A stretch of 64,000 nucleotides of DNA from Armatimonadota bacterium (GCA_041690135.1 JAWLHY010000013.1:116921-180920); one strand, 5' to 3'. Positions 1 through 64,000 are shown, counted from the stretch's first letter. Numbers and translations: made by a program. The notes: generated by a model not told the origin, from the sequence alone.

Positions 1-484
1 ACGATAGTCCGGTTCCCTTTGCGATCACCAAATCGAAATCCCGGGCTGGCGTCTGGACTCCCCTCTCGAACCAAGCCGGGTTCGGCGGTGTGAAACAAGC
101 TTGCATTCCGTAGTGGTTGTTCTAGAACCCACTTTCAATCAGTGCGAGGTGGGAGTCCGGACGGTTGTCCGGTTCTCTTTGCGACCACCGCACCCGAACC
201 CCGGACTATCGTCTGGACTCCCCTATCGGGCCTCGGCAGGTTTGGGAGCGCGGAGGAAGCACACGTTCCGTGGTGGTTGTTCTGAAAACCAACTCACTCT
301 CAGTGCGGGATGGGAGTCCCGACGATAGTCGGGTTCCCCTTGCGACCACCGAGTCCGCACCCCGGACTGGCGTCCGGACTCCCCTCTCGAACCAAGGCGG
401 GTTCGGGGGCGTGAGAGAAGCTTACGTTCCGTAGTGGTTGTTTTGGAACTCACCTTCTATCAGGGAGGGAAAGGAGTCCGGACG
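1..484. repeat. Tandem array of ~161-bp units, each containing a ~73-nt imperfect hairpin (REP/BIME/MITE-like); runs off the left edge
   Basis: GGGAGTCC(G/C)GACG at 151, 312 and (GGAGTCCGGACG) 473; inverse CGTCYGGACTCCC near 50, 210, 371; linker motif TTCCGT(A/G)GTGGTTGTT recurs near 106, 266, 427. Confidence 0.85.
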
Positions 485-499
485 TGCAGGGAAACCTTC

Positions 500-3400
500 T
501 TACTTTTTCCGCAGAGGTTTGGGCGGAGGCTTGGGCGCTCCGGATTTTCCGGGGGATTTCGCTGCCGGGTTGGTTTTGGGCCATGGGGTGGGCTTCACGG
601 TTACAGGTACCGGGAGAGGTGCCGGAGCCGTGCCGGTGGGTTGAGGCTGGAGTAGATAGGGAATCCGAACTGTGGCCTCGTTTCCGGCAGCGTCACGGGC
701 ACGGACCTCCAGCGTATGCCGGCCGACGGTGAGCCTGGCGACGTCGATGCGGAGGGTCTCCTGGGCGGAGTCGAAAATGCCGTCGGAGGAAGCGGCGGCG
801 ATCCAATCGCCTTCGTCCACCCGGTACTCGGCGGATGCGATGTAGGCGCCTTGATCTTCGACGGGAACTTCCGCCGGCGGAGCGAGACCTTTTCGGAATG
901 CCCGCTGCGGGTAGATCCGCGGGCCGGAGTTGTCGATCTGAACTACTTCGGAGATCACTTCCGCCGTGGCCGCCTCGTCCGGGCTGGTGTAAGCGTCGCT
1001 GGCAACGACCTTGAGGCGGTAGCGACCGTCGGGTACTTTCTTCGTGTTCCAGTTCAGGGAGGAGGGGCCGCCGGGCAGATCCTCTGCTTCGGCCGCTTCA
1101 TTCAACAGTTCGGAAATGTCGATCTCGGACTCCACGTCCGCTCCCGCGGAAGCGACGCCGACCTGGGGCCCCTGGAGAACGACTTTGCCTCTTATACCCT
1201 GCTTGGGTGCTGGGATTGAAGGTTGGAAGGTTGAAGGTTGAAGGTTGGGGACCTTAGGGGCAGATGCAGGTACGGTCTGGCGCGAGGTAAGAGCTGGGTT
1301 GGAAGGTTTGAAGGTTGAAGGTTGAAGGTTGGGAACCCGTCGGGCCAGGGGTTGAAGGTTGTGAGTCCGACGTGCAGTGGGGGTGGGTTGTGGGGTTCGG
1401 GCATTTCGGGTTGCGAAGGTCGGACGTCGAGTCACGTTCGCTTTCGCTGCGGTGCGGGGTGAGCGAGCGGGGGATGTAGCCGTCGAGGCTTCCAGGTCGA
1501 GCTCGTCCGGCTCGTCGGAGGATTTAGGGGTGCGAGTGCCGATCTTCACCCACTCATTCGATCCTTCGCCCGCATAGAAGAGATCGTAGGTGAGGTGATC
1601 CCCATCCGGGTCCTTGCCGCGCCAGCGGATGGCACGCGTGCCGGAGAGCACTGCTCCCGCCGCGGGAGCGGTGAGGGTCACTTCGGGGGCGCGGTTGCGG
1701 GGGCGGTAGAAAAGTTCCATGCTCCGCAGCTTCGGTCCGGCGCCGGCTGCCTGCCCTCCGTCCTGCGACCGGAGGACAACGCGATACTGGAGATACTGGC
1801 CTGCGGGAGAGGACACGGTTTCGCCCGTGCTCTTCCGGTAGGCGGCAGACCAATCACTCCAGGTGGCATCGGGATAACCGGTGTTGCCGGTGCGCGTCTG
1901 GATCTCCAGGCCGTCCGTCGAACCGTTCCAGCGCAGGGTGCCCCACCGGGCCAGGTTGCCGGCATCGAGCACCCGGGAAACGTAACTGCCCGTGCCGGAA
2001 GGTCGCGCGCCCAGTCGGACAATCTGCGTCGGTCCTGCCGTGGTGGCGCAGAGGCTTCCCGAGGCATCGCGGGTGAGTGAGAGCACGTAGGCGGCCTGTG
2101 GTTCCCAGAGCGTGCTCACCGTACGGTCGGGAGCGATGCGGTACACGCGCGCCGGAGTGCCGACCCCGGCGTAGACGCTGCCGTCCGGATCCACGATCAG
2201 GCCGAAGACGTGCTTCTCCTTGGACTGGAAAAGGGTGGAGACGTTGCCGGAAGGATCGATGCGGACCACCGAAGCGCGGGGAGAAGTGCCGACGTAAAGG
2301 TTCCCCCTGGCATCGCCGGCCAGGGCCGTGACCGTGGAGTTAGGGAGTTCGTAGACGGGTTCGACCCGCTCGTTGCGGAGCCGGAAGAGCTTGCCCCGGG
2401 GATAAGTGCCGATGTACAGGGTGCCGTCCGGACTTCCGGTGAGAGCGAAGACGTGCCGGTCGGGGGCGGTGAAGACTGCCGTCGCCTTCCCGTCCATGGT
2501 GATCCGGTACAGATGTCCCTGACTCCCGGTGCCGGCATAAAGGACATCCCCCTGCTTGCGGAGCACCCAAACGCGCTCTCCGGGCAGCCGGCAAAGCGCG
2601 GACGCTCTGCCCGAAGGATCGATGCGGTAGATCGTACCGCTGGGCTCCGCGGAAGCAAAGAGGGTGCCGGCGTCGTCCACCGTCAGCGCGGAGATGGCGA
2701 TCTCCCCCTGCCCCTCAAAGTACCGGCTGGTGGTTCCCGAGGAGTCGATCTTGAGAATACTGCCTTCCAGCCAGCCTCCCACATAAACGTTGCCGGAGCG
2801 GTCTCCCGCCTGCGCCCAGAAGAAGCGGTCCGGTGAGGAGAGGAGCGGGCTGGCTTTCGGGGCCAGTGCTAGCTCGCCCCGGCTGGAGATCAGCACTCCT
2901 TCCAGCTTTCCGCCCTGGAGGTCCTGGGCCGTGCTCATCCGCCACACGCCGGGGGCGCGGGCGAGACCCTTGCGGATGGTGGTAGCCGTCCCGCCTTCGC
3001 TTCCGGTCGCACCTCCGGGAGTCTCTCCCTCCAGCAGGCGCTGCAGTTCTTCGAAGGAGGGCATGGCGGGTTCGTTGGGGAGGTCCGGCGCAGCGGAAGG
3101 GCGCTTCTGTGGGCCCTGGGCAAAGGGCAAGGCGCCAACCGGTCCCCCTACCCCCGTTTCGTCTCCGCCGATCTCACCCTGCAGTTCGCCGCCGAACCCC
3201 TGCCGAAAAAGGTCGAGTAGCGAGCCCAGGCCGAAACTGCCCGCGGCCCCGGGAGCGAGTGCGGGGCCGGTCTTGTCTTTCTCGTCGGCATCGACCTGCA
3301 GGGTGAGGATCTGCGCCCCAGCGAGGACCCAAGGCGTGGTGTTCTTGCGGAGGTCGTGGCTGCGGATCATGCGAATGCCGGAGGGATTGGCGCCGGTGAG

Positions 3401-5167
3401 CACCTCCACCACCACGTTCGGCAGATTCGGAAACTCTCGTCCCGCCACGGAAACGCCGACCACCGGCTGGGCCACTTCCAGGCACAGCTCGTTGTTCTGC
3501 TCGCGGTCGGTGATCTGATCCAGCATCTGCGCGAGTGTCTTGGCGGGGGGGCGGTTGATCTGCATGAACTGCCGCACCCGCTCGGCACCGCCGCCGCCGG
3601 AAACGCCGATCTGGAGACGGCCACCGGGTATGTTGCGGGGAATCTCCACCTCCAGCTCGCGGACTTCGCGGGTGCCGTCGGTGGGTTGGATCACGACGCC
3701 GATCTTGACCTTTTCTCCCGGCTTGACCCGTTTGCGGTCGGCGTAGGCCCGCTCGATGGTGGCCGTCTGCCGCTTCTCCGAGACTTCCACGGCCACGCGC
3801 AGCCGCTCGATAGGAACCGAGCCGAAGGTGTTGTTCTCCAGCACATCCAGCACCTGGAGCAGCTCCACCATCGGGAGCCCCGCAAACGGATCGCCGAAGA
3901 GCTGCTCCAGGGCCGAGCGACGCTCTCCCACGGAGAAGACGTTCTCCCGGCGGATCACCGGCATGCCCTTCGGCCAGACCTCCATGACGCCGCGGGTAGT
4001 GCCGGACATGGGCGGGGAGACACTCCCGACGGCGTTGAGCAAGGAGCTGTAGAGGAGGTTGGGCGTCATGTCTCGGTGGACGGCGGAGACGACACGGTAG
4101 TCCCGCTTCACGCCGCGGTCCCGGTCGGCAACACTGAACTCTGCCTGGACCGTGCGGGCCGTCTCCCCCACCCGGCCGCCGATGCTCCAGTTACGGTCTT
4201 GCGTGATGTGCCCCACGGTCTCGACGGGCGCTCCCATCTTGAACGAGACCTCCTGGGTAGAGATGACCCCGTGGATGAAGGCGGTGGTCATCGGCATGTC
4301 GATGGTGCCCAGGCCGAACATGGGATGCCCGAATGCGAGGACGTGGTTACCCTTGACGTAGGTGACCGTGCCGATGGCAGTGGCGTCCACGTCGCCACCC
4401 AGGAGTTGCACACCCACCGCCGCGCCGGGTTCCAGTTTGGGTCGTTCGCCGGGCGGGAGTTGCACGGCGCCGGGGCCCGGCTGAACCAGCACCGGATAGC
4501 GGTTCCAGCGGCGGCGCAGCTCGTCGAGGGCGGTCCGGCCCATTCCGGATACCATCAGGGGGGCGGATACAGGGGTCAGGTAGAGGGTCCCCGACCCGGA
4601 CCCGGCCGCGAGCCCTCGTTCGGGCACGACCTCGGCGCGAGCGAAGAGTTTTCCATCCAGCTTCAGCGGTCCCCCATCCGGCCGGAGTACGCCGCTCTGG
4701 GCGACCGCGGGCGGCGCGGAGCCGGGCCGGTAGTTCTCCAGCATCTGCGCGATGGGAGTAACGCCGGCTACAGGGTCCTTCGCGAACGGCCAGGCGAAGG
4801 CGAGAGCGCCGATGAGCTTTCCGTCCACGTAAATGGGGCTGCCGCTCATTCCGGAGGAGACCCCGGCGCGTGACGTGACCGGGATACCGTCGTCAATCCG
4901 GATGAGGATCATGTCCCCTCCGAAGTCGATCTTTCGCAGCACTCCCAGCACGGTCACGTTGAAGCGCTCGATCTTTGTGCCCTCGAAGACGCTGAGCCCG
5001 TGCCCCTTCATCCCGGGCCGGACCTGGTCGACCGACAGCATCTCTTCGGGGGAGATCAGCGGTCCGGCCTCCGTCGCCACCGGCTGGTCGGCCCATGCCC
5101 CCGGCAGCAGTGGCAGCAGCGCCAGCCCGAGAACCAGCCACAGGACCCATCCATTCTTCTTACTCAT
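500..5167 (-). CDS. Secreted SpoIVB-type peptidase S55 domain fused to beta-propeller and Ig/FN3-like domains
   Basis: Signal peptide from MSKKNGWVLWLVLGLALL (ATG 5167); GMSGSPIYVDGKLIGA and LAFGHP motifs; repeated D-x-x-G-x-L-Y-x-G propeller blades; C-terminal Ig-like (HTLEVRARDAAGN). Confidence 0.85.
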   Translation of the reverse strand: MSKKNGWVLWLVLGLALLPLLPGAWADQPVATEAGPLISPEEMLSVDQVRPGMKGHGLSVFEGTKIERFNVTVLGVLRKIDFGGDMILIRIDDGIPVTSRAGVSSGMSGSPIYVDGKLIGALAFAWPFAKDPVAGVTPIAQMLENYRPGSAPPAVAQSGVLRPDGGPLKLDGKLFARAEVVPERGLAAGSGSGTLYLTPVSAPLMVSGMGRTALDELRRRWNRYPVLVQPGPGAVQLPPGERPKLEPGAAVGVQLLGGDVDATAIGTVTYVKGNHVLAFGHPMFGLGTIDMPMTTAFIHGVISTQEVSFKMGAPVETVGHITQDRNWSIGGRVGETARTVQAEFSVADRDRGVKRDYRVVSAVHRDMTPNLLYSSLLNAVGSVSPPMSGTTRGVMEVWPKGMPVIRRENVFSVGERRSALEQLFGDPFAGLPMVELLQVLDVLENNTFGSVPIERLRVAVEVSEKRQTATIERAYADRKRVKPGEKVKIGVVIQPTDGTREVRELEVEIPRNIPGGRLQIGVSGGGGAERVRQFMQINRPPAKTLAQMLDQITDREQNNELCLEVAQPVVGVSVAGREFPNLPNVVVEVLTGANPSGIRMIRSHDLRKNTTPWVLAGAQILTLQVDADEKDKTGPALAPGAAGSFGLGSLLDLFRQGFGGELQGEIGGDETGVGGPVGALPFAQGPQKRPSAAPDLPNEPAMPSFEELQRLLEGETPGGATGSEGGTATTIRKGLARAPGVWRMSTAQDLQGGKLEGVLISSRGELALAPKASPLLSSPDRFFWAQAGDRSGNVYVGGWLEGSILKIDSSGTTSRYFEGQGEIAISALTVDDAGTLFASAEPSGTIYRIDPSGRASALCRLPGERVWVLRKQGDVLYAGTGSQGHLYRITMDGKATAVFTAPDRHVFALTGSPDGTLYIGTYPRGKLFRLRNERVEPVYELPNSTVTALAGDARGNLYVGTSPRASVVRIDPSGNVSTLFQSKEKHVFGLIVDPDGSVYAGVGTPARVYRIAPDRTVSTLWEPQAAYVLSLTRDASGSLCATTAGPTQIVRLGARPSGTGSYVSRVLDAGNLARWGTLRWNGSTDGLEIQTRTGNTGYPDATWSDWSAAYRKSTGETVSSPAGQYLQYRVVLRSQDGGQAAGAGPKLRSMELFYRPRNRAPEVTLTAPAAGAVLSGTRAIRWRGKDPDGDHLTYDLFYAGEGSNEWVKIGTRTPKSSDEPDELDLEASTATSPARSPRTAAKANVTRRPTFATRNARTPQPTPTARRTHNLQPLARRVPNLQPSTFKPSNPALTSRQTVPASAPKVPNLQPSTFQPSIPAPKQGIRGKVVLQGPQVGVASAGADVESEIDISELLNEAAEAEDLPGGPSSLNWNTKKVPDGRYRLKVVASDAYTSPDEAATAEVISEVVQIDNSGPRIYPQRAFRKGLAPPAEVPVEDQGAYIASAEYRVDEGDWIAAASSDGIFDSAQETLRIDVARLTVGRHTLEVRARDAAGNEATVRIPYLLQPQPTGTAPAPLPVPVTVKPTPWPKTNPAAKSPGKSGAPKPPPKPLRKK
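1216..1360. repeat. TTGAAGG-heptamer dispersed element, in frame inside the S55 gene
   Basis: Runs of TTGAAGG/TTGGAAGG flanking a core GGTACGGTCTGGCGCGAGGTAAGAGCTGGG that matches the 6055-6172 copy. Confidence 0.75.
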
Positions 5168-5171
5168 GGTT

Positions 5172-6035
5172 CTACTTTCGGCTGCCGGCCGCCGGCGTGA
5201 GGTACTGCACGACATTGATCTTGGTGGCGCTAACGATTTCACCCCCTTCGGGGTTGAGCGCGCTGAGGTCGGTACGAGAGGTGGAGATCATGGAGCCGGT
5301 GGAGTAGACGTCCACTCCCGCCGCCGGATCGAAATAGGTGGTGAGCGTGGCCGTGAAGCGCCCGGAACTGGGAAGGCCCAATTCGCCGCGAACTCCGCCG
5401 GTCGTTTCATCGTTTCCCGAACCATGGGTGACAGTCGTCACGAACTTGGCGCACTTCCGACCGCGGAAGGTTTCATGACCAACGTAACGCCCCGTCATGG
5501 TGACTTTCAGTGGGCTCTCGCGCGGGCCCACGGTGAGCGTGTCCTGCCAGGTATCTCCTGGCTTGAGATCTCGGTCCGGGAAGTTGAGGCCGAAGAGCGC
5601 CTCCGCCGCCGCCATATCGTCACCTGGCCCACCTGCCAGCTCCAGTTCGGCCTCCATGGCGCCACCGGACGGGATCTCCTTCCGGCTTAAGAACTTGCCG
5701 CGTTCGGTGAGGCGCACGACCGCTCGCGTCGGCGGCCGGTCAAGCGCCTGACTTTCACCCATCGCCATCATCTTGCCGGAGATCGGTGTGTCCGTGACCT
5801 GCAGCGTCACCACCCCACCCTTCACGGAAAGGACCCTGGCGGTCTGCTTGATCGAGACCCGGAATTGCATCTTGAGCGGGTCGCCGGTGGTGGGGCCTAC
5901 CAGCGAGGCCCCGGCCATCCCCGCGCGAGATTGGACCACCTGGCCGGCCCGGTACTTATAGCGGAATTTCTCCGCCCGGGCTGCGGTGGGCAGCGCCAGG
6001 AGCAGGCAGAGCGTGAGAGGTGGTAGAGGGCGCAT
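5172..6035 (-). CDS. Secreted beta-rich hypothetical protein, first gene of the S55 operon
   Basis: Signal peptide MRPLPPLTLCLLLALPTAARA; FPDRDLKPGDTWQ motif; stop 4 nt before the S55 start; upstream ORF extension is repeat-derived. Confidence 0.75.
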   Translation of the reverse strand: MRPLPPLTLCLLLALPTAARAEKFRYKYRAGQVVQSRAGMAGASLVGPTTGDPLKMQFRVSIKQTARVLSVKGGVVTLQVTDTPISGKMMAMGESQALDRPPTRAVVRLTERGKFLSRKEIPSGGAMEAELELAGGPGDDMAAAEALFGLNFPDRDLKPGDTWQDTLTVGPRESPLKVTMTGRYVGHETFRGRKCAKFVTTVTHGSGNDETTGGVRGELGLPSSGRFTATLTTYFDPAAGVDVYSTGSMISTSRTDLSALNPEGGEIVSATKINVVQYLTPAAGSRK

Positions 6036-6054
6036 AGGTGTGGACTGAAGTCTT

Positions 6055-6172
6055 GAGTTGAAGGTTGAAAGTTGAAGGTCGGGGACCCCCACGGGTCTGT
6101 TAGGGGTACGGTTTGGCGTGAGATGGGAGCTGAGTTGGAAGGTTTGCAGGTTACAGGTTGAAAGTTGCAAAC
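6055..6172. repeat. Second copy of the TTGAAGG-heptamer element, upstream of the S55 operon
   Basis: TTGAAGG TTGAAAG TTGAAGG TCGGGGACC ... GGTACGGTTTGGCGTGAGATGGGAGCTGAGTTGGAAGGTTTGCAGG. Confidence 0.7.
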
Positions 6173-6859
6173 CCCTCGCGGGGGTCAGTGGTTGACGCTC
6201 CTGTCGGGGCCAGGTTTGAAAGGTAGAGATGCGAGAGGCCGCGTCGCGTGGAAAGGGTGCGCTCTTCCAGTGTAGCAGCGCGGGGCTCTCTATTGAAGGT
6301 TCCCGCTGGGAGTGCGGAACCTCCTCCGGCGATGACGATAATGACTATGATTACGATTAGGGTCGCGAATGGCCTTTGTAATAACGGGAATTTATGCCCG
6401 CACGGTTCGGTCCGGATCTGGATTGGGGTTGACTGGGGCGGGAATTGCCGCTAACCTTCGGATTCTTTGCGCCGGCAGCCATGGCCGCTATATGGAGGCG
6501 GTACGGTGTTCCCGCCCTTCCGTGTCACCTTCTGGTGGAGAGTGTTGTCCGGAGAGCAGGCAACGATCGGCGGCGGACTTCCGACTACCGATGGGGCAGG
6601 CCGCTATCAGATGAATGCTGGGGAGGCCTGTGAACCTGCCGACGATCAGGAACAGGTATGTTGCCTGGCCCCGTAGACCTCGATGGCAGTGTTCTAGAGC
6701 GGTCCAGGCAGCACTGATACGAATACAACAATATCCCATCCGGGAGATATAGGGAACCTCGAACTCCCGGATCGGGTCTTTACCCTGGCAGCGCGATAAA
6801 CCCCCCAAGCCGCGTTCCCCGTAACTAGGCCCAGGAATATCTGCGTCTCCGGAAATTTA

Positions 6860-9800
6860 ATGGTTAAAAATCGACACATTGGGAATAAGCTCCGTTGGCC
6901 TCTAATTACTCTCTCCTGCGTAACGGGCGTGGGAGTGACGGTTGGGGGACTGAGAATCCGCGCCCTGATTCAGGACCAGCTTCCGGATATATTGCGAAGC
7001 CGGCTGGAAACGGCGCTCGGACATAAGATCGCATTCGGTGAGTTGACCGTATTGCCGACCGGCGTGTGGGTGAATGACCTGCGCGTGCTGCGGAACGGCA
7101 GTGAGTCCGTAGACCCCCTCTTCGCGCGCCGGGTGGGCGCTTCCCTCGACTGGTGGCAGCTCCTAACGGAGCGCAAGGTACGGATCACCGGCGTCGACGT
7201 GGTTGACGGCAAGGTCCGCCTTTCGCCGGTCGTGGACTCCCGCAAGCGCGAGCCGTGGACGGCCCAGCTTCTTTCCCTTTCTCGTTCGGGCGTCGAGCGG
7301 TTCCGGGTGCGCAACACCTCCGTGGAGATGTTGGGCGGCAATTCCGGGGCATGGGCCGCACGCGGCGTAACCGGCGACCTCGTGGTCCGCCCGGAAGAGT
7401 TTCTCTATCAACTGCGGCTGGCCTCGCTGGCTGCCGCCGGCACGGAAGTCACCGGCCTGCGTCTGGAAGGCACGGGCGACGCGAAGGGCGTGCGCCTGCG
7501 CAAGAGCCTGGCGGAGTACGCGGGTGGCCGCTTCGAGGCGACCGGTACGGTTGCCGCTGAGAAGAATTCCGCGGACCTGAAGGTGCGCGTTCAGCGCCTC
7601 CCGCTCCAGCGCCTGGCTTCGCAGCTTGGCATCCCCGCCGAATGGGCGATGAAGGGTACGATCACCGGCGACGTTACCGTTGGCGCCGATGACAATACCC
7701 TGCGTGCCGTGCGGGGGAAGCTGCACCTGAACCGGGGCTCGTTCTCCCACGACGGTAGCGTATTCCCCTGGTCTGCGGCGGATGCGAAGGTGGATTGGAC
7801 GCCGGAGCGGACCGCCCTACAGGATGTGCGGGTACGTGGTAACGGCCTGGATCTAACCCTGGCGGGCCGGGTCGACCTGGCCAATGGGCAACCGTTCACC
7901 GCCGGCAAGTTCCAGGCCAACGGACAGTTGGTCGCCAGCCGCCGGGAGGCGGTGGCACAGATTGCCGAGCTATTGGCGTTCCGGAAGGCACTGGACGGAC
8001 GGTGGAACGCGGACCGCGCCTCGATCCAGTTCCGGGCCAATGGCACCGTCGGAGAGCTTGCCCGGGCCGCCGCCACCGGAAAGGTCCAGGTAGATGGTCT
8101 GAAGCTCCGGCCGACCCCCGAGAGCGACCAGGTATCCGTGAAGCAGCTTGTTGCCGACCTGGACCGCAATGCGGAACGGCTGGCGCTCACCAACCTGCGC
8201 CTGCGGACCGACGGCGTCTCCGTGGACGGTGGGCTCACACTGACCAACGATCAGCCCAGCGGAACCTTTGCCGCGCAGGGGCGGGCGACCATTCATGACC
8301 TCAAGGCGCTCAAGAAGGCGGTGCCCGAAGCCTCGCTGTGGAAGTGGGTTCCCTCCGTTTCCTCCTCCGCCACCGCGCAGGTGGACTTCAATGTAGGTGG
8401 TCCTGCCGCGGACCTGGCACAGTGGAAGAGCCGGGGGTCTTTCGAGCTGCATAATTTCCGCCTCGGCGCGCGCTCGCCCCTGCCCAATAAGGCGATGTTC
8501 TTCATACCGGTGAACACGGCCGCGGGCGAGTTCCGCCACTCGGGCGCCCAGGTAGACCTTGTCGGTCTCCGCCTCGATACCCCATCGTTCCAGGCGAGCG
8601 GCGAAGTGGGGCTGGGCTTTCACGGTCCGGACCCGGCGTTCCGCACGGCGCTTCGCGTCGTTACCGACGACTGGCGCGCCCTCCCCGCAATGCCCGTCGG
8701 TACGCTGCCGGGTCTGGAGGGTGGGAGATTTGAAGCGGAAGTCCAACTCGCGGGTCTTTATTCCCGCCTCTCGGAAGCCCCGGTGGAGGGCTCGTTCCGG
8801 CTCCTGAATGCCACCTATGCCGTGGGTTCGGAAGCGCCTGAGGGTGTGCAAAGCGCCCGGGAGAAGCAGCCGATTCCGGTCCGCGAGCTGGCGGCCCGGT
8901 TCCGATGGGCCCGCCCGGAAGGCGCAGACCGCTCGGAGCTGAACATTGATTCCCTGAATCTGGACACGCCGGTCTTCACCGCGGAAGCGACTGGCCGCGC
9001 GGTCCCGTCGCCGGATCGCTACGCGCTGGCTCTGGACATCGTGGGCCGCACGGAGAACGCCGGTATCCTGGCCGATCGCCTGGCTCCGGAGCTGAAATTG
9101 TCCGGCGGTAGCGCCGACGTGCGGGTCCAACTGACCAGCCCGCTCGACGGCAGCGAGAGCCCCGTCGTCGCCGGCACGCTGGCGCTGAAGGACGGTCGCC
9201 TCCACCACGCCGCCGAGATCCTGGGCGTGACCGCGGCCGAAGGGCTGGAAGCGCGCGAGTTGAACGTGGATTTCCGTCAGGAAGGCCAGGCGTGGACGGT
9301 GAACCGGGCCGAACTGAACGCCCCCGGCCTCGTCGCGCGGCTGGAAGGCTCTTTCGCGGATGGCAAGATCGATGCCGACCTCGACGCCAGCGTGGCGAGT
9401 TGGGCGGCGTCCGCGAACCTCCCCGTGGCCGGCGGCAGCGTGGCCCTGAAGGGTCGCCTGGCCGGCGCGGCGGCGGAGCCGGAGAAGCTGACCTACAACG
9501 GCAGCCTCTCCCTTACCGGCGCCCAGGCGCGTTACGCCGCGAAGAACGTCTCCGTGGCCGGGGGTCGCCTGAACCTGACCGCCGCCGGCGAAGGGCGGAT
9601 CGCAGACGTGATGAGCTGGCTGCGCTCGGGAACCGTGGAGTTGGCGGGCGTGCAAACGACCCTGGCCGGCAAGTCGCCCCGCACGTTGAACGTGAGCCTG
9701 GCTCCGACGCCGTTCCGCCGCGAAGGGGCGGGCTTTGCCTGGAAGAATGCCCGCCTGACCACCGGAACCCTCGCCGCGACGCTCGCCGGCCAGTGGAACC

Positions 9801-11581
9801 CGGACCGTCACCAGGTGAGCATCAAGACCCGCGTGCGGGACCTGGCGGAGCTCGGCGTGACCCTCCCGCAGGGGGTGAGTGCCGCGGAGTACGCCGTGCA
9901 GGCCACCCTGGAAGGGACGGCGAAGGAACTGCTCCGGAAGGCCGAGGGAACGGTGGAGCTCACCGGCGTGCGGTTTGCGCCGCAGGGAGCTCCCGCGCAG
10001 GCACTGGACCGCGTGACCGGCGAGCTGAAGTACGCGGACGGCGGCCTCCGGTTCAACAACGTAAAGGGTGAAGGCCCCGCGGGCGTCCTCACGGCGAGCG
10101 GCGAGTGGTCGAAGGCCCGGCGCCAGATCGCGGTGACCCTGGCTGGAGATGACTTCTCCCGCCTGGGTTACGCACTGCCCGAAGGTTTCCGGATTGGGGG
10201 CTACCGGCTCCAGGCGGACGTGACCGGCTCGGAGCAGGCTCCCCTGTCGAAGGCCGTGGGCACGCTGCAGGTGAAGGGTGCCCAATTCCCCTTCGGGCCG
10301 GGCCAGCCGCACCACATCGAGACGGGCTCCACGAAGGTCGCCTTCGACGGAAAGCGCGTGACCCTGACCGACCTGGTGCTGGACGGCGGCGTGGGGCGGT
10401 TCACCGGAACCGGCGAACTGGCCGGCGGGAACTACCGATTAGCCCTGGCCTCCGACGCGGCGAACGGCGACCTGGTGCGGTGGCTGGTCCCCGGCAAGGT
10501 CGCGGGCGGCCATCTCTCCGGCACCGTGGTGCTCGAAGGAAACGGCAAGCAGCCCATGAGCCAGATTTCGGGGCGGTTCGTGGTGAAGAACGCCACCTAC
10601 ACGCTGCCGAAGGAGCTGGGACTGCTGGGCAGCCCGGCTCGGATCGAGCAACTGGCCGGCGACTACCGCTGGAAGGACGGCCGAACCACGCTGAACGGTC
10701 TGCAACTGGCCTCGGACCTGGGCAACGGCACCGGAACGCTTACCGTAGCGGACGCGCGCGGCGAGATGACCGCCGAGCTCAAGACCGCCAATGCCGGCCG
10801 GATCTCCGACTTCTGGCCCGTGCTCCTGGGCCGGCTGAAGGGCGGCGCCGGTGAGGGTTCCCTCCGGGCGACCTTCGACAAGACGGGCATCCGCGGCACG
10901 ATTGCGCTGCGGGCGCAGGGCGGCACCGCAGTGGTCCCGGGCGCGCCGGCCGAGTATGCCGAGCATCCCATTGAGACCGCGAGCATGCTCCTGGGCTTCG
11001 AACCGGGCAAGCTGACATTCACCGACGTGAAGATGCGCGGACCGAAGGCCAACGTGGACGGAAACGGCGCCTGGGCCGACGGCGGAACGGTGTTCGGCAA
11101 AGGCAAGGCGTGGTTCTCCAAGAGCTACACGTCGAAACTGATCAAGCCGAGCGGCTGGGGCTGGCTGGCCAAGCTGGTGGGGATCCGCGAGATCAAGAGC
11201 GACTTCACGGTCAGCGGTACCTCCGACCGGGTGATGCTGAACGCCGGCATCACGAAGGGGCTGATGTGGAAGTTCGCCAAGGGCCGCGTGCCGAAGGAGT
11301 TCCAGCAGATCGCCTCCGGCAAGAGCCCGCTATGGGTGGCCACCGTGGAAGACGGCGCCTCGGTAGCGACGACCCAGAGCACGCCGGCCAAGCCGAAGCA
11401 GGAAGTACCTGCTCCGGTGGCTCCCGCCCCGGCGATGCCTGCTTCCGAAAAGCCGCAGCCACAACTCGCGCCGGCCGCCGCGGCCGCCAAGCCCGCGGAA
11501 CCGACCGTGGCGGGCGCCTCGCCGGCGGAACCGGTCGAAGCGGACCCACAGGGCGAGGCAGGTCCGAGCGCCAGCCTGTAA
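6860..11581 (+). CDS. AsmA/TamB-like large beta-taco protein
   Basis: 1573 aa; N-terminal TM anchor then AsmA-like start (LETALGHKIAFGEL); long run of amphipathic Gly-rich beta repeats; Pro/Ala-rich tail. Confidence 0.7.
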   Translation: MVKNRHIGNKLRWPLITLSCVTGVGVTVGGLRIRALIQDQLPDILRSRLETALGHKIAFGELTVLPTGVWVNDLRVLRNGSESVDPLFARRVGASLDWWQLLTERKVRITGVDVVDGKVRLSPVVDSRKREPWTAQLLSLSRSGVERFRVRNTSVEMLGGNSGAWAARGVTGDLVVRPEEFLYQLRLASLAAAGTEVTGLRLEGTGDAKGVRLRKSLAEYAGGRFEATGTVAAEKNSADLKVRVQRLPLQRLASQLGIPAEWAMKGTITGDVTVGADDNTLRAVRGKLHLNRGSFSHDGSVFPWSAADAKVDWTPERTALQDVRVRGNGLDLTLAGRVDLANGQPFTAGKFQANGQLVASRREAVAQIAELLAFRKALDGRWNADRASIQFRANGTVGELARAAATGKVQVDGLKLRPTPESDQVSVKQLVADLDRNAERLALTNLRLRTDGVSVDGGLTLTNDQPSGTFAAQGRATIHDLKALKKAVPEASLWKWVPSVSSSATAQVDFNVGGPAADLAQWKSRGSFELHNFRLGARSPLPNKAMFFIPVNTAAGEFRHSGAQVDLVGLRLDTPSFQASGEVGLGFHGPDPAFRTALRVVTDDWRALPAMPVGTLPGLEGGRFEAEVQLAGLYSRLSEAPVEGSFRLLNATYAVGSEAPEGVQSAREKQPIPVRELAARFRWARPEGADRSELNIDSLNLDTPVFTAEATGRAVPSPDRYALALDIVGRTENAGILADRLAPELKLSGGSADVRVQLTSPLDGSESPVVAGTLALKDGRLHHAAEILGVTAAEGLEARELNVDFRQEGQAWTVNRAELNAPGLVARLEGSFADGKIDADLDASVASWAASANLPVAGGSVALKGRLAGAAAEPEKLTYNGSLSLTGAQARYAAKNVSVAGGRLNLTAAGEGRIADVMSWLRSGTVELAGVQTTLAGKSPRTLNVSLAPTPFRREGAGFAWKNARLTTGTLAATLAGQWNPDRHQVSIKTRVRDLAELGVTLPQGVSAAEYAVQATLEGTAKELLRKAEGTVELTGVRFAPQGAPAQALDRVTGELKYADGGLRFNNVKGEGPAGVLTASGEWSKARRQIAVTLAGDDFSRLGYALPEGFRIGGYRLQADVTGSEQAPLSKAVGTLQVKGAQFPFGPGQPHHIETGSTKVAFDGKRVTLTDLVLDGGVGRFTGTGELAGGNYRLALASDAANGDLVRWLVPGKVAGGHLSGTVVLEGNGKQPMSQISGRFVVKNATYTLPKELGLLGSPARIEQLAGDYRWKDGRTTLNGLQLASDLGNGTGTLTVADARGEMTAELKTANAGRISDFWPVLLGRLKGGAGEGSLRATFDKTGIRGTIALRAQGGTAVVPGAPAEYAEHPIETASMLLGFEPGKLTFTDVKMRGPKANVDGNGAWADGGTVFGKGKAWFSKSYTSKLIKPSGWGWLAKLVGIREIKSDFTVSGTSDRVMLNAGITKGLMWKFAKGRVPKEFQQIASGKSPLWVATVEDGASVATTQSTPAKPKQEVPAPVAPAPAMPASEKPQPQLAPAAAAAKPAEPTVAGASPAEPVEADPQGEAGPSASL

Positions 11582-11612
11582 GAAGTCCGCTCATCAGGAG
11601 TTAACATTGCTC

Positions 11613-11651
11613 AGAGGGGAGACCGGCAGCCGCCGGACTCCCCTCTTTTTT
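11613..11651 (+). terminator. Intrinsic terminator
   Basis: AGAGGGGAG-ACCGG...CCGGA-CTCCCCTCT stem followed by TTTTT. Confidence 0.75.
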
Positions 11652-11826
11652 GCCTGGAGCGCGCTTTGCCTCCATCCCACCAGGTCGTCGGAGGGTTTAC
11701 GGGCAGGCGCCGTGTGGGAGTAGTCATTCGGGAGTGGAACTACCCGGACTTTTGCACCCGGTGATAAGACAGGTGGGGTGCGCCGGGGGAGACTCCGGCG
11801 ATCGTACGACGAACAGGAGGGATACG

Positions 11827-12744
11827 ATGCAACGCCGCCACCTGCTCTTGCTGCTGCTCTCACTGCCGCTTCTTTGCGTGGCACGCGTGAGCGCCGCGGC
11901 CCCCGCTCTCGACCTCCAGCCCCTGATGGGCCGGGACTTCGAGGGCTTCGAGGCGGTGCTGGGGCCGCCCGTGCGGACGCTCCCGCACGGTTCGCGGGAA
12001 TACCGGGCGCCAGGCCTGGAGAAGGTGTTCCTCGCGCGGACCGGAACCCCCCAGCAGCCCATGATGAACGTGATCCTGGTATTCCCGCGGGATACCGGAA
12101 CCACGTGGCAGAACGCGCTGAGTCGCGTGGGGCTCTCCCCGGAAAGCCTCCGCCCCGTGCGGGCCGCGGGCACCCTGAACCTGACCCGTGGAGAGGAATA
12201 CTACTGCTACCTTCCGCCCGCTAAAGGCCGGAAGGTCACCCAGCGGAACGTCAGCTTTGACGGCGCGATCCATCTCTTCCGGGGCAGCCCCAACCCAACC
12301 CAGTTCGCGCTGCTCCTCGTGGAGACCCCCATCATCGTAGGGCGCCTCACTCCCATGGATCTCCGGACAGCCCTCGGAAAGGGGTTCGAGGCCTACGAAG
12401 CGTTCCTCGGGGAAGCGGCGGAGCGGCTGGAGGAGAACGGGAGCGAGCGACGTCTCTATCGACGCGAAGGCCTGACCCGCCTCCAGTTGCAGCGGTCCAA
12501 TGCTGCTTTCGTAACGGAAGTCCAGGTCGGGTTCTCCAACGAGCAGGTCGGGAGTTGGAAGGAAGCCCTGATGCAGGTTGGCTTACCGACAGAGGGCGTA
12601 TCGGCATCGAAGACCGACTACACCTACACCCTGGAGGGTGCGCTGCCCGCCGGCTGGAGCCTAACGTGGGTGCCGAACAACCCCGAGCATCCGGGGGAGC
12701 ACACGCTCATCCTGGCGATGGAGCCGGGTAGGGAGATGCCGTAG
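11827..12744 (+). CDS. Secreted hypothetical protein with an internal domain duplication
   Basis: AGGAGG RBS at 11815; signal peptide MQRRHLLLLLLSLPLLC; two similar halves (LDLQPLMGRDFEGFEAVLG / MDLRTALGKGFEAYEAFLG; WQNALSRVGL / WKEALMQVGL). Confidence 0.75.
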   Translation: MQRRHLLLLLLSLPLLCVARVSAAAPALDLQPLMGRDFEGFEAVLGPPVRTLPHGSREYRAPGLEKVFLARTGTPQQPMMNVILVFPRDTGTTWQNALSRVGLSPESLRPVRAAGTLNLTRGEEYYCYLPPAKGRKVTQRNVSFDGAIHLFRGSPNPTQFALLLVETPIIVGRLTPMDLRTALGKGFEAYEAFLGEAAERLEENGSERRLYRREGLTRLQLQRSNAAFVTEVQVGFSNEQVGSWKEALMQVGLPTEGVSASKTDYTYTLEGALPAGWSLTWVPNNPEHPGEHTLILAMEPGREMP

Positions 12745-12850
12745 GAAGTGCGAGGTCGCCCTGATGGCGTGCCGGGTGTCGCCGCGAAGGCACGTGCCCC
12801 GAGTGGGACGAAGAAGAGATGCAACGGCGACCGCTCAGGGTGAGGATTGT

Positions 12851-13552
12851 TTATCCCGCAGATGCCACCCGGGTAGCGAATTCCGCATGTTCCGGGGTGC
12901 CGATTCCCTGCTGGAGGACGCGCAGAACTCCAGCGAGATCTCCCTGGATCAGGGCTCGCGGATCGAGCCAGAGACCCGGAAAGACTTCGCTGCGGTAGAT
13001 GCCGTCCGGCGGTGGAGTAACTAGAACGTATTCCCCGCCCTGGAGCACGAACCAGTCGACTTCACGGTCGAGGACCCGCCACACCACGTACTCGCGAACT
13101 CCTTTGCGGCGGTAGGCGACGCGCTTCTTGTGCAGGTCCATACTGACGGTGCTCGCTGCCACCTCTACCACCAACTCCGGAGCCCCGGCCACATAGTCGT
13201 CGGTATCGATGATCGTCTGTCCGCCCAGTGAAGGAGGGAGCATCAGGAGGACGTCCGGCTGTGGCTCGTTATCGAGATCCAGACGTATGGAGCCGTCAGT
13301 ACCGATCCGCACCCCAGGAGTAGCGGCTTTGTAAACACCCAGCCATGTGGTGATGTGGGCGTGCGGCTCCGAGTGTGCGTTGAAATGGACAGGGGAGGGC
13401 ATGTAAACGACCCCTTCGATCAGTTCCGCTTTCTTGATGCCCGGCATGGCCGCATAGCGGCGCTCGAACTCATCGCGAGAGAGGTGGTCGCCGTTCTGGA
13501 GAGGCGGAACCTGGGGTCCCGGCGGTTGGATCGGAGAAGGCGCAAGTGCCAT
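12851..13552 (-). CDS. Uma2 family (DUF820) PD-(D/E)xK endonuclease
   Basis: AELIEGVVYMPSP, EPQPDV, APELVVEVA, DLHKK..Y...GVREYVVW; AAGGA RBS before ATG 13552. Confidence 0.9.
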   Translation of the reverse strand: MALAPSPIQPPGPQVPPLQNGDHLSRDEFERRYAAMPGIKKAELIEGVVYMPSPVHFNAHSEPHAHITTWLGVYKAATPGVRIGTDGSIRLDLDNEPQPDVLLMLPPSLGGQTIIDTDDYVAGAPELVVEVAASTVSMDLHKKRVAYRRKGVREYVVWRVLDREVDWFVLQGGEYVLVTPPPDGIYRSEVFPGLWLDPRALIQGDLAGVLRVLQQGIGTPEHAEFATRVASAG

Positions 13553-13778
13553 TTCACTTCCTTTCGGCGGTCGGATGCCTGGAGTATTGTACTCGAGCGA
13601 GCGGTACTTGCACAAACCCGGGACGGACCGCCGTAGGCGCGGAAAAGGGGGATCCGGAGAAGAAGGAGCCTGGTAGGTCGAAGGCTTATGTATGGAAGGA
13701 TTGGGTCGTGTGTGGGCGAGTCCCTTCTCGCACATCCTCCAACCGGACCTCCTTATCTGACCCGAGATACGACTCCCG

Positions 13779-15200
13779 ATGGCCTCCACTCCAGATTCTG
13801 CCTGTCCACCCTCCGTTTCCGGGTGCAACCGACCGTCTCCCACCCTGCCGCGCGTTGGAAAGTGTCGTCGCCGTGCGTGGGGTGCCTGGCTTGTACTGGC
13901 CTCCATGGCCCTCTCCCCCACCCCGATGTGGGCGGAAGGTGCGGAGGGTACTCCCGAGCCGACCGTGGCTTACATCGCCGGGAATGTCTCGTTGGAGAGG
14001 GTGATTGTCACTCTCTTCAAGCAGGCAGATCGGGCCTACCGGGTGGAAGGCCGGGTCCCCTCGGCAAGCGTTACGGTGGCTTTGAACGGGGTTCCGCTCA
14101 CCACCGCACTGAAGCGGCTCGCCGCGGAAGCCGGTTCGACTCTGGAGATCAAGATGATGGGTGACACCTACATCTTGACCTGGAAAGGGCCGGAGGCTGC
14201 TACGCCGGCTCCGGTGACCGGATCTCCTGTTCCGGAAGCACCGGCCGATCCGCCCGTACTTCCGCCGCTGCCGCCCCAGTTTCCCGAGATCCGGTACGAC
14301 GTGAAGGGGATCCCGATCGTGCCGATGGTCTTCCCGGTCCTGGGGAACGTCTCCTGGAGCGACACCTGGGGAGCACCGCGGGGCGGTGGGACGCGCAAGC
14401 ACCAGGGCCAGGATCTGATGGCGCCCAAGATGCGCCCGCTGGTGGCGGCGTTCGACGGGGTCGTGTACCTGAGCCCCCGTCCGAGCCACTATACGATCTC
14501 GCTGCGGAGCGACTTCGGTTACAGTGCCGCCTACATGCACGTGAACAACGACACCCCCGGCACGGACGACGGTCAGGGCGGACTGGAGTACGCGTTCGCC
14601 CCTGGGCTGAAGTCAGGTGACCGGGTGGTCGCGGGACAGCTTCTCGGCTGGGTGGGCGACAGCGGCAATGCGGAGAGTACTGCTCCCCACTGCCACTTCG
14701 AGTTGAGCGGTCCCGAAGGCGTGTTCAATGCTGCGGCGTCCCTGCGTTCCGCGGTGAAGATCGAGGCTCCATTGGTGAACGTCCCCGACCTCGCGGAAGA
14801 ACCCGCGCCAGGGGAGACCCGCTGGGACGGCATCGTCCGGGAGTTTCAGCCGGAGTGGAACCTGGCTGTGATTGACCTCATCGCGCACGGGTCGTCGCGG
14901 AACAAGATGACGGCGGTGACCACCCCCCACCGGCAATGGGTCCGCCTGGGGAAGGCGCGCATTATCCTGCCGGGCGAACCGGTTGCCGGCTGCGAGCCCA
15001 CCGCAATCCTGCCCAACACATTGACGCCGGGGATGCGGGTCACCATTTTCGGCGAGGCGGGACCGAAAGGCAAGGCGGGGACCGCTAGGGTGGCGGTGCT
15101 CCATTCCGCGCCCCCGATGGTGGCCAGCCGGAGGATGGATACTCCGATGGTCGCCATGCCGGCGGTGTCGGATGGGGCCGCAATGGTAAACGGCCGGTGA
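13779..15200 (+). CDS. M23 metallopeptidase with an N-terminal secretin/TonB short-N-terminal (STN)-like domain
   Basis: HQGQD (HxxxD), YMH, GDSGNA, PHCHFE (HxH); hydrophobic signal segment; start codon uncertain. Confidence 0.8.
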   Translation: MASTPDSACPPSVSGCNRPSPTLPRVGKCRRRAWGAWLVLASMALSPTPMWAEGAEGTPEPTVAYIAGNVSLERVIVTLFKQADRAYRVEGRVPSASVTVALNGVPLTTALKRLAAEAGSTLEIKMMGDTYILTWKGPEAATPAPVTGSPVPEAPADPPVLPPLPPQFPEIRYDVKGIPIVPMVFPVLGNVSWSDTWGAPRGGGTRKHQGQDLMAPKMRPLVAAFDGVVYLSPRPSHYTISLRSDFGYSAAYMHVNNDTPGTDDGQGGLEYAFAPGLKSGDRVVAGQLLGWVGDSGNAESTAPHCHFELSGPEGVFNAAASLRSAVKIEAPLVNVPDLAEEPAPGETRWDGIVREFQPEWNLAVIDLIAHGSSRNKMTAVTTPHRQWVRLGKARIILPGEPVAGCEPTAILPNTLTPGMRVTIFGEAGPKGKAGTARVAVLHSAPPMVASRRMDTPMVAMPAVSDGAAMVNGR

Positions 15201-15267
15201 GCCTGGATCGCACGGGTCCGCCTCTCCCGGCACCACCGAATTCCGCCGAGCCAGTTGTCTTAGTCGC

Positions 15268-15299
15268 GTAACGTTCGGGTAACGCCCGCAATATAACGT
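15268..15299 (+). promoter_or_regulatory. Putative SARP binding site and -10 element
   Basis: GTAACG at 15268 and 15279 (11-bp period), then TAACGT 9 nt downstream. Confidence 0.55.
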
Positions 15300-15371
15300 T
15301 AAGGAGAGTTCAAGCCCCCGTAGTACATATTCTCCTTCGCCGTCACGCCCGCCAGACCCGTACATTCCTCA

Positions 15372-16319
15372 ATGCAGCACCGGTTGTGTCGAGTAGAAAT
15401 GCTTGGTGGGCTGACACTTTACCGCGACCGCGACCGCATTCCCCTGGGTCGAGTGGTCAATGCCGCTCGCTTACTGGCGTATCTGGCGTATCATCTCGGT
15501 CGCGAACTGCCGCGAGAGCACCTCCGGGAGATTCTGTGGCCTGACGACGAGTTTGACGACAAGCATGACGACGGCCCACCGGACCGCCGCGGAAACCTCC
15601 GGCGGGCTTTACACGACTTGCGACGTCTCCTTACTCCGGCCGGACAAGAGTGCACGACCGTTTTGCGCACGGACGGGGACCGCGTCTACCTGGACCCGGA
15701 GGCGGTCAGCACCGACGTAGCGGAGTTCCGTAACGCTTGGCGATTGGCGACACGCCATCCCAGTATTCTCCGTGGGGGGGCGCCACAAGGTGAGGAACCG
15801 AAGGAGTTACCCTCATTCGCCGATGGCCCGGGGTGCGGAGCCGTGGCACCGCAGAGCGAACCTTCGGACACATCCCAGGTGCGCGTCCTGACCGAAGCCA
15901 TAGAACTGTATCAGGGCCGGTTTCTGCTTGGTTACTCAGATAGATGGATCGAGGCTGCGGCGGAAGAGCTAGAGGTTATCTATCGCAAGGCGCTTCGCCA
16001 ACTCCTGACTTCCCTGCGGGAATCGAACCCCCAACAAGCCTTCGTCTATGCGCAGAAGGCCCTGGAAACGAGTTACCGGGATGAAGAAGACTACCTGGCA
16101 GCCATGCGCCTGGCTCTCGATCTGGGCCGCGCCGATCGTACGCTGTCCCTCCACCGCGAATTAGCGCGTTGGCTCGCCCGGATTCCCGGCCGAAATCCCG
16201 GCGATGAGGCCCAGCAACTGCTGGCGGAGGCACGGCGGCGAGAAGACGTCCGGGTATCGGAAGACGGATACCGTCCGCACCCGGTCACTGGAATAAAAGG
16301 TTACTCGGCCCCCAAGTAA
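15372..16319 (+). CDS. SARP-family transcriptional activator (winged HTH + BTAD)
   Basis: VEMLGGLTL, LLAYLA, REHLREILWPD, NLRRALHDLRRLL, TDVAEF, AIELYQGRFLLG. Confidence 0.85.
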   Translation: MQHRLCRVEMLGGLTLYRDRDRIPLGRVVNAARLLAYLAYHLGRELPREHLREILWPDDEFDDKHDDGPPDRRGNLRRALHDLRRLLTPAGQECTTVLRTDGDRVYLDPEAVSTDVAEFRNAWRLATRHPSILRGGAPQGEEPKELPSFADGPGCGAVAPQSEPSDTSQVRVLTEAIELYQGRFLLGYSDRWIEAAAEELEVIYRKALRQLLTSLRESNPQQAFVYAQKALETSYRDEEDYLAAMRLALDLGRADRTLSLHRELARWLARIPGRNPGDEAQQLLAEARRREDVRVSEDGYRPHPVTGIKGYSAPK

Positions 16320-16347
16320 CGGACAGGTAACGCTCTCCTGTTAAAGT
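16316..16347 (+). promoter_or_regulatory. Second putative SARP binding site and -10 element, upstream of the PEP-CTERM-like gene
   Basis: GTAACG at 16316 and 16327 (11-bp period), then TAAAGT 9 nt downstream. Confidence 0.55.
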
Positions 16348-16457
16348 GTTCCCATCGAGGTGGATGTACCCTCACCGCTATGCCGTTCCAGAGGAGAGTG
16401 CGGTAGCGCGATTCGCCTCGTTCTACTTTGAAATCCCTTGAAGCGAAGGCAAGACAA

Positions 16458-17351
16458 ATGAAACACCTTAACGAGCACTTGTCGTTGGCAAACCGTCCAG
16501 GCATTCATTCGATTTCCAGGTGTGCGTACGCCTGGATCCTCGCCGTGCCTGTCTTGGGGAGTGCGGCGCCTGCGGCCGCCCAGTGCGCCAATTTCGCGCG
16601 AACCACGGACACTATCCGCGTAGCGGGGGATATCGCCCTGGGAAACCAGGCCACCTATGAGGCCCGGGTGCTGTTCACTGCTCCTGGTGCCGAGGGCAAC
16701 ATCTTCAACGAATGGATCCAATCCGAGAAGGACCGGATTCTACAGGGCAGTCAATCCACGGTGTGGGCTTACACACACAACACGGCAGGCCCCTCACACC
16801 TGGAAGCGGCCGTCTCGCTGAACGACAACGCCTTCCACCATCTTGCCTATGTCCTGAGTGCAGGGACGGAGACCCTGTTCCTTGACGGCGCCGTGGTTGC
16901 GCAGCGGGCCGCTGGTGGCGGCGTAGGAAACGGGACCGGAAGCATTGCCACCGTTGGGGCGATTTCTCGCGACGTTTTCTTCCCCTCGTTTCTCGGCAAA
17001 ATCGATACGCTGCGGATCTCCTCCACGGCGCGCTACACCTCCAGCTTTGCACCACCGGGAGGTGATCTTGGCAGCGATGCCTTCACGGAGTTGCTCTACA
17101 ACTTCAATGAGGCCGAAGGGAGCACTACAATCTCCGACCTGAGCGGCAAAGGTCACACCGGCACCCTAGGCGTTGGGTTCACGGGCGCCACGGCCCCTAC
17201 CCTTGGGGGTTCCGACACCATCGTCGTACCGGAGGGAGGCTCATTCCCGCTGTTCGGTGCAGGCATCGCAGCCCTGGCACTGCTCCGCCTGCGTCGCGGG
17301 CGGACAACGCACGACTCGAGTGAATGCCGCGAGCCAGATGATCTTGCGTAA
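16458..17351 (+). CDS. LamG/concanavalin-like domain protein with a PEP-CTERM-like sorting tail
   Basis: Signal peptide; FHHLAYV..LFLDG, FLGKIDTLRISSTARY, LYNFNEAEG; C-terminal VPEGGS-hydrophobic-RLRRGR. Confidence 0.8.
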   Translation: MKHLNEHLSLANRPGIHSISRCAYAWILAVPVLGSAAPAAAQCANFARTTDTIRVAGDIALGNQATYEARVLFTAPGAEGNIFNEWIQSEKDRILQGSQSTVWAYTHNTAGPSHLEAAVSLNDNAFHHLAYVLSAGTETLFLDGAVVAQRAAGGGVGNGTGSIATVGAISRDVFFPSFLGKIDTLRISSTARYTSSFAPPGGDLGSDAFTELLYNFNEAEGSTTISDLSGKGHTGTLGVGFTGATAPTLGGSDTIVVPEGGSFPLFGAGIAALALLRLRRGRTTHDSSECREPDDLA

Positions 17352-17525
17352 ACAATGCCCTGGGGGTTAAATGACCACCAGATCTAGCATGGCAATCAGT
17401 ACACCGTCGTGGAGAGGTGCTCGCATCAATAGCTGTCCTCGTCACGCAGGCGATCGATCAGATCGTTGGTGACAGGTCCATCCCGGCTGGCGAACGGTCG
17501 GAACCCGCAGACCTCCTCCACGTGT

Positions 17526-18275
17526 TCATAACGCGCGGAGAATGGCGTCGTCCGGGCTCACGGGACAGGGCCGGTCCTCGGTCATTTTGCGGGGGCCGAC
17601 CTGGGGGTTGGCTAGGGCGTTGTAACAGATGATGAACGAGCGGCGGTGGCGATCCGACTCGTTCGCCGCGGACGTGTGCAGCAGGTTGCAGTGGAAGAAG
17701 AGGACGGAGCCGGGGCTCATCTCGCACCACACCCGCTCGAACATTCCCTCGACCTGGTGGATGCGCTCCGGGTCGGCGCCGGTTTGCGTGCCGACCTGCC
17801 CGTGGTTCAGGCGTTCCAGCCGGTGGGAGCCGCGCAGCACCTGCAGGCAGCCGTTCTCGCGGGTGGCCGGGTCCAGGGCCACGAAGGCGCTCATCATCCG
17901 GGGGAAAACGAACCCCTGGTTGTACCAGTAGCCGTAGTCCTGGTGCCATTCCCAGGCGCCCCCTGCACCCGCTTCTTTGAGCATCACCTTGCCGTGGAAG
18001 AAAGCGATCTCCTCCCCCATCAGGATCCGCACGTTATTGACGATGCGCGGGCAAGTGGAGGCCGCCGCCCAGATATCGTCGCCTAGCTCATGCCAGATGG
18101 CGAGCTTGGTGGTTCGCCCGCCGGCATCTGCCTTCCCGCGCGTGGCTTCGGCTACCCGGCCGCCCCCCTCGATTTTGGCGAGCAGTGCCTGCACCTCCGC
18201 CGGTGTGAACAACTCGGGCACCAGGACATAGCCGTCCCGGTGGTAACGCTCGACATCATGCTGCGCAAGGTACAT
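17526..18275 (-). CDS. Phytanoyl-CoA dioxygenase (PhyH) family Fe(II)/2OG dioxygenase
   Basis: WHQDYGYW (HxD), ENGCLQVLRGSH, FFHCNLLHTSAAN...RR. Confidence 0.9.
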   Translation of the reverse strand: MYLAQHDVERYHRDGYVLVPELFTPAEVQALLAKIEGGGRVAEATRGKADAGGRTTKLAIWHELGDDIWAAASTCPRIVNNVRILMGEEIAFFHGKVMLKEAGAGGAWEWHQDYGYWYNQGFVFPRMMSAFVALDPATRENGCLQVLRGSHRLERLNHGQVGTQTGADPERIHQVEGMFERVWCEMSPGSVLFFHCNLLHTSAANESDRHRRSFIICYNALANPQVGPRKMTEDRPCPVSPDDAILRAL

Positions 18276-18427
18276 CTACTCCCGTTCCTCCCAAACAATG
18301 GTATCCGAACGGCGTATGCCGCATGCATTCCCGCTCTCCACAAACTGCACCGTCACCACCCGTCCCGCAAGGGTGGGCTTCCAGAGTCTTAAAAACCGAA
18401 ACGAGAATACTTGCACGGTTACCAGTC

Positions 18428-18456
18428 TTGACCCACGTTGCAAATACTGATACAGT
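18428..18456 (+). promoter_or_regulatory. Sigma70-type promoter of the T-box/ilv transcript
   Basis: TTGACC-N17-TACAGT with extended -10 TG. Confidence 0.65.
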
Positions 18457-18481
18457 GGACCGAGATTTGAATACTGGAACA

Positions 18482-18862
18482 GGCGTTGACGAGGACCAGT
18501 AGGCGGGACCGTTGAGTCCCAGAGAGCCGTCCCCAGGCTGTGAGGACGGTACCAGCCCCCGCCGAAACTCACCTCCGAGCCGGAGCCCTGAACCCAGGAC
18601 TGCGAGTGAGGTTGTCTGAAGGCATTTCTTCTCAACTCTCACTTCTCACCTCGCACCTGTCATTAAGGGTTCCCGGGTAGCGACCGTTATCGCGCTTTTG
18701 AGTGCCGGATGGATCGAGTGACCGATCCGACTGCGAAGCCATGGGCTCAGAGCCCGGAGGACCTTCGCCATCGGATAGGTCCGGGTGACCACCGGAACCA
18801 GGGTGGTACCGCGAAGGCCAGGCCTCTCGTCCCTCGGATGGATGAGGGGTTTTTGTGTTTTT
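18482..18862 (+). ncRNA. T-box riboswitch, Leu (CUC) specifier, with intrinsic terminator
   Basis: AGTA, CAGAGAG and GCTGTGA boxes in stem I; GAAA-CTC-A specifier at 18568-18570; CCGTTA box; T-box AACCAGGGTGGTACCGCG at 18796-18813; TCGTCCC; terminator ending GAGGGGTTTTTGTGTTTTT. Confidence 0.9.
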
Positions 18863-18898
18863 GGGCCATAAGAGCTGAGTGAGGGAAGGCGGCACGCG

Positions 18899-20590
18899 AT
18901 GAAGATGACAGGCAGTAAGGCGATCCTCGAACAGTTGAAGCTCCACGGGGTGCAGGTGATGTTCGGCTACCCCGGCGGAGCGGTCATTCCTCTTTACGAT
19001 GCGATCTACGAAGAGGAAGAGATCCGCCACGTCCTGGTCCGCCACGAGCAGGGGGCGGGTCACATGGCGGAAGGGTACGCCAAGGTAACGGGTAAGGTCG
19101 GCGTATGTATCGCCACCTCCGGTCCGGGCGCCACCAACCTGGTTACCCCCATCGCCGACGCCTACATGGACAACGTCCCGATCGTCGCCATTACGGGGCA
19201 GGTCTCGACCTGGGCCATCGGCACCGACGCGTTCCAGGAGTCGGACATCACCGGCATCACCATGCCGATTACGAAGCACAACCGCCTCCTGAAGCGGGTG
19301 GAGGAGATCCCCGAAGCGATCGCCGAGGCGTTCTACATCGCCTCGACCGGCCGCCCGGGCCCGGTGCTCGTAGATATCCCGCGCGACCTTCAGGTGGCCG
19401 AGATCGACTACCGCCCGGTGAGCCACCTCGACCTCCGCAGCTACAAGCCGACCTACAAGGGGCATCCGCTCCAGATCGTGAAGGCGGCGAAGGCGATCGA
19501 AGAGGCCAAGCACCCGGTGCTGTATCTGGGCGGCGGCTGCGTCTATTCCGGAGCTCAAAAGGAGCTGACGGAGCTGATGGAGCGGGCCAGTATCATGGCC
19601 ACGAACACCCTCCTCGGCAAGGGCGCCGTGCCGGAAACGCACGAGCTCTCCCTCGGCATGCTGGGCATGCACGGCTCCGAATATGCGAACTATGCCGTTC
19701 ATCACTGCGACCTCCTCATCGCGGTGGGCGCCCGCTTCGACGACCGCGTGACCGGGAAGCTGGAGGCCTTCGCACCGAACGCGAAGGTGATCCACATCGA
19801 CATCGATCCCGCGGAGATCAGCAAGAACATCCAGGCGCACATCCCCATCGTCGGAGACGCCAAGCTGGTGCTGCAGGAACTGCTGAAGCACGTGAAGCCG
19901 CGCCCGCAGGACGCCTGGACGCAGGAGCTGAAGGACCGGCGCGCACAGTACCCCTATCGCTACCAGCAGGGTGGCGCGGAGCTGTCGCCGCAGTGGGTGC
20001 TGGAGCAGGTGTACAAGCACACGCGCGGCGAGGCGATCGTGGCGACGGACGTGGGACAGCACCAGATGTGGGCCGCCCAGTACTACCCGTGCGATTACGA
20101 GCGCCAGTGGGTGACCTCGGGCGGTCTTGGGACCATGGGCTTCGGCCTCCCGGCCGCGATCGGCGCGAAGCTCGGTCGGCCGGATAAGGACGTGTGGCTC
20201 GTCACCGGCGACGGCAGCTTCCAGATGACACTGAAGGAGTTGATGACGGCCGCCGCGGAAGGCGTCTGCGTGAAGGTGGTCATCCTCAACAACCGCAGCC
20301 TGGGTATGGTCCGGCAGTGGCAGCAGCTCTTCTGGCAGAACCGCTACAGTGCCGTGGACCTGGGCGATTATCCGGACTTCGTCCGGTTGGCCGAGGCCTA
20401 CGGCTGCATTGGTATGCGGGTCACCAGCCCCGAAGATCTGGCCGATGCCCTGGACCAGAGCGACCGCGTGAAGAACGTGCCGATGGTGATCGACGTGCGG
20501 GTGGCCGCCCAGGAAAACGTCTACCCGATGATCCCCTCGGGCCAGACCTACAACGACCTGGTGCTCGGCCCCACGCAACCAGCCGAGTAG
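18899..20590 (+). CDS. ilvB: Acetolactate synthase large subunit
   Basis: [47 protein letters not shown]. Confidence 0.97.
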
Positions 20591-20612
20591 TTCGTAGTTC
20601 AGTTCAGGTTCA

Positions 20613-20693
20613 AAGTTGAAAGTTGGCAGGTTGAAGGTGGAAGGTTGCCGAGCCGACCAGCCAACTTTCAACCTTCAACTTTCCACCTTCAAC
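20613..20693. repeat. Inverted heptamer (TTGAA(A/G)G) array forming a hairpin between ilvB and ilvN
   Basis: AAGTTGAAAGTTGGCAGGTTGAAGGTGGAAGGTTG ... CAACTTTCAACCTTCAACTTTCCACCTTCAACC. Confidence 0.7.
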
Positions 20694-20739
20694 CCTGTCC
20701 CCGGTGTGGTACAGGGACAAAGATCGAGAATTAAACAAG

Positions 20740-21246
20740 GTGCAGCATACAATCACCGCACTGGTTGAAAACACACCCGGCGTGCTGGCGCGGGTGGCCG
20801 GCCTCTTTTCCCGCCGTGGCTTTAACATCGAGTCGCTGGCGGTGAGCATCACCGAAGATCCTAACGTATCGCGCATGACGATCGTGGTGGGTGGGGATGA
20901 CCGCGCGCTTGAGCAGATCGAGAAGCAGCTCAACAAGCTGATCGAGGTCATCAAGGTCTACGACTACGCGGAGACTGCTTCCGTCGAGCGCGAACTGGCG
21001 CTCATCAAGGTGACGGCGGGGCCGGACAAGCGCGCCGAGATCATGCAGATCATCGACATCTTCCGCGGCAAGATCATCGACGTGAGCGAGCGCACGCTGA
21101 CCCTGGAAGTTACGGGCCAGCCGGACAAGATCAGCGCCCTTCAGGGCCTGCTCACCCCTTATGGGATCAAGGAGCTGGTCCGGACCGGCAAGATCGCCCT
21201 GTCGCGAGGAGCGCGCTCCGCGGCGGAGATGAAGGGCAGCCAGTAA
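20740..21246 (+). CDS. ilvN: Acetolactate synthase small (regulatory ACT) subunit
   Basis: VENTPGVLARVAGLFSRRGFNIESLAV, ERELALIKV, ELVRTG; GTG start at 20740. Confidence 0.96.
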   Translation: MQHTITALVENTPGVLARVAGLFSRRGFNIESLAVSITEDPNVSRMTIVVGGDDRALEQIEKQLNKLIEVIKVYDYAETASVERELALIKVTAGPDKRAEIMQIIDIFRGKIIDVSERTLTLEVTGQPDKISALQGLLTPYGIKELVRTGKIALSRGARSAAEMKGSQ

Positions 21247-21250
21247 GCCT

Positions 21251-21364
21251 CCTGATTAGCAAATGCGACACCTGCGGCGAAGTACTTCGAGCGGGACGCG
21301 AATGACACGCTGGCGGCTGCCGAGAAGTTGATCGAGGCGGCGCGAGCCGCGATGCTGGAGTGGG

Positions 21365-21381
<17 letters not shown>
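21251..21381 (+). pseudogene. Possible C-terminal remnant of a HEPN-domain gene
   Basis: Frame from 21256 reads LANATPAAKYFERDANDTLAAAEKLIEAARAAMLEWDERSA*, preceded out of frame by CCT GAT (PD); no start codon. Confidence 0.4.
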
Positions 21382-22782
<1,401 letters not shown>

Positions 22783-22836
22783 GATGGGTTGCGGGCATGG
22801 AGAGGCACTGGACCGCCCCTCCATGCCTCTCCTCCT

Positions 22837-23418
22837 ATGGATTTCACGGAGACGCAGATGGAAGCAGCTGCTCGGGACCCTCTACTTACCGCCGAGGAGT
22901 TCTGGGACGTCTGCGCCCACCTGGACGTTGACGCGGAACTGGTCGACGGAAGGGTCCGCACCATGGCTCCCACAGGACCCGAGCATGGACGGGTGGACCG
23001 CAAGCTGGTGATCCCGCTGGGCTCCTTTGTGGAGCAACATGGGCTCGGAGAAGTTTTCCTGAGTACGGACTTCATTCTCCGGCGCAACCCGGATGTGACC
23101 CGCGGTCCGGATCAAGCCTTTGTATCCGCCCGGCGCATGGCGGAAAACCCGCCGCCCGAGCGCGGCTTCTGGGAGTTGGTGCCGGACCTGGTAGTGGAGA
23201 TCGTCTCTCCCAACGATACGGCGGTCGAAGTCAACGAGAAGGTCGGCGATTATCTCGCTGCCGGGGTGCGACTCACCTGGGTGGTTCATCCCAGGCAAAG
23301 ACAGGTGCACGTTTACTATCCCTGCGGCGATGCGCGGATCCTGTTCAGTGACGGTGCGCTCGACGGCGAAGATGTCATCCCGGGGTTTCGCCTCCCGCTA
23401 CGCGATTTCTTGGGCTGA
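22837..23418 (+). CDS. Uma2 family endonuclease
   Basis: ELVDG, RGPDQAFVS, PDLVVEIVSPND, YLAAGVRLTWVVHP, IPGFRL; start approximate. Confidence 0.9.
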   Translation: MDFTETQMEAAARDPLLTAEEFWDVCAHLDVDAELVDGRVRTMAPTGPEHGRVDRKLVIPLGSFVEQHGLGEVFLSTDFILRRNPDVTRGPDQAFVSARRMAENPPPERGFWELVPDLVVEIVSPNDTAVEVNEKVGDYLAAGVRLTWVVHPRQRQVHVYYPCGDARILFSDGALDGEDVIPGFRLPLRDFLG

Positions 23419-23461
23419 GTGAGATTCCGGGTATGATCGAAATGGGGCAACGGGTTGTGAA

Positions 23462-23705
23462 GGTCATGACGAAAAGAGGAAACTCGCCGGGAAGGGCACC
23501 CGCAAGGGCAGCCGCCCGGCGCGTCCTGGAGCTGCCGGCGTCCCCCACCCGTTGATCGGGGGCCGGAGTTTGGGAGTGGAGGGAAGCGGTCGCGCCACGA
23601 CGTGATCCGGTGGTTCGAGGCCGTCTCCCCCACCCTACCGCGCTGGTCTCGCGAGGCCGCGAAACCGCGTGGTCACCGCCGGTAACGGCGGCAGTTTCCT
23701 TGACC
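23462..23705 (+). ncRNA. Candidate multibranch structured RNA in the leuA 5' leader
   Basis: Closing helices GGTCA/TGACC and AGGAAACT/AGTTTCCT; five internal stems, two capped by GNRA loops (GCAA, GTAA); ends 7 nt before the GAGG SD. Confidence 0.45.
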
Positions 23706-23721
23706 CAAGAATGAGGTTGTA

Positions 23722-25272
23722 ATGGACCGAAAGATCAGGATCTTCGATACCACGCTCCGCGACGGCGAGCAGTGCCCCGGCGCGAGCATGACGGCCGACG
23801 AGAAGATGGAAGTCGCGCGGCAGCTGGCGCGCCTGAACGTGGATGTCATCGAGGCCGGGTTCCCCATCTCGTCTCCCGGCGACTTCGAGTCCGTGCGCCA
23901 GATCGCCCGGGAAATCCACGGGCCAATCATTTGCGGCCTGGCCCGTTCCGTCGAAAAGGACATCGACCGCGCGGGTGAAGCCATCCGCGACGCGGAGCGC
24001 GGACGTATCCACACCTTTATCGCCACGTCCGACATCCATCTCCGGCACAAGCTCCGCAAGTCGCGCGAGGAAGTCCTGGAGATGGCCGTGGCGGCGGTCA
24101 AGCGCGCCCGGCAGTACACGGACGACGTGGAGTTCTCGCCCGAAGACGCGGCGCGCTCCGACCTGGACTACCTTTGCCAAGTAGTGGAAGCCGTGATCAA
24201 GGCCGGCGCCACCACGATCAATATTCCGGACACGGTCGGCTACGCCACGCCGGAGATCTACGGGAACATCTTCAGCACGCTCCTTAACAAGGTTCCCGGC
24301 GCGGAGAACGTGATCTTCTCCTGCCACTGCCACAACGACTTGGGGCTTGCGGTCGCCAACTCGCTCGCGGCCGTTCAGGCCGGCGCAGGGCAGATCGAGT
24401 GTACGATCAACGGAATCGGAGAGCGGGCCGGAAACACCTCGCTCGAGGAGGTGGTGATGGCCCTGCGCACCCGCAAGGACTACTACCACGCAGACACGCG
24501 CATCAATGCGGCGGAGATCATCCGCACGAGCCGCCTCGTCAGCCGCGTAACCGGGTTCGTCGTCCAGCCGAACAAGGCGATCGTCGGTGCCAATGCCTTC
24601 GCGCACGCAGCCGGCATCCACCAGGACGGCGTGCTCAAGGAGCAGACCACCTACGAGATCATGAAGCCGGAGGACGTGGGCCTCGACAGCAACAAGCTGG
24701 TCCTCTCCAGCCGCAGCGGTCGTCACGCGTTCAAGGTCCGGATGGAGGCGCTCGGCTTCGCCACCGAGGGTGAAGATCTGGAGCGGGCCTATCTCCGCTT
24801 CCTGGAAGTGGCCGATAAGAAGAAGGTCGTCTACGACGAAGATCTCATCGCGCTCATGGTCGAGGACGAGGGTCTCCACGACGAGGAGTACACGCTCGAG
24901 TATATGACAGTGATGACGGGCCTCGAAGGCGTTCCGACCGCGACGGTCCGCCTCAAGCGCGGCGACAAGCAGCTCATCGAAGTCGGTACCGGCGTGGGCA
25001 GTGTCGATGCCGTCTACCGCACGATCGACAAGCTGGTGCCGGTGGAGCACTCGCTCATCGACTACATCGTCAGCGCGGTGACCGGCGGCACGGACGCCCT
25101 GGCGGAAGTGACGGTGCGCCTCGGCCGCGGCGAGCAGGTCTTCACGGGCCGTAACGCCAGTCTCGACGTGATCGAAGCCAGCGCGAAGGCTTACTTGCAG
25201 GCATTGAACAAGCTGCTTTACTATGGCAGCCGGCGCAGCGAGACCGAGCGGTTGGCCGCGCACGAGGTATAG
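23722..25272 (+). CDS. leuA: 2-isopropylmalate synthase
   Basis: [44 protein letters not shown]; C-terminal regulatory domain. Confidence 0.96.
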
Positions 25273-25338
25273 CGGTTTTGGATTCTGCGCCTGGGATGGG
25301 CAACTCGCCCCTCCCAGGCGTATCCGGAGCACCCGCCG

Positions 25339-25836
25339 ATGACTCTGACTATCCAACTCTCACCCGAAGAGGAGCGTCGCCTCCACGAACTTGCCGCGGA
25401 GCGGGGGCAACCGGTAGAGGACTTCGCGCATGATGTCCTCGGCCGTTTGCTTGGCAATGCGCCGATCAACCATAGTGATCCGGAGAATGGCTCGCATTCA
25501 CGTGTTGAGAGAGAATGGATCACGGCGGAAGAAGTAGCGGCGGAGTGGGATCGGATCCGGAGAAGCGGACTCAAAGCATCGTCACCGGAGTATCAGCGGC
25601 TCCTGGAGCGGGTTGGCGCCCGTGACTCATACATTTGGGAAACGTTCGGCCCACGGCTGATGGAGCGTTTCCCGGGAAAGTGGGCAGCCATTGCTCCAGG
25701 CGGTGAATTCGAGATCGCCGACAGCCAGGTCGAGGCTCTGCGCCGAGCCCGTGAGCGGTTTGGGGACGGTGGCGCCTGTGTGGTTTGCCTCACTCCCGAT
25801 CGCGGGGAATCCCGACTGAGGCCCCGTAAGGGCTGA
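25339..25836 (+). CDS. Antitoxin-like protein (N-terminal RHH-like segment, C-terminal DUF5678-like segment)
   Basis: MTLTIQLSPEEERRLHELAAERG; LMERFPGKWAAI...EALRRARERF. Confidence 0.6.
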   Translation: MTLTIQLSPEEERRLHELAAERGQPVEDFAHDVLGRLLGNAPINHSDPENGSHSRVEREWITAEEVAAEWDRIRRSGLKASSPEYQRLLERVGARDSYIWETFGPRLMERFPGKWAAIAPGGEFEIADSQVEALRRARERFGDGGACVVCLTPDRGESRLRPRKG

Positions 25837-26173
25837 CGCCGGAGTATCCGCTGGTGGAAGTTGCCGTTGTGGTCGGAAATGAGACCCTCTTCGGAGAGGC
25901 GATTCCGGACACAGGCTACGACGGGGCGATGATCATTCCCGCCGACTTGAGCGTTGAATTTCCTGGCTTCGGAGCGGCTGGAACGATCCGAGTTGCGGAC
26001 GGGTATGCCGTCACTGTGCAAACATGGAACGGGCAGGTCCACCTCGCCGACCGATGCATGAACGGGAGGTCCACTGCTTCGGCGACGAGTGGATTGTCGG
26101 CCGGAAGGTACTGGACCAGTTTGAGGTCTGTTTCCACTTCGGCAAGGAAGTGCGAATCAGATCCGCGGAGTAA
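25833..26173 (+). pseudogene. Retropepsin-like (clan AA) aspartyl protease, frameshifted
   Basis: YPLVEVAV...IPDTGYDG...VADG in one frame; the expected C-terminus GDEWIVGRKVLDQFEVCFHFG* in another frame from about 26057, stop at 26171-26173. Confidence 0.7.
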
Positions 26174-26178
26174 GAGAT

Positions 26179-27276
26179 TTGGCATCTGAGACACCGAAGA
26201 TAGCGCTCCTGCCGGGGGACGGCATTGGAGTGGAAGTGATTATCGAGGGCCGCAAGGTCCTGGAGCGGGTCGGAGAAGTCTTCGGCCGGCGCTTCGAGTT
26301 CACCGAGGCCCCGATCGGCTGGGCCGCCGTCGACGCCACGGGCAGCGCCCTCCCCGAGGAGACGGTGCGCATTTGCCGCGAGGCCGACGCGATCTACTTC
26401 GGCGCGGTGGGCGACCCGGCGCGCGACGCGACGCTGCCGCCGCGGGAGCGCCCGGAGCCGGTGGCGCTCCTGGGGCTGCGCAAAGGGCTGTACGCGAACC
26501 TGCGCCCCGCCATTCTGAACCCGGCGCTCGTCGACTCTTGCCCGCTCCGCCGCGACATCGTCGAGAAGGGCGTGGACATCCTCATCGTTCGCGAGCTGAC
26601 CGGCGGAATGTACTACGGACAACCAAAAGGGCCGACCGAAGTGGATGGAGTCCGGGGGGCCGTGGATACCATGGTCTACACCGTGCCGGAGATCGAGCGC
26701 ATTGCCCGCGTGGGCTTCGACGCCGCCCGCAAGCGGCGTGGTCGCCTTTGCTCCGTTGATAAGGCCAACATCCTCGCCTGCTCGCAGTTGTGGCGGGAGG
26801 TGGTGACCCGGATCGGCAAGGACGAGTTCCCGGACATCGCTTTGAGCCATCTCTACGTCGACAACTGCGCGATGCAGCTCATCCGGAACCCCGGTGAGTT
26901 CGACGTGATCGTGACCGAGAACACCTTCGGGGATATCCTCAGCGACGAAGCCAGCATGCTGGCGGGTTCCATGGGCCTGCTGCCGTCGGCCTGCCTGGGT
27001 GACGGCAGCGTCACGCCGTTCTACGAGCCGATCCACGGGTCCGCTCCGGACATCGCGGGCAAGGGGATCGCCAACCCGATCGCCGCGATCCTTACGGCGG
27101 CGATGATGCTGCGCTACTCGTTCGATATGCATCAGGAAGCGGACGCCATCGAGCGCGCCGTCAACGATGCACTCACGGCCGGTTACCGCACGGCCGATCT
27201 CGTGCTGCCTGGAGGTGCGCCCATCTCGACATCCGAGATGGGCAATGTCATTGCCGAACGTATAGCTGCCGCCTGA
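26179..27276 (+). CDS. leuB: 3-isopropylmalate dehydrogenase
   Basis: LPGDGIGVEV, LYANLRP, VRELTGGMYYG, SVDKAN, ENTFGDILSD, EPIHGSAPDIAG. Confidence 0.96.
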   Translation: MASETPKIALLPGDGIGVEVIIEGRKVLERVGEVFGRRFEFTEAPIGWAAVDATGSALPEETVRICREADAIYFGAVGDPARDATLPPRERPEPVALLGLRKGLYANLRPAILNPALVDSCPLRRDIVEKGVDILIVRELTGGMYYGQPKGPTEVDGVRGAVDTMVYTVPEIERIARVGFDAARKRRGRLCSVDKANILACSQLWREVVTRIGKDEFPDIALSHLYVDNCAMQLIRNPGEFDVIVTENTFGDILSDEASMLAGSMGLLPSACLGDGSVTPFYEPIHGSAPDIAGKGIANPIAAILTAAMMLRYSFDMHQEADAIERAVNDALTAGYRTADLVLPGGAPISTSEMGNVIAERIAAA

Positions 27277-27526
27277 TCGGATCGCCGGGCGGAAGGAGCG
27301 CACCCCAGTGGTGCCGAACGCATCTTCCTTCCGTCCGGACGACTCCGAGGCGGCCGGGATCCGGCTACCTGCCGCTTCGAGAGGACACCGATTGGCCCAT
27401 CGGCCCGGGATCAAGCAGAAGAGACGCGGGGGTTGGCGCCGGCCGATCCCCGCGTTCGCTTAGCCGGCGGTCCCCCACCCTCCGGGACCGCCGCCAGATC
27501 GCTTTTGGACGAGAACCGAGAATCGA

Positions 27527-29089
27527 ATGATCCAGCTATACGATACGACGCTCCGGGACGGGAGCCAGGGAGAAGGAGTCAGCTTCACCGTCCAGGACAA
27601 GTTGCGCGTGGCCCAGCGGCTTGACCAACTGGGGGTCCACTACATCGAAGGAGGATGGCCCGGGTCCAACCCAAAGGACATCGCCTTCTTTGAAGCAGCC
27701 CGGGACCTGAAGTTGTCGCAGGCGAAGATGTGCGCCTTTGGGAGCACCCGCCGCAAAGGGATGAAGGCGGCGGAAGACCCGCTCATCCTGCAGCTCGTCG
27801 ATGCCGAAACGCCCGTGATCACCATCTTCGGGAAGTCGTGGATGCTCCACGTGACCGAGGTCATCGGCGCCACCGCCGACGAGAACCTCGAGATGATCGC
27901 GGACACCGTCGGCTTCCTGAAGTCGCGCGGCCGGGAAGTCGTTTACGACGCCGAGCACTTCTTCGACGGCTACAAGGACGATCCGGAGTACGCCCTGGCC
28001 ACCCTGAAGGCCGCGGCCGGGGCCGGCGCCGACATCGTGGTGCTCTGCGATACCAACGGCGGAACGATGCCCTGGGAGATCGCCCAGATCGTGCGGCAGG
28101 TGATCGAGCAGGTCGAGGTGCCCGTCGGGATCCACACGCACAACGACTGCGAGTTGGGAGTCGCCAACAGCATCGCGGCCGTGCAGGCGGGTGCGGTCCA
28201 CGTGCAGGGGACGATGAACGGGTTCGGGGAGCGGACCGGCAACGCCAATCTCTGCTCCATCATCCCCATCCTCAAGTTGAAGATGGGCCTGGAATGCATC
28301 AGCGACACGGAGTTGGCGCGCCTCGCGGAGGTCTCTGCCTTCGTGGACGAGGCCGCCAACATGCCGCCGAACGAGCACCGGCCGTTTGTGGGCCGTTCGG
28401 CGTTCGCGCACAAAGCGGGTACCCACGCCGATGCTGTCCGCAAGAACCCGCGGGCCTGCGAGCACATGGACCCGACGCTGATTGGCAACCGCCGGCGGAT
28501 ATTGGTCTCGGAACTTTCCGGGGGCAGTACTATCGTCTGGAAGGCGGAAGACCTGGGCGTCAACCTCCAGAAGAAGTCGCCGGAGACCCGCCGCATCCTG
28601 GACAAGATCGCCCGGATGGAAGCGGACGGCTACGTGTTCGAGGGTGCCGAGGCCTCGTTCGACCTGCTGGTGAAAAAGGAGACGGGGGCCTACCAGAAGC
28701 TGTTCGACCTGGTCGGCTTCCGTGTGATCGTCGAAAAGCGGGGTCACGACAAAGAGCCGATCACCGAAGCGACCCTGAAGATCGAGGTCAACGGCCGGCA
28801 GATGCTGACCGTGGCGGAAGGCGACGGGCCCGTCCACGCCCTGGATGGCGCTTTGCGCAACGCCCTGATGCACTTCTACCCGGAGTTGAAGGACGTTCGC
28901 CTCACGGACTTTAAGGTCCGCGTGGTCGACGCCGCCGAGGGAACCGCCGCCAAGGTCCGGGTGCTGGTGGAGGGCGCCGACTCCCACGGAAGCTGGAGCA
29001 CCATCGGGGTCTCCACCAACGTGATCGAGGCCTCCTGGCAGGCCCTCGCCGACAGCGTGGAATATGCCCTGCTGAAGAGCCGCGCCTGA
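27527..29089 (+). CDS. cimA: (R)-citramalate synthase
   Basis: YDTTLRDGSQGEG, YIEGGWPGSNPKD, YDAEHFFDG, SAFAHKAG, FEGAEASFDL. Confidence 0.9.
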   Translation: MIQLYDTTLRDGSQGEGVSFTVQDKLRVAQRLDQLGVHYIEGGWPGSNPKDIAFFEAARDLKLSQAKMCAFGSTRRKGMKAAEDPLILQLVDAETPVITIFGKSWMLHVTEVIGATADENLEMIADTVGFLKSRGREVVYDAEHFFDGYKDDPEYALATLKAAAGAGADIVVLCDTNGGTMPWEIAQIVRQVIEQVEVPVGIHTHNDCELGVANSIAAVQAGAVHVQGTMNGFGERTGNANLCSIIPILKLKMGLECISDTELARLAEVSAFVDEAANMPPNEHRPFVGRSAFAHKAGTHADAVRKNPRACEHMDPTLIGNRRRILVSELSGGSTIVWKAEDLGVNLQKKSPETRRILDKIARMEADGYVFEGAEASFDLLVKKETGAYQKLFDLVGFRVIVEKRGHDKEPITEATLKIEVNGRQMLTVAEGDGPVHALDGALRNALMHFYPELKDVRLTDFKVRVVDAAEGTAAKVRVLVEGADSHGSWSTIGVSTNVIEASWQALADSVEYALLKSRA

Positions 29090-29143
29090 GCTGCGGATTG
29101 TGTTTGCCCGCTGAACACGCGGAAAAACGCGGAAATGAGGAAT

Positions 29144-29181
29144 AAGGGAGGGGTGCGGAAGTCCGCCCCCTCCCTTTTCTT
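29144..29181 (+). terminator. Intrinsic terminator after cimA
   Basis: AAGGGAGGGG-T-GCGGA / TCCGC-CCCCTCCCTT followed by TTCTT. Confidence 0.8.
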
Positions 29182-29267
29182 GTGGCACTCGGATGCAACG
29201 CCGAGGATCGTGCATTCGTCCAATGGAAGGACCACCCGTCTGTCCGGGCGCTACTAAGGGTAGGCCG

Positions 29268-30947
29268 ATGCGCTCCACGTCGCGAAACACCTGGTTCATT
29301 CTCCTTGCTGTTGCCACACTTTGCTGCGTGCCACACCCGTCGCTGGCCTACGATTTGGGGCCGTCTATGGATGACGCGGCTGTGGCTCCCCCGCCTGAAA
29401 TCATCGAAGAGCCTGTTGAGCCTCCGCCATTCGGGTGGCTCGCGGACGAGGAAGTTCCCCTCCTCCGTGGTGCGCTGGATGCTGGATTGAATCCCAACTT
29501 CCGCGACTCGGAGGGGAACACACTATTGATGATGGCTGCGGCCGCATGGGGTCGCCCGGGGCTCGCGTTTCAACTCCTGTTGGAGCGGGGCGCGGACGTT
29601 AACGCTCGTTCTCGTGAGGGCAAGACAGCGCTCATGTTCGCCGCGGCGAGTTTCAATCCCGAGTCGGTTCGGAAACTTCTGGATCGAGGCGCAGACATCC
29701 GTGCACGAGACCGTTGGGGGCAGACTTCCCTTCATTGGTGTGCGAATTGGTACCAGGGCGATCTCTACATCGGCAGCAAGGAAACCAGGCATGCGGAATG
29801 TGCCCGCACCCTCTTGAAGGCGGGAGCCGAGGTCAACGCTCCCGATAAGGCCGGTATGACCCCGCTGATGCACGCGGCTGCCGGCGGACACGGGCGCATC
29901 GTGAGCACGCTGCTGGAGCACGGGGCTAATGCCAATCTCCGGGACCGGAGGAAGCGGAGTGCGCTAACGTGGTGTGCCAGGGCAGGCACAACCCATCCGG
30001 TGGTCAGCGAACTGTTAGAGGCCGGTGCGCGGGTCGGGCTGATGGAGGCCCTGCTCCTGCGGGATCTGAAGTTGGCCCGTGAGCGCGTGGGCGTAGCGGA
30101 TGCTCTTGGTGGACGGGATCCATGCGGTCGAACCGTCCTGCACCTCGCCGCCCTGGAAGGGGATCTCCAACTGGTTCGGCAACTCGTTGCCGCCGGCGCG
30201 AATCTCGACGCCCGCGACAGGGACGAAAATACGGTCTTGATGTACGCGACCGGGGCCGAACCACGTGCCAATGTACACGGATTTCGCTATTTCGAAGAAC
30301 GGCCCGTGGAAAGCCGGGAAGAATTGATCCGCTGGCTTGCGGCCCGTACAGGGGCGATTAACAAGACCAACTCGCTGGGAGAGGCGCCGCTCCATTGGGC
30401 AATTGCCCTAAAGAGGCCGGACCTCGTGCGGCTGCTGGTCCGTCACGGAGCAAACGTTAACTTGCCGATGAGGTATTCCTTCACCCGGCCCCCGTTGATT
30501 TCCGCCATAGAACGCCGCGACCTCCCGACAATTGAAGTACTCCTCGACCTCGGTGCCGACCCTAACCGGGTCAACGGACTGGCGACCGCATGCGGCGCCG
30601 GTGACGAGGCAGTTGCAGTGGTTGAGGCGCTTCTGCGCGCCGGGGCATGGCCGAACGGGCCCAATTGGGACCTGGGAGGCACATTGCGCAGCGCGGCTTG
30701 GTCGGGCAACCTGCGGTTGGCTCGTATACTTCTAGCACACGGGGCGAAGGTGGGTCATCCGGGAGACTTCACCGCACTGGCTATCGCTGCGTATGGGGGC
30801 CATCTGGAGATGGTCAACCTCCTGCTGGGTGCCGGGGCCGACGTCAACCAGCAGTGTAGAGATGGGCGAACTCCGCTGGAGTTGGCTCGTGCTAAGGGAC
30901 ACACGGCTATTGTGGACCGCCTCCTGGCAGCAGGTGCCCTTCCCTAA
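29268..30947 (+). CDS. Secreted ankyrin-repeat protein
   Basis: Signal-like N-terminus; many G-x-T-(A/P)-L-(M/H)-x-A ... LL-x-x-GA-D/N-V-N repeats. Confidence 0.9.
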   Translation: MRSTSRNTWFILLAVATLCCVPHPSLAYDLGPSMDDAAVAPPPEIIEEPVEPPPFGWLADEEVPLLRGALDAGLNPNFRDSEGNTLLMMAAAAWGRPGLAFQLLLERGADVNARSREGKTALMFAAASFNPESVRKLLDRGADIRARDRWGQTSLHWCANWYQGDLYIGSKETRHAECARTLLKAGAEVNAPDKAGMTPLMHAAAGGHGRIVSTLLEHGANANLRDRRKRSALTWCARAGTTHPVVSELLEAGARVGLMEALLLRDLKLARERVGVADALGGRDPCGRTVLHLAALEGDLQLVRQLVAAGANLDARDRDENTVLMYATGAEPRANVHGFRYFEERPVESREELIRWLAARTGAINKTNSLGEAPLHWAIALKRPDLVRLLVRHGANVNLPMRYSFTRPPLISAIERRDLPTIEVLLDLGADPNRVNGLATACGAGDEAVAVVEALLRAGAWPNGPNWDLGGTLRSAAWSGNLRLARILLAHGAKVGHPGDFTALAIAAYGGHLEMVNLLLGAGADVNQQCRDGRTPLELARAKGHTAIVDRLLAAGALP

Positions 30948-31053
30948 CGTGGCATTTCCCCTACCGGCTCTTGCCCTCTTTTGGTGCCACTCGGCGCGTG
31001 CGCCGGGCATGGGCCAGATGCTGCCTCGGCAATGAGGATTCGATCCTGGTTCA

Positions 31054-31248
31054 TGCCCGGAGTCCCCGAGATATCGGGGTATTGATCGCATCCAGAGGAT
31101 TCCGGACCTCGCCGAAACTGGTGCCGGTGAGGATCCAGGAGTTAGCTCTTGCCGAGATATCTCTCGGACTCCGGGCAGGGTACATGATCAAGTCTTGCTT
31201 ACCAGGATGGCTTCTTGATATTTGCCCGGAGTCCCCGAGATATCGGGG
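31054..31248. repeat. Three alternating REP-like palindromes (BIME-like)
   Basis: TGCCCGGAGTCCCCGAGATATCGGGG at 31054 and 31223; inverted variant at 31151-31177. Confidence 0.75.
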
Positions 31249-31343
31249 CTTGGATCAGCCCCCGAGGGATCCAGACTACGCTGGAACGGCTGCCAGCGAA
31301 AGCACAACAGCCGGCTGATGTATGTCCGGGGGCCGTCTCCTGT

Positions 31344-31544
31344 TTAGGGGACGGGGCCGATGTAGTGCGGCGCGTTCTCGGTGGGCTCTTCCTCTATCTT
31401 TTCGGCCCGAACGTTGACGATGCGCTCGTGCCAGTCCGCCTCGCCGGTGATCATCCGTTCGACGTCGATCTCGTCCATGTGCTGGTCGCCCTCGTCCTCA
31501 TTCACGACCAATTCCACGCGGTAGACCTGCTTTACTTCTGCCAT
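31344..31544 (-). CDS. Small acidic hypothetical protein (66 aa)
   Basis: GGAGGG RBS before ATG 31544; GC3-biased codons. Confidence 0.65.
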   Translation of the reverse strand: MAEVKQVYRVELVVNEDEGDQHMDEIDVERMITGEADWHERIVNVRAEKIEEEPTENAPHYIGPVP

Positions 31545-31776
31545 GCTCTTCCCTCCCTTTCGCGTGGAGGCTTTACCCGGTAAGCGGCCCGTCAAATCGT
31601 GCTCCCCATACGCCGTCCGGCACCCCGAAGAGGTGAGGACCCCTTGAGCCGGCGTTCGGTCTCGGGGGTAGAAACCGGCAACGGCCGCGTGATCCGAACC
31701 TCGTATGCCCATGATCGAGGGCTAAGAAGACATGGTGCACGGTACGGTGGGTAAGATGCCTGGTAGAGATGAACCT

Positions 31777-34215
31777 ATGAAACGCTCGACCTTCCACATT
31801 CCCGGCATGTGCTGCCCCAGCGAGGAGCAGATGATCCGCGTGCGCCTGCAAAACGTGGATCGCATCGAGCGCCTCGACGTTGACTTCCTCTCCCGGGAGT
31901 TGACCGTTACCCATCGCCTGGATGACGAGCGTGAGATCCTGACGGCCCTGGAAGCCCTGGGAATGGATGCCGAGCTCAAGGTCGAGCCTCCGCCCACGGG
32001 GGTGAGGGAATCCGTCTTCTACCTGGCCAAAATGGATTGCCCGACCGAAGAACGGCTGGTGCGCGGCCGCCTGGAAGGGATGCCGGGAATCGAGCGCCTC
32101 GACTTCAACCTGATGGAACGGGAGTTGGTCGTCTCCCACTTGCTGCCGGATGAGAAGCCGATCCTGGCAGCACTCAACTCCTTGGGAATGGAGCCCGCGC
32201 TGCGTGACCCTGCCTCAGTTACGGACCGCGCGATGCGTTCGCGCGCCGCGACGGACGCGGCCGCGACGCACCCAACCTGGTTCCCTTTAGCGGTTTCCGG
32301 GATCCTGGCGGCCATCGCGGAAGGCGTGGCATGGGTTACCGGAAACGAGGCCTCTCCCCCCGTTATCACGCTGTCCCTGCTGTCTATCGGAATCGGCGGG
32401 CGCGACACGCTGCGCAAGGGCATCATTGCTGTCCGGAACCGGACGCTGAACATCAACTTCCTGATGACGCTGGCGGTGTTCGGCGCCGCGGTGATTGGAC
32501 AATGGCCGGAAGCGGCGATGGTCCTGTTTTTGTTCAGCCTTGCGGAGATGATTGAGGGTTACTCGCTGGAACGGGCGCGGAATGCTGTCCGGGCGTTAAT
32601 GGCGCTCACGCCGGAAACCGCCACCGTAAAATCCGAAGATGGCCAGTGGCGGGAAGTGGATGCTGCATCCGTTGCGGTCGGGCAGGTGGTGCGGGTGCGT
32701 CCCGGTGAGCGGATTCCGCTCGACGGAACGGTTACATTGGGGCGTTCCACGGTCAACCAGGCGCCGATCACCGGCGAGAGTATGCCGGTAGAGAAGATCC
32801 CTGGCGAGACCGTGTTCGCGGGGACCGTCAACGAGCGCGGTTCCTTTGAGTTCGAAGTGACGGCGAACCAGGGGGATACAACCCTGGCCCGCATCATCCG
32901 CGCTATCCAGGAAGCCCAGGCCCAGCGCGCGCCCACGCAGCGGTTCATCGATCGCTTCGCCGCAGTCTATACGCCCGCCGTGGTCCTGCTGGCGCTGCTG
33001 GTCGCCGCGGTTCCGCCACTGTTGTTCGGACAGCCGGTATCCGAGTGGATCTACCGGTCCCTGGTCCTACTCGTAATTGCCTGCCCGTGCGCGCTGGTCA
33101 TCTCCACGCCGGTGACAGTGGTGAGCGGGCTGGCGGCCGCGGCACGGAACGGGATTCTGGTCAAGGGTGGGCTCTTCCTCGAAGAAGGGCGGCGCCTGCG
33201 GGTCATCGCGCTGGACAAAACGGGAACGCTCACGCATGGCCGCCCGGAACTAACGGACGTGGTGCCGCTCGATGATCGGGCGCCCGAAGAGCTCCTGCAT
33301 TGGGCGGCCAGCCTGAACTCACTATCGGAACATCCCGTCGCCTCGGCGATCGTGGCTCGCTGCGCCCTTGCCCACGGAGATAGTCCGTGCGTGCTCTTTC
33401 CCGTGACGGAGTTCGAAGCGATCGTGGGGCGCGGGGTCCGGGGCCGGATCAATGGACGGATGCACTACGTGGGCAACCACCGGCTGGTGGAGGAGAACCG
33501 AGTGTGCAGTGCTCGCGTGGAAGAGGCGCTGGACCGACTCGAAGAAGTGGGTAAGACGGCGGTGGTGCTGACTGATGAGGCAACGCCGCTGGCGGTCCTG
33601 GGGGTGGCCGACACCCTCCGTGCGACCAGCGTGGAGGCGGTCCGGGAATTGCAGGCCCTGGGTTTGCGCACTGTGATGCTGACGGGGGACAACCCGACTA
33701 CGGCGCGCGCCATTGCCGATCAGGCCGGAATCGACGATGCCCGAGGAAGCTTGCTCCCGGAGGACAAGCTGGCCGCTGTGGAAGAGTTGCGCAATCGCTA
33801 TGGGCATGTCGGTATGGTGGGAGACGGTATCAACGACGCCCCTGCCCTGGCGCGCGCCTCGGTCGGCTTTGCGATGGGCGCCGCGGGCACGGATACGGCC
33901 CTGGAGACGGCCGACGTGGCATTGATGGAGGACGACCTGCGGAAGCTCCCGGTCTTCATCCGGCTGAGCCGGGCCACCCACCGGGTACTGATGCAGAACA
34001 TCACGCTCGCCATCGGAATCAAAGTAGTCTTCTTTGCCCTCGCATTAGCAGGCCAGGCCACGCTCTGGATGGCGGTGTTCGCCGATATGGGGGCGAGCCT
34101 CCTGGTGGTGTTCAACGGTTTGCGGCTGCTCCGGTTCGGCGCGCGCCCAACGACCCCGGTACCGGCGTCGCTCGCTCCGGCCCCGACTTGCGGACACGGG
34201 TGTGCCCATGACTGA
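31777..34215 (+). CDS. Heavy-metal P1B-2-type ATPase (Zn/Cd/Pb efflux) with two N-terminal HMA domains
   Basis: GMCCPSE and MDCPTE; TGES, CPC, DKTGT, SEHP, GDGINDAP; TM K (GIKVV) and DMG. Confidence 0.93.
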   Translation: MKRSTFHIPGMCCPSEEQMIRVRLQNVDRIERLDVDFLSRELTVTHRLDDEREILTALEALGMDAELKVEPPPTGVRESVFYLAKMDCPTEERLVRGRLEGMPGIERLDFNLMERELVVSHLLPDEKPILAALNSLGMEPALRDPASVTDRAMRSRAATDAAATHPTWFPLAVSGILAAIAEGVAWVTGNEASPPVITLSLLSIGIGGRDTLRKGIIAVRNRTLNINFLMTLAVFGAAVIGQWPEAAMVLFLFSLAEMIEGYSLERARNAVRALMALTPETATVKSEDGQWREVDAASVAVGQVVRVRPGERIPLDGTVTLGRSTVNQAPITGESMPVEKIPGETVFAGTVNERGSFEFEVTANQGDTTLARIIRAIQEAQAQRAPTQRFIDRFAAVYTPAVVLLALLVAAVPPLLFGQPVSEWIYRSLVLLVIACPCALVISTPVTVVSGLAAAARNGILVKGGLFLEEGRRLRVIALDKTGTLTHGRPELTDVVPLDDRAPEELLHWAASLNSLSEHPVASAIVARCALAHGDSPCVLFPVTEFEAIVGRGVRGRINGRMHYVGNHRLVEENRVCSARVEEALDRLEEVGKTAVVLTDEATPLAVLGVADTLRATSVEAVRELQALGLRTVMLTGDNPTTARAIADQAGIDDARGSLLPEDKLAAVEELRNRYGHVGMVGDGINDAPALARASVGFAMGAAGTDTALETADVALMEDDLRKLPVFIRLSRATHRVLMQNITLAIGIKVVFFALALAGQATLWMAVFADMGASLLVVFNGLRLLRFGARPTTPVPASLAPAPTCGHGCAHD

Positions 34216-34954
34216 GTGGGGAGAGCTTTGGGCGTATCCGGCGCCGGCCGTAGTGGCCGGCATCGCCGGTGGAATCATTGGTGTTGCGGGAGCGCGGCGC
34301 AGTTCTACCACCACGGATGTGCTGGTTTACTTCGCGGCGGGCGCCTTTCTGGGTCTGGTCTTCCTCCACCTGCTGCCGGAGTCCGGAGAGCGGGCCGGAT
34401 GGGGGCCGGCGCTGGTCGCCTTCGTGCTGGGTTGGCTGGCGTGTTTGCTGATCACGCGCCGTTCGGGAGCCACATGCCCGGCCTGCGCCGGCGACCCGCC
34501 ACGCAGCCGGGCTCTCCCGGTGGGCGGGCTCCTCATCTTTACCGTGGCGCTGCACAGCGCCCTCGACGGCTTCGCCCTCAGTAGCGCCGGAAGAGATCCC
34601 CATGCCGCGGAGTTGGTCTCACTCGCGGTCCTGGTCCACAAGGTCCCCGAGGGCGTCGCGGTGGCGGCCTTGCTGCGCGGATCCGGCCGCAGCGTTCCGG
34701 CAGCGCTGCTGATCACCTCGCTGGTCGAGTGCATGACCTTCGGTGGGTTCGCGCTCGGCCTTCTCCTGGGTGAGCAGCAAGCACTCCTGCTGGGTCTCGG
34801 CCTGGGATTCGTGGCCGGAAGCTTCGTCTACTTCATCGCCATCACGCTGCGGCACCTGCGAGAAGCAGTGCATCCCCGCCTCAACGCTGCTTCGGCGGCA
34901 TTCGGTGTGCTGGTCGTCTTCCTGGCGCAACTCACCTCCAATCACCCCCACTGA
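34208..34954 (+). CDS. ZIP family metal transporter
   Basis: FLHLLPES, LHSALDG, VHKVPEG, AGSFVY; overlaps the ATPase stop. Confidence 0.85.
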   Translation: MTEWGELWAYPAPAVVAGIAGGIIGVAGARRSSTTTDVLVYFAAGAFLGLVFLHLLPESGERAGWGPALVAFVLGWLACLLITRRSGATCPACAGDPPRSRALPVGGLLIFTVALHSALDGFALSSAGRDPHAAELVSLAVLVHKVPEGVAVAALLRGSGRSVPAALLITSLVECMTFGGFALGLLLGEQQALLLGLGLGFVAGSFVYFIAITLRHLREAVHPRLNAASAAFGVLVVFLAQLTSNHPH

Positions 34955-35028
34955 TAGTTCGTGCGATGAACTGAAATTCGATTTTGGGGAACCCGTAGTC
35001 AAACCCGGGGCGTAGCGACAATACTGGA

Positions 35029-35044
35029 TTAAACGTTCGTTTAA
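35029..35044. promoter_or_regulatory. Putative TetR operator upstream of the RND operon
   Basis: TTAAACG-TT-CGTTTAA palindrome 40 nt before the MFP start; operon ends with a TetR gene. Confidence 0.6.
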
Positions 35045-35083
35045 CGCCTATCCCTCGCCTGCTTGTCGCGAGGAGCCCTGATT

Positions 35084-36916
35084 ATGTCTGCCCAGCCTCT
35101 CTCCCCAATGACCAAAGCCAAATTTCCTGTACGCCCCGTAGCCGTCGGTGCGCTGGTGGTGCTCTTCGGCGCCGGTGCATCCACCGTTCTCCGCGGGCAG
35201 AAGCCCGCCGCTCATGCGGAAACACCACCGCCCGCTTCGTCCGGCAAGGAAGCGGGCCATGGGGCCACAGCCGCTCAGCCGAGCGCTACGGAAGTGGGCG
35301 TGGAGGTGGTTTTGCCCCAGTCGCTGCGGGAGCCGATCCGGGTCACCGGCACGCTTCGTACGGACGAAATGGTGACGCTCTCCACCAAGGCCACGGGCCT
35401 GGTCGAGAAGGTCTTCGTTAAGGAAGGCGATCCCGTCCGCAAAGGGCAACTCCTGGTGCGGATCGACGACAGCGATCTCATCGCCCAGCGGGATCGGGCC
35501 CTGGCCACGATCCGGTCCACGGAAGCCCAGGTCGCGCAGGATGAAGCGGCAGTGGCCGTGGCGGAAGCGCGATTGAAACAGGCGGAAACTAACCGCGGCA
35601 TTAAGGATACGGGCGCACAGAGCGACTTCCGCCGCGCCGAGCAGGCCCTGGCGACGGCGAAGACACGCCTCGCCCAGGCAAAGTCTCTTTCGGGCATCGC
35701 GGCCACCGAATCGGACACGCGCGTCGCGTCCGCCAAAGCGGGGCTGCAGGCGGCCCGCGAGCGCCTGAAGGCGCTGGTGGAGGGTTCGCGGAAGCAGGAG
35801 AAGGCGTCGGCACAGGCCATGCTCGTTCGGGCTCAGTCGCAGGTGGCGCGCATGAAGTCGATGCTGGAGCGCCGCGAACAGCTCTATCGGGACAAGGCCA
35901 TCGCGGCGGAAGTAGTCGACAATGCCCGCCGCGACTACGAAGGCGCCCTCGCCGATCTCGACGCGGCCAAGCAGCAGCTCAGCCTGGTCCAGGAAGGGCC
36001 GCGGACGGAAGAGATCCGCGCGCAGGAAGAAGTGGTGCGCCAGGCGGAGGCGGCCGTTCGCGATGCCGAAGCCAACCGTGCCCGCCGGAGCATCAGCGAC
36101 CAGGATGTAGAAGCGGCGGAAGCACAGGTCCGCCAGGCCGAAGCCGCACTGGACGCCGCGCGCGCCAACCTGGCCCAGAGCCAGGTGAACGAGGACGAGA
36201 TCCGCAGCACCCGCGCGGCTGTGAACCAGGCCCGCGCCACGGTGCTGAAATCGCGCGCCGCCGGGCTGCAGGCGCAGGCGGACCTCCGCTTTCAGAACGA
36301 GCTGATCAAGCAGACCAAGATCTTCAGCCCGGTCAACGGGGTGGTGAGCTCCCGGAACGTGCAGGAAGGTGCGGCCGTGGTGCAGATGCGCAACGAGCTG
36401 ATGACGCTGGTCTCCTCCGACACGCTCTACTTCGAGGCGACCGCGCCGGAAACGTCGCTGCCGCAGCTTCGCCCTGGTCTTCCCGCCCGGGTGATCCTCG
36501 ACGCGGTGCCCGGCAAGATCTTCCCCGGACAGCTTCGCCAGATCATTCCGGTGGCCTCCGGCACCAACCGCTCGGTGCGCCTGCGCATCTCCTTCCCCCG
36601 GCCGCCGGCGGGGCAGACCGTGGTGGGCGGGTTTGCTCGGGCGGAGATCATGGGGCGCTCGCGCGGCGCGGCGGTTTCGGTGCCGCGCGCGGCTCTCGTT
36701 TCGAATGACGGACAACTGGGCGTCTTCCTGCTCCAGGACGGCAAGGCCGTGCGGAAGGAAGTGACGATCGGCGACCCGGGCGGCACCGGCGACCGCGTGC
36801 CCGTGATCGAAGGACTACGGGGTGGTGAGACCATCATCGTGGAAGGCGCTTCCAGCCTCACGGACGGGCAGAAGGTGACGCCCACAGAGACGGCGCCGCG
36901 CGCGGCCGCGAAATAA
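35084..36916 (+). CDS. RND periplasmic adaptor (MFP) with a very long coiled-coil
   Basis: VKEGDPVRKGQLLVRID lipoyl half, long Ala/Gln-rich helix, IFSPVNGVV, SVPRAAL, EGLRGGETII. Confidence 0.9.
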   Translation: MSAQPLSPMTKAKFPVRPVAVGALVVLFGAGASTVLRGQKPAAHAETPPPASSGKEAGHGATAAQPSATEVGVEVVLPQSLREPIRVTGTLRTDEMVTLSTKATGLVEKVFVKEGDPVRKGQLLVRIDDSDLIAQRDRALATIRSTEAQVAQDEAAVAVAEARLKQAETNRGIKDTGAQSDFRRAEQALATAKTRLAQAKSLSGIAATESDTRVASAKAGLQAARERLKALVEGSRKQEKASAQAMLVRAQSQVARMKSMLERREQLYRDKAIAAEVVDNARRDYEGALADLDAAKQQLSLVQEGPRTEEIRAQEEVVRQAEAAVRDAEANRARRSISDQDVEAAEAQVRQAEAALDAARANLAQSQVNEDEIRSTRAAVNQARATVLKSRAAGLQAQADLRFQNELIKQTKIFSPVNGVVSSRNVQEGAAVVQMRNELMTLVSSDTLYFEATAPETSLPQLRPGLPARVILDAVPGKIFPGQLRQIIPVASGTNRSVRLRISFPRPPAGQTVVGGFARAEIMGRSRGAAVSVPRAALVSNDGQLGVFLLQDGKAVRKEVTIGDPGGTGDRVPVIEGLRGGETIIVEGASSLTDGQKVTPTETAPRAAAK

Positions 36917-36986
36917 GCTGGCCCCAGTCATTCTCCTTTCGTCCCGTGCGAGTTTTCTTTTTGTGCAGGCAAACCGGTAGCGTTCC

Positions 36987-39900
36987 ATGCAAAAGCTAGC
37001 CGAACTGTGTGTGCGGCGACCCGTCTTCGCCACCGTACTTACCCTGATGATGATCGTCATCGGGTGGGTTTCCTACTTCCGACTGGGCGTGGACCGCTTT
37101 CCCAAGGTCGACTTCCCCACCATCACCGTGACGACCCGTCTTCCGGGCGCCTCCCCCGAGGAACTGGAGACGGAAGTCACCGACAAGATCGAAGAGGCGG
37201 TCAACTCGATCAGCGGCATCGACGAACTGCGTTCCACCACTTCGGAGGGGATCTCACAGGTCTTCGTGACGTTCGTCCTCGACAAGGACGTGGACGTGGC
37301 CGCGCAGGAAGTGCGGGACAAGGTCAACCAGGTCATCCCCTTCCTGCCGGATAGCGTTGAGTTGCCGACGGTCGATAAGCTGGACCCGGACGCTTCTCCG
37401 GTTCTCAGCATCGCACTCACGGCCTCCAAGCCGATCCGCGACATCACCGAGTTCGCGGACAAGACCCTGAAGCGGCAGATCGAAACGGTCAGCGGCGTGG
37501 GGCAGATCATCATCCTCGGGGGCCGCGAGCGCCAGATCAACGTGTGGCTGGACCCGGAAAAGCTGCGCTCTTACGGGCTGACGGTGACGGACGCGGTCAA
37601 CGCCCTGCGCGCCGAGAACATCCAGGTGCCGGGCGGCTCCGTCGAGCAGGACACCCGGGACCTGACCCTTCGTACCAAGGGCCGCATCCGCACCGTCCGC
37701 GACTTCTACGACATCGTCATCGCCAATAAGGACGGCTATCCGATCAAGGTCAGCGATATTGGGTACGTCGAGGATGGCGCGGAGAAGGAAGAGACGGTCG
37801 CGAACGTCAACGGCCAGCCGGCCGTGGTGCTCAACGTCCGGAAGCAGAGCGGCACGAACACCGTGGCCGTGGTGGAAGGGGTCAAGGAGCGCCTCGAAGA
37901 GGTGGAGAAGCGTCTTCCCGCCGGTTACCACATGGAGATCGTGCGGGACCAGTCGACCTATATCGAGAACGCCACGCACGCCGTGCAGGAGCACCTGATC
38001 GTCGGCTCCATCCTGGCGGCGCTGGTGGTGCTCCTCTTCCTGGGCAACCTCCGCTCGACCCTGATCGCGGCCGTGGCAATCCCTACCTCCATCATTGCCA
38101 CCTTCGCGCTGATGAACCAACTCGGGTACACCCTTAACGTCATCACGCTGCTGGCGCTGACCCTGGCGGTGGGGATCGTGATCGACGACGCCATCGTGGT
38201 GTTGGAGAACGTCTACCGCTTCATTGTCGAGAAGCGGATGAGCCCGTTCGAGGCAGCCATCGAGGGCACCCGCGAGATCGGACTGGCGGTTCTGGCCACC
38301 ACCCTTTCCCTAGTGGCGGTCTTCATGCCGGTCGCCTTTATGGGCGGCATCGTGGGCCGCTTCATGAACAGCTTCGGCCTCACCATGGCCTTCGCAATCA
38401 TGGTTTCCCTGGTTGTAAGCTTTACCCTCACCCCCTCCCTCTGCGCGCGCTGGCTGCGGGCTGCGCAGGGGTCAGGGGCCAGGGATGAGGGGCCGGAAGC
38501 CGAAGCAGGCAGGGGTGCAGTGAGCGGGGAGCAGGGGGAAGGCGTTGGCGCACACGCGGCGGCGGCACACTCTCCCACAATGGGAGCGGAGGCGCATCAC
38601 GGCGCGTCGTGGGTGGACGGGTTCTACAAACCGATCGAGAAGTCGTATCTCTGGATGCTTCGGCATGCGATGCGGCGGCGGTGGGTAGTGGTGCTGGCCT
38701 GTTTCGTCGTGCTGTGGAGTACGGGGCCGATCTTCGGAGCGGTGCCGAAGAACTTCCTCCCGCTGGAAGACGAGTCCCAGTTCGAAGTGACCGTCCGCGC
38801 GCCGGAAGGCACCAGTCTCCGCTCGACCGAGGAGATCCTCAATACGGTCGCGGAGAAGATCCGCAAGATGCCCGAGGTCCGCTACACCCTGGTGACCGTA
38901 GCGGGCGACGAACAGCAGACCGACAACTCCGGGGCGGTGTACGTCAAGCTGAAGGAAGTCCAGGAGCGGAAGCTGGATCAGTACGCGCTGATGGGCGTGG
39001 TGCGCAAAGACGTGCTGTCCGAATTCCAGGGCCGCGGCCTGCGCCTGGCGGTCCAGCCCGTGGCGGCCTTCTCGGGCGGCGGCAGCAGCAACGCCAGCAT
39101 CGTCTTCTTCGTCGCGGGGCCCAAGCTGGATGAGCTCGAGGCTTACTCCACCCGGCTGCTGGATAAGATGAAGAGTATACCCGGCGTGGTCGACCCCAAC
39201 ACCAGCTACGTCACCGGGAAGCCGGAGCTTTCGGTCAACATCGACCGCGCGCGCGCGGCCTACCTGGGGGTTCGCATCCAGGACATCGGCTCGGCGCTGC
39301 GGTTCCTGGTGGGCGGCGAAGATATCTCCAACTACGAGGATGCCGGCCAGCAGTACGAAGTTCATGTCCGGGCGCTGAAGGCCTTCCGGACCGATCCGCA
39401 GGGCCTCAAGAACGTGACGGTGCCGAGTGCCCGCATGGGCGCGGTGCCGCTGGAAGAGTTGGTGACGTTCGACGAAGGCACCGGTCCCGCAGCGATCAAC
39501 CGCATGGGGCGCCAGCGCCAGGTAACGCTGACCGCGAACGCCGCGCCGGGTGCGTCCGAAGCGGCGATCATCGAAGCGCTGCAGGCGGAAGTCGGCGCGA
39601 TGAAGATGCCCCCCGGCTACTTCGCCGCTCCGGCCGGCCGCAGTAAGGAACTCGGGCGCGCCGCGCAGAACTTTATGATCGCGTTCCTGCTGGCGTTCGT
39701 GTTCATGTATCTGATCCTGGCGGCACAGTTCGAAAGCTGGGTCCACCCCATCACCATCCTGCTGGCGCTGCCGTTGACACTGCCGTTCGCCTCGCTGGCG
39801 CTCTTGATCACGGGACAGTCGCTGAACCTCTACAGCGCCCTGGGCTTCCTCGTGCTGTTCGGGATCGTGAAGAAGAACTCGATTCTCCAGATCGATCATA

Positions 39901-40235
39901 CCAACCAGCTCCGGGAGCACGGATTGCCACGCTACGAGGCGATCATGCAGGCGAACAAGGACCGGCTCCGGCCGATCCTGATGACGACCATCGCCTTTGT
40001 GGCCGGTATGATCCCGCTGGTCGTTTCCAATGGCGTGGGAGCCGCGACCAACAAGTGTATCGGCTGGGGCGTGATCGGCGGGCAAACCCTGTCCCTGCTG
40101 CTGACGCTCCTGGCGACGCCGGTTGCGTATTCCTTGTTTGACGACGTGGCTAACTTCCGGCTGATCGAGCGGATCCGCAATCGGTTCTTTCCGCCGCGCA
40201 TCAAGGAAGCCACGATGACCAGCGGTGCGGAGTAG
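36987..40235 (+). CDS. AcrB/MdtB-like RND permease
   Basis: [44 protein letters not shown]. Confidence 0.95.
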
Positions 40236-40256
40236 TACGAAGTAGTGAGGGAGTGA

Positions 40257-40850
40257 ATGACCAAACCGGCGGTGGTTCCTGAAGCCGAGGCGCGCGCGCG
40301 GATCCTGGGAGCCGCCGAACGCTTCTTCGCGGAGAAGGGTTACGCCGCGACCGCTGTCCACGAAATCACGGACGCCGCCGGAGTCAATCGCGCCCTCCTC
40401 TACTACTACTTCGAGGATAAGCACAGCCTCTACAAGGCGGTTCTGGAAGAGGGCACGGCCGAGTTCGACCGCATGCTCGACCGCGCCCTCTCCCACGACG
40501 GCTCCCACGCGGAGCGCCTCACCCGGGTGGTCCACGGCCACCTCGGCCTGATCTGGGACCGGCCCTACCTTGCGCGGTTGGTCCACCGCTGCCTGCTCGA
40601 CGGGCTCCAGAAGGAGTTCGGCCTGCTGGAGAAGTTCTCCAGCTGCGTCAATCGCATGGAGACCTTCTTCCGCGAGGGGATGGAGGCGGGTGCGTTCCGT
40701 CCGGTGGATCCCCAGATCATGGCGCGGACCTTCCTGGGTCCCACCTTCGTGGTCGCCCTGTGGCGCCTCTCCGAAGGCGAGATCTTCCCGCGCGAGCAGA
40801 TCGCCGACCAGATCGCGGTAATGCTGCTCCGGGGGATCGCGTCGGATTGA
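40257..40850 (+). CDS. TetR/AcrR family regulator
   Basis: RILGAAERFFAEKGYAATAVHEITDAAGVNRALLYYYFEDK. Confidence 0.93.
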   Translation: MTKPAVVPEAEARARILGAAERFFAEKGYAATAVHEITDAAGVNRALLYYYFEDKHSLYKAVLEEGTAEFDRMLDRALSHDGSHAERLTRVVHGHLGLIWDRPYLARLVHRCLLDGLQKEFGLLEKFSSCVNRMETFFREGMEAGAFRPVDPQIMARTFLGPTFVVALWRLSEGEIFPREQIADQIAVMLLRGIASD

Positions 40851-41179
40851 CGGTATGGCGTGGGTGGTAAAGAGCGGAGATCGAAATCCAACGCTCGCCC
40901 GCAGTGCTTCGTACCGTAGGGAATGTGACGCCGTTCCATTCCGCAGGCGGCAAAGCTGAAGCTGTTGCGCCAAACCGGACCGGAACCTGAGCCACTACGA
41001 GTTGGCAGAACAGACTCCGATTCAATCCCACGGAACGCTACGATACACCCGGCGAAGTTAGGGCGAGACGTTCCCTACGAGTGCCGCATTCGAAATGCTT
41101 GCCGGGAGACCCGACCCGCGCCGCCGGACATGCCCTGCCGACGTGCGAATATGATTGCCACCCATCGGATGCATCACTC

Positions 41180-41218
41180 AAAAAAATGGCGGGCCGAGAA
41201 CGTATACTCGGCCCGCCG
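41180..41218 (-). terminator. Intrinsic terminator for the minus-strand Cys-rich gene; a perfect 34-bp palindrome at 41230-41263 lies just upstream of it
   Basis: GGCGGGCCGAG/CTCGGCCCGCC stem with A7 on + (U-tract on -); GGTAGGGGAGGGAACTG|CAGTTCCCTCCCCTACC. Confidence 0.7.
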
Positions 41219-41276
41219 TCCTTCCAAGAGGTAGGGGAGGGAACTGCAGTTCCCTCCCCTACCCTAGCCGCTCTCG

Positions 41277-41831
41277 CTACTTGGCGCTCTTGGGGGCGCA
41301 GCAGCCGGCCTTTGCCGGGATGGCCGCGGCCTTCTTTGCCTTCAGGTCACAGCAGGCGGCGGCCGTCTTGCAGCATTCGGCGTTGCCGTTCCGGCAGCAG
41401 TCCGCAGCGGCCGCCACGCAGCATTCGGCGTTGCCGGTTTCGCAGCAGGCCAGGCTCGCCTTGCAGCAGTCCGCGTCATTTGCCACGGAAACTGGGGTTG
41501 CGGCCTTTGCCTTGCAGCACTCGGCTCCGGGCTTCTGGCAGCAGTCCTTCTTCTGGACACAGCAGTCCTTGGCCGCGGGCTTGCAGCACGGCTTGTTCTC
41601 GGCGCAGCAGGCGGCCTTCTTCACGCAGCACTGGGGTGCGGCGGCATGCTGGTGCTGCGCTTTGGCTGCGGCATGGTGCGCCGCATGACCCTGGGCACAG
41701 CAGGCCGGTTTAGCCGCGTTCCCCGTAGACTGCTTCGGTCCGGCCGCCACGAAGGCAGCGGGCATGGCAAGCAGGGCCAGGGCAATCCCGAATACGCGCG
41801 GCTGAAGGGCAACAGAATTCTTTCCAAACAT
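41277..41831 (-). CDS. Secreted Cys-Cys repeat, metallothionein-like protein
   Basis: AAGGA SD; signal peptide; 14 CC doublets (28 Cys) plus a His patch in 184 aa. Confidence 0.8.
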   Translation of the reverse strand: MFGKNSVALQPRVFGIALALLAMPAAFVAAGPKQSTGNAAKPACCAQGHAAHHAAAKAQHQHAAAPQCCVKKAACCAENKPCCKPAAKDCCVQKKDCCQKPGAECCKAKAATPVSVANDADCCKASLACCETGNAECCVAAAADCCRNGNAECCKTAAACCDLKAKKAAAIPAKAGCCAPKSAK

Positions 41832-41960
41832 CGTAGCAGATCCTTTCCGCCCCGTGGGCGGGTAACGAACTTGGCGAACAGACGACAGGGGTGCTGTGCG
41901 GAAACGGCAGGCGTTCCGCGAGGCCCGGTGGCGGCACGAGGCCGCGGTTGTGTCGGATCG

Positions 41961-42410
41961 CTACGAAGTGGGCGGGGCGCGCGAAGGGCGCTCCAGGGCT
42001 ACCGGCGGCGGTCGATGGTCGGTTTCTTCCGGCCAGCCCGCGAAGGTGAAGGCATCCAGGACCAACTCCGGCAGCGGCGCCGCCAGCGGCAGCGCGGCTA
42101 CGCAGAGATCCTCGATCAATGAGCCTGTTGGTACGAGAGCCGCGAGATCCGGCGCAGCGGAAACGGAATAGCGGCAGTGGCCCAGCATGGGGCTCGCCGC
42201 TTCCGCTACGGGAGCTTCCGCTCCGTGTCGGCACGCCTCCACCGCGACCCTCGCGCAGCAGGAAGCTTCGCTCTCCGGCCCCGCGGCCTTACTCCCAGGC
42301 GCCACGACGCAGGGAGTGCCGTCCTGGCAAACCCAGGCCGCACGCACCGGAGCGACCAGCGCGACAGTGAATGCCAGTATGAGGATGAAAGCGAGATACG
42401 GCCTGCGCAC
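41961..42410 (-). CDS. RAPP-ending leader peptide (DUF2946/CruR-like), uORF 1
   Basis: GTG start, signal peptide, six Cys, C-terminus RPPPVALERPSRAPPTS*. Confidence 0.7.
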   Translation of the reverse strand: MRRPYLAFILILAFTVALVAPVRAAWVCQDGTPCVVAPGSKAAGPESEASCCARVAVEACRHGAEAPVAEAASPMLGHCRYSVSAAPDLAALVPTGSLIEDLCVAALPLAAPLPELVLDAFTFAGWPEETDHRPPPVALERPSRAPPTS

Positions 42411-42607
42411 GGCTAAATGACCCCAACCGGATCGATCCGGTTCCCTCGATGTGCTCTCAGTATTCCCGGTTTTCCGATACCGAACTGAACTCCGAGAATT
42501 ATCGTCGTGCTGGCCGTAGATTATCATGGAATTCATGAAAATGCACGCAAAGGACCCGGCGGTAATCACCGGGTCCTACGCGTGCCGTTCCGTATTGTGA
42601 TGGATGC

Positions 42608-42958
42608 CTAGGCTGCGACTTCTACCTGGCCGTGGTCGTCGCAGTGGGTGCCGTGCGGGTGGTGCAGGTGCCCATCCACCAGGTAGTCCACGTGGTCGCC
42701 ATGGGGCACCGCTTCGTGGCCGCAGCCGGGTCCGTGCTGGTGGCCCGGATCGTGGGCGCCGCAGTTATGGTTGGGCGTGCAGTCCGCCGGGTTGGCCGCA
42801 CCCACGGCCAGGGCATGCTCGTCTACGTGGTCGCCATGCATGTGGTGGAGGTGTCCGTCGTGGAGGTAATCTGTGTGCCCCTCGTGTTTGATGGCCGTAT
42901 GACCGCAGCCCGCTCCGTGCTGATGAGTGTGGCCCGCATGTTCCTTACAGTCGCTCAT
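42608..42958 (-). CDS. His/Cys-rich two-repeat metal-binding protein
   Basis: 27 His and 6 Cys in 116 aa; duplicated HxHGxGCGHxAxxHxxHxDYLxDGHLHHxHGxHxDxH; GGAG RBS. Confidence 0.85.
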   Translation of the reverse strand: MSDCKEHAGHTHQHGAGCGHTAIKHEGHTDYLHDGHLHHMHGDHVDEHALAVGAANPADCTPNHNCGAHDPGHQHGPGCGHEAVPHGDHVDYLVDGHLHHPHGTHCDDHGQVEVAA

Positions 42959-42979
42959 GAGTTGCTCCTCCGGCCGCCC

Positions 42980-43360
42980 CTAGCGGCAGTTTTCTTTGGC
43001 GTGCGCGATGACGTTGGTGATGACCTCCGCGACATGCCCGTCGGCCAGGAAGTAGTAGATATGCTTCCCTTCCCGGCGGGTAGCCACAAGGTTTTCGGCG
43101 CGCAGTACCCGCAGTTGCTGGGACACCGTCGAGAGCCCCACCCCCATGGCTTCCGCGAGGTCGGTGACGCACCGCTCCCCGTCGAGAAGTTGGTCCAGCA
43201 GCCTCAAGCGCGAGGCATCGCCCGCAGCCCGGAAAATCCTGGCTGCCCGTTCCAGTGCCGCGTCGCTGGCTTCGGCGCCCCGGGTCATTGCTCCCGCGTG
43301 CGCCTCCCCCCGGCAACCCGGCCCGCCTTCCAGGGTCTCTCGATCATCGCTTCCGTTCAT
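42980..43360 (-). CDS. ArsR/SmtB family metalloregulator
   Basis: FRAAGDASRLRLL, ERCVTDLA, STVSQQLRVLR, REGKHIYYFLADGHV...AHAKE (alpha5-type D/H/H/E site). Confidence 0.92.
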   Translation of the reverse strand: MNGSDDRETLEGGPGCRGEAHAGAMTRGAEASDAALERAARIFRAAGDASRLRLLDQLLDGERCVTDLAEAMGVGLSTVSQQLRVLRAENLVATRREGKHIYYFLADGHVAEVITNVIAHAKENCR

Positions 43361-43394
43361 CACTTCATTATATGTTGAAGTGATCGATTGTAAA
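43359..43394 (-). promoter_or_regulatory. ArsR operator overlapping a probable leaderless promoter
   Basis: ATCACTTCA-N8-TGAAGTGAT; minus strand TTTACA-N16-TATAAT ending 6 nt before the ATG; no SD. Confidence 0.7.
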
Positions 43395-43489
43395 CCGCAG
43401 ATTTGCAATCGTTTCGCCGAGGACGGGAAGCGCCACGCAGTGGATCGCGCACAGGATCGCCATGAAGGAGCTGAGGCTCGATCCGCGCA

Positions 43490-45841
43490 TCAGTGGGCCT
43501 CTCCCGCCGCGTGACCCCCGCAGCACCCGTGAGCGTGATGCGAGTGGTGGTGCGCGGAACTACAGCAACCACCACTCGCTCCCGCGTGCGTGTGCGGGAC
43601 CGTCGGAGCGGCCACGGCCTGGAGCATGGGCAGTTCCAGCCCCCGCGGCGCGGCTACGGCGTGAATAGGGAGCGGGCTGCGTACCGGGTTCATGGTTTCG
43701 GTCCGGCTGGAAGGCATCCCGGTAGAACCGGCGAGGGATGTCTTCTCCCTCCGTCCCAGGAGGCGACTGGAATTGAGCATAATCAACAGGTCCGGCAGGT
43801 TGTGCGCGGCGGCGGCATACACGGGCGGCAGCAGGCCGACGGCGGCCAGTGGGAGCCCGCAGAGATTATAGAAGGCACTGAAGAACAGGTTCTGCCGGAT
43901 GGTGCGGACCGCCTTGCGGCCGATCCGGATCGCCTCCGGCACCAGGCGCCAATCGTCCCGGAGCAGGGTCAGGTCCGCCGCCTCCAGCGCCACGTCCACG
44001 CCTCGTAACCCCATCCCCACCCCCACGTGGGCCTGGGCCAGGGCGGGGGCGTCGTTGATTCCATCGCCCACCATCATCACCCGGCATCCGCTCGCCTGGA
44101 GCTCGCGGATAACCGCCGTTTTCCCCTCGGGCAACAGGCCCGCCCGGCATTCCACTCGCAGCGCGTCGGCCACGCGCCGCGCGGAAGCTGGGTGGTCGCC
44201 GGTGAGCATCAGGACGCGGCGGATACCCAGCGAGCGGAGCTCCTCCAGCGCCTCCCGCACTTCCGGACGCGGCGTATCGGAAAGCGCGATCCAACCGGCG
44301 AGCCTTCCCGCGCGCGCTACCAGCAGGACCGTTCTTCCCTCGTCCTGAAGCTGGCACACCCGCTGCTGGTTTCGCTGCTCGATCGAAATGCCCTGTTCTT
44401 CCAGCAGCCGGGTATTGCCCACCAGCCAGCGTTCACCCGCGATGCGCCCTTCGACGCCGCGCCCCGGGTGGGCCTGGAAGCTTTCGGCGTGGCCCAGGTG
44501 CAGGCCTTGGTGCCGGGCGTATCGCACCACCGCCTCCCCCACCGGGTGTTCGCTTTGCCGCTCGAGGCCGGCCACCGCCGCCAGCATCGCCGGAGCGGAG
44601 CCTCCATTGACGGTCTCCAGCGCGGCGACTTCCAGTTGTCCGGTCGTCACGGTACCTGTCTTGTCGAGCACCACGGTATCGACCGTTGCCAGTTGCTCCA
44701 GGGCGGCGCCTCCCTTGATGAGCAGGCCGCGCCGGGCCGCGCTGCCGACGCTGGCGATGACGACCACCGGGGTGGCCAGGGCGATGGAGCAGGCGCAGGC
44801 GGTCACCAGCACGGCAACCGCGTTCTCGATCCGGTGTGAGAGGAAGAAGGTAGCGGCCGCGAAGACCAGGATGCCGGGTAGGTACCAGGCGGTGAACCGG
44901 TCGGCAAACCGCTGGGTACCGGATTTGCGGGACTCCGCCTCTTCCACCAGGCGGATGATCCCGGCGAAAGTGGTATCCGCCCCCACCCGGGTCGCTTCGA
45001 TCTCCAGGCTGCCGGCCTGCACCAGCGTGGCCGCGAAGACGGGATCTCCCGGCTTCTTGTCGACGGGAAGAGACTCCCCGGTTACCGTGGACTCGTCGAC
45101 CGGCGCCAGCCCGCGGAGCACCGTGCCGTCCACGGGCACGCGCTCGCCGGGACGAACGAGGATGCGGTCGCCCACGGCCACTTCGGAAATGGGCAGTTGC
45201 CGCTCCGTAGCCCCTTCCAGCACGCGCGCGGTGGCGGGGCGCGAGGCGACCAGGCGCTGCAGGGCTTCCCGGCTACGGCCGGCGCACAGCGCTTCGAGCC
45301 GGTCCGCCACGTGCATGAAGAACAGCACGATCCCCGCCGTGACCCACTCCCCGGTGGCCGCGGCCGCCGCCATTCCGAGGACCAGCAGCGAGTGACTGGT
45401 GAGCCGTCCCCGCATCATCCCCCGGCCGACTGCCAGGAATTGCTTCCAGCCCGCCGCCAGCAGGGCCGCGGCTTTCACCGCCGCGGGCACGGGTGCAAGC
45501 AGGCGGTCGAACAGGCCCAGGTGCTCCCCCGTGGCCAGCAGGAGCACCGCGGCCGTTATCCCGGCCAGCATCTCCCAGCCGGGAAGCCGTTCGGTAGCCG
45601 GGGCGGAAGTTGTCACCACCTCTTCCGGCACCTGATAGCCCGCGCGGGTAATCGCCTCGGCCAGGTGGCGAACCTCTACCTGGTCGGGGGCAAACTCCAC
45701 GGTCGCCCGTGCGGCGGCGAGGAGTACGGATACCCGGAAGACGCCCGGAAGCCGGTTCAACAGCGCCTCCACCTCGGAGGCACAAGACGGACAGTCCATC
45801 CCCTGGATGGGCAGTTCCACGGTGGTAGTGGTAGCGGACAT
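43490..45841 (-). CDS. Heavy-metal P1B-type ATPase with non-canonical TM motifs
   Basis: GMDCPSC HMA; TGES; CAC in place of CPC; DKTGT; SEHP; GDGINDAP; YN; HNLPD; CC/His tail. Confidence 0.9.
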   Translation of the reverse strand: MSATTTTVELPIQGMDCPSCASEVEALLNRLPGVFRVSVLLAAARATVEFAPDQVEVRHLAEAITRAGYQVPEEVVTTSAPATERLPGWEMLAGITAAVLLLATGEHLGLFDRLLAPVPAAVKAAALLAAGWKQFLAVGRGMMRGRLTSHSLLVLGMAAAAATGEWVTAGIVLFFMHVADRLEALCAGRSREALQRLVASRPATARVLEGATERQLPISEVAVGDRILVRPGERVPVDGTVLRGLAPVDESTVTGESLPVDKKPGDPVFAATLVQAGSLEIEATRVGADTTFAGIIRLVEEAESRKSGTQRFADRFTAWYLPGILVFAAATFFLSHRIENAVAVLVTACACSIALATPVVVIASVGSAARRGLLIKGGAALEQLATVDTVVLDKTGTVTTGQLEVAALETVNGGSAPAMLAAVAGLERQSEHPVGEAVVRYARHQGLHLGHAESFQAHPGRGVEGRIAGERWLVGNTRLLEEQGISIEQRNQQRVCQLQDEGRTVLLVARAGRLAGWIALSDTPRPEVREALEELRSLGIRRVLMLTGDHPASARRVADALRVECRAGLLPEGKTAVIRELQASGCRVMMVGDGINDAPALAQAHVGVGMGLRGVDVALEAADLTLLRDDWRLVPEAIRIGRKAVRTIRQNLFFSAFYNLCGLPLAAVGLLPPVYAAAAHNLPDLLIMLNSSRLLGRREKTSLAGSTGMPSSRTETMNPVRSPLPIHAVAAPRGLELPMLQAVAAPTVPHTHAGASGGCCSSAHHHSHHAHGCCGGHAAGEAH

Positions 45842-46053
45842 GGAAAAACACCCTCTTCTGCCGCGAGCAGCCATGCCGGAATGCTGATTGTGCGGGCCTG
45901 GCGGCGACCGGCCGCGGAGGCGCCGAATCCCCCACCATGGGCTTTCCATCCGGAAAGGGCCGCGAGTAGGGGCCGAAACCCGGACCCCGCTCCGAAACCG
46001 CTACTGGAGGCAGCCGAATCACGAGGGGCGCGGGACGGGGGATCGCTTGAGGA

Positions 46054-46464
46054 TCAGGCAGCAGGGGGGCCGCGGGAGGGGCGGAGGGGGTGGCAACCGG
46101 CCAGGGTCGCCTGGGGGGAGATCGGGGAAAGCTCGAGAGCGCTGGTGGCCGTGGAAGCGTGGAAGCCGAGTGTCTCTGGTTTCGGCCGCGCCTGGGCGAG
46201 CCACGCGCACGCGGGACAGGAATGATCCCCGAAAGGCGCGTCCGCCTCCGCGTGCACCGCCGTGAGGACCACTCCCGGTTCCCCGGCGTGCGCAGAGTCG
46301 CCCGCGCACCGGTGACCGAGAACCCCGCCCGTCCCCGCAAAGAGGAGACAGGCAGCCAGAAGCCAAGCCACGGCCCGGGAGCAAGACAGCACAAAACCGA
46401 ACCCTGCCACAGGGTTCAGGTAAGGTGTCCGGGGCCGGTCTATCGCTCTCCTGGTACCACTCAT
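46054..46464 (-). CDS. RGPP-ending leader peptide (DUF2946/CruR-like), uORF 2
   Basis: Hydrophobic segment, GHRC, HSCPAC, C-terminus HPLRPSRGPPAA*; start uncertain. Confidence 0.7.
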   Translation of the reverse strand: MSGTRRAIDRPRTPYLNPVAGFGFVLSCSRAVAWLLAACLLFAGTGGVLGHRCAGDSAHAGEPGVVLTAVHAEADAPFGDHSCPACAWLAQARPKPETLGFHASTATSALELSPISPQATLAGCHPLRPSRGPPAA

Positions 46465-46515
46465 TGCCGAGAACGACCTATCCAACGTCGCAGCAGGCTT
46501 AACCACCCAACGAAT

Positions 46516-47481
46516 TCATCGGATGCCGTCCCGCTTCTCTGTAGGGATACTACGCGCTCTCCAGGGGACACTCCTCCCAAGTCCCGCGCGGTTGAGCACC
46601 TTTTCCAGAACCACGTCCGGACCGACCACTGCCAGCCCGGTTTTTGCCACCTGCACGGCTCGTTCCGACTTTCCGGAGCTGACGTAGCAGAGAGCGAGCC
46701 AGCGGAAGGCGTCGGTGACGGCGCCGAACTCCTCCTCGGACAGCGCGCGGTCGCGCTGGGCGAGGGCCAGGGCCTGGTTCAGGTGTCGTTCCGCGGCGAC
46801 GAAATCCCGGAAATAGACGAGATGGAACCGCCCGACCTCGGTGTGGATCTCGAAGGATTCGGGGTTATGCCGGAGCCCTTCCTGCAGGAAGCGCAGCCCG
46901 GCTTCCGCGTGCTTTCCCGATTCGCAGAGGATGGCGCCGCCCGTGGTGTAGCCGCGGATGAAGTGGGGGTCCAGCCGCGTCATCAAGCGGAAGAACGGCA
47001 GGGTCTGTGCCTGGTCCCGGTGGATCTCCATCCCCTGCTCATCCGAGTAAGGCTTCACGGCGCGCTCCAGATCCCCCAGGACGCCCCGGAAGTCTTCTTC
47101 CTTGCTGGGGATCGCGAGGACGTGCCCGTGATTTCCGTTCTCCTCCTCGTGATGCTCGTCGTGATGGCCGTCGTGCGCGTGTTCGGCCTCGCCGGCGGCC
47201 TCATCGTGCTCGACCCCGCCGTGGAGCACCTGTTCGCTCTTCACCCACATCATTCGCGCGAGGAGACGGCGCCCCTCCCACGTGGCCCCGGAAAGGGACG
47301 CTTCTTCCGAAGCCGTGGTCAACGGGCCGGAACGCAGGAAACCGCTTCCCGCCCCCAGCCCGATCAGCAGCGCGACCAGCGCCGTGCCGCGAATCAGGTC
47401 CGCCGCAGCCTGGCGTTTCCGCGCGGAAGCGTGGGAGCGGCCCGGTAGGAGAGACTCCGCCATCCGATCAGCGCTGGACAT
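46516..47481 (-). CDS. Membrane-anchored TPR protein with a His/Glu-rich insert
   Basis: N-terminal TM; EHAHDGHHDEHHEEE; TRLDPHF, FLQEGLRHNP TPR-like helices. Confidence 0.75.
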   Translation of the reverse strand: MSSADRMAESLLPGRSHASARKRQAAADLIRGTALVALLIGLGAGSGFLRSGPLTTASEEASLSGATWEGRRLLARMMWVKSEQVLHGGVEHDEAAGEAEHAHDGHHDEHHEEENGNHGHVLAIPSKEEDFRGVLGDLERAVKPYSDEQGMEIHRDQAQTLPFFRLMTRLDPHFIRGYTTGGAILCESGKHAEAGLRFLQEGLRHNPESFEIHTEVGRFHLVYFRDFVAAERHLNQALALAQRDRALSEEEFGAVTDAFRWLALCYVSSGKSERAVQVAKTGLAVVGPDVVLEKVLNRAGLGRSVPWRARSIPTEKRDGIR

Positions 47482-48304
47482 AGCTCTCCGGCTCCTGGAT
47501 CGATTCCGGCTGCTTCTTGGCGCGCTGGACGAACTCGTCGATGCAGGGCGGACAGCAGAAGCGGTATTCCTTGCCGCCGATGGTCCACACGAACCGGGGG
47601 TTTGCCTTGGTGGAGGTGATGGGGCAGATCCGGTCGCCCGGGCGCGGGTTCATGTCGTGGCTCGACTGGATGCCCCGGTACTTCGCGGCGGCAGACTGGG
47701 TGCCGTTGGCGCGGATGTCCGCCTCCGTGTACCGGCCTCCCGGCGTGGCGTACAGTGCGGACACCTCGTCCGCTCCCGCCCCGCCCGGCATGGAGAGCAT
47801 TTCCAGCATCTCGGGGTGGACTTCGTCGGCCCGGTGCGGCTTCAGCTCGAAACGCGCGCGGTAGCCCTTTCCCTCCAGGGGGAGCGTCATCGCCACGGTT
47901 ACGGGTGCGCCCACCAGGCTTTCCGGCAGCTGACCCAGGAACGAGGAGGACTGGCCGTTCGGGTCGCCGGGCTGGGGGTCGGCGCTCAGCGTGACGGGCG
48001 CGGATTCCACCTCGTCGTCGCCCTGCACCTGGGCCACTACTTCGGGGAGCGGGGCCGGCGTCAGCTGCGCTTCATCCTTCCCCAGGAGATACACCCGCAG
48101 TCTTCCGCCCTTCTCCAGCACGGCCTCTACGTGGTGGTTGCCGATCGCCTGGATCGCGCCGCCGTGGCGGCTGGAGTGGGCGTGCTCCTTCGCGTCGTGA
48201 GCCCTGGCACCCGTGCGGGATGCGGACAGCATGAGGACCGAACCGGCGGTCACCGCACCCACCAGTCCGAGGAGAGCAACTCTGGAATTCGGCTTGAACG
48301 GCAT
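47468..48304 (-). CDS. Secreted His-rich protein with a C-terminal YHS/TRASH-like domain
   Basis: Signal peptide; HAHSSRHGG...HHVE; CPITS...YRFCCPPCIDEF. Confidence 0.8.
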   Translation of the reverse strand: MPFKPNSRVALLGLVGAVTAGSVLMLSASRTGARAHDAKEHAHSSRHGGAIQAIGNHHVEAVLEKGGRLRVYLLGKDEAQLTPAPLPEVVAQVQGDDEVESAPVTLSADPQPGDPNGQSSSFLGQLPESLVGAPVTVAMTLPLEGKGYRARFELKPHRADEVHPEMLEMLSMPGGAGADEVSALYATPGGRYTEADIRANGTQSAAAKYRGIQSSHDMNPRPGDRICPITSTKANPRFVWTIGGKEYRFCCPPCIDEFVQRAKKQPESIQEPESYVQR

Positions 48305-48394
48305 CTTCTTCTCCGATGCAACAGTCTGTGCCCGGCACCTCTACGGATGGGGTGGGTGCCGTCAGCCCACGTCACCCTATGGTGGCATCTTACC

Positions 48395-48446
48395 TTAGAT
48401 TATTGAGGTAGTGTTTCATTAGATTCTTGAGGTTGTACTTCATTAA
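48395..48446. promoter_or_regulatory. Tandem Fur/Zur-like boxes in the divergent promoter region
   Basis: 24-bp direct repeat: TTATTGAGGTAGTGTTTCATTAG and TTCTTGAGGTTGTACTTCATTAA (TGA-N9-TCA). Confidence 0.55.
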
Positions 48447-48462
48447 ATCCTCGGCCTTGAGT

Positions 48463-48491
48463 TTGACGCTGGTTCTGGCATATGCTACAGT
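48463..48491 (+). promoter_or_regulatory. Sigma70-type promoter for the uORF3-porin-ABC transcript
   Basis: TTGACG-N17-TACAGT with extended TG, same layout as the ilv promoter. Confidence 0.65.
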
Positions 48492-48535
48492 ACTGCACTA
48501 CCCGCACGGGTCGTGCGAATGGAGTATAGCCTGCC

Positions 48536-48901
48536 GTGCCCGGCCTCTTTCGACAGTTCAAAAAGAGCCAGCGAAGCCTATCCGCCGTTCTGATCCTGGT
48601 CTACGTGCTCGCCCTGGGTCTCCTCACCGGAGGTCACCAGTGCCTCGCGGGGCCGGCAGCGGATGGGCGGCACGTGCACGTGGGTGCGGAGCAGGTACTC
48701 GCGTCTCTCGCGGACGACAGCCCGACGCATCATGCCTGTCCGGCGTGCACACTCCGGGCAGGCGCCGAGGCCCAACTCCAGATGGCCCCGGCGTTCCCAA
48801 ATCCCGCGGCGGACTACCGGCAAGTCCTGCCCCTTTCCGTCCCCGACTTCCTTACCCTCTCCTCGGTCCCCTACTCCCTCCGTGGACCTCCCGTTTCCTG
48901 A
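48536..48901 (+). CDS. RGPP-ending leader peptide (DUF2946/CruR-like), uORF 3
   Basis: GGAG RBS; signal peptide; HQC, HVH, HHACPAC; C-terminus PYSLRGPPVS*. Confidence 0.75.
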   Translation: MPGLFRQFKKSQRSLSAVLILVYVLALGLLTGGHQCLAGPAADGRHVHVGAEQVLASLADDSPTHHACPACTLRAGAEAQLQMAPAFPNPAADYRQVLPLSVPDFLTLSSVPYSLRGPPVS

Positions 48902-49115
48902 TGGGTTTCCTTACCGGGATCGACGCCTGAGCGTCGTCTCCCACCCCACCGCCTCAAGCCTTTACCGGATGCTGTTCCGCTAGTACGGATCTCCGGTAAT
49001 GTGATTGCAGCCAAGTAACCAGGCTGTCGGCTCCCGGCAATGCGTCCAACCTCGCTGACGCGGCCACTCCGGACGGAGCTACGACAGCCCATGAAAAACC
49101 CTGAATCAGGAACAC

Positions 49116-50566
49116 ATGATGGAGAAATCAATCAAGGTCGCCCTGCTGGCGGCCGGAGTCCTGGCCGCCGTGCCCTGCATGGTCGCTGCCGAAGAAGGAA
49201 AAGAGTCCGCTGCCCCGAACAACTCCGCCGCCTCGGAGAGTGGCAATGCGCAGTCCGGCACCCCGGCCGCCCCGTCGTCGCGGGAAGCGGAGATCGAGAG
49301 CCTCAAGAAGGCGATCGAAGAGTTGCAGAAGCGCGTGATGGACCTGGAGAAAGAAAAGAAGGCGGAAAGCGACAAGCCCGTCGAGCCGGTCCCCGCCGTG
49401 CCCGAACCGACCCCCACCCCCCCCCCCCCCCCCCCCCCCCGCGGGCCCCCCGGGGCCCGGGCGGGGCCGGCGCTACCTTTTTGCCGAACATCAGTGTCGT
49501 GGGGAATATTATCGGCCGCGCTGGAGACACGAGAGCGTTTCCGGGCCGCGGGCGCACGCACCTGGAGGAACTGGAAGTCGCGTTCCAGGATGCCGTAACT
49601 CCGAAACTCCGCTACGATGTCTTCCTTTCCGCAGAGAAGGAAGAGAGCTGGTCGGTGGGCCTGGAAGAAGGTTTCCTTACAGCTACCGGTCCGCTTAAGA
49701 ACCTGAACATCATCGCCGGCCGGAAGCGCACCCCCATCGGACGGTTCAACCCCCTCCACCCGCACCAGTGGCTCTTCATCACCCAGCCTACCTCGCACGC
49801 GTCGTTGCTGGGGGACCACGGGCTCATCGCGGATGGCGCCCTTGCTCATTACATTCTCCCAACCAAGGGGTTCTATGCCGCCCTGGAGTTCGGCGCGTGG
49901 CAGACGGCGAGCCATCACGCTCATGAAGAGGAAGAGCATGAAGATGAGCACGAGGAAGAACACGAAAAGGACCACAAGAAGGGCAAGAAGGTGCTCCGCC
50001 GGCCAGGAATTGCGCAAGCGGAGCACGACCACGGCGGCGAGTTAGGCTTCCAGGGGGGCGAAAACGGCGCCTACCATACCCGGTTTCACCTGGCCAAGGC
50101 GTTAGATCGCAACACGGAGATCGAATTCGGTGCCACACGCTACTGGGGACGTGGTCCCAGTCCGCACCTGACCGGACGGCGAATGCTGGCCGTGAACGGA
50201 CTCGACTTCAGTTATCGCAGCTATCCGGGCGCCTACAAGCGCCTGTGGTTCCTGGCGGAGTTGCTGGCGCACGAGACGAGCGATATCAACGGAAGCACCA
50301 AGCTGCGGCCCGGCGGCTTTGCGATGCTGGCGTACCGGTGGAACCGCTATTGGGAAGCGGGCATTCGTGGCGACTACACGAAGTTCCCCTACCCCATCGA
50401 AGGCAAGGAATATGGCGGTAGCCTGTTCCTCACGAAGTATCTTACGGAACAGACTTCGCTGCGACTGGAGTATCGACATGAGCGCGATCCCCAGTACGGA
50501 GCGTCCAATGGAGTTTTCTTCCAGCTCCTGTTCGGCTCCGGGCCGCACACGCATGAGATCCAGTAG
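49116..50566 (+). pseudogene. Metal-uptake outer-membrane beta-barrel protein with a His-rich loop, split by a frameshift in a C24 tract (possibly an artefact)
   Basis: Signal peptide and coiled coil in the 49116 frame; barrel part (FLPNISVVG, EELEVAF, EEGFL, GRFNPLHPH, HHAHEEEEHEDEH, GPHTH) in another frame; C run at 49417-49440. Confidence 0.75.
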
Positions 50567-50603
50567 GCCCAACCACCTTCCCATCCAGATAGGAGAATGG
50601 CTG

Positions 50604-51512
50604 ATGAAGTTTTTTCAGTTTGCAGTTGCCGGCCTTTGCTTGATGCTCATTTCCGCGGCGCGGCCCGCCGAAGCGAAGGTCGATGTGATGGCAGCCAACC
50701 AGGACCTCGCCTGGGTGGCAAAAACCATAGGCGGCAAGAACGTGAGCGTGGATTACCTGGCCAGCAGCAAACAGGACCCCCACCTCATCGATCCCCGGCC
50801 GAGTCAGGTAGTTCGCCTGTCCCGCACCGACCTAGTCGTCCGGATCGGCCTGGATCTCGATCTGTGGCTCGATTCGTTGATCCGCGCCGCCGGCAACTCC
50901 AAGATCGTCCAGGGAGCGCCGGGATATGTTGACTGCTCTCGGGGAGTGCGGTTGCTCCAGATTCCGCAGGGCAAGCTGGACCCGTCTCGCGGGGATCTGC
51001 ACATCTACGGAAACCCGCATTATTTCTTCGGCCCGTCCAACCTGTCCATCGTCGCCCGTAATGTCATGGACGGACTAAAACGGGTGGACGGCAAGAACGC
51101 GGCCGAATACGAAGCGAACTATAACGCCCTGGCGGCCCGTCTGAAGGAGGCACATGCGAAGTGGAAGGCCCGCCTGGCCGGCGAGAAAGGTAAGGCGGTG
51201 GTGGCCTATCACCAGTCGCTCATCTACTTCCTGACGGACTTCGGCATCCGGGAGTACGCCCAGGTGGAGCCGCGGCCGGGCCTGGAGCCGACTCCCGGCC
51301 ACATCTCCAGCGTGGCCAAGGCGATGAAGGCGGACGGCGTGAAGGTGATCCTTACGGAGAATTTCCGGCCGCGACGGTTTGCGGATCTCCTTTCCCGGCA
51401 GTCGGGAGCCAAAGTAGTGGTGGTGCCGGGCGGCATCGGCGCCGAAAAGGGTCTGGACGACTACTTCACCTTCATGGATGCCATGGTGGAGCGAGTGGCC
51501 GGCGCCCTGTAA
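50604..51512 (+). CDS. Zn/Mn ABC transporter substrate-binding protein (ZnuA-like)
   Basis: QDPH, GNPHY, AYHQS, GLEPTPGH; signal peptide ending AEA. Confidence 0.9.
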   Translation: MKFFQFAVAGLCLMLISAARPAEAKVDVMAANQDLAWVAKTIGGKNVSVDYLASSKQDPHLIDPRPSQVVRLSRTDLVVRIGLDLDLWLDSLIRAAGNSKIVQGAPGYVDCSRGVRLLQIPQGKLDPSRGDLHIYGNPHYFFGPSNLSIVARNVMDGLKRVDGKNAAEYEANYNALAARLKEAHAKWKARLAGEKGKAVVAYHQSLIYFLTDFGIREYAQVEPRPGLEPTPGHISSVAKAMKADGVKVILTENFRPRRFADLLSRQSGAKVVVVPGGIGAEKGLDDYFTFMDAMVERVAGAL

Positions 51513-51595
51513 CCCGGAACCCATTCTCCCTTTCCAGAGTAGTGACCGATGTTGCTGCCGCCGGACCCCAGGGAGGTCTGGCGGTGGTCGGCATG

Positions 51596-51621
51596 GAAGA
51601 AGGGCTTCGGCCCTTCTTTCG
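51596..51621 (+). terminator. Intra-operon UUCG hairpin / weak terminator
   Basis: AGAAGGGC-TTCG-GCCCTTCT followed by TTC. Confidence 0.5.
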
Positions 51622-51648
51622 GGCTTTCTGAACGAACATGGTTTGGTG

Positions 51649-52413
51649 ATGACGGCACTGGTGGAATTCCGCGACGCGCAGCTCGGTTACGGCCGTCGTG
51701 ATATCGTCCTGCGGGACATTAATCTGCGTATCCACTCCGGCGAATACTGGGGGATCGTGGGCCCGAACGGCTCGGGAAAAACCACACTGCTCCGGACGCT
51801 ACTTGGCCTGCTGCGGCCGGTCGCGGGGGAGGTGGTGGCGCAGCGAGAGGGCGCGCCGCTGCGGTTCGGCTACGTCCCGCAGCGCGAAACGGTGGATGCC
51901 CTCTTCCCCATCCCGGTGCTCGATATCGTCGTCATGGGCCGCTACGGGCGCATCGGCGTGGCGAAACGGCCGGGCAAGCGGGATCGGGAGATTGCCCGTG
52001 AATGTCTGGATCACGTGGGCATCGGTAATCTCGCGCACCGCAATTACCCGGAGCTTTCCGGCGGGCAGCGCCAGCGGGTACTGATCGCGCGAGCCCTGGC
52101 CACGGAGCCGGATCTCCTCGTTCTGGATGAGCCGACCCATGGGATGGATATGCCCAGCGAGCACGGCCTGCTGGAACTGGTCCGCTCGCTCCACACGCAG
52201 CGCGGCCTCACGGTGGTGCTGGTATCGCACCTGCTCGGCAGCGTCGCCGACAGCACCGACCGGATCGCCATCATCGCCCACGGCTCCCTGGAAGCGGGCA
52301 CCCGCGAGGAGATGCTCACCGCCCAGCGGCTCTCCCGGCTCTATGACATGGAAGTGAAGGTTCACCAGATCGACGGCCGATTCGCGGTGATGCCGGGGAA
52401 CGGCGCGCCATGA
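51649..52413 (+). CDS. Zn/Mn ABC transporter ATPase (ZnuC-like)
   Basis: GPNGSGKTT, GYVPQ, LSGGQRQR, LDEP, VSH. Confidence 0.92.
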   Translation: MTALVEFRDAQLGYGRRDIVLRDINLRIHSGEYWGIVGPNGSGKTTLLRTLLGLLRPVAGEVVAQREGAPLRFGYVPQRETVDALFPIPVLDIVVMGRYGRIGVAKRPGKRDREIARECLDHVGIGNLAHRNYPELSGGQRQRVLIARALATEPDLLVLDEPTHGMDMPSEHGLLELVRSLHTQRGLTVVLVSHLLGSVADSTDRIAIIAHGSLEAGTREEMLTAQRLSRLYDMEVKVHQIDGRFAVMPGNGAP

Positions 52414-53300
52414 GTACCGTTCTCGAAATGCTGCAAGAGGGGTTCGTCCAGGACGCGCTCAAGGCGGCGCTCATGGTCGCCCTGATCTGCTCGTACCTCG
52501 GCGTGTTCGTGGTCCTCAAGCGCATCGTCTTTGTGGGTGCGGCCCTCTCGGAGACGGCCTCCCTGGGGGCCGCGCTGGCCTTCTTCCCCCCGATCGTCAC
52601 GGTTTTCGACCAGGTGGTGGAAGCGGCGCCGGCTTTCGAGCCGCTGCGGCACTACAAGCCGCTGGTTTTCGCCCTGACGCTGATGCTCCTCTCCGTGGCC
52701 TTCTTCTCGCAGCAGCGACTGGGCCGGAGGCTGCCGCGGGAGGCGATCATCGGGGTGGTCTTCGCCGGGGCGATCGGGCTCACCCTCCTGGCCCGGAGCC
52801 AGGTGCCCGCCCACGCCGAGCACGAAATGGACGCGCTCATCGGCAACATCCTGGGCGTGGAACCGCTGGAGTTGACGGAGCTGGCTGTCGCCTCCGTGGT
52901 GATCGGCTTACTGCAGATCATTTTCTATAAGGAGTTCGTGCTCGTCTCGTTCGACCCCGAGGTAGCGCGCACTCTCGGCTACCGCGCCCACCGGTGGGAA
53001 CTCCTCTGGTACCTCAGCCTGGGGGTGATGATCGCTGTATCCATTCACGTGGCCGGCACGATCCTGGTGTTCGCCTACCTGGTGATGCCCGCGACGGCGG
53101 CACTGATGCTCTCCCGCCGGATGGGCGTGGTGCTGCTGCTCGCGGTGCTGGTCGGCGTCGCCTCGACCCTGGCGGGGGTGCTGCTCTCCATCTCCCCCGC
53201 CGACCTCCCCACCAGCCCCGCCATCGTAGGCTGTATGGTCCTCCACGTGGCTGCCGCGTGGCTGCTGCGGGGGGTTATCGGGAGGAAGAAGGCTGACTGA
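52410..53300 (+). CDS. Zn/Mn ABC transporter permease (ZnuB-like)
   Basis: LGVFVVLKRIVFVGAALS, SFDPEVARTLG, GTILVFAYLVMPA. Confidence 0.92.
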   Translation: MSTVLEMLQEGFVQDALKAALMVALICSYLGVFVVLKRIVFVGAALSETASLGAALAFFPPIVTVFDQVVEAAPAFEPLRHYKPLVFALTLMLLSVAFFSQQRLGRRLPREAIIGVVFAGAIGLTLLARSQVPAHAEHEMDALIGNILGVEPLELTELAVASVVIGLLQIIFYKEFVLVSFDPEVARTLGYRAHRWELLWYLSLGVMIAVSIHVAGTILVFAYLVMPATAALMLSRRMGVVLLLAVLVGVASTLAGVLLSISPADLPTSPAIVGCMVLHVAAAWLLRGVIGRKKAD

Positions 53301-53311
53301 GCTCCAGTCAA

Positions 53312-53335
53312 GTAGCTGGCGACTCAAGTCGCCAG
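53312..53335 (+). repeat. GTAG-type REP palindrome
   Basis: GTAG-CTGGCGAC-TCAA-GTCGCCAG immediately after the permease stop. Confidence 0.55.
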
Positions 53336-53568
53336 TTGAAACTGCGCAAAGTCGGCACCCCCTCGGGGCGTAAACCTTCGCCGACTCCCCCACTTTCATA
53401 ACGGTTGGGCTGATTCGGCCAGAGCATCAGGCAGGAGCGTTCCGTTGGCGCGGACTTGATCGGGTGTTGTCAGCAACTGTAAATCGCATTGGCTGTGAGA
53501 CCAAAACTTTCTCCTCCGGCATCCGTTTAGATAAGCGGTCTATCGTCGCCCGGACAGGAGGAAGCTTG

Positions 53569-56100
53569 ATGTTCAATCGCTCGGCTTTCGAAAACTCCCG
53601 CCCCGCCGGGATCCCTACGCTCGAGATCACCACTACGGGACCGTTTCCCGAGGCGGGAGTTCGCCGGTTCATCCCGCTTCAGAAGACGGTTCTCGAGGGA
53701 GAAATCGCGGGACCGCTGGCCTCCCTCACGCTGACGCAGGTCTTCGCGTTTACGAAGGAAGACCTGCCCCGCCCCGTTGAGGCCGTCTATCGGTTTCCGC
53801 TGCCCGGCGATGCCGCCGTGATCCAGGTCTGCGTGACGTTCGGTGAGGTGCGCATCGAGGCCGCGCTGCGGGAGCGCCCCGAGGCGGAAGCGGAATACGA
53901 TCGCGCTCGTGGCGAAGGGCGGCAGGCTGCCCTCGCCACCCGGGAGTCGCCGGATGTCTTCACTCTGCAGGTAGCCGGTATCGCACCGGGACAGGAAGTC
54001 CGGGTCGAGACGCGCTTCGTGCTCCTGGCCCATCCGGAGGGTGACGGATGGTCGCTGCGGGTTCCGCTGACGGCGGCCCCGCGCTACGTCCGCGCGGACG
54101 AACTCGGCTCCCGGCACGCGGAGGGCCAGCCCCTGGCCCTCCTCCGGGACCCCGGGCACCGGTTCGGCCTCAACCTATCCCTGCGCCACACCGAGGGCAT
54201 CGCTTCCCGGACACACCGTCTCACCTTTACTCCGGACGAAGATGCGACCCGCGTGGCATTAGCCGATGGTGAAGTGATCCCGGACCGGGACTTCGTGCTG
54301 ACCTGGACCGGCACGCGGGAGGAAACGCGCCCTACTCTGCGCGTAGAACTCCATCCCGATCCGGCGGAGGACCGGCTCTATTTCATGGGCCTGGTCACGC
54401 CACCCCGCCGGGCCGACCAGGTCACGCCCGATCCGCGAGAAATCCTCATCCTGGTGGACCACTCCGGGTCGATGAGTGGAGCCAAGTGGGAAGCGGCCGA
54501 TTGGGCCGTCAAGTCGTTCCTTTCCACCCTGACGGAGCGTGACCGCTTCAACCTGGGCCTCTTTCACGACAAGACGCGGTGGTACTCTCGGTCTCCCGTT
54601 CCGGCCACGCCTCAGCAGGTGGAGGCAGCCGTCGAGTTCCTGATGAAGCACCGGGACTCCGGAGGCACGGAACTGGGGGTTGCCCTGGAACAGTCGCTCA
54701 AACAGTCCAGGTCCGAGGACCCGGCGGCCCGGCACGTCCTGATCGTAACCGATGCCCAGGTGTCGGACAGCGCCCGCCTGCTCCGGCTCGTCTCCGCGGA
54801 GGCCAACCGGCCCGACCGCCGGCGGGTGAGCGTGATCTGCATCGATGCCTCTCCCAACTCATTATTGGTGCGAGAGCTTGCCGCGCGCGGTGGCGGTCAG
54901 ACCCACTTCCTCACCAGCTCTGCGGAAGAAGGCGACATCACCACCGCTCTCGATGAGTTGCTCATCAGTTGGTCCGCCCCGATCTTCACCGGCTTGCGGC
55001 TGGAAGTCGATGCGACCGCGGTAGAGACTCCTGAGGGTCCGGGGCACGAAACCGGAAACGGGTCCACCTGCATCGACCTGGGTGAGCTCCCGGCGGAGCG
55101 CCCTGTGTGGGTTGCCGGCAGGGCGCCTGCTTCCCGCCTGGACCAGCTCCGGCTCCGGTTGAGCGCAGATGGCCAGCCGGTGGCGACATGCCGGATGCCG
55201 ATCGGCTCGCGCTCGCTCCCGGCGGTAAAGACTCTGTTCGGCGCTCGCCGGGTGCTTGCCCTGGAATACCTGGCGGAAGCGCGCTATTCCGCGCCGGAGC
55301 TGGCGGCGGAGCTCCGCCGGCTCGGCTATTCTGAAGCCGAGATCGGTGGGGAGTCGGATGCGGGTTCCCTGTATTCGGAGAACCGCGGCGCTGCGGGGCG
55401 CGATGCCCTGCGTCCCCTGCTCGTGCGAGAAGCGCTTGCGTGCGGTATCGCTTCCGCGGAGACAGCGTTCGTTGCGACCCGCGCCGAAGCCGGAGAACCG
55501 ATCTCTGGGACGGTTTACGTAGCCAACGCCCTGCCGGAGGGCTGGTCCGACGACTTCGTGGGAGGAGCGATGTACGGCGCGGCTTTCGCGGCGGCGCCGC
55601 CATCTGCCCTGGCGGGTCCCCCGCTTGCCAGCAGCAGCCGCAGCATCGATGCCATGAGCGGTGCGTTTGATCTCGGCGGTTCCGGTGTCTTCGAACGCGT
55701 CGGGCGGATCAAGTATAAGAAGGTCGCCGAGCCACAGTCGGAAGAGGAGCCCCTTCTCTTGTTCGCGGGCTGCCCACACTTCCAGGCTGGAGAAGCGGTG
55801 CTCTACGATTCCGAGGCTGAGAACAGTCCCCGGATTGGCTCGCGACTACAGCGCCTCTGGCTCCGGCTCCTGACGGCGCCAGCAGAACCACAGCAGGTTC
55901 CGCGCGACCTGATGCTCCTGGTGTATGTCGGCGACCATTCGGTCCCTCGGGCGAAGGTCGCGGTCCGCGCGTTGCTGTCGCAAGGGGCGAGGCCGCTGAA
56001 CCTCACGGTTCGTCCCGGAGAGCAAGTGCGCCTGGTGTTGGTCGACCCCTCCGCGGCCTGGGGTGGTTGCCCTCCGAAGATCGAGGTGCGCATCCAGTAA
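53569..56100 (+). CDS. VIT + von Willebrand factor A domain protein
   Basis: VEAVYRFPLP (VIT); LVDHSGSM, GGTEL, TDAQ (MIDAS); AGGAGG RBS. Confidence 0.88.
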   Translation: MFNRSAFENSRPAGIPTLEITTTGPFPEAGVRRFIPLQKTVLEGEIAGPLASLTLTQVFAFTKEDLPRPVEAVYRFPLPGDAAVIQVCVTFGEVRIEAALRERPEAEAEYDRARGEGRQAALATRESPDVFTLQVAGIAPGQEVRVETRFVLLAHPEGDGWSLRVPLTAAPRYVRADELGSRHAEGQPLALLRDPGHRFGLNLSLRHTEGIASRTHRLTFTPDEDATRVALADGEVIPDRDFVLTWTGTREETRPTLRVELHPDPAEDRLYFMGLVTPPRRADQVTPDPREILILVDHSGSMSGAKWEAADWAVKSFLSTLTERDRFNLGLFHDKTRWYSRSPVPATPQQVEAAVEFLMKHRDSGGTELGVALEQSLKQSRSEDPAARHVLIVTDAQVSDSARLLRLVSAEANRPDRRRVSVICIDASPNSLLVRELAARGGGQTHFLTSSAEEGDITTALDELLISWSAPIFTGLRLEVDATAVETPEGPGHETGNGSTCIDLGELPAERPVWVAGRAPASRLDQLRLRLSADGQPVATCRMPIGSRSLPAVKTLFGARRVLALEYLAEARYSAPELAAELRRLGYSEAEIGGESDAGSLYSENRGAAGRDALRPLLVREALACGIASAETAFVATRAEAGEPISGTVYVANALPEGWSDDFVGGAMYGAAFAAAPPSALAGPPLASSSRSIDAMSGAFDLGGSGVFERVGRIKYKKVAEPQSEEEPLLLFAGCPHFQAGEAVLYDSEAENSPRIGSRLQRLWLRLLTAPAEPQQVPRDLMLLVYVGDHSVPRAKVAVRALLSQGARPLNLTVRPGEQVRLVLVDPSAAWGGCPPKIEVRIQ

Positions 56101-56474
56101 GCCGGGTACCTTTTGAACTCGTCCAGACCTGCTCGCGGCCCGCGTCCCGGCAATATGCCGGTACGTGGGCCGCCGCTGTTTGCTTTCCACTGCAACCGGA
56201 TGGGCGCTCATCATTCTAGCCGTTCGGCTGCCGGACCCCATATCGTCAACTTAGTAAGAACGATTGAGATAATCCGTTTCACCCTGGCCTATCTGTGGCA
56301 TGGGGAGGGCGGAGGCGGTAAAGGGCCGATTAACATCCCCATACCACCGCTCCTTCCAAACACTCCCCCGGTTCGGCCCGACGAACCTGCCATGCACTTG
56401 TGGTGGGACTGGCGGCAAGCTCTAAGTAAGAGCACGGAAATGGGGAAGTGTCGCGACCTACGGCAGGAAGAAGT

Positions 56475-56708
56475 ATGACGGATCAAGTTCAACAGGTTTT
56501 CGCGTCCGTTCTGAAGGTGGAGCCCGCTTCGCTTACGGACCACAGCACGCCGGAAAACACCCCCAACTGGGACAGTCTCAACGCGATGCGATTGGTGTCG
56601 GCCATCGAGGAGACATTCAAAGTCGAGTTGACGACCCGCGAAATCGTAAAGATGCGCAGTCTGGCGATTGTGCGCGAAGTCCTACGGAAGAAGGGTGTCC
56701 ATGTCTGA
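56475..56708 (+). CDS. Acyl carrier protein
   Basis: 77 aa; NWDSLNAM phosphopantetheine site; IEETFKVEL. Confidence 0.9.
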   Translation: MTDQVQQVFASVLKVEPASLTDHSTPENTPNWDSLNAMRLVSAIEETFKVELTTREIVKMRSLAIVREVLRKKGVHV

Positions 56709-58569
56709 GCGGTTCGCGAGTCTGGTCGAGGCGGCTCGGTCTGCCACGACCCCTTTGGAAAGCCGCACCTGCTGGCAGGAGTGCAGTCTCCTATTCGAGT
56801 CGACCGCACCGCGGATGATGCGGGTGGCGCTCTGCGGCACGTTCACCACCGAGCAATTGGAGCCCTACGTGGGACTGGCGCTGCTCAAGCACCGGATCGC
56901 GGCGCAGATTCAGCACTCGCCGTTCAACCAGGTGTACCAGGAGTTGTTGTCCCCTGGTTCGACGCTCCGTCGCTCGCCGGCGCCGGATGTGGTGGTGCTG
57001 CTGTGGCGCATGGAAGAACTGCTGGCGGAAGCGCTGCAGGTTCTCTCCCAGGACCCGGTGGCGGCTCGCGAGACGGCCGAACGGGAGTTGACGCAGTTCA
57101 TGCAATGCCTGCGCGTGTTTCTGGACCAATCCTCGGCCAGCGTGATCGTTTCGAACCCGCCGCGTCCATCAGTGCGGCCCCTCGGATTGATCGATGCCCG
57201 GCTGGACGAAGGAGTCGCGGCCCTTCATGCCGAGGTGCTGTCGATGTGGCGCCGCCTGGTCAACGCGGAGCCGCGTCTCCACATGCTCGACCTGGACGGC
57301 GCGCAGCGGGACTTTGGGGCCAGGGCCGCCGCCAATCCCAAGATGTGGCTGCTGGCCCGCATGCCGTGGTCGGAGCCGTTCTGTCTGGAAGTGGCCGCCC
57401 AGGCCGCTCGCGTCGTGAGGGCGCTGGTCACGCCGCCCCGCAAGGTCCTGGTAATGGACTGCGACAATACCCTCTGGGGTGGTGTGGTCGGCGAAGACGG
57501 GCCACTGGGCGTGGACGTGGGTGAAGACGCACCCGGCAATGCCCATGCCGAACTGCAGCGGTATGCGCTGGCCCTCCGGCAACAAGGGATTCTGCTGGCC
57601 ATCGTCAGCAAGAACAATGAGATGGATGCCTGGGAAGTCTTCGACCGTCACCCGGGGATGGTGTTGAAGCGGGAACACCTTGCCTCCTGGCGGATCAACT
57701 GGCTGCCGAAGGCGCAAAACCTGCGCTCGATCGCCGAGGAGCTCAAGCTCGGCTCGGACAGCCTGGTGTTCATCGACGACAGCCCGGCGGAGTGCGCCGA
57801 GGTGCGGGCGAACGCCCCGGAGGTGTTGACGATCCATCTCGACTGCGATCCCTCCCGGTTCGTCGAGCGCCTGGAAGAGGCGTGCGCATTCGACCGACTC
57901 AGCCTGACGAGGGAGGACGTCAAGCGCGCCGAGATGTACTCGCAGGAGCGCCAGCGGGAAACGCTCCGCGCGAGCGCGACCTCGATGGAGGACTACCTCG
58001 CAGGGCTCGATCTCACGGTGCGGATCGAACGGGTGGGCGAAGAGCACCTGCAACGGGTTACCCAACTCGTCAACAAGACCAACCAGTTCAACATGACGAC
58101 CATCCGCCGGACGGAGGCGGAAATCCGCGCCCTCTGGCAGGACCCGAGCTGGCATCTCTTCGCGGTGTGGGTGAGCGACCGGTTCGGCGATTATGGCCTC
58201 ACCGCCGTTTCCATCTGCCAGTCCCGAGGGCCGGAGTGGTTCCTCGATACCTTCCTGATGAGCTGTCGCGTGCTGGCCCGCGGGGTGGAAACGAGCCACC
58301 TGGCCTGCCTGGTGGCCGCCGCAGGAGCGGATGGTAAGGGGAAACTGCGCGGCCAGTACCTTCCCAGCGCGAAGAATGCGATGGCCGCGGATGTCTACCG
58401 GAACCACGGCTTCGAGGACCTGGGGGATGGTTGGTTCGCGCGCTCGACGGATGCGCCGATCCTGGTTCCGTCTCACCTCCGGTTGGAGGGCTCCGCGGTG
58501 GTGGGTCTCGACCTCCGTCGTGCTCCGGCCCGTGTGCCGGAAGCCCAAGCCCTACGCCCAGCAGCCTGA
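56701..58569 (+). CDS. FkbH-like HAD-IIIC glyceryl-ACP loading enzyme
   Basis: DCDNTLWGGVVGEDG, SKNN, INW..K, VFIDD..E, QLVNKTNQFN, DRFGDYG, MSCRVL. Confidence 0.92.
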   Translation: MSERFASLVEAARSATTPLESRTCWQECSLLFESTAPRMMRVALCGTFTTEQLEPYVGLALLKHRIAAQIQHSPFNQVYQELLSPGSTLRRSPAPDVVVLLWRMEELLAEALQVLSQDPVAARETAERELTQFMQCLRVFLDQSSASVIVSNPPRPSVRPLGLIDARLDEGVAALHAEVLSMWRRLVNAEPRLHMLDLDGAQRDFGARAAANPKMWLLARMPWSEPFCLEVAAQAARVVRALVTPPRKVLVMDCDNTLWGGVVGEDGPLGVDVGEDAPGNAHAELQRYALALRQQGILLAIVSKNNEMDAWEVFDRHPGMVLKREHLASWRINWLPKAQNLRSIAEELKLGSDSLVFIDDSPAECAEVRANAPEVLTIHLDCDPSRFVERLEEACAFDRLSLTREDVKRAEMYSQERQRETLRASATSMEDYLAGLDLTVRIERVGEEHLQRVTQLVNKTNQFNMTTIRRTEAEIRALWQDPSWHLFAVWVSDRFGDYGLTAVSICQSRGPEWFLDTFLMSCRVLARGVETSHLACLVAAAGADGKGKLRGQYLPSAKNAMAADVYRNHGFEDLGDGWFARSTDAPILVPSHLRLEGSAVVGLDLRRAPARVPEAQALRPAA

Positions 58570-58585
58570 ATTAGGGGGTATCCAT

Positions 58586-59947
58586 ATGACCATGCTGCGT
58601 GAACTCGCGGAGTGGTTTGGGTCGCACAACCCGTTGCTGCAGGCGCTGGCCTTACTGCCGCTGATGTTGTGCTACTGGGGAGCCGCAGCGGCGGTAGCGG
58701 CGCTTCCCGGCGCGAAAGCCGGCGTCCCCAACGCCACCGTCAAAGCGCCCCCGCCGGTCCGGTTTCTGCGACGCTGGCTGCTGCCCCCCTATGGGGCGGC
58801 CGCGGCGCGACAGTTCGTGATGCTGTCGACATCGCTGCTGTTTCTCTTCTACATGACCCGGAGCCCCGCCCAGATAGCCGGTCTCCTGGCGATTGGCACC
58901 TTCTCCTTCGGAGTCGCCTGCCTCATCGACCGGACGAAAGGGCCGGGAAAACGGGGCTGGCTGCTGGTGGGCCTGGCGATCACTCTCGGGTGGCTGATCG
59001 GGTTCAAGTACCTGGAGTTGATCTCGCAGGGCCTCAATGCGGCCCTGGCTGGCATGGGACGCGGGGAGATCAGCCTTCCCAAGCTCTTCGTGCCGTTGGG
59101 CATCTCCTATTACGTGTTCCGGATGATCTCTTACCAGGTGGAGGTGTACTGGGAAGAAGCTCCACGGGTTAGCCTGCTGGAGTACCTCCATTACCTGGCG
59201 TTCTTCCCCACCCTGGTAGCGGGACCGATCGAGCGGATCGGCCCGTTCCACGAACAGGACCAGAAGGCGAAGTTCTCGGCGGAGGATACGGAGGCCGGGC
59301 TCCGGCGGATGGTCCTGGGGATCGGCAAGAAGGTGCTGCTGGCCGATCTGGTGGGCGGTCTCGTGCTGGGCTGGCCCATTGGACATCCGGACACTCCCAT
59401 ATGGATGGGACCCGTGGTGTTCTACATGTTCTGGTGGCGGCTCTACTGGGACTTCTCGGGCTATTCCGATATCGCGATCGGCGCGGCCCGGCTGTTCGGC
59501 TACCGGATCGTGGAGAACTTCGACCGGCCGTTCCTCGCCGTGAACATCCAGGACTTCTGGCAGCGGTGGCACATCTCACTCTCGTTCTGGATCCGGGACT
59601 ACCTGTATTACCCGCTCGTGACGATGCGGCAGGGACGGAAGTGGGGCGCGAACTGGACCTACCTCGCCTTGGTGGTGAGCATGGGGCTCTGCGGCCTCTG
59701 GCACGGAGCGAGCGTGCAGTTCCTCTATTGGGGCCTGTATCACGGGCTGGGCCTGGCCGGGCTTGCCGCCTACCAGGAGTTCAAACGCCGACGCCTGGCG
59801 AGCTGGACCTGGCTGGAAGCCCCCGCCGTCCGCTGGTTGAATGTGTTTCTCACCTTCAACTTTGTCACGGTCGGTCACTGGCTCTTCCTGCAAACAGGAT
59901 GGCTGGTTCCCCATGCGTGGATGAGGGGCCTGTTGGGCTGGGGCTAG
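58586..59947 (+). CDS. MBOAT family O-acyltransferase (DltB/AlgI-like)
   Basis: PLGISYY, FFPTLVAGPI, DFSGYSDIAIG, ENFDRPF, FWQRWHISLS, GLWHG. Confidence 0.93.
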   Translation: MTMLRELAEWFGSHNPLLQALALLPLMLCYWGAAAAVAALPGAKAGVPNATVKAPPPVRFLRRWLLPPYGAAAARQFVMLSTSLLFLFYMTRSPAQIAGLLAIGTFSFGVACLIDRTKGPGKRGWLLVGLAITLGWLIGFKYLELISQGLNAALAGMGRGEISLPKLFVPLGISYYVFRMISYQVEVYWEEAPRVSLLEYLHYLAFFPTLVAGPIERIGPFHEQDQKAKFSAEDTEAGLRRMVLGIGKKVLLADLVGGLVLGWPIGHPDTPIWMGPVVFYMFWWRLYWDFSGYSDIAIGAARLFGYRIVENFDRPFLAVNIQDFWQRWHISLSFWIRDYLYYPLVTMRQGRKWGANWTYLALVVSMGLCGLWHGASVQFLYWGLYHGLGLAGLAAYQEFKRRRLASWTWLEAPAVRWLNVFLTFNFVTVGHWLFLQTGWLVPHAWMRGLLGWG

Positions 59948-59959
59948 GCAGAGGAGTGG

Positions 59960-60937
59960 ATGTGGATGAATGAGGGTCAACTTCAACGGACCAGAAATAC
60001 TGCGTCCGGTCTCATCACGCTGGTGCTGGCGGCGCTTCTCGCTGTGCCGTTGACCCGTGGCGTGCTCGGTTCGGATGCGGTCCGGTCCTCTCTTGGGGTG
60101 GAAGTCCTCCGGCACGCGCGCCCGGGTGGGGACCGCAGCTATGACCACATGTTGCACAAGACGGTGGAACTGGAGCGGAAGCCCCCAGCCGCAGGGGAAC
60201 GCTTTATCTGCCTGACCGGCAGCTCGGTGATCATGCTGAACGTCGGCCTCCCCCAGATGCGGGAGGCGCTGGCGCACCACCTGCCGGGGCAGCCGGTCCG
60301 TCTGGAGAAGCTCACGGGTGGCCATGCCACCGTGCGCGACATCCGCCGGTGGCTGGAGCACCTGCCAGGCCGCAAGCCGGAGATGCTGGTGTTCGGCGTG
60401 TACTACAACACGCTGCAACCCTCGCACCGTCGTCCGGACATGCGCCTCTGGTTTCCGCCGGACAACGCCACCTATCTCCGCGCGATCTACGTCTCCGCAA
60501 CGGTGAACGTCCACACCGAATGGGACCCCGACGGCCCCGAGCCCCGTTTCACAGATGAGTGGTCGCCCAAACGCTGGCCCGCCGACTCGGACCGGCTCCT
60601 GCGTCCGTACGACCCATTTCCGAACGCGGAGACGGAAGCCCTCGCCGACTTTGCGCGCTACTGCCGGGAGGAGGGGGTCCGGTTGGTGCTGGTCCGCACG
60701 CCCATCAACCCGGCGTTCTACCCCGTCTACCGGAAGGCACGCCACTACGAAGCGTACGGCGAGGCCCTGGAAGCCACCCGCGAACACGGCGCTGAAGTCT
60801 GGAACCTGGAAACAGCCCTGGGTGAAGACCCGAAGCAGTTCCACGACCTGGTCCACGTGAACGCCACGGGTCACGAGCGGTTCAGCGCGTTACTGGCGGA
60901 GCGAATTGCGCAATACCTGCAGGGGCTGAAAAACTGA
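59960..60937 (+). CDS. Membrane-anchored SGNH-like transferase (DltD/AlgJ-like)
   Basis: N-terminal TM; LTGSS; FHDLVHVNATG (DxxH). Confidence 0.75.
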   Translation: MWMNEGQLQRTRNTASGLITLVLAALLAVPLTRGVLGSDAVRSSLGVEVLRHARPGGDRSYDHMLHKTVELERKPPAAGERFICLTGSSVIMLNVGLPQMREALAHHLPGQPVRLEKLTGGHATVRDIRRWLEHLPGRKPEMLVFGVYYNTLQPSHRRPDMRLWFPPDNATYLRAIYVSATVNVHTEWDPDGPEPRFTDEWSPKRWPADSDRLLRPYDPFPNAETEALADFARYCREEGVRLVLVRTPINPAFYPVYRKARHYEAYGEALEATREHGAEVWNLETALGEDPKQFHDLVHVNATGHERFSALLAERIAQYLQGLKN

Positions 60938-60973
60938 TGGCGCCGGTTCGGTCGTCTTCTGGAAATGACCGTC

Positions 60974-61600
60974 CCGGCTTGTAGTAGCATGGCTTTAGCC
61001 CGCGTCCTCTCGCGAGCCGGGAACCGAGCCCCGCCCCGGATTCCGAACTCGCCTGCCGGTACAAGAAGGCAGTCCAACTCGTAGTAGCATGGCTTTAGCC
61101 CGCGTCCACTTGGGAGCTGGGTCCCAGAATCCCGTCCCGCATCCCGAACCCATCGGGGGCTTTGGAGGGAGTCCGGACGCCAGTTCGGGGTTCGGATTCG
61201 GTAATCGCAAAGGGTGCCGGACTACGTCCGGACTCCCACCCCGCGCTGGGAGTGGGGCTTGTTCTCTACTACTCGGCTACGAACGAGCGCCTACCACCGG
61301 ACTTCGAAGTTGGCGGCGTGCGAGAAGGCAGTCCGGACGCTACTCTGGGGTTCGGGCACGGCGGTGGCAAGTGGAACCGGGCAACGTGTTGGGGGAAGTA
61401 TCCGAACAGTTCTTGACCGCTTGGCCCGAGCCTGTTTCTCCACTCAGGTCGGCGAGCCTTGCCGGAGTGACGGCGCTTGCGCGGCCCTCATGTGGTGTAC
61501 CGTATCTGCTCCGTTACTTCCACACCCCCCTTAACGTCCAGACTCCCACCAATGCTGGGAGTGAGGTTCGTTCCCTGCTATTCCGCTACGAACGAGCCCC
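60974..61600. repeat. Composite array: GTAG-REP (GTAGTAGCATGGCTTTAGCCCGCG) x2 plus inverted copies of the ~161-bp unit
   Basis: REP at 60981 and 61081; GGGAGTCCGGACG...CGTCCGGACTCCC at 61167-61237; degenerate copies near 61327 and 61540. Confidence 0.75.
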
Positions 61601-61642
61601 ATCCGTTACCGGGCGTGCCAGGCCCATCCGTGGAACAGAACG

Positions 61643-62761
61643 CTATCTGGCACGACGCCGGGCCTCTTCCCCATCGCATTCCACGGCATGGGATCGGGCT
61701 GCATCCGCCCCCTCCGAGTCCCCGAGCGCCTGCCGGATTTCCGCCATCTCTCGCCATCCTTCGGCTTCCGGGTGACCCGATGTACAGCCCGGTCGCAAAG
61801 GATTGTTCAGCCACCCATCGAGGAACTCATGCGCCTCGTCTACCCGATTTGTCTTCCGGAGAGCGCGGGCAAGTTCGGGCGCCACGCACCAAATTTCCCT
61901 CTGACCTAATTGCTCGTCGTAGAAGGCGAAGGCATCATCCACTCGCCCTAACCCCAGCAACGCTTCGAGCTTAAGCGCGAGAAAGTCCCCTCCGAATCGC
62001 TCCGGTAGCTTGAGCGCCGTCTCTGCGTAATGCAGCGTCTCCGTATGGAAACCGTTGTCCATCAGAATCCGGATCATTTGGGCCTCGCGGTTGCCCGGTC
62101 CCCATCCAAACCTCACCCAGAGCTTGAGCGCCTGCTTGCATTGGGAAGCGGCATCCTCGTTCGCACCCAATTCGGCCATCCAGTGGGCCAGGGTCCAGCG
62201 CTTCCAGAAGGACTCGGGTCCGATACGAAATGCTTCCACATCCATGTCGAAAAGGAGGTCGTCGGCTTCAGGAAGCCGGTGCGATGCCTCTCGGTATGCG
62301 GTGATTGCTTCTTCGTTTCGGCCACACTCTCGCAGGCAGTTACCCAGTTCCATCCAGGTATCAGGAGTTGAGGGATCAAGGAGTACCCTTCGCCGCATTA
62401 GGATGAGCAACTCTTCGGATGACTCAATCGCCTGCAGCGTTCGAGCGGGTAAAGTCTTGGTGAGGTGGGTGTATAGCTCTGGGACCTGTGGTAAACGCAG
62501 GAGAATCTCTCGCAAAGCAGCTCGGTCTGCTGTTCTGCAAGCCAGTTTCCAACGCCACCCGATTTCTCCCGGATTCAATTCCACTGCTCGTTTCCATGCC
62601 TCACATGCATCCGCCGGATTTCTGTAATGAGCGGCGATAACCGCGTGTCCCAGCGAGGAGTCAGGATGGTCGGAAAGATACCGCTCGAGCGCAGCAGCCC
62701 GCGCTTCGTACTCGTACCTGCCAAGCGGAATTGTTTGGAAGAGCACTTCCTCTTCGGTCAT
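61643..62761 (-). CDS. Tetratricopeptide repeat protein
   Basis: WKRAVELNP, TWMELGNCLRECGRNEEAITAYREA, LLGLGRVDDA; GGAG RBS. Confidence 0.8.
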   Translation of the reverse strand: MTEEEVLFQTIPLGRYEYEARAAALERYLSDHPDSSLGHAVIAAHYRNPADACEAWKRAVELNPGEIGWRWKLACRTADRAALREILLRLPQVPELYTHLTKTLPARTLQAIESSEELLILMRRRVLLDPSTPDTWMELGNCLRECGRNEEAITAYREASHRLPEADDLLFDMDVEAFRIGPESFWKRWTLAHWMAELGANEDAASQCKQALKLWVRFGWGPGNREAQMIRILMDNGFHTETLHYAETALKLPERFGGDFLALKLEALLGLGRVDDAFAFYDEQLGQREIWCVAPELARALRKTNRVDEAHEFLDGWLNNPLRPGCTSGHPEAEGWREMAEIRQALGDSEGADAARSHAVECDGEEARRRAR

Positions 62762-62854
62762 CTCGCGTCTCCACCGGGGTGCGCTCGCAGTGCGCCCTTC
62801 CGAGGACGTGTGTACGGAAACTCTCGAGTTCCGCCAAGTTCCGTGGACGCCAGT

Positions 62855-63185
62855 CCGGCTGGTAGTAGTGCGGCTTTAGCCCGCGTCTTCTCGCGAACCA
62901 GGCGCCAAAATCCCGTCCCGGGTTCCGAACCCAACTCGGGAAGAAGTGGGAGTCCGAACGCCAGTCCGGGGTTCGAGTACGGCGGTCGCAAGGGGAACCC
63001 GACTAGCGTCGGAACTCCCATCCCGCATTGGTATCGACTGCCAACTCTGAGGTATCCACCACGCAACGTGGTGTTTGCCTGTAGTTCCAAACCCGTCTGA
63101 GCGCGAGTTGGGAGTCCGGACGATAGTCCGGGGTTCGAAGATCGGTGGTCGCGAGAGTACCGGGCTGGCACTCGGATTCCCACCT
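62855..63185. repeat. Composite array: GTAG-REP plus two inverted ~161-bp units
   Basis: GTAGTAGTGCGGCTTTAGCCCGCG at 62862; GGGAGTCCG at 62948 and 63110. Confidence 0.75.
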
Positions 63186-63472
63186 CGCGCTGAAGGTTGG
63201 CGGTGAGTTCCCGGCCTAGGAACACGTGCCGGGATTGAGGCGTGACGGCTCCCATTTTGCGGCAACGTGAGCGGACCGCTGCATCGCGAAGGCCAGCCTT
63301 GCGGCGTGGACTCCGTCATGGGTCAGGATTCTACCCCGCTGACCCATGACCTGTTCAAATCCCTGGTGCCAGCCAACCACACTCCCCCACATCCTCATCA
63401 TCCCATCCGGTCCTGATCCTCCCGTCCCTTCCTTATCGTTATCTTTATCCCTATCGATGCGGTCCTTATCCA

Positions 63473-64000
63473 TCACCCGGTGCTCTGCATGGCGGCGGCG
63501 ATGCCGATGATGCTGAGGAGCAGGGCATCCCGCCAGGGGTCTTCGCGGCCAACGTCGGGGCCGCCCTCGGGGTAGAGGCGATCCCAGGTGTCGAGGAGGT
63601 AGACCTGGAGCTTGTTGAGCGGCAGGGTGGCGGGGTTACGCAGGGCGATGGTCCGCTTGACGACGCTGGTGGGCCCCAGAAGGTCCGCTTCGCCCGTGAG
63701 CCGGAGGATCCAGGAGCGAGTCAACTCCAGTTCCGCGCAGATGATGTCGTGGATCCGTTGACCGTCCGCGCCTTGCGTGGCGGCGCGGGCGGCGTACCAG
63801 GCGGTAGTCGGAACATCGGCGCGGGCGAGTTCCAGGGCGGCGTTGCGAATCACGGTGCGGAAGAACCGCCAGCGCTGGTACATCTCCCGGAGAAGCTTCT
63901 CCCCCTCCGGGTCGGCGCCGAACCGGTCCAGGGCCGTCCCCAGTCCATACCAGCCGGGGAGCATGTAGCGGGACTGCACCCAGGCGAACACCCACGGAAT
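63473..64000 (-). CDS. ppc: Phosphoenolpyruvate carboxylase, C-terminal part (5' end outside the window)
   Basis: IPWVFAWVQSRYMLPGWYG, IALRNP..PLNKLQ, SIIGIAAAMQSTG*. Confidence 0.93.
   Translation of the reverse strand: MPWVFAWVQSRYMLPGWYGLGTALDRFGADPEGEKLLREMYQRWRFFRTVIRNAALELARADVPTTAWYAARAATQGADGQRIHDIICAELELTRSWILRLTGEADLLGPTSVVKRTIALRNPATLPLNKLQVYLLDTWDRLYPEGGPDVGREDPWRDALLLSIIGIAAAMQSTG

Follow-up and report, generated by a model that had tools for sequence, protein, structure and literature searches.

The closest described counterparts of the leader open reading frames (ORFs) analysed here are CruR (Bp2923) of Bordetella pertussis and CutF of Rhodobacter capsulatus. CruR is the type member of DUF2946 (PF11162), and the available text of its description reports that its RAPP motif, its CxxC motif and the spacing between them, which is 45 residues to within one or two, are each required, and that termination is Rho-dependent (Roy et al. 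2022, PMC9426467). In the accessible portion of a survey of RAPP/RGPP peptides, CruR is described as arresting the ribosome with proline codons in the P and A sites, and RAPP and RGPP as giving the strongest arrest; the partner genes outside the Sec system named there encode TonB receptors, YcnI, PCuAC, PepSY and Dsb/thioredoxin proteins (PMC12992588). The main text of this survey contains none of the words 'zinc', 'porin' and 'efflux', and 'ATPase' occurs in it only in references to ABCF proteins. CutF, according to the available parts of its reports, is a Sec-targeted leader with a Cys motif whose proline motif stalls ribosomes when metal is present, switching on a detoxification gene (10.1101/2022.11.11.516240; 2025 preprint), and the stalling is described as melting a stem-loop in which the ribosome-binding site is sequestered (10.1101/2025.02.05.636593). 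The mature CutF and CruR peptides are reported to be undetectable in cells.

Within a window of 64,000 nucleotides, by which we mean the whole stretch of DNA that was analysed, three ORFs termed L1, L2 and L3 lie among metal-related genes (Table 1). As a preliminary description of this DNA had proposed, they follow one design, in which a hydrophobic N-terminus is combined with Cys/His motifs and an R[AG]PP tail; the common ending is S/L-R-[A/G]-P-P-x-x-stop, with two residues after the proline pair in each. Maximal Kyte-Doolittle values over 15-residue segments near the N-terminus are 2.98, 2.13 and 2.74 for L1, L2 and L3, and basic residues precede the hydrophobic stretch in all three. L1, whose longest frame is 41961-42569(-) (202 aa), contains a putative signal anchor, W-x-C-x-DG-x-PC, CC, GHC and SRAPPTS-stop. 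The motifs of L2 (longest frame 46054-46506(-), 150 aa) are a putative membrane anchor, GHRC, DHSCPAC, a 44-residue spacer and SRGPPAA-stop, and those of L3 are a putative membrane anchor, GHQC, HHACPAC, a 44-residue spacer and LRGPPVS-stop. The CPAC sequence that had been noticed in two of the ORFs is indeed found in L2 and L3, and L1 has no CxxC.

Table 1. Leader ORFs, neighbouring genes and other elements, in window coordinates.
Feature	Position	Strand	Description
Intrinsic-terminator-like hairpin	41188-41217	-	11 pairs, then a T run; closes the minus-strand array
Exported CC-repeat protein	41277-41831	-	184 aa; signal peptide; 14 Cys-Cys pairs; no known family
L1/CC-repeat gene spacer	41832-41960	-	129 nt; C 0.40, G 0.28
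L1, type B leader ORF	41961-42410	-	149 aa from GTG 42410; tail ...PSRAPPTS-stop
His-rich protein	42608-42958	-	116 aa; no known family
ArsR/SmtB-type metalloregulator	42980-43408	-	
P1B heavy-metal ATPase	43490-45949	-	N-terminal HMA domain; His/Cys-rich C-terminal tail
L2/ATPase spacer	45950-46053	-	104 nt to the longest start; C-rich right after the stop
L2, type A (DUF2946-like) leader ORF	46054-46464	-	136 aa from ATG 46464; tail ...PSRGPPAA-stop
TPR protein	46516-47481	-	His/Glu-rich stretch; directly upstream of L2, same strand
278-aa protein	47468-48304	-	Weak C-terminal TRASH/YHS-like Cys motif; first in the minus-strand array
Two tandem 24-nt direct repeats	48390-48437	.	AT-rich; divergent promoter region
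Sigma-70-like promoter match	48463-48491	+	9/12 matches, with TG; upstream of L3
L3, type A (DUF2946-like) leader ORF	48536-48901	+	121 aa; tail ...SLRGPPVS-stop
L3/porin-like gene spacer	48902-49115	+	214 nt; C 0.35, G 0.25
Porin-like outer-membrane gene	49116-50566	+	Signal peptide, coiled coil, Pro-rich linker, 16-strand barrel
ZnuA-type metal-binding protein of ABC importer	50619-51512	+	
ABC ATPase, ZnuC-like	51478-52413	+	
ABC-3 permease, ZnuB-like	52410-53300	+	

Each leader is co-oriented with the metal gene on its 3' side, at measured distances of 104-214 nt where 130-215 nt had been given. The gap between L2 and the ATPase gene is 104, 179 or 212 nt according to whether the uncertain start codon of the latter is M1, M26 or M37, and the ATPase itself carries CAC in place of CPC in TM4. 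Sequence around the stops had been described as C-rich, and C does outnumber G over the 50 nt that follow each stop (23/15 for L1, 24/11 for L2 and 20/13 for L3), these values lying at the 12th, 2nd and 11th percentiles of same-strand control windows; the excess of C over G after the stop beats that of the median control window in 30 of 35 leaders. In the L1 spacer, a short GC hairpin stops just 5' of a purine-rich ribosome-binding site, and such a hairpin occurs in three of four L1-type spacers, with fold z-scores that are not significant. A weak terminator-like hairpin (48890-48905) covers the last codons and stop of L3.

Some points of the preliminary description require correction: L1 and L2 do not head their gene arrays, being internal to same-strand arrays with co-oriented genes upstream, and the frame of the porin-like gene, whose barrel has a His/Glu-rich loop, is broken at a run of 24 C residues (49417-49440). 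L3, with a promoter-like site upstream and the porin-ZnuABC genes downstream, suits the DUF2946/CruR pattern of a leader that opens a metal-homeostasis operon and is followed by a long spacer, and the tandem repeats in the divergent promoter region may form an operator. Another promoter-like site (43394-43367, 11/12 matches) lies at the ArsR/SmtB-type gene. The CC-repeat protein is presumed to be a periplasmic metal binder, and the true start of the ZnuC-like gene is probably internal. The additional layer of Fur/Zur control that had been proposed was not borne out, as the window holds no Fur-family gene and the four in the genome all reside on other contigs.

High-GC genomes are rich in long spurious frames, and the codon-usage scores of the leaders are weak (5.1 for L1, -5.5 for L2 and 17.4 for L3), with another frame scoring about equally for L2 and L3. 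The ORFs might have arisen by chance, as open frames of GC-rich DNA, with the spacers being ordinary intergenic regions. In a comparison of this genome (65% GC) with a reversed-sequence control, limited to frames of 80 aa or longer, the bare tail, R[AG]PP followed by two or three residues and a stop, proved not to be special, ending 39 real and 42 control frames. The composite designs, unlike the bare tail, are specific: CxxC-(42-46)-R[AG]PP-(2-3)-stop occurs twice and W.C.[DN]G..C...R[AG]PP-(2-3)-stop three times among real frames, and neither occurs in the control. Other genomes of the phylum moreover contain homologues of the ORFs in which the invariant residues, their spacing and the position of the stop are retained, as detailed below. 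This explanation, already disfavoured, is highly improbable. Nor are the ORFs of relatives likely to represent one contaminating sequence, since their identities to the first sequence of the profile alignment are 17-36%.

A type A profile was built from L2, L3 and four relatives. It matches 36 of 401 phylum genomes, including the one under study, and 27 of the 30 loci fetched contain an ORF with CxxC and R[AGS]PP 43-45 residues apart, the tail ending exactly two residues before the stop in 21 of these 27. Only one His, the CxxC and R.PP are invariant in the alignment of 27 sequences, and mean column identity is 22%. When 1.84 billion cluster representatives were searched, 1,794 proteins matched at E<=0.001, a number that also argues against chance frames. 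Among the best 150 of these matches, R[AGS]PP lies within 10 residues of the end in 144 and is followed by exactly two residues in 116, and the CxxC-to-tail spacing is 43 in 100 proteins, 44 in 36 and 45 in five. Kinship of the leaders with DUF2946, as previously suggested, is partly upheld for this family: L2 and L3 bear its hallmarks, and 43 of the best 150 type A matches hit PF11162 at E<=0.01 (best 1.6e-7), no other family recurring among them. In direct searches with PF11162, L3 gave a sub-threshold match (E 0.0031, 18.7 bits, gathering cut-off 23.7 bits) and L1 and L2 gave none; three of six close type A relatives match at E<=1, and a six-frame scan of the genome found no PF11162 match above the cut-off.

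L1 is not a DUF2946 leader: it lacks CxxC and a PF11162 match and has only the tail in common with L2 and L3. Its sensor region, W-x-C-x-DG-x-PC, has no counterpart in Pfam. A paralogue is encoded on contig C3 (E 1e-12), 25 of 401 phylum genomes contain type B matches, and 26 of 27 loci in relatives contain a Cys-bearing ORF with the tail two to five residues from the stop. Two Cys and R.PP are invariant across the alignment, whose mean column identity is about 22-23%. When the type B and type A profiles were compared, only the last 20 columns aligned (87% probability). Judged from these alignments, the L1 family is a second, unannotated family that has only the arrest tail in common with type A.

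Among 6,199 confident ORFs of this genome, RAPP occurs 16 times against 107 expected (0.15 of expectation) and RGPP 17 times against 93 (0.18), an approximately six-fold depletion; AAPP and AGPP were observed 157 and 79 times, with 131 and 113 expected. At least nine tail-bearing ORFs of the leader type are present in the genome, one of which, a signal-anchored ORF on contig C15, precedes a fused secDF gene, the classical setting for such peptides. This depletion and the ORF in front of secDF make it plausible that RAPP/RGPP serves as an arrest module in this organism. Genes for Rho and EF-P were both detected above cut-offs.

The pairing of leaders with their targets is conserved for L1 and L3 and not for L2. 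A homologue of the porin-like gene lies 3' of a type A leader in seven relatives (BLASTP E 1e-25 to 1e-163), and the order leader, porin, ZnuA and ABC ATPase (ZnuC) recurs once, in a genome of the same family. Similarly, an exported CC-repeat protein is encoded 95-143 nt 3' of L1-type leaders in three same-family genomes. Of 25 downstream ORFs scanned in type A relatives, none is a P-type ATPase, and none of 80 relatives of the ATPase, mostly from other phyla, has a type A leader upstream. Other type A targets are ExbB (five), TonB-dependent-receptor-like proteins (five) and an ABC protein (one), and type B targets are CusB-like adaptors (seven), outer-membrane efflux proteins (three), YtkA (one) and ArsP (one).

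These partners bear on whether the peptides report not metal but export, disulfide formation or envelope redox state (Sec/Dsb capacity), with translocation pull or a disulfide releasing the arrest. The idea has precedent, in that the classical function of RAPP/RGPP leaders is to monitor Sec/YidC, and DsbA or thioredoxin genes follow some of them, according to the accessible text of PMC12992588 and PMC10987492; disulfide formation relieves stalling in the CutF model, as outlined in the available part of 10.1101/2025.02.05.636593. The ORF upstream of secDF and the predominance of Cys among the conserved residues point the same way. All identifiable partners in both families are, however, metal or TonB/outer-membrane transport genes, with no Sec or Dsb gene among them, the invariant His together with CxxC is consistent with a metal site, and control by CruR is described as independent of its own signal peptide in the consulted portion of PMC9426467. 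We regard export or redox reporting as distinctly unlikely.

A further possibility is that the ORFs encode small exported or membrane-anchored metal binders that act in trans, either as chaperones or as periplasmic sensors of the kind proposed for CzcI or CopL, the tail having no regulatory role. Apparent export signals and conserved Cys/His in all three ORFs, their location among metal genes and the internal position of L1 and L2 in longer arrays would all suit such proteins, and some CutF-like proteins without the proline motif are thought to act otherwise, as stated in the accessible text of 10.1101/2022.11.11.516240. Against this, nothing beyond Cys/His and the tail is conserved at the low column identities of both families, and an AF2 model of L2 (mean pLDDT 62) is confident only for helix 24-49, showing no confident fold past the anchor helix. 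The tail keeps a set distance of two or three residues to the stop and, among type A leaders, a set distance to CxxC as well; RAPP/RGPP is otherwise avoided in the proteome; and the ORFs keep their place directly 5' of the partner gene, separated from it by a long spacer. Action in trans thus appears unlikely.

We favour, as moderately probable, the hypothesis that L1, L2 and L3 are translated, membrane-targeted, cis-acting leaders in which arrest responds to metal. S-R-[A/G]-P-P-x-x-stop would constitute a RAPP-class arrest module, at which the ribosome is predicted to stop three codons short of the end of the ORF, its P and A sites occupied by the two Pro codons. Cys and His residues of the nascent chain may bind metal, the candidate ligands being the His and CxxC 43-45 residues from the arrest site in L2 and L3, and W-x-C-x-DG-x-PC, CC and HC about 64 residues from it in L1; such binding would alter the duration of arrest. 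A ribosome arrested at the 3' end of the leader could then set expression of the gene past the C-rich spacer of 104-214 nt. It might do so along CruR-like lines, by keeping Rho from loading and terminating transcription, or along CutF-like lines, by reshaping the RNA around the ribosome-binding site. Uptake through the porin-like channel and ZnuABC would be under the control of L3, the exported CC-repeat metal binder under that of L1, and the P1B ATPase under that of L2. One sign of control cannot suit both L2 and L3, because the same sensor design precedes targets of presumably opposite transport direction.

Predicted RNA structures do not support a clear RNA switch. In the minimum-energy folds for L1 and L3, the leader stop region forms a duplex with the ribosome-binding site, and this duplex is no better than in random windows, 88 of 832 being as good for L1 and 240 of 833 for L3. 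Forcing the footprint of the arrested ribosome open had little effect on the modelled accessibility of the ribosome-binding site, which went from 0.27 to 0.34 for L1, from 0.37 to 0.44 for L3 and from 0.64 to 0.46 for L2.

Of the metal-switch network originally envisaged, the shared design, the tail and two of the pairs survive; L1 as a DUF2946 protein, conservation of the L2 pair, Fur/Zur control and the extent of novelty do not. The targets had been thought to be undescribed, and the novelty is smaller than assumed, as RAPP/RGPP leaders before metal, RND efflux and TonB genes are already published. The principle itself has likewise been published (CruR, CutF and a 2025 survey in EMBO J), and what is added here is new members and new targets. 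In the most likely reading the leaders are metal-sensing switches that carry a mode of control described before over to new target genes.

Compared with CruR, as far as its published description is accessible, L2 and L3 are likewise small, probably exported ORFs with CxxC at a fixed distance from a C-terminal arrest motif (45 residues in CruR, 44 here), and all three leaders share its long GC-rich spacer (162 nt, against 104-214 nt here). CruR precedes a TonB-dependent receptor and L3 a porin-like channel with ZnuABC, both of which concern outer-membrane uptake; type A relatives also precede TonB-dependent receptors, as well as ExbB, and the presence of Rho in this genome is in line with the CruR mechanism. 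Unlike the reported CruR sequence, however, the type A leaders have two residues rather than three after PP and a modal spacing of 43-44, RGPP replaces RAPP in L2 and L3, and these two ORFs fall below the Pfam cut-off for DUF2946. The host is a planctomycete rather than a proteobacterium, the ZnuABC and P1B ATPase partners point to Zn or other metals and not only to Cu, and the position of L2 before a presumed exporter has the wrong sign for CruR-type logic.

CutF (Ozturk et al. 2023), from the accessible parts of its reports, may be compared by analogy with the leaders described here, being Sec-targeted and having a Cys motif and a C-terminal proline arrest sequence, and CutF-like genes are reported to precede those for outer-membrane efflux proteins, CusB and CusA, matching the partners of L1-type leaders in relatives. 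CutF as described there has CxxxC, PPP, EF-P dependence and a short spacer with a demonstrated masking stem-loop, whereas the present leaders have R[AG]PP and spacers of 104-214 nt in which no significant masking helix was found. With ApdA, ApdP and RQH, as presented in the available text of PMC10987492 and PMC12992588, they share R-A/G-P-P near the stop of a small protein that carries a localisation signal and has a co-oriented downstream gene. These classical peptides monitor Sec/YidC, whereas L1-L3 are not upstream of secA, secDF or yidC. Avoidance of the motif elsewhere in the proteome is again as reported for RAPP/RGPP arrest peptides in the accessible literature, and so is the occurrence of several per genome, seven having been tested in Streptomyces lividans compared with at least nine candidates here.

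Between 41.2 and 53.3 kb, the window carries two diverging gene arrays, whose members are listed in the table in order of transcription together with the other features considered here. Three small ORFs within these arrays, designated L1, L2 and L3, have an N-terminus in which basic residues lead into a hydrophobic stretch, and terminate in SRAPPTS-stop, SRGPPAA-stop and LRGPPVS-stop, respectively. After this anchor, L2 and L3 contain G-H-x-C and then H-x-CPAC, and L1 contains W-x-C-x-DG-x-PC, a CC pair and GHC. The spacers between leader and downstream gene measure 129 nt for L1, 104-212 nt for L2 and 214 nt for L3, and C exceeds G directly 3′ of each stop codon. The preliminary description had identified three small ORFs with hydrophobic starts and RAPP/RGPP tails upstream of metal genes, CPAC in two of them and C-rich sequence around the stops, all of which was confirmed.

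Features of the metal island, with related ORFs elsewhere in the genome and in one relative
Feature	Sequence	Position	Strand
278-aa protein, weak TRASH-like motif (first gene of minus array)	window		-
TPR/His-rich protein	window		-
L2	window	46054-46464	-
Terminator-like hairpin with T run, within L2	window	46397-46419	-
P1B ATPase	window	43490-45949	-
ArsR/SmtB regulator	window		-
His-rich protein	window		-
L1	window	41961-42410	-
184-aa exported protein with 14 Cys-Cys pairs (last gene of minus array)	window		-
Strong terminator-like hairpin closing minus array	window	41188-41217	-
Tandem AT-rich direct repeats	window	48390-48437	
Promoter-like site (start of plus array)	window		+
L3	window	48536-48901	+
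Porin-like gene	window	49116-50566	+
C24 run	window	49417-49440	
ZnuA-, ZnuC- and ZnuB-type genes, in this order	window		+
Second metal cluster	window	31344-40850	
P1B ATPase of second cluster	window	31732-34215	
Tail-bearing ORF	L001	5825-6259	+
Tail-bearing ORF	L001	9191-9679	-
Tail-bearing ORF	L002	6845-7303	-
Tail-bearing ORF	L003	6806-7162	-
Tail-bearing ORF	L004	6718-7104	-
Tail-bearing ORF	L005	6758-7142	-
Type A leader of a relative	L161 (G049:C107)	6851-7327	-
Type A leader of a relative	L161 (G049:C107)	8827-9186	-

The hairpin in the N-terminal coding part of L2 lies about 100 nt past the upstream TPR stop codon, and may either end the upstream transcript or have a part in L2 control. 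The AT-rich repeats between the minus array and L3 comprise two 24-nt copies that are 79% alike, with a partial third one close by downstream, and may represent an operator, presumably without a recognizable Zur box. The layer of Fur/Zur control that had been proposed earlier finds no counterpart on the contig holding the window, where no Fur-family gene was found. The second metal cluster, which adjoins the island upstream and includes a P1B ATPase with the CPC motif, a ZIP transporter, an RND adaptor and pump, and a TetR regulator, yielded no arrest-type leader.

The genome comprises 9.1 Mb at 65% GC and has 97 DUF1559 matches, versus none in 14 control genomes, an expansion from which we take it to belong to the Planctomycetota. 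In this GC-rich DNA the R[AG]PP tail by itself is not significant: it occurs 39 times in the real genome and 42 times in a control of reversed sequence. The composite leader designs occur two and three times in the real genome versus none in this control. As indirect evidence that the tail may act as an arrest module here, among 6,199 confident ORFs RAPP and RGPP are present at 0.15 and 0.18 of the expectation from residue composition, and AAPP and AGPP at 1.20 and 0.70. Depletion of the former motifs has been ascribed to their translation-impeding nature (EMBO J 2025 survey, PMC12992588), and CruR toeprints place the arrest with the two proline codons in the P and A sites (PMC12992588). As two sense codons and a stop codon come after the motif, the front of a ribosome arrested there would extend to about the stop codon. 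Codon-usage gene calling on the window did not pick L1 or L2, and an AF2 model of L2 has low confidence and displays no sensor fold. We consider it reasonably probable that L1, L2 and L3 are all cis-acting arrest leaders.

A profile built from L2, L3 and four relatives defines a family, here called type A, with matches in 36 of the 401 genomes sampled from the phylum. An ORF with CxxC located 43-45 residues before R[AGS]PP is present at 27 of 30 fetched loci, and in 21 of these 27 ORFs the stop codon follows exactly two residues after this motif; the only invariant elements in the 27 aligned members are one His, CxxC and R.PP. Searching 1.84 billion cluster representatives with the same profile returned 1,794 proteins at E<=0.001, and among the best 150 of these the tail is present in 144, is followed by exactly two residues in 116 and is spaced 43-45 residues from CxxC in 141. 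The kinship with DUF2946 considered in the preliminary description holds at the level of the family, since PF11162 (DUF2946) is matched by 43 of these best 150 proteins and is their sole recurrent Pfam family, but not at that of the individual ORFs: L3 scores 18.7 bits against a Pfam cut-off of 23.7 bits, and L2 has no match. These profile matches place L2 and L3 in a divergent branch of DUF2946. Word-index searches returned no match with L3 alone and 11 with the type A profile, none carrying a Pfam family or name. At one relative locus, L161, two type A leaders are found 1.5 kb apart on the same strand, one upstream of a PHP-domain protein and the other before a TonB-dependent receptor followed by ExbB, ExbD and TonB.

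Together with its three contig C3 paralogues, one of which precedes MerB-like and YHS/YtkA/cupredoxin genes, L1 defines a second family (type B) with matches in 25 of the 401 genomes. The tail lies 2-5 residues from the stop at 26 of 27 loci of type B relatives; two Cys and R.PP are invariant, and there is almost no variation at W, D, G and C in the N-terminal motif. In a profile-profile comparison the two families align over their last 20 columns only (87% probability). Pfam, NCBIfam and source names provide no coverage of type B, and the seven matches of its profile in a word-index search are without Pfam family or name.

This genome encodes no fewer than nine signal-anchored ORFs that carry the tail, including the six at loci L001-L005 in which R[AG]PP is followed by two or three residues. 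One tail-bearing ORF precedes a fused secDF, which is where ApdA-type monitors are classically located, and another precedes genes for a beta-carbonic anhydrase and a SulP transporter. The latter has a paralogue on contig C23 that precedes an uncharacterized 118-aa protein, and the leaders on contigs C17 and C23 are paralogues (E 1.5e-9). Single-protein searches of 301 genomes with the C17 and C15 leaders gave clean matches in the same genome only; matches in other genomes are weak, and four of six contain stop codons.

The conservation of leader-target pairs, named as a check in the preliminary description, is evident for two of the three leaders. A porin-like homologue follows the leader in seven type A relatives, as with L3, and one genome of the same family preserves the order leader, porin, ZnuA, ABC ATPase. 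Likewise, an exported CC-repeat protein begins 95-143 nt past a type B leader in three same-family genomes, as with L1. The pairing of L2 with its P1B ATPase was not recovered: none of 25 ORFs scanned downstream of type A relatives encodes a P-type ATPase, and none of 80 loci of ATPase relatives has an upstream leader, so that this pairing stands alone in the range searched. Four R.PP tails do occur near ATPase relatives, none of them upstream with the leader design. Other genes following type A leaders encode TonB-dependent-receptor-like proteins (five), ExbB (five), an ABC ATPase (one) and a DUF1559 protein (one). Type B relatives precede CusB-like adaptors (seven), outer-membrane efflux proteins (three), YtkA (one), ArsP (one) and others.

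When modelled from an intact homologue, the porin-like partner forms a 16-strand barrel that in structure is matched best by general porins, OmpT and Omp32 among them. The best ESM Atlas score for the CC-repeat protein is 0.86, to unnamed clusters. The C24 run breaks the porin-like gene, so that the barrel lies in a different frame from the signal peptide, coiled coil and poly-Pro part, and reflects either an assembly error in homopolymer length or slipped-strand variation; a genome of the same family carries an unbroken homologue (451 aa). The transmembrane metal site of P1B ATPases is normally CPC. The ATPase behind L2 has CAC at residues ~383-385, and among its 80 relatives 74 have CPC and only the closest (51% identical) has CAC.

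With respect to the route from arrest to output, both Rho and EF-P are encoded in the genome. The long spacers, comparable to the 162-nt one of CruR, speak for a CruR-type, Rho-dependent route, as does the excess of C over G 3′ of the stop, which is above that of the median control window in 30 of 35 leaders; only 8 of the 35 lie below the fifth percentile, relatives not being mutually independent. What speaks for a CutF-type route is that, in the minimum-energy folds of L1 and L3, the last codons and stop of the leader pair with the ribosome-binding site of the target; this duplex is no better than in random windows, and folding with the ribosome footprint forced open gave accessibility changes that are small or opposite. 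As a lead only, three of four L1-type spacers contain a short GC hairpin just before the ribosome-binding site, with differing stem sequences. RNAalifold on the four spacers gave 10 pairs with only one compensatory change, and their local fold z-scores range from -0.4 to -1.2. A weak terminator-like hairpin that spans the L3 stop is likewise a lead, and an Rfam scan of window positions 40000-54000 gave only three sub-threshold matches, at chance level.

We read L3 as acting in the manner of CruR, in that metal would release the arrest and uptake would be switched off; for L1 and L2 the sign would have to be reversed, as with CutF. The His and CxxC residues and the ZnuABC partner allow for zinc besides copper. 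A more inclusive reading, which we regard as rather unlikely in its entirety, is that a portable S-R-A/G-P-P-x-x-stop cassette has been joined to at least three unrelated sensor regions before at least nine operons; that L2 and L3, which share one sensor family within a 12-kb island, control transport in opposite directions (P1B ATPase and porin-ZnuABC importer); that zinc and not copper only is sensed; and that L1-type ORFs are a new, unannotated class of efflux/storage leader. Were L2 and L3 to control opposite directions, the sign of the response would have to come from spacer RNA or small leader differences rather than from the sensor family. Since L2 and L3 share a family and yet stand before genes whose transport directions are presumably opposed, the locus offers a natural test of both the sign and the metal that is read.

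The overall interpretation of the preliminary description is partly supported. Its proposal that the targets had not been described stands insofar as we found no paper joining CruR, CutF or an arrest peptide to zinc or a P-type ATPase, although supplements may list planctomycete members or neighbouring ATPase or ZnuA genes; the leader principle itself was already in print for CruR and CutF (Roy, 2022, PMC9426467; Ozturk, 2023, 10.1101/2022.11.11.516240). The main text of the former contains neither 'zinc' nor 'ATPase' and that of the latter neither 'zinc' nor 'P-type', and the supplement of each may list such cases; in the main text of the survey, 'zinc', 'porin' and 'efflux' do not occur and 'ATPase' does so in ABCF references only (PMC12992588). 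CutF-like genes have been noted upstream of outer-membrane efflux proteins, CusB, CusA, TonB-like genes and PCuAC (10.1101/2022.11.11.516240), and a small number of planctomycete homologues were already noted by Roy et al. (PMC9426467). The survey describes small secretory proteins with C-terminal RAPP/RGPP and TonB, YcnI, PCuAC, PepSY and Dsb partners, seven of which were tested in Streptomyces lividans (PMC12992588), and a Caulobacter DUF2946 gene before czrCBA appears in a table of genes downregulated in the zur mutant, within a study of the Zur regulon.

The metal-sensing arrest leaders tested so far come from two proteobacteria only, with copper both times. Here, three putative leaders lie within 7 kb, before a storage-type protein, a P-type ATPase and a zinc-type uptake system, and both leader families, one wholly without annotation, are spread through the Planctomycetota, where genome annotation misses or mislabels these ORFs. 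In a phylum whose regulation has been little studied, the presence of a leader may serve as a marker of putative post-transcriptional control over genes for uptake at the outer membrane and for RND efflux. Judged by their sequences, L1, L2 and L3 are predicted to join the known metal-linked RAPP/RGPP arrest leaders; what is new relative to those systems, in the range searched, is the set of partners (CC-repeat exported protein, P1B ATPase, and porin with ZnuABC), an unannotated second sensor family and the unusually dense use of leaders in one genome.
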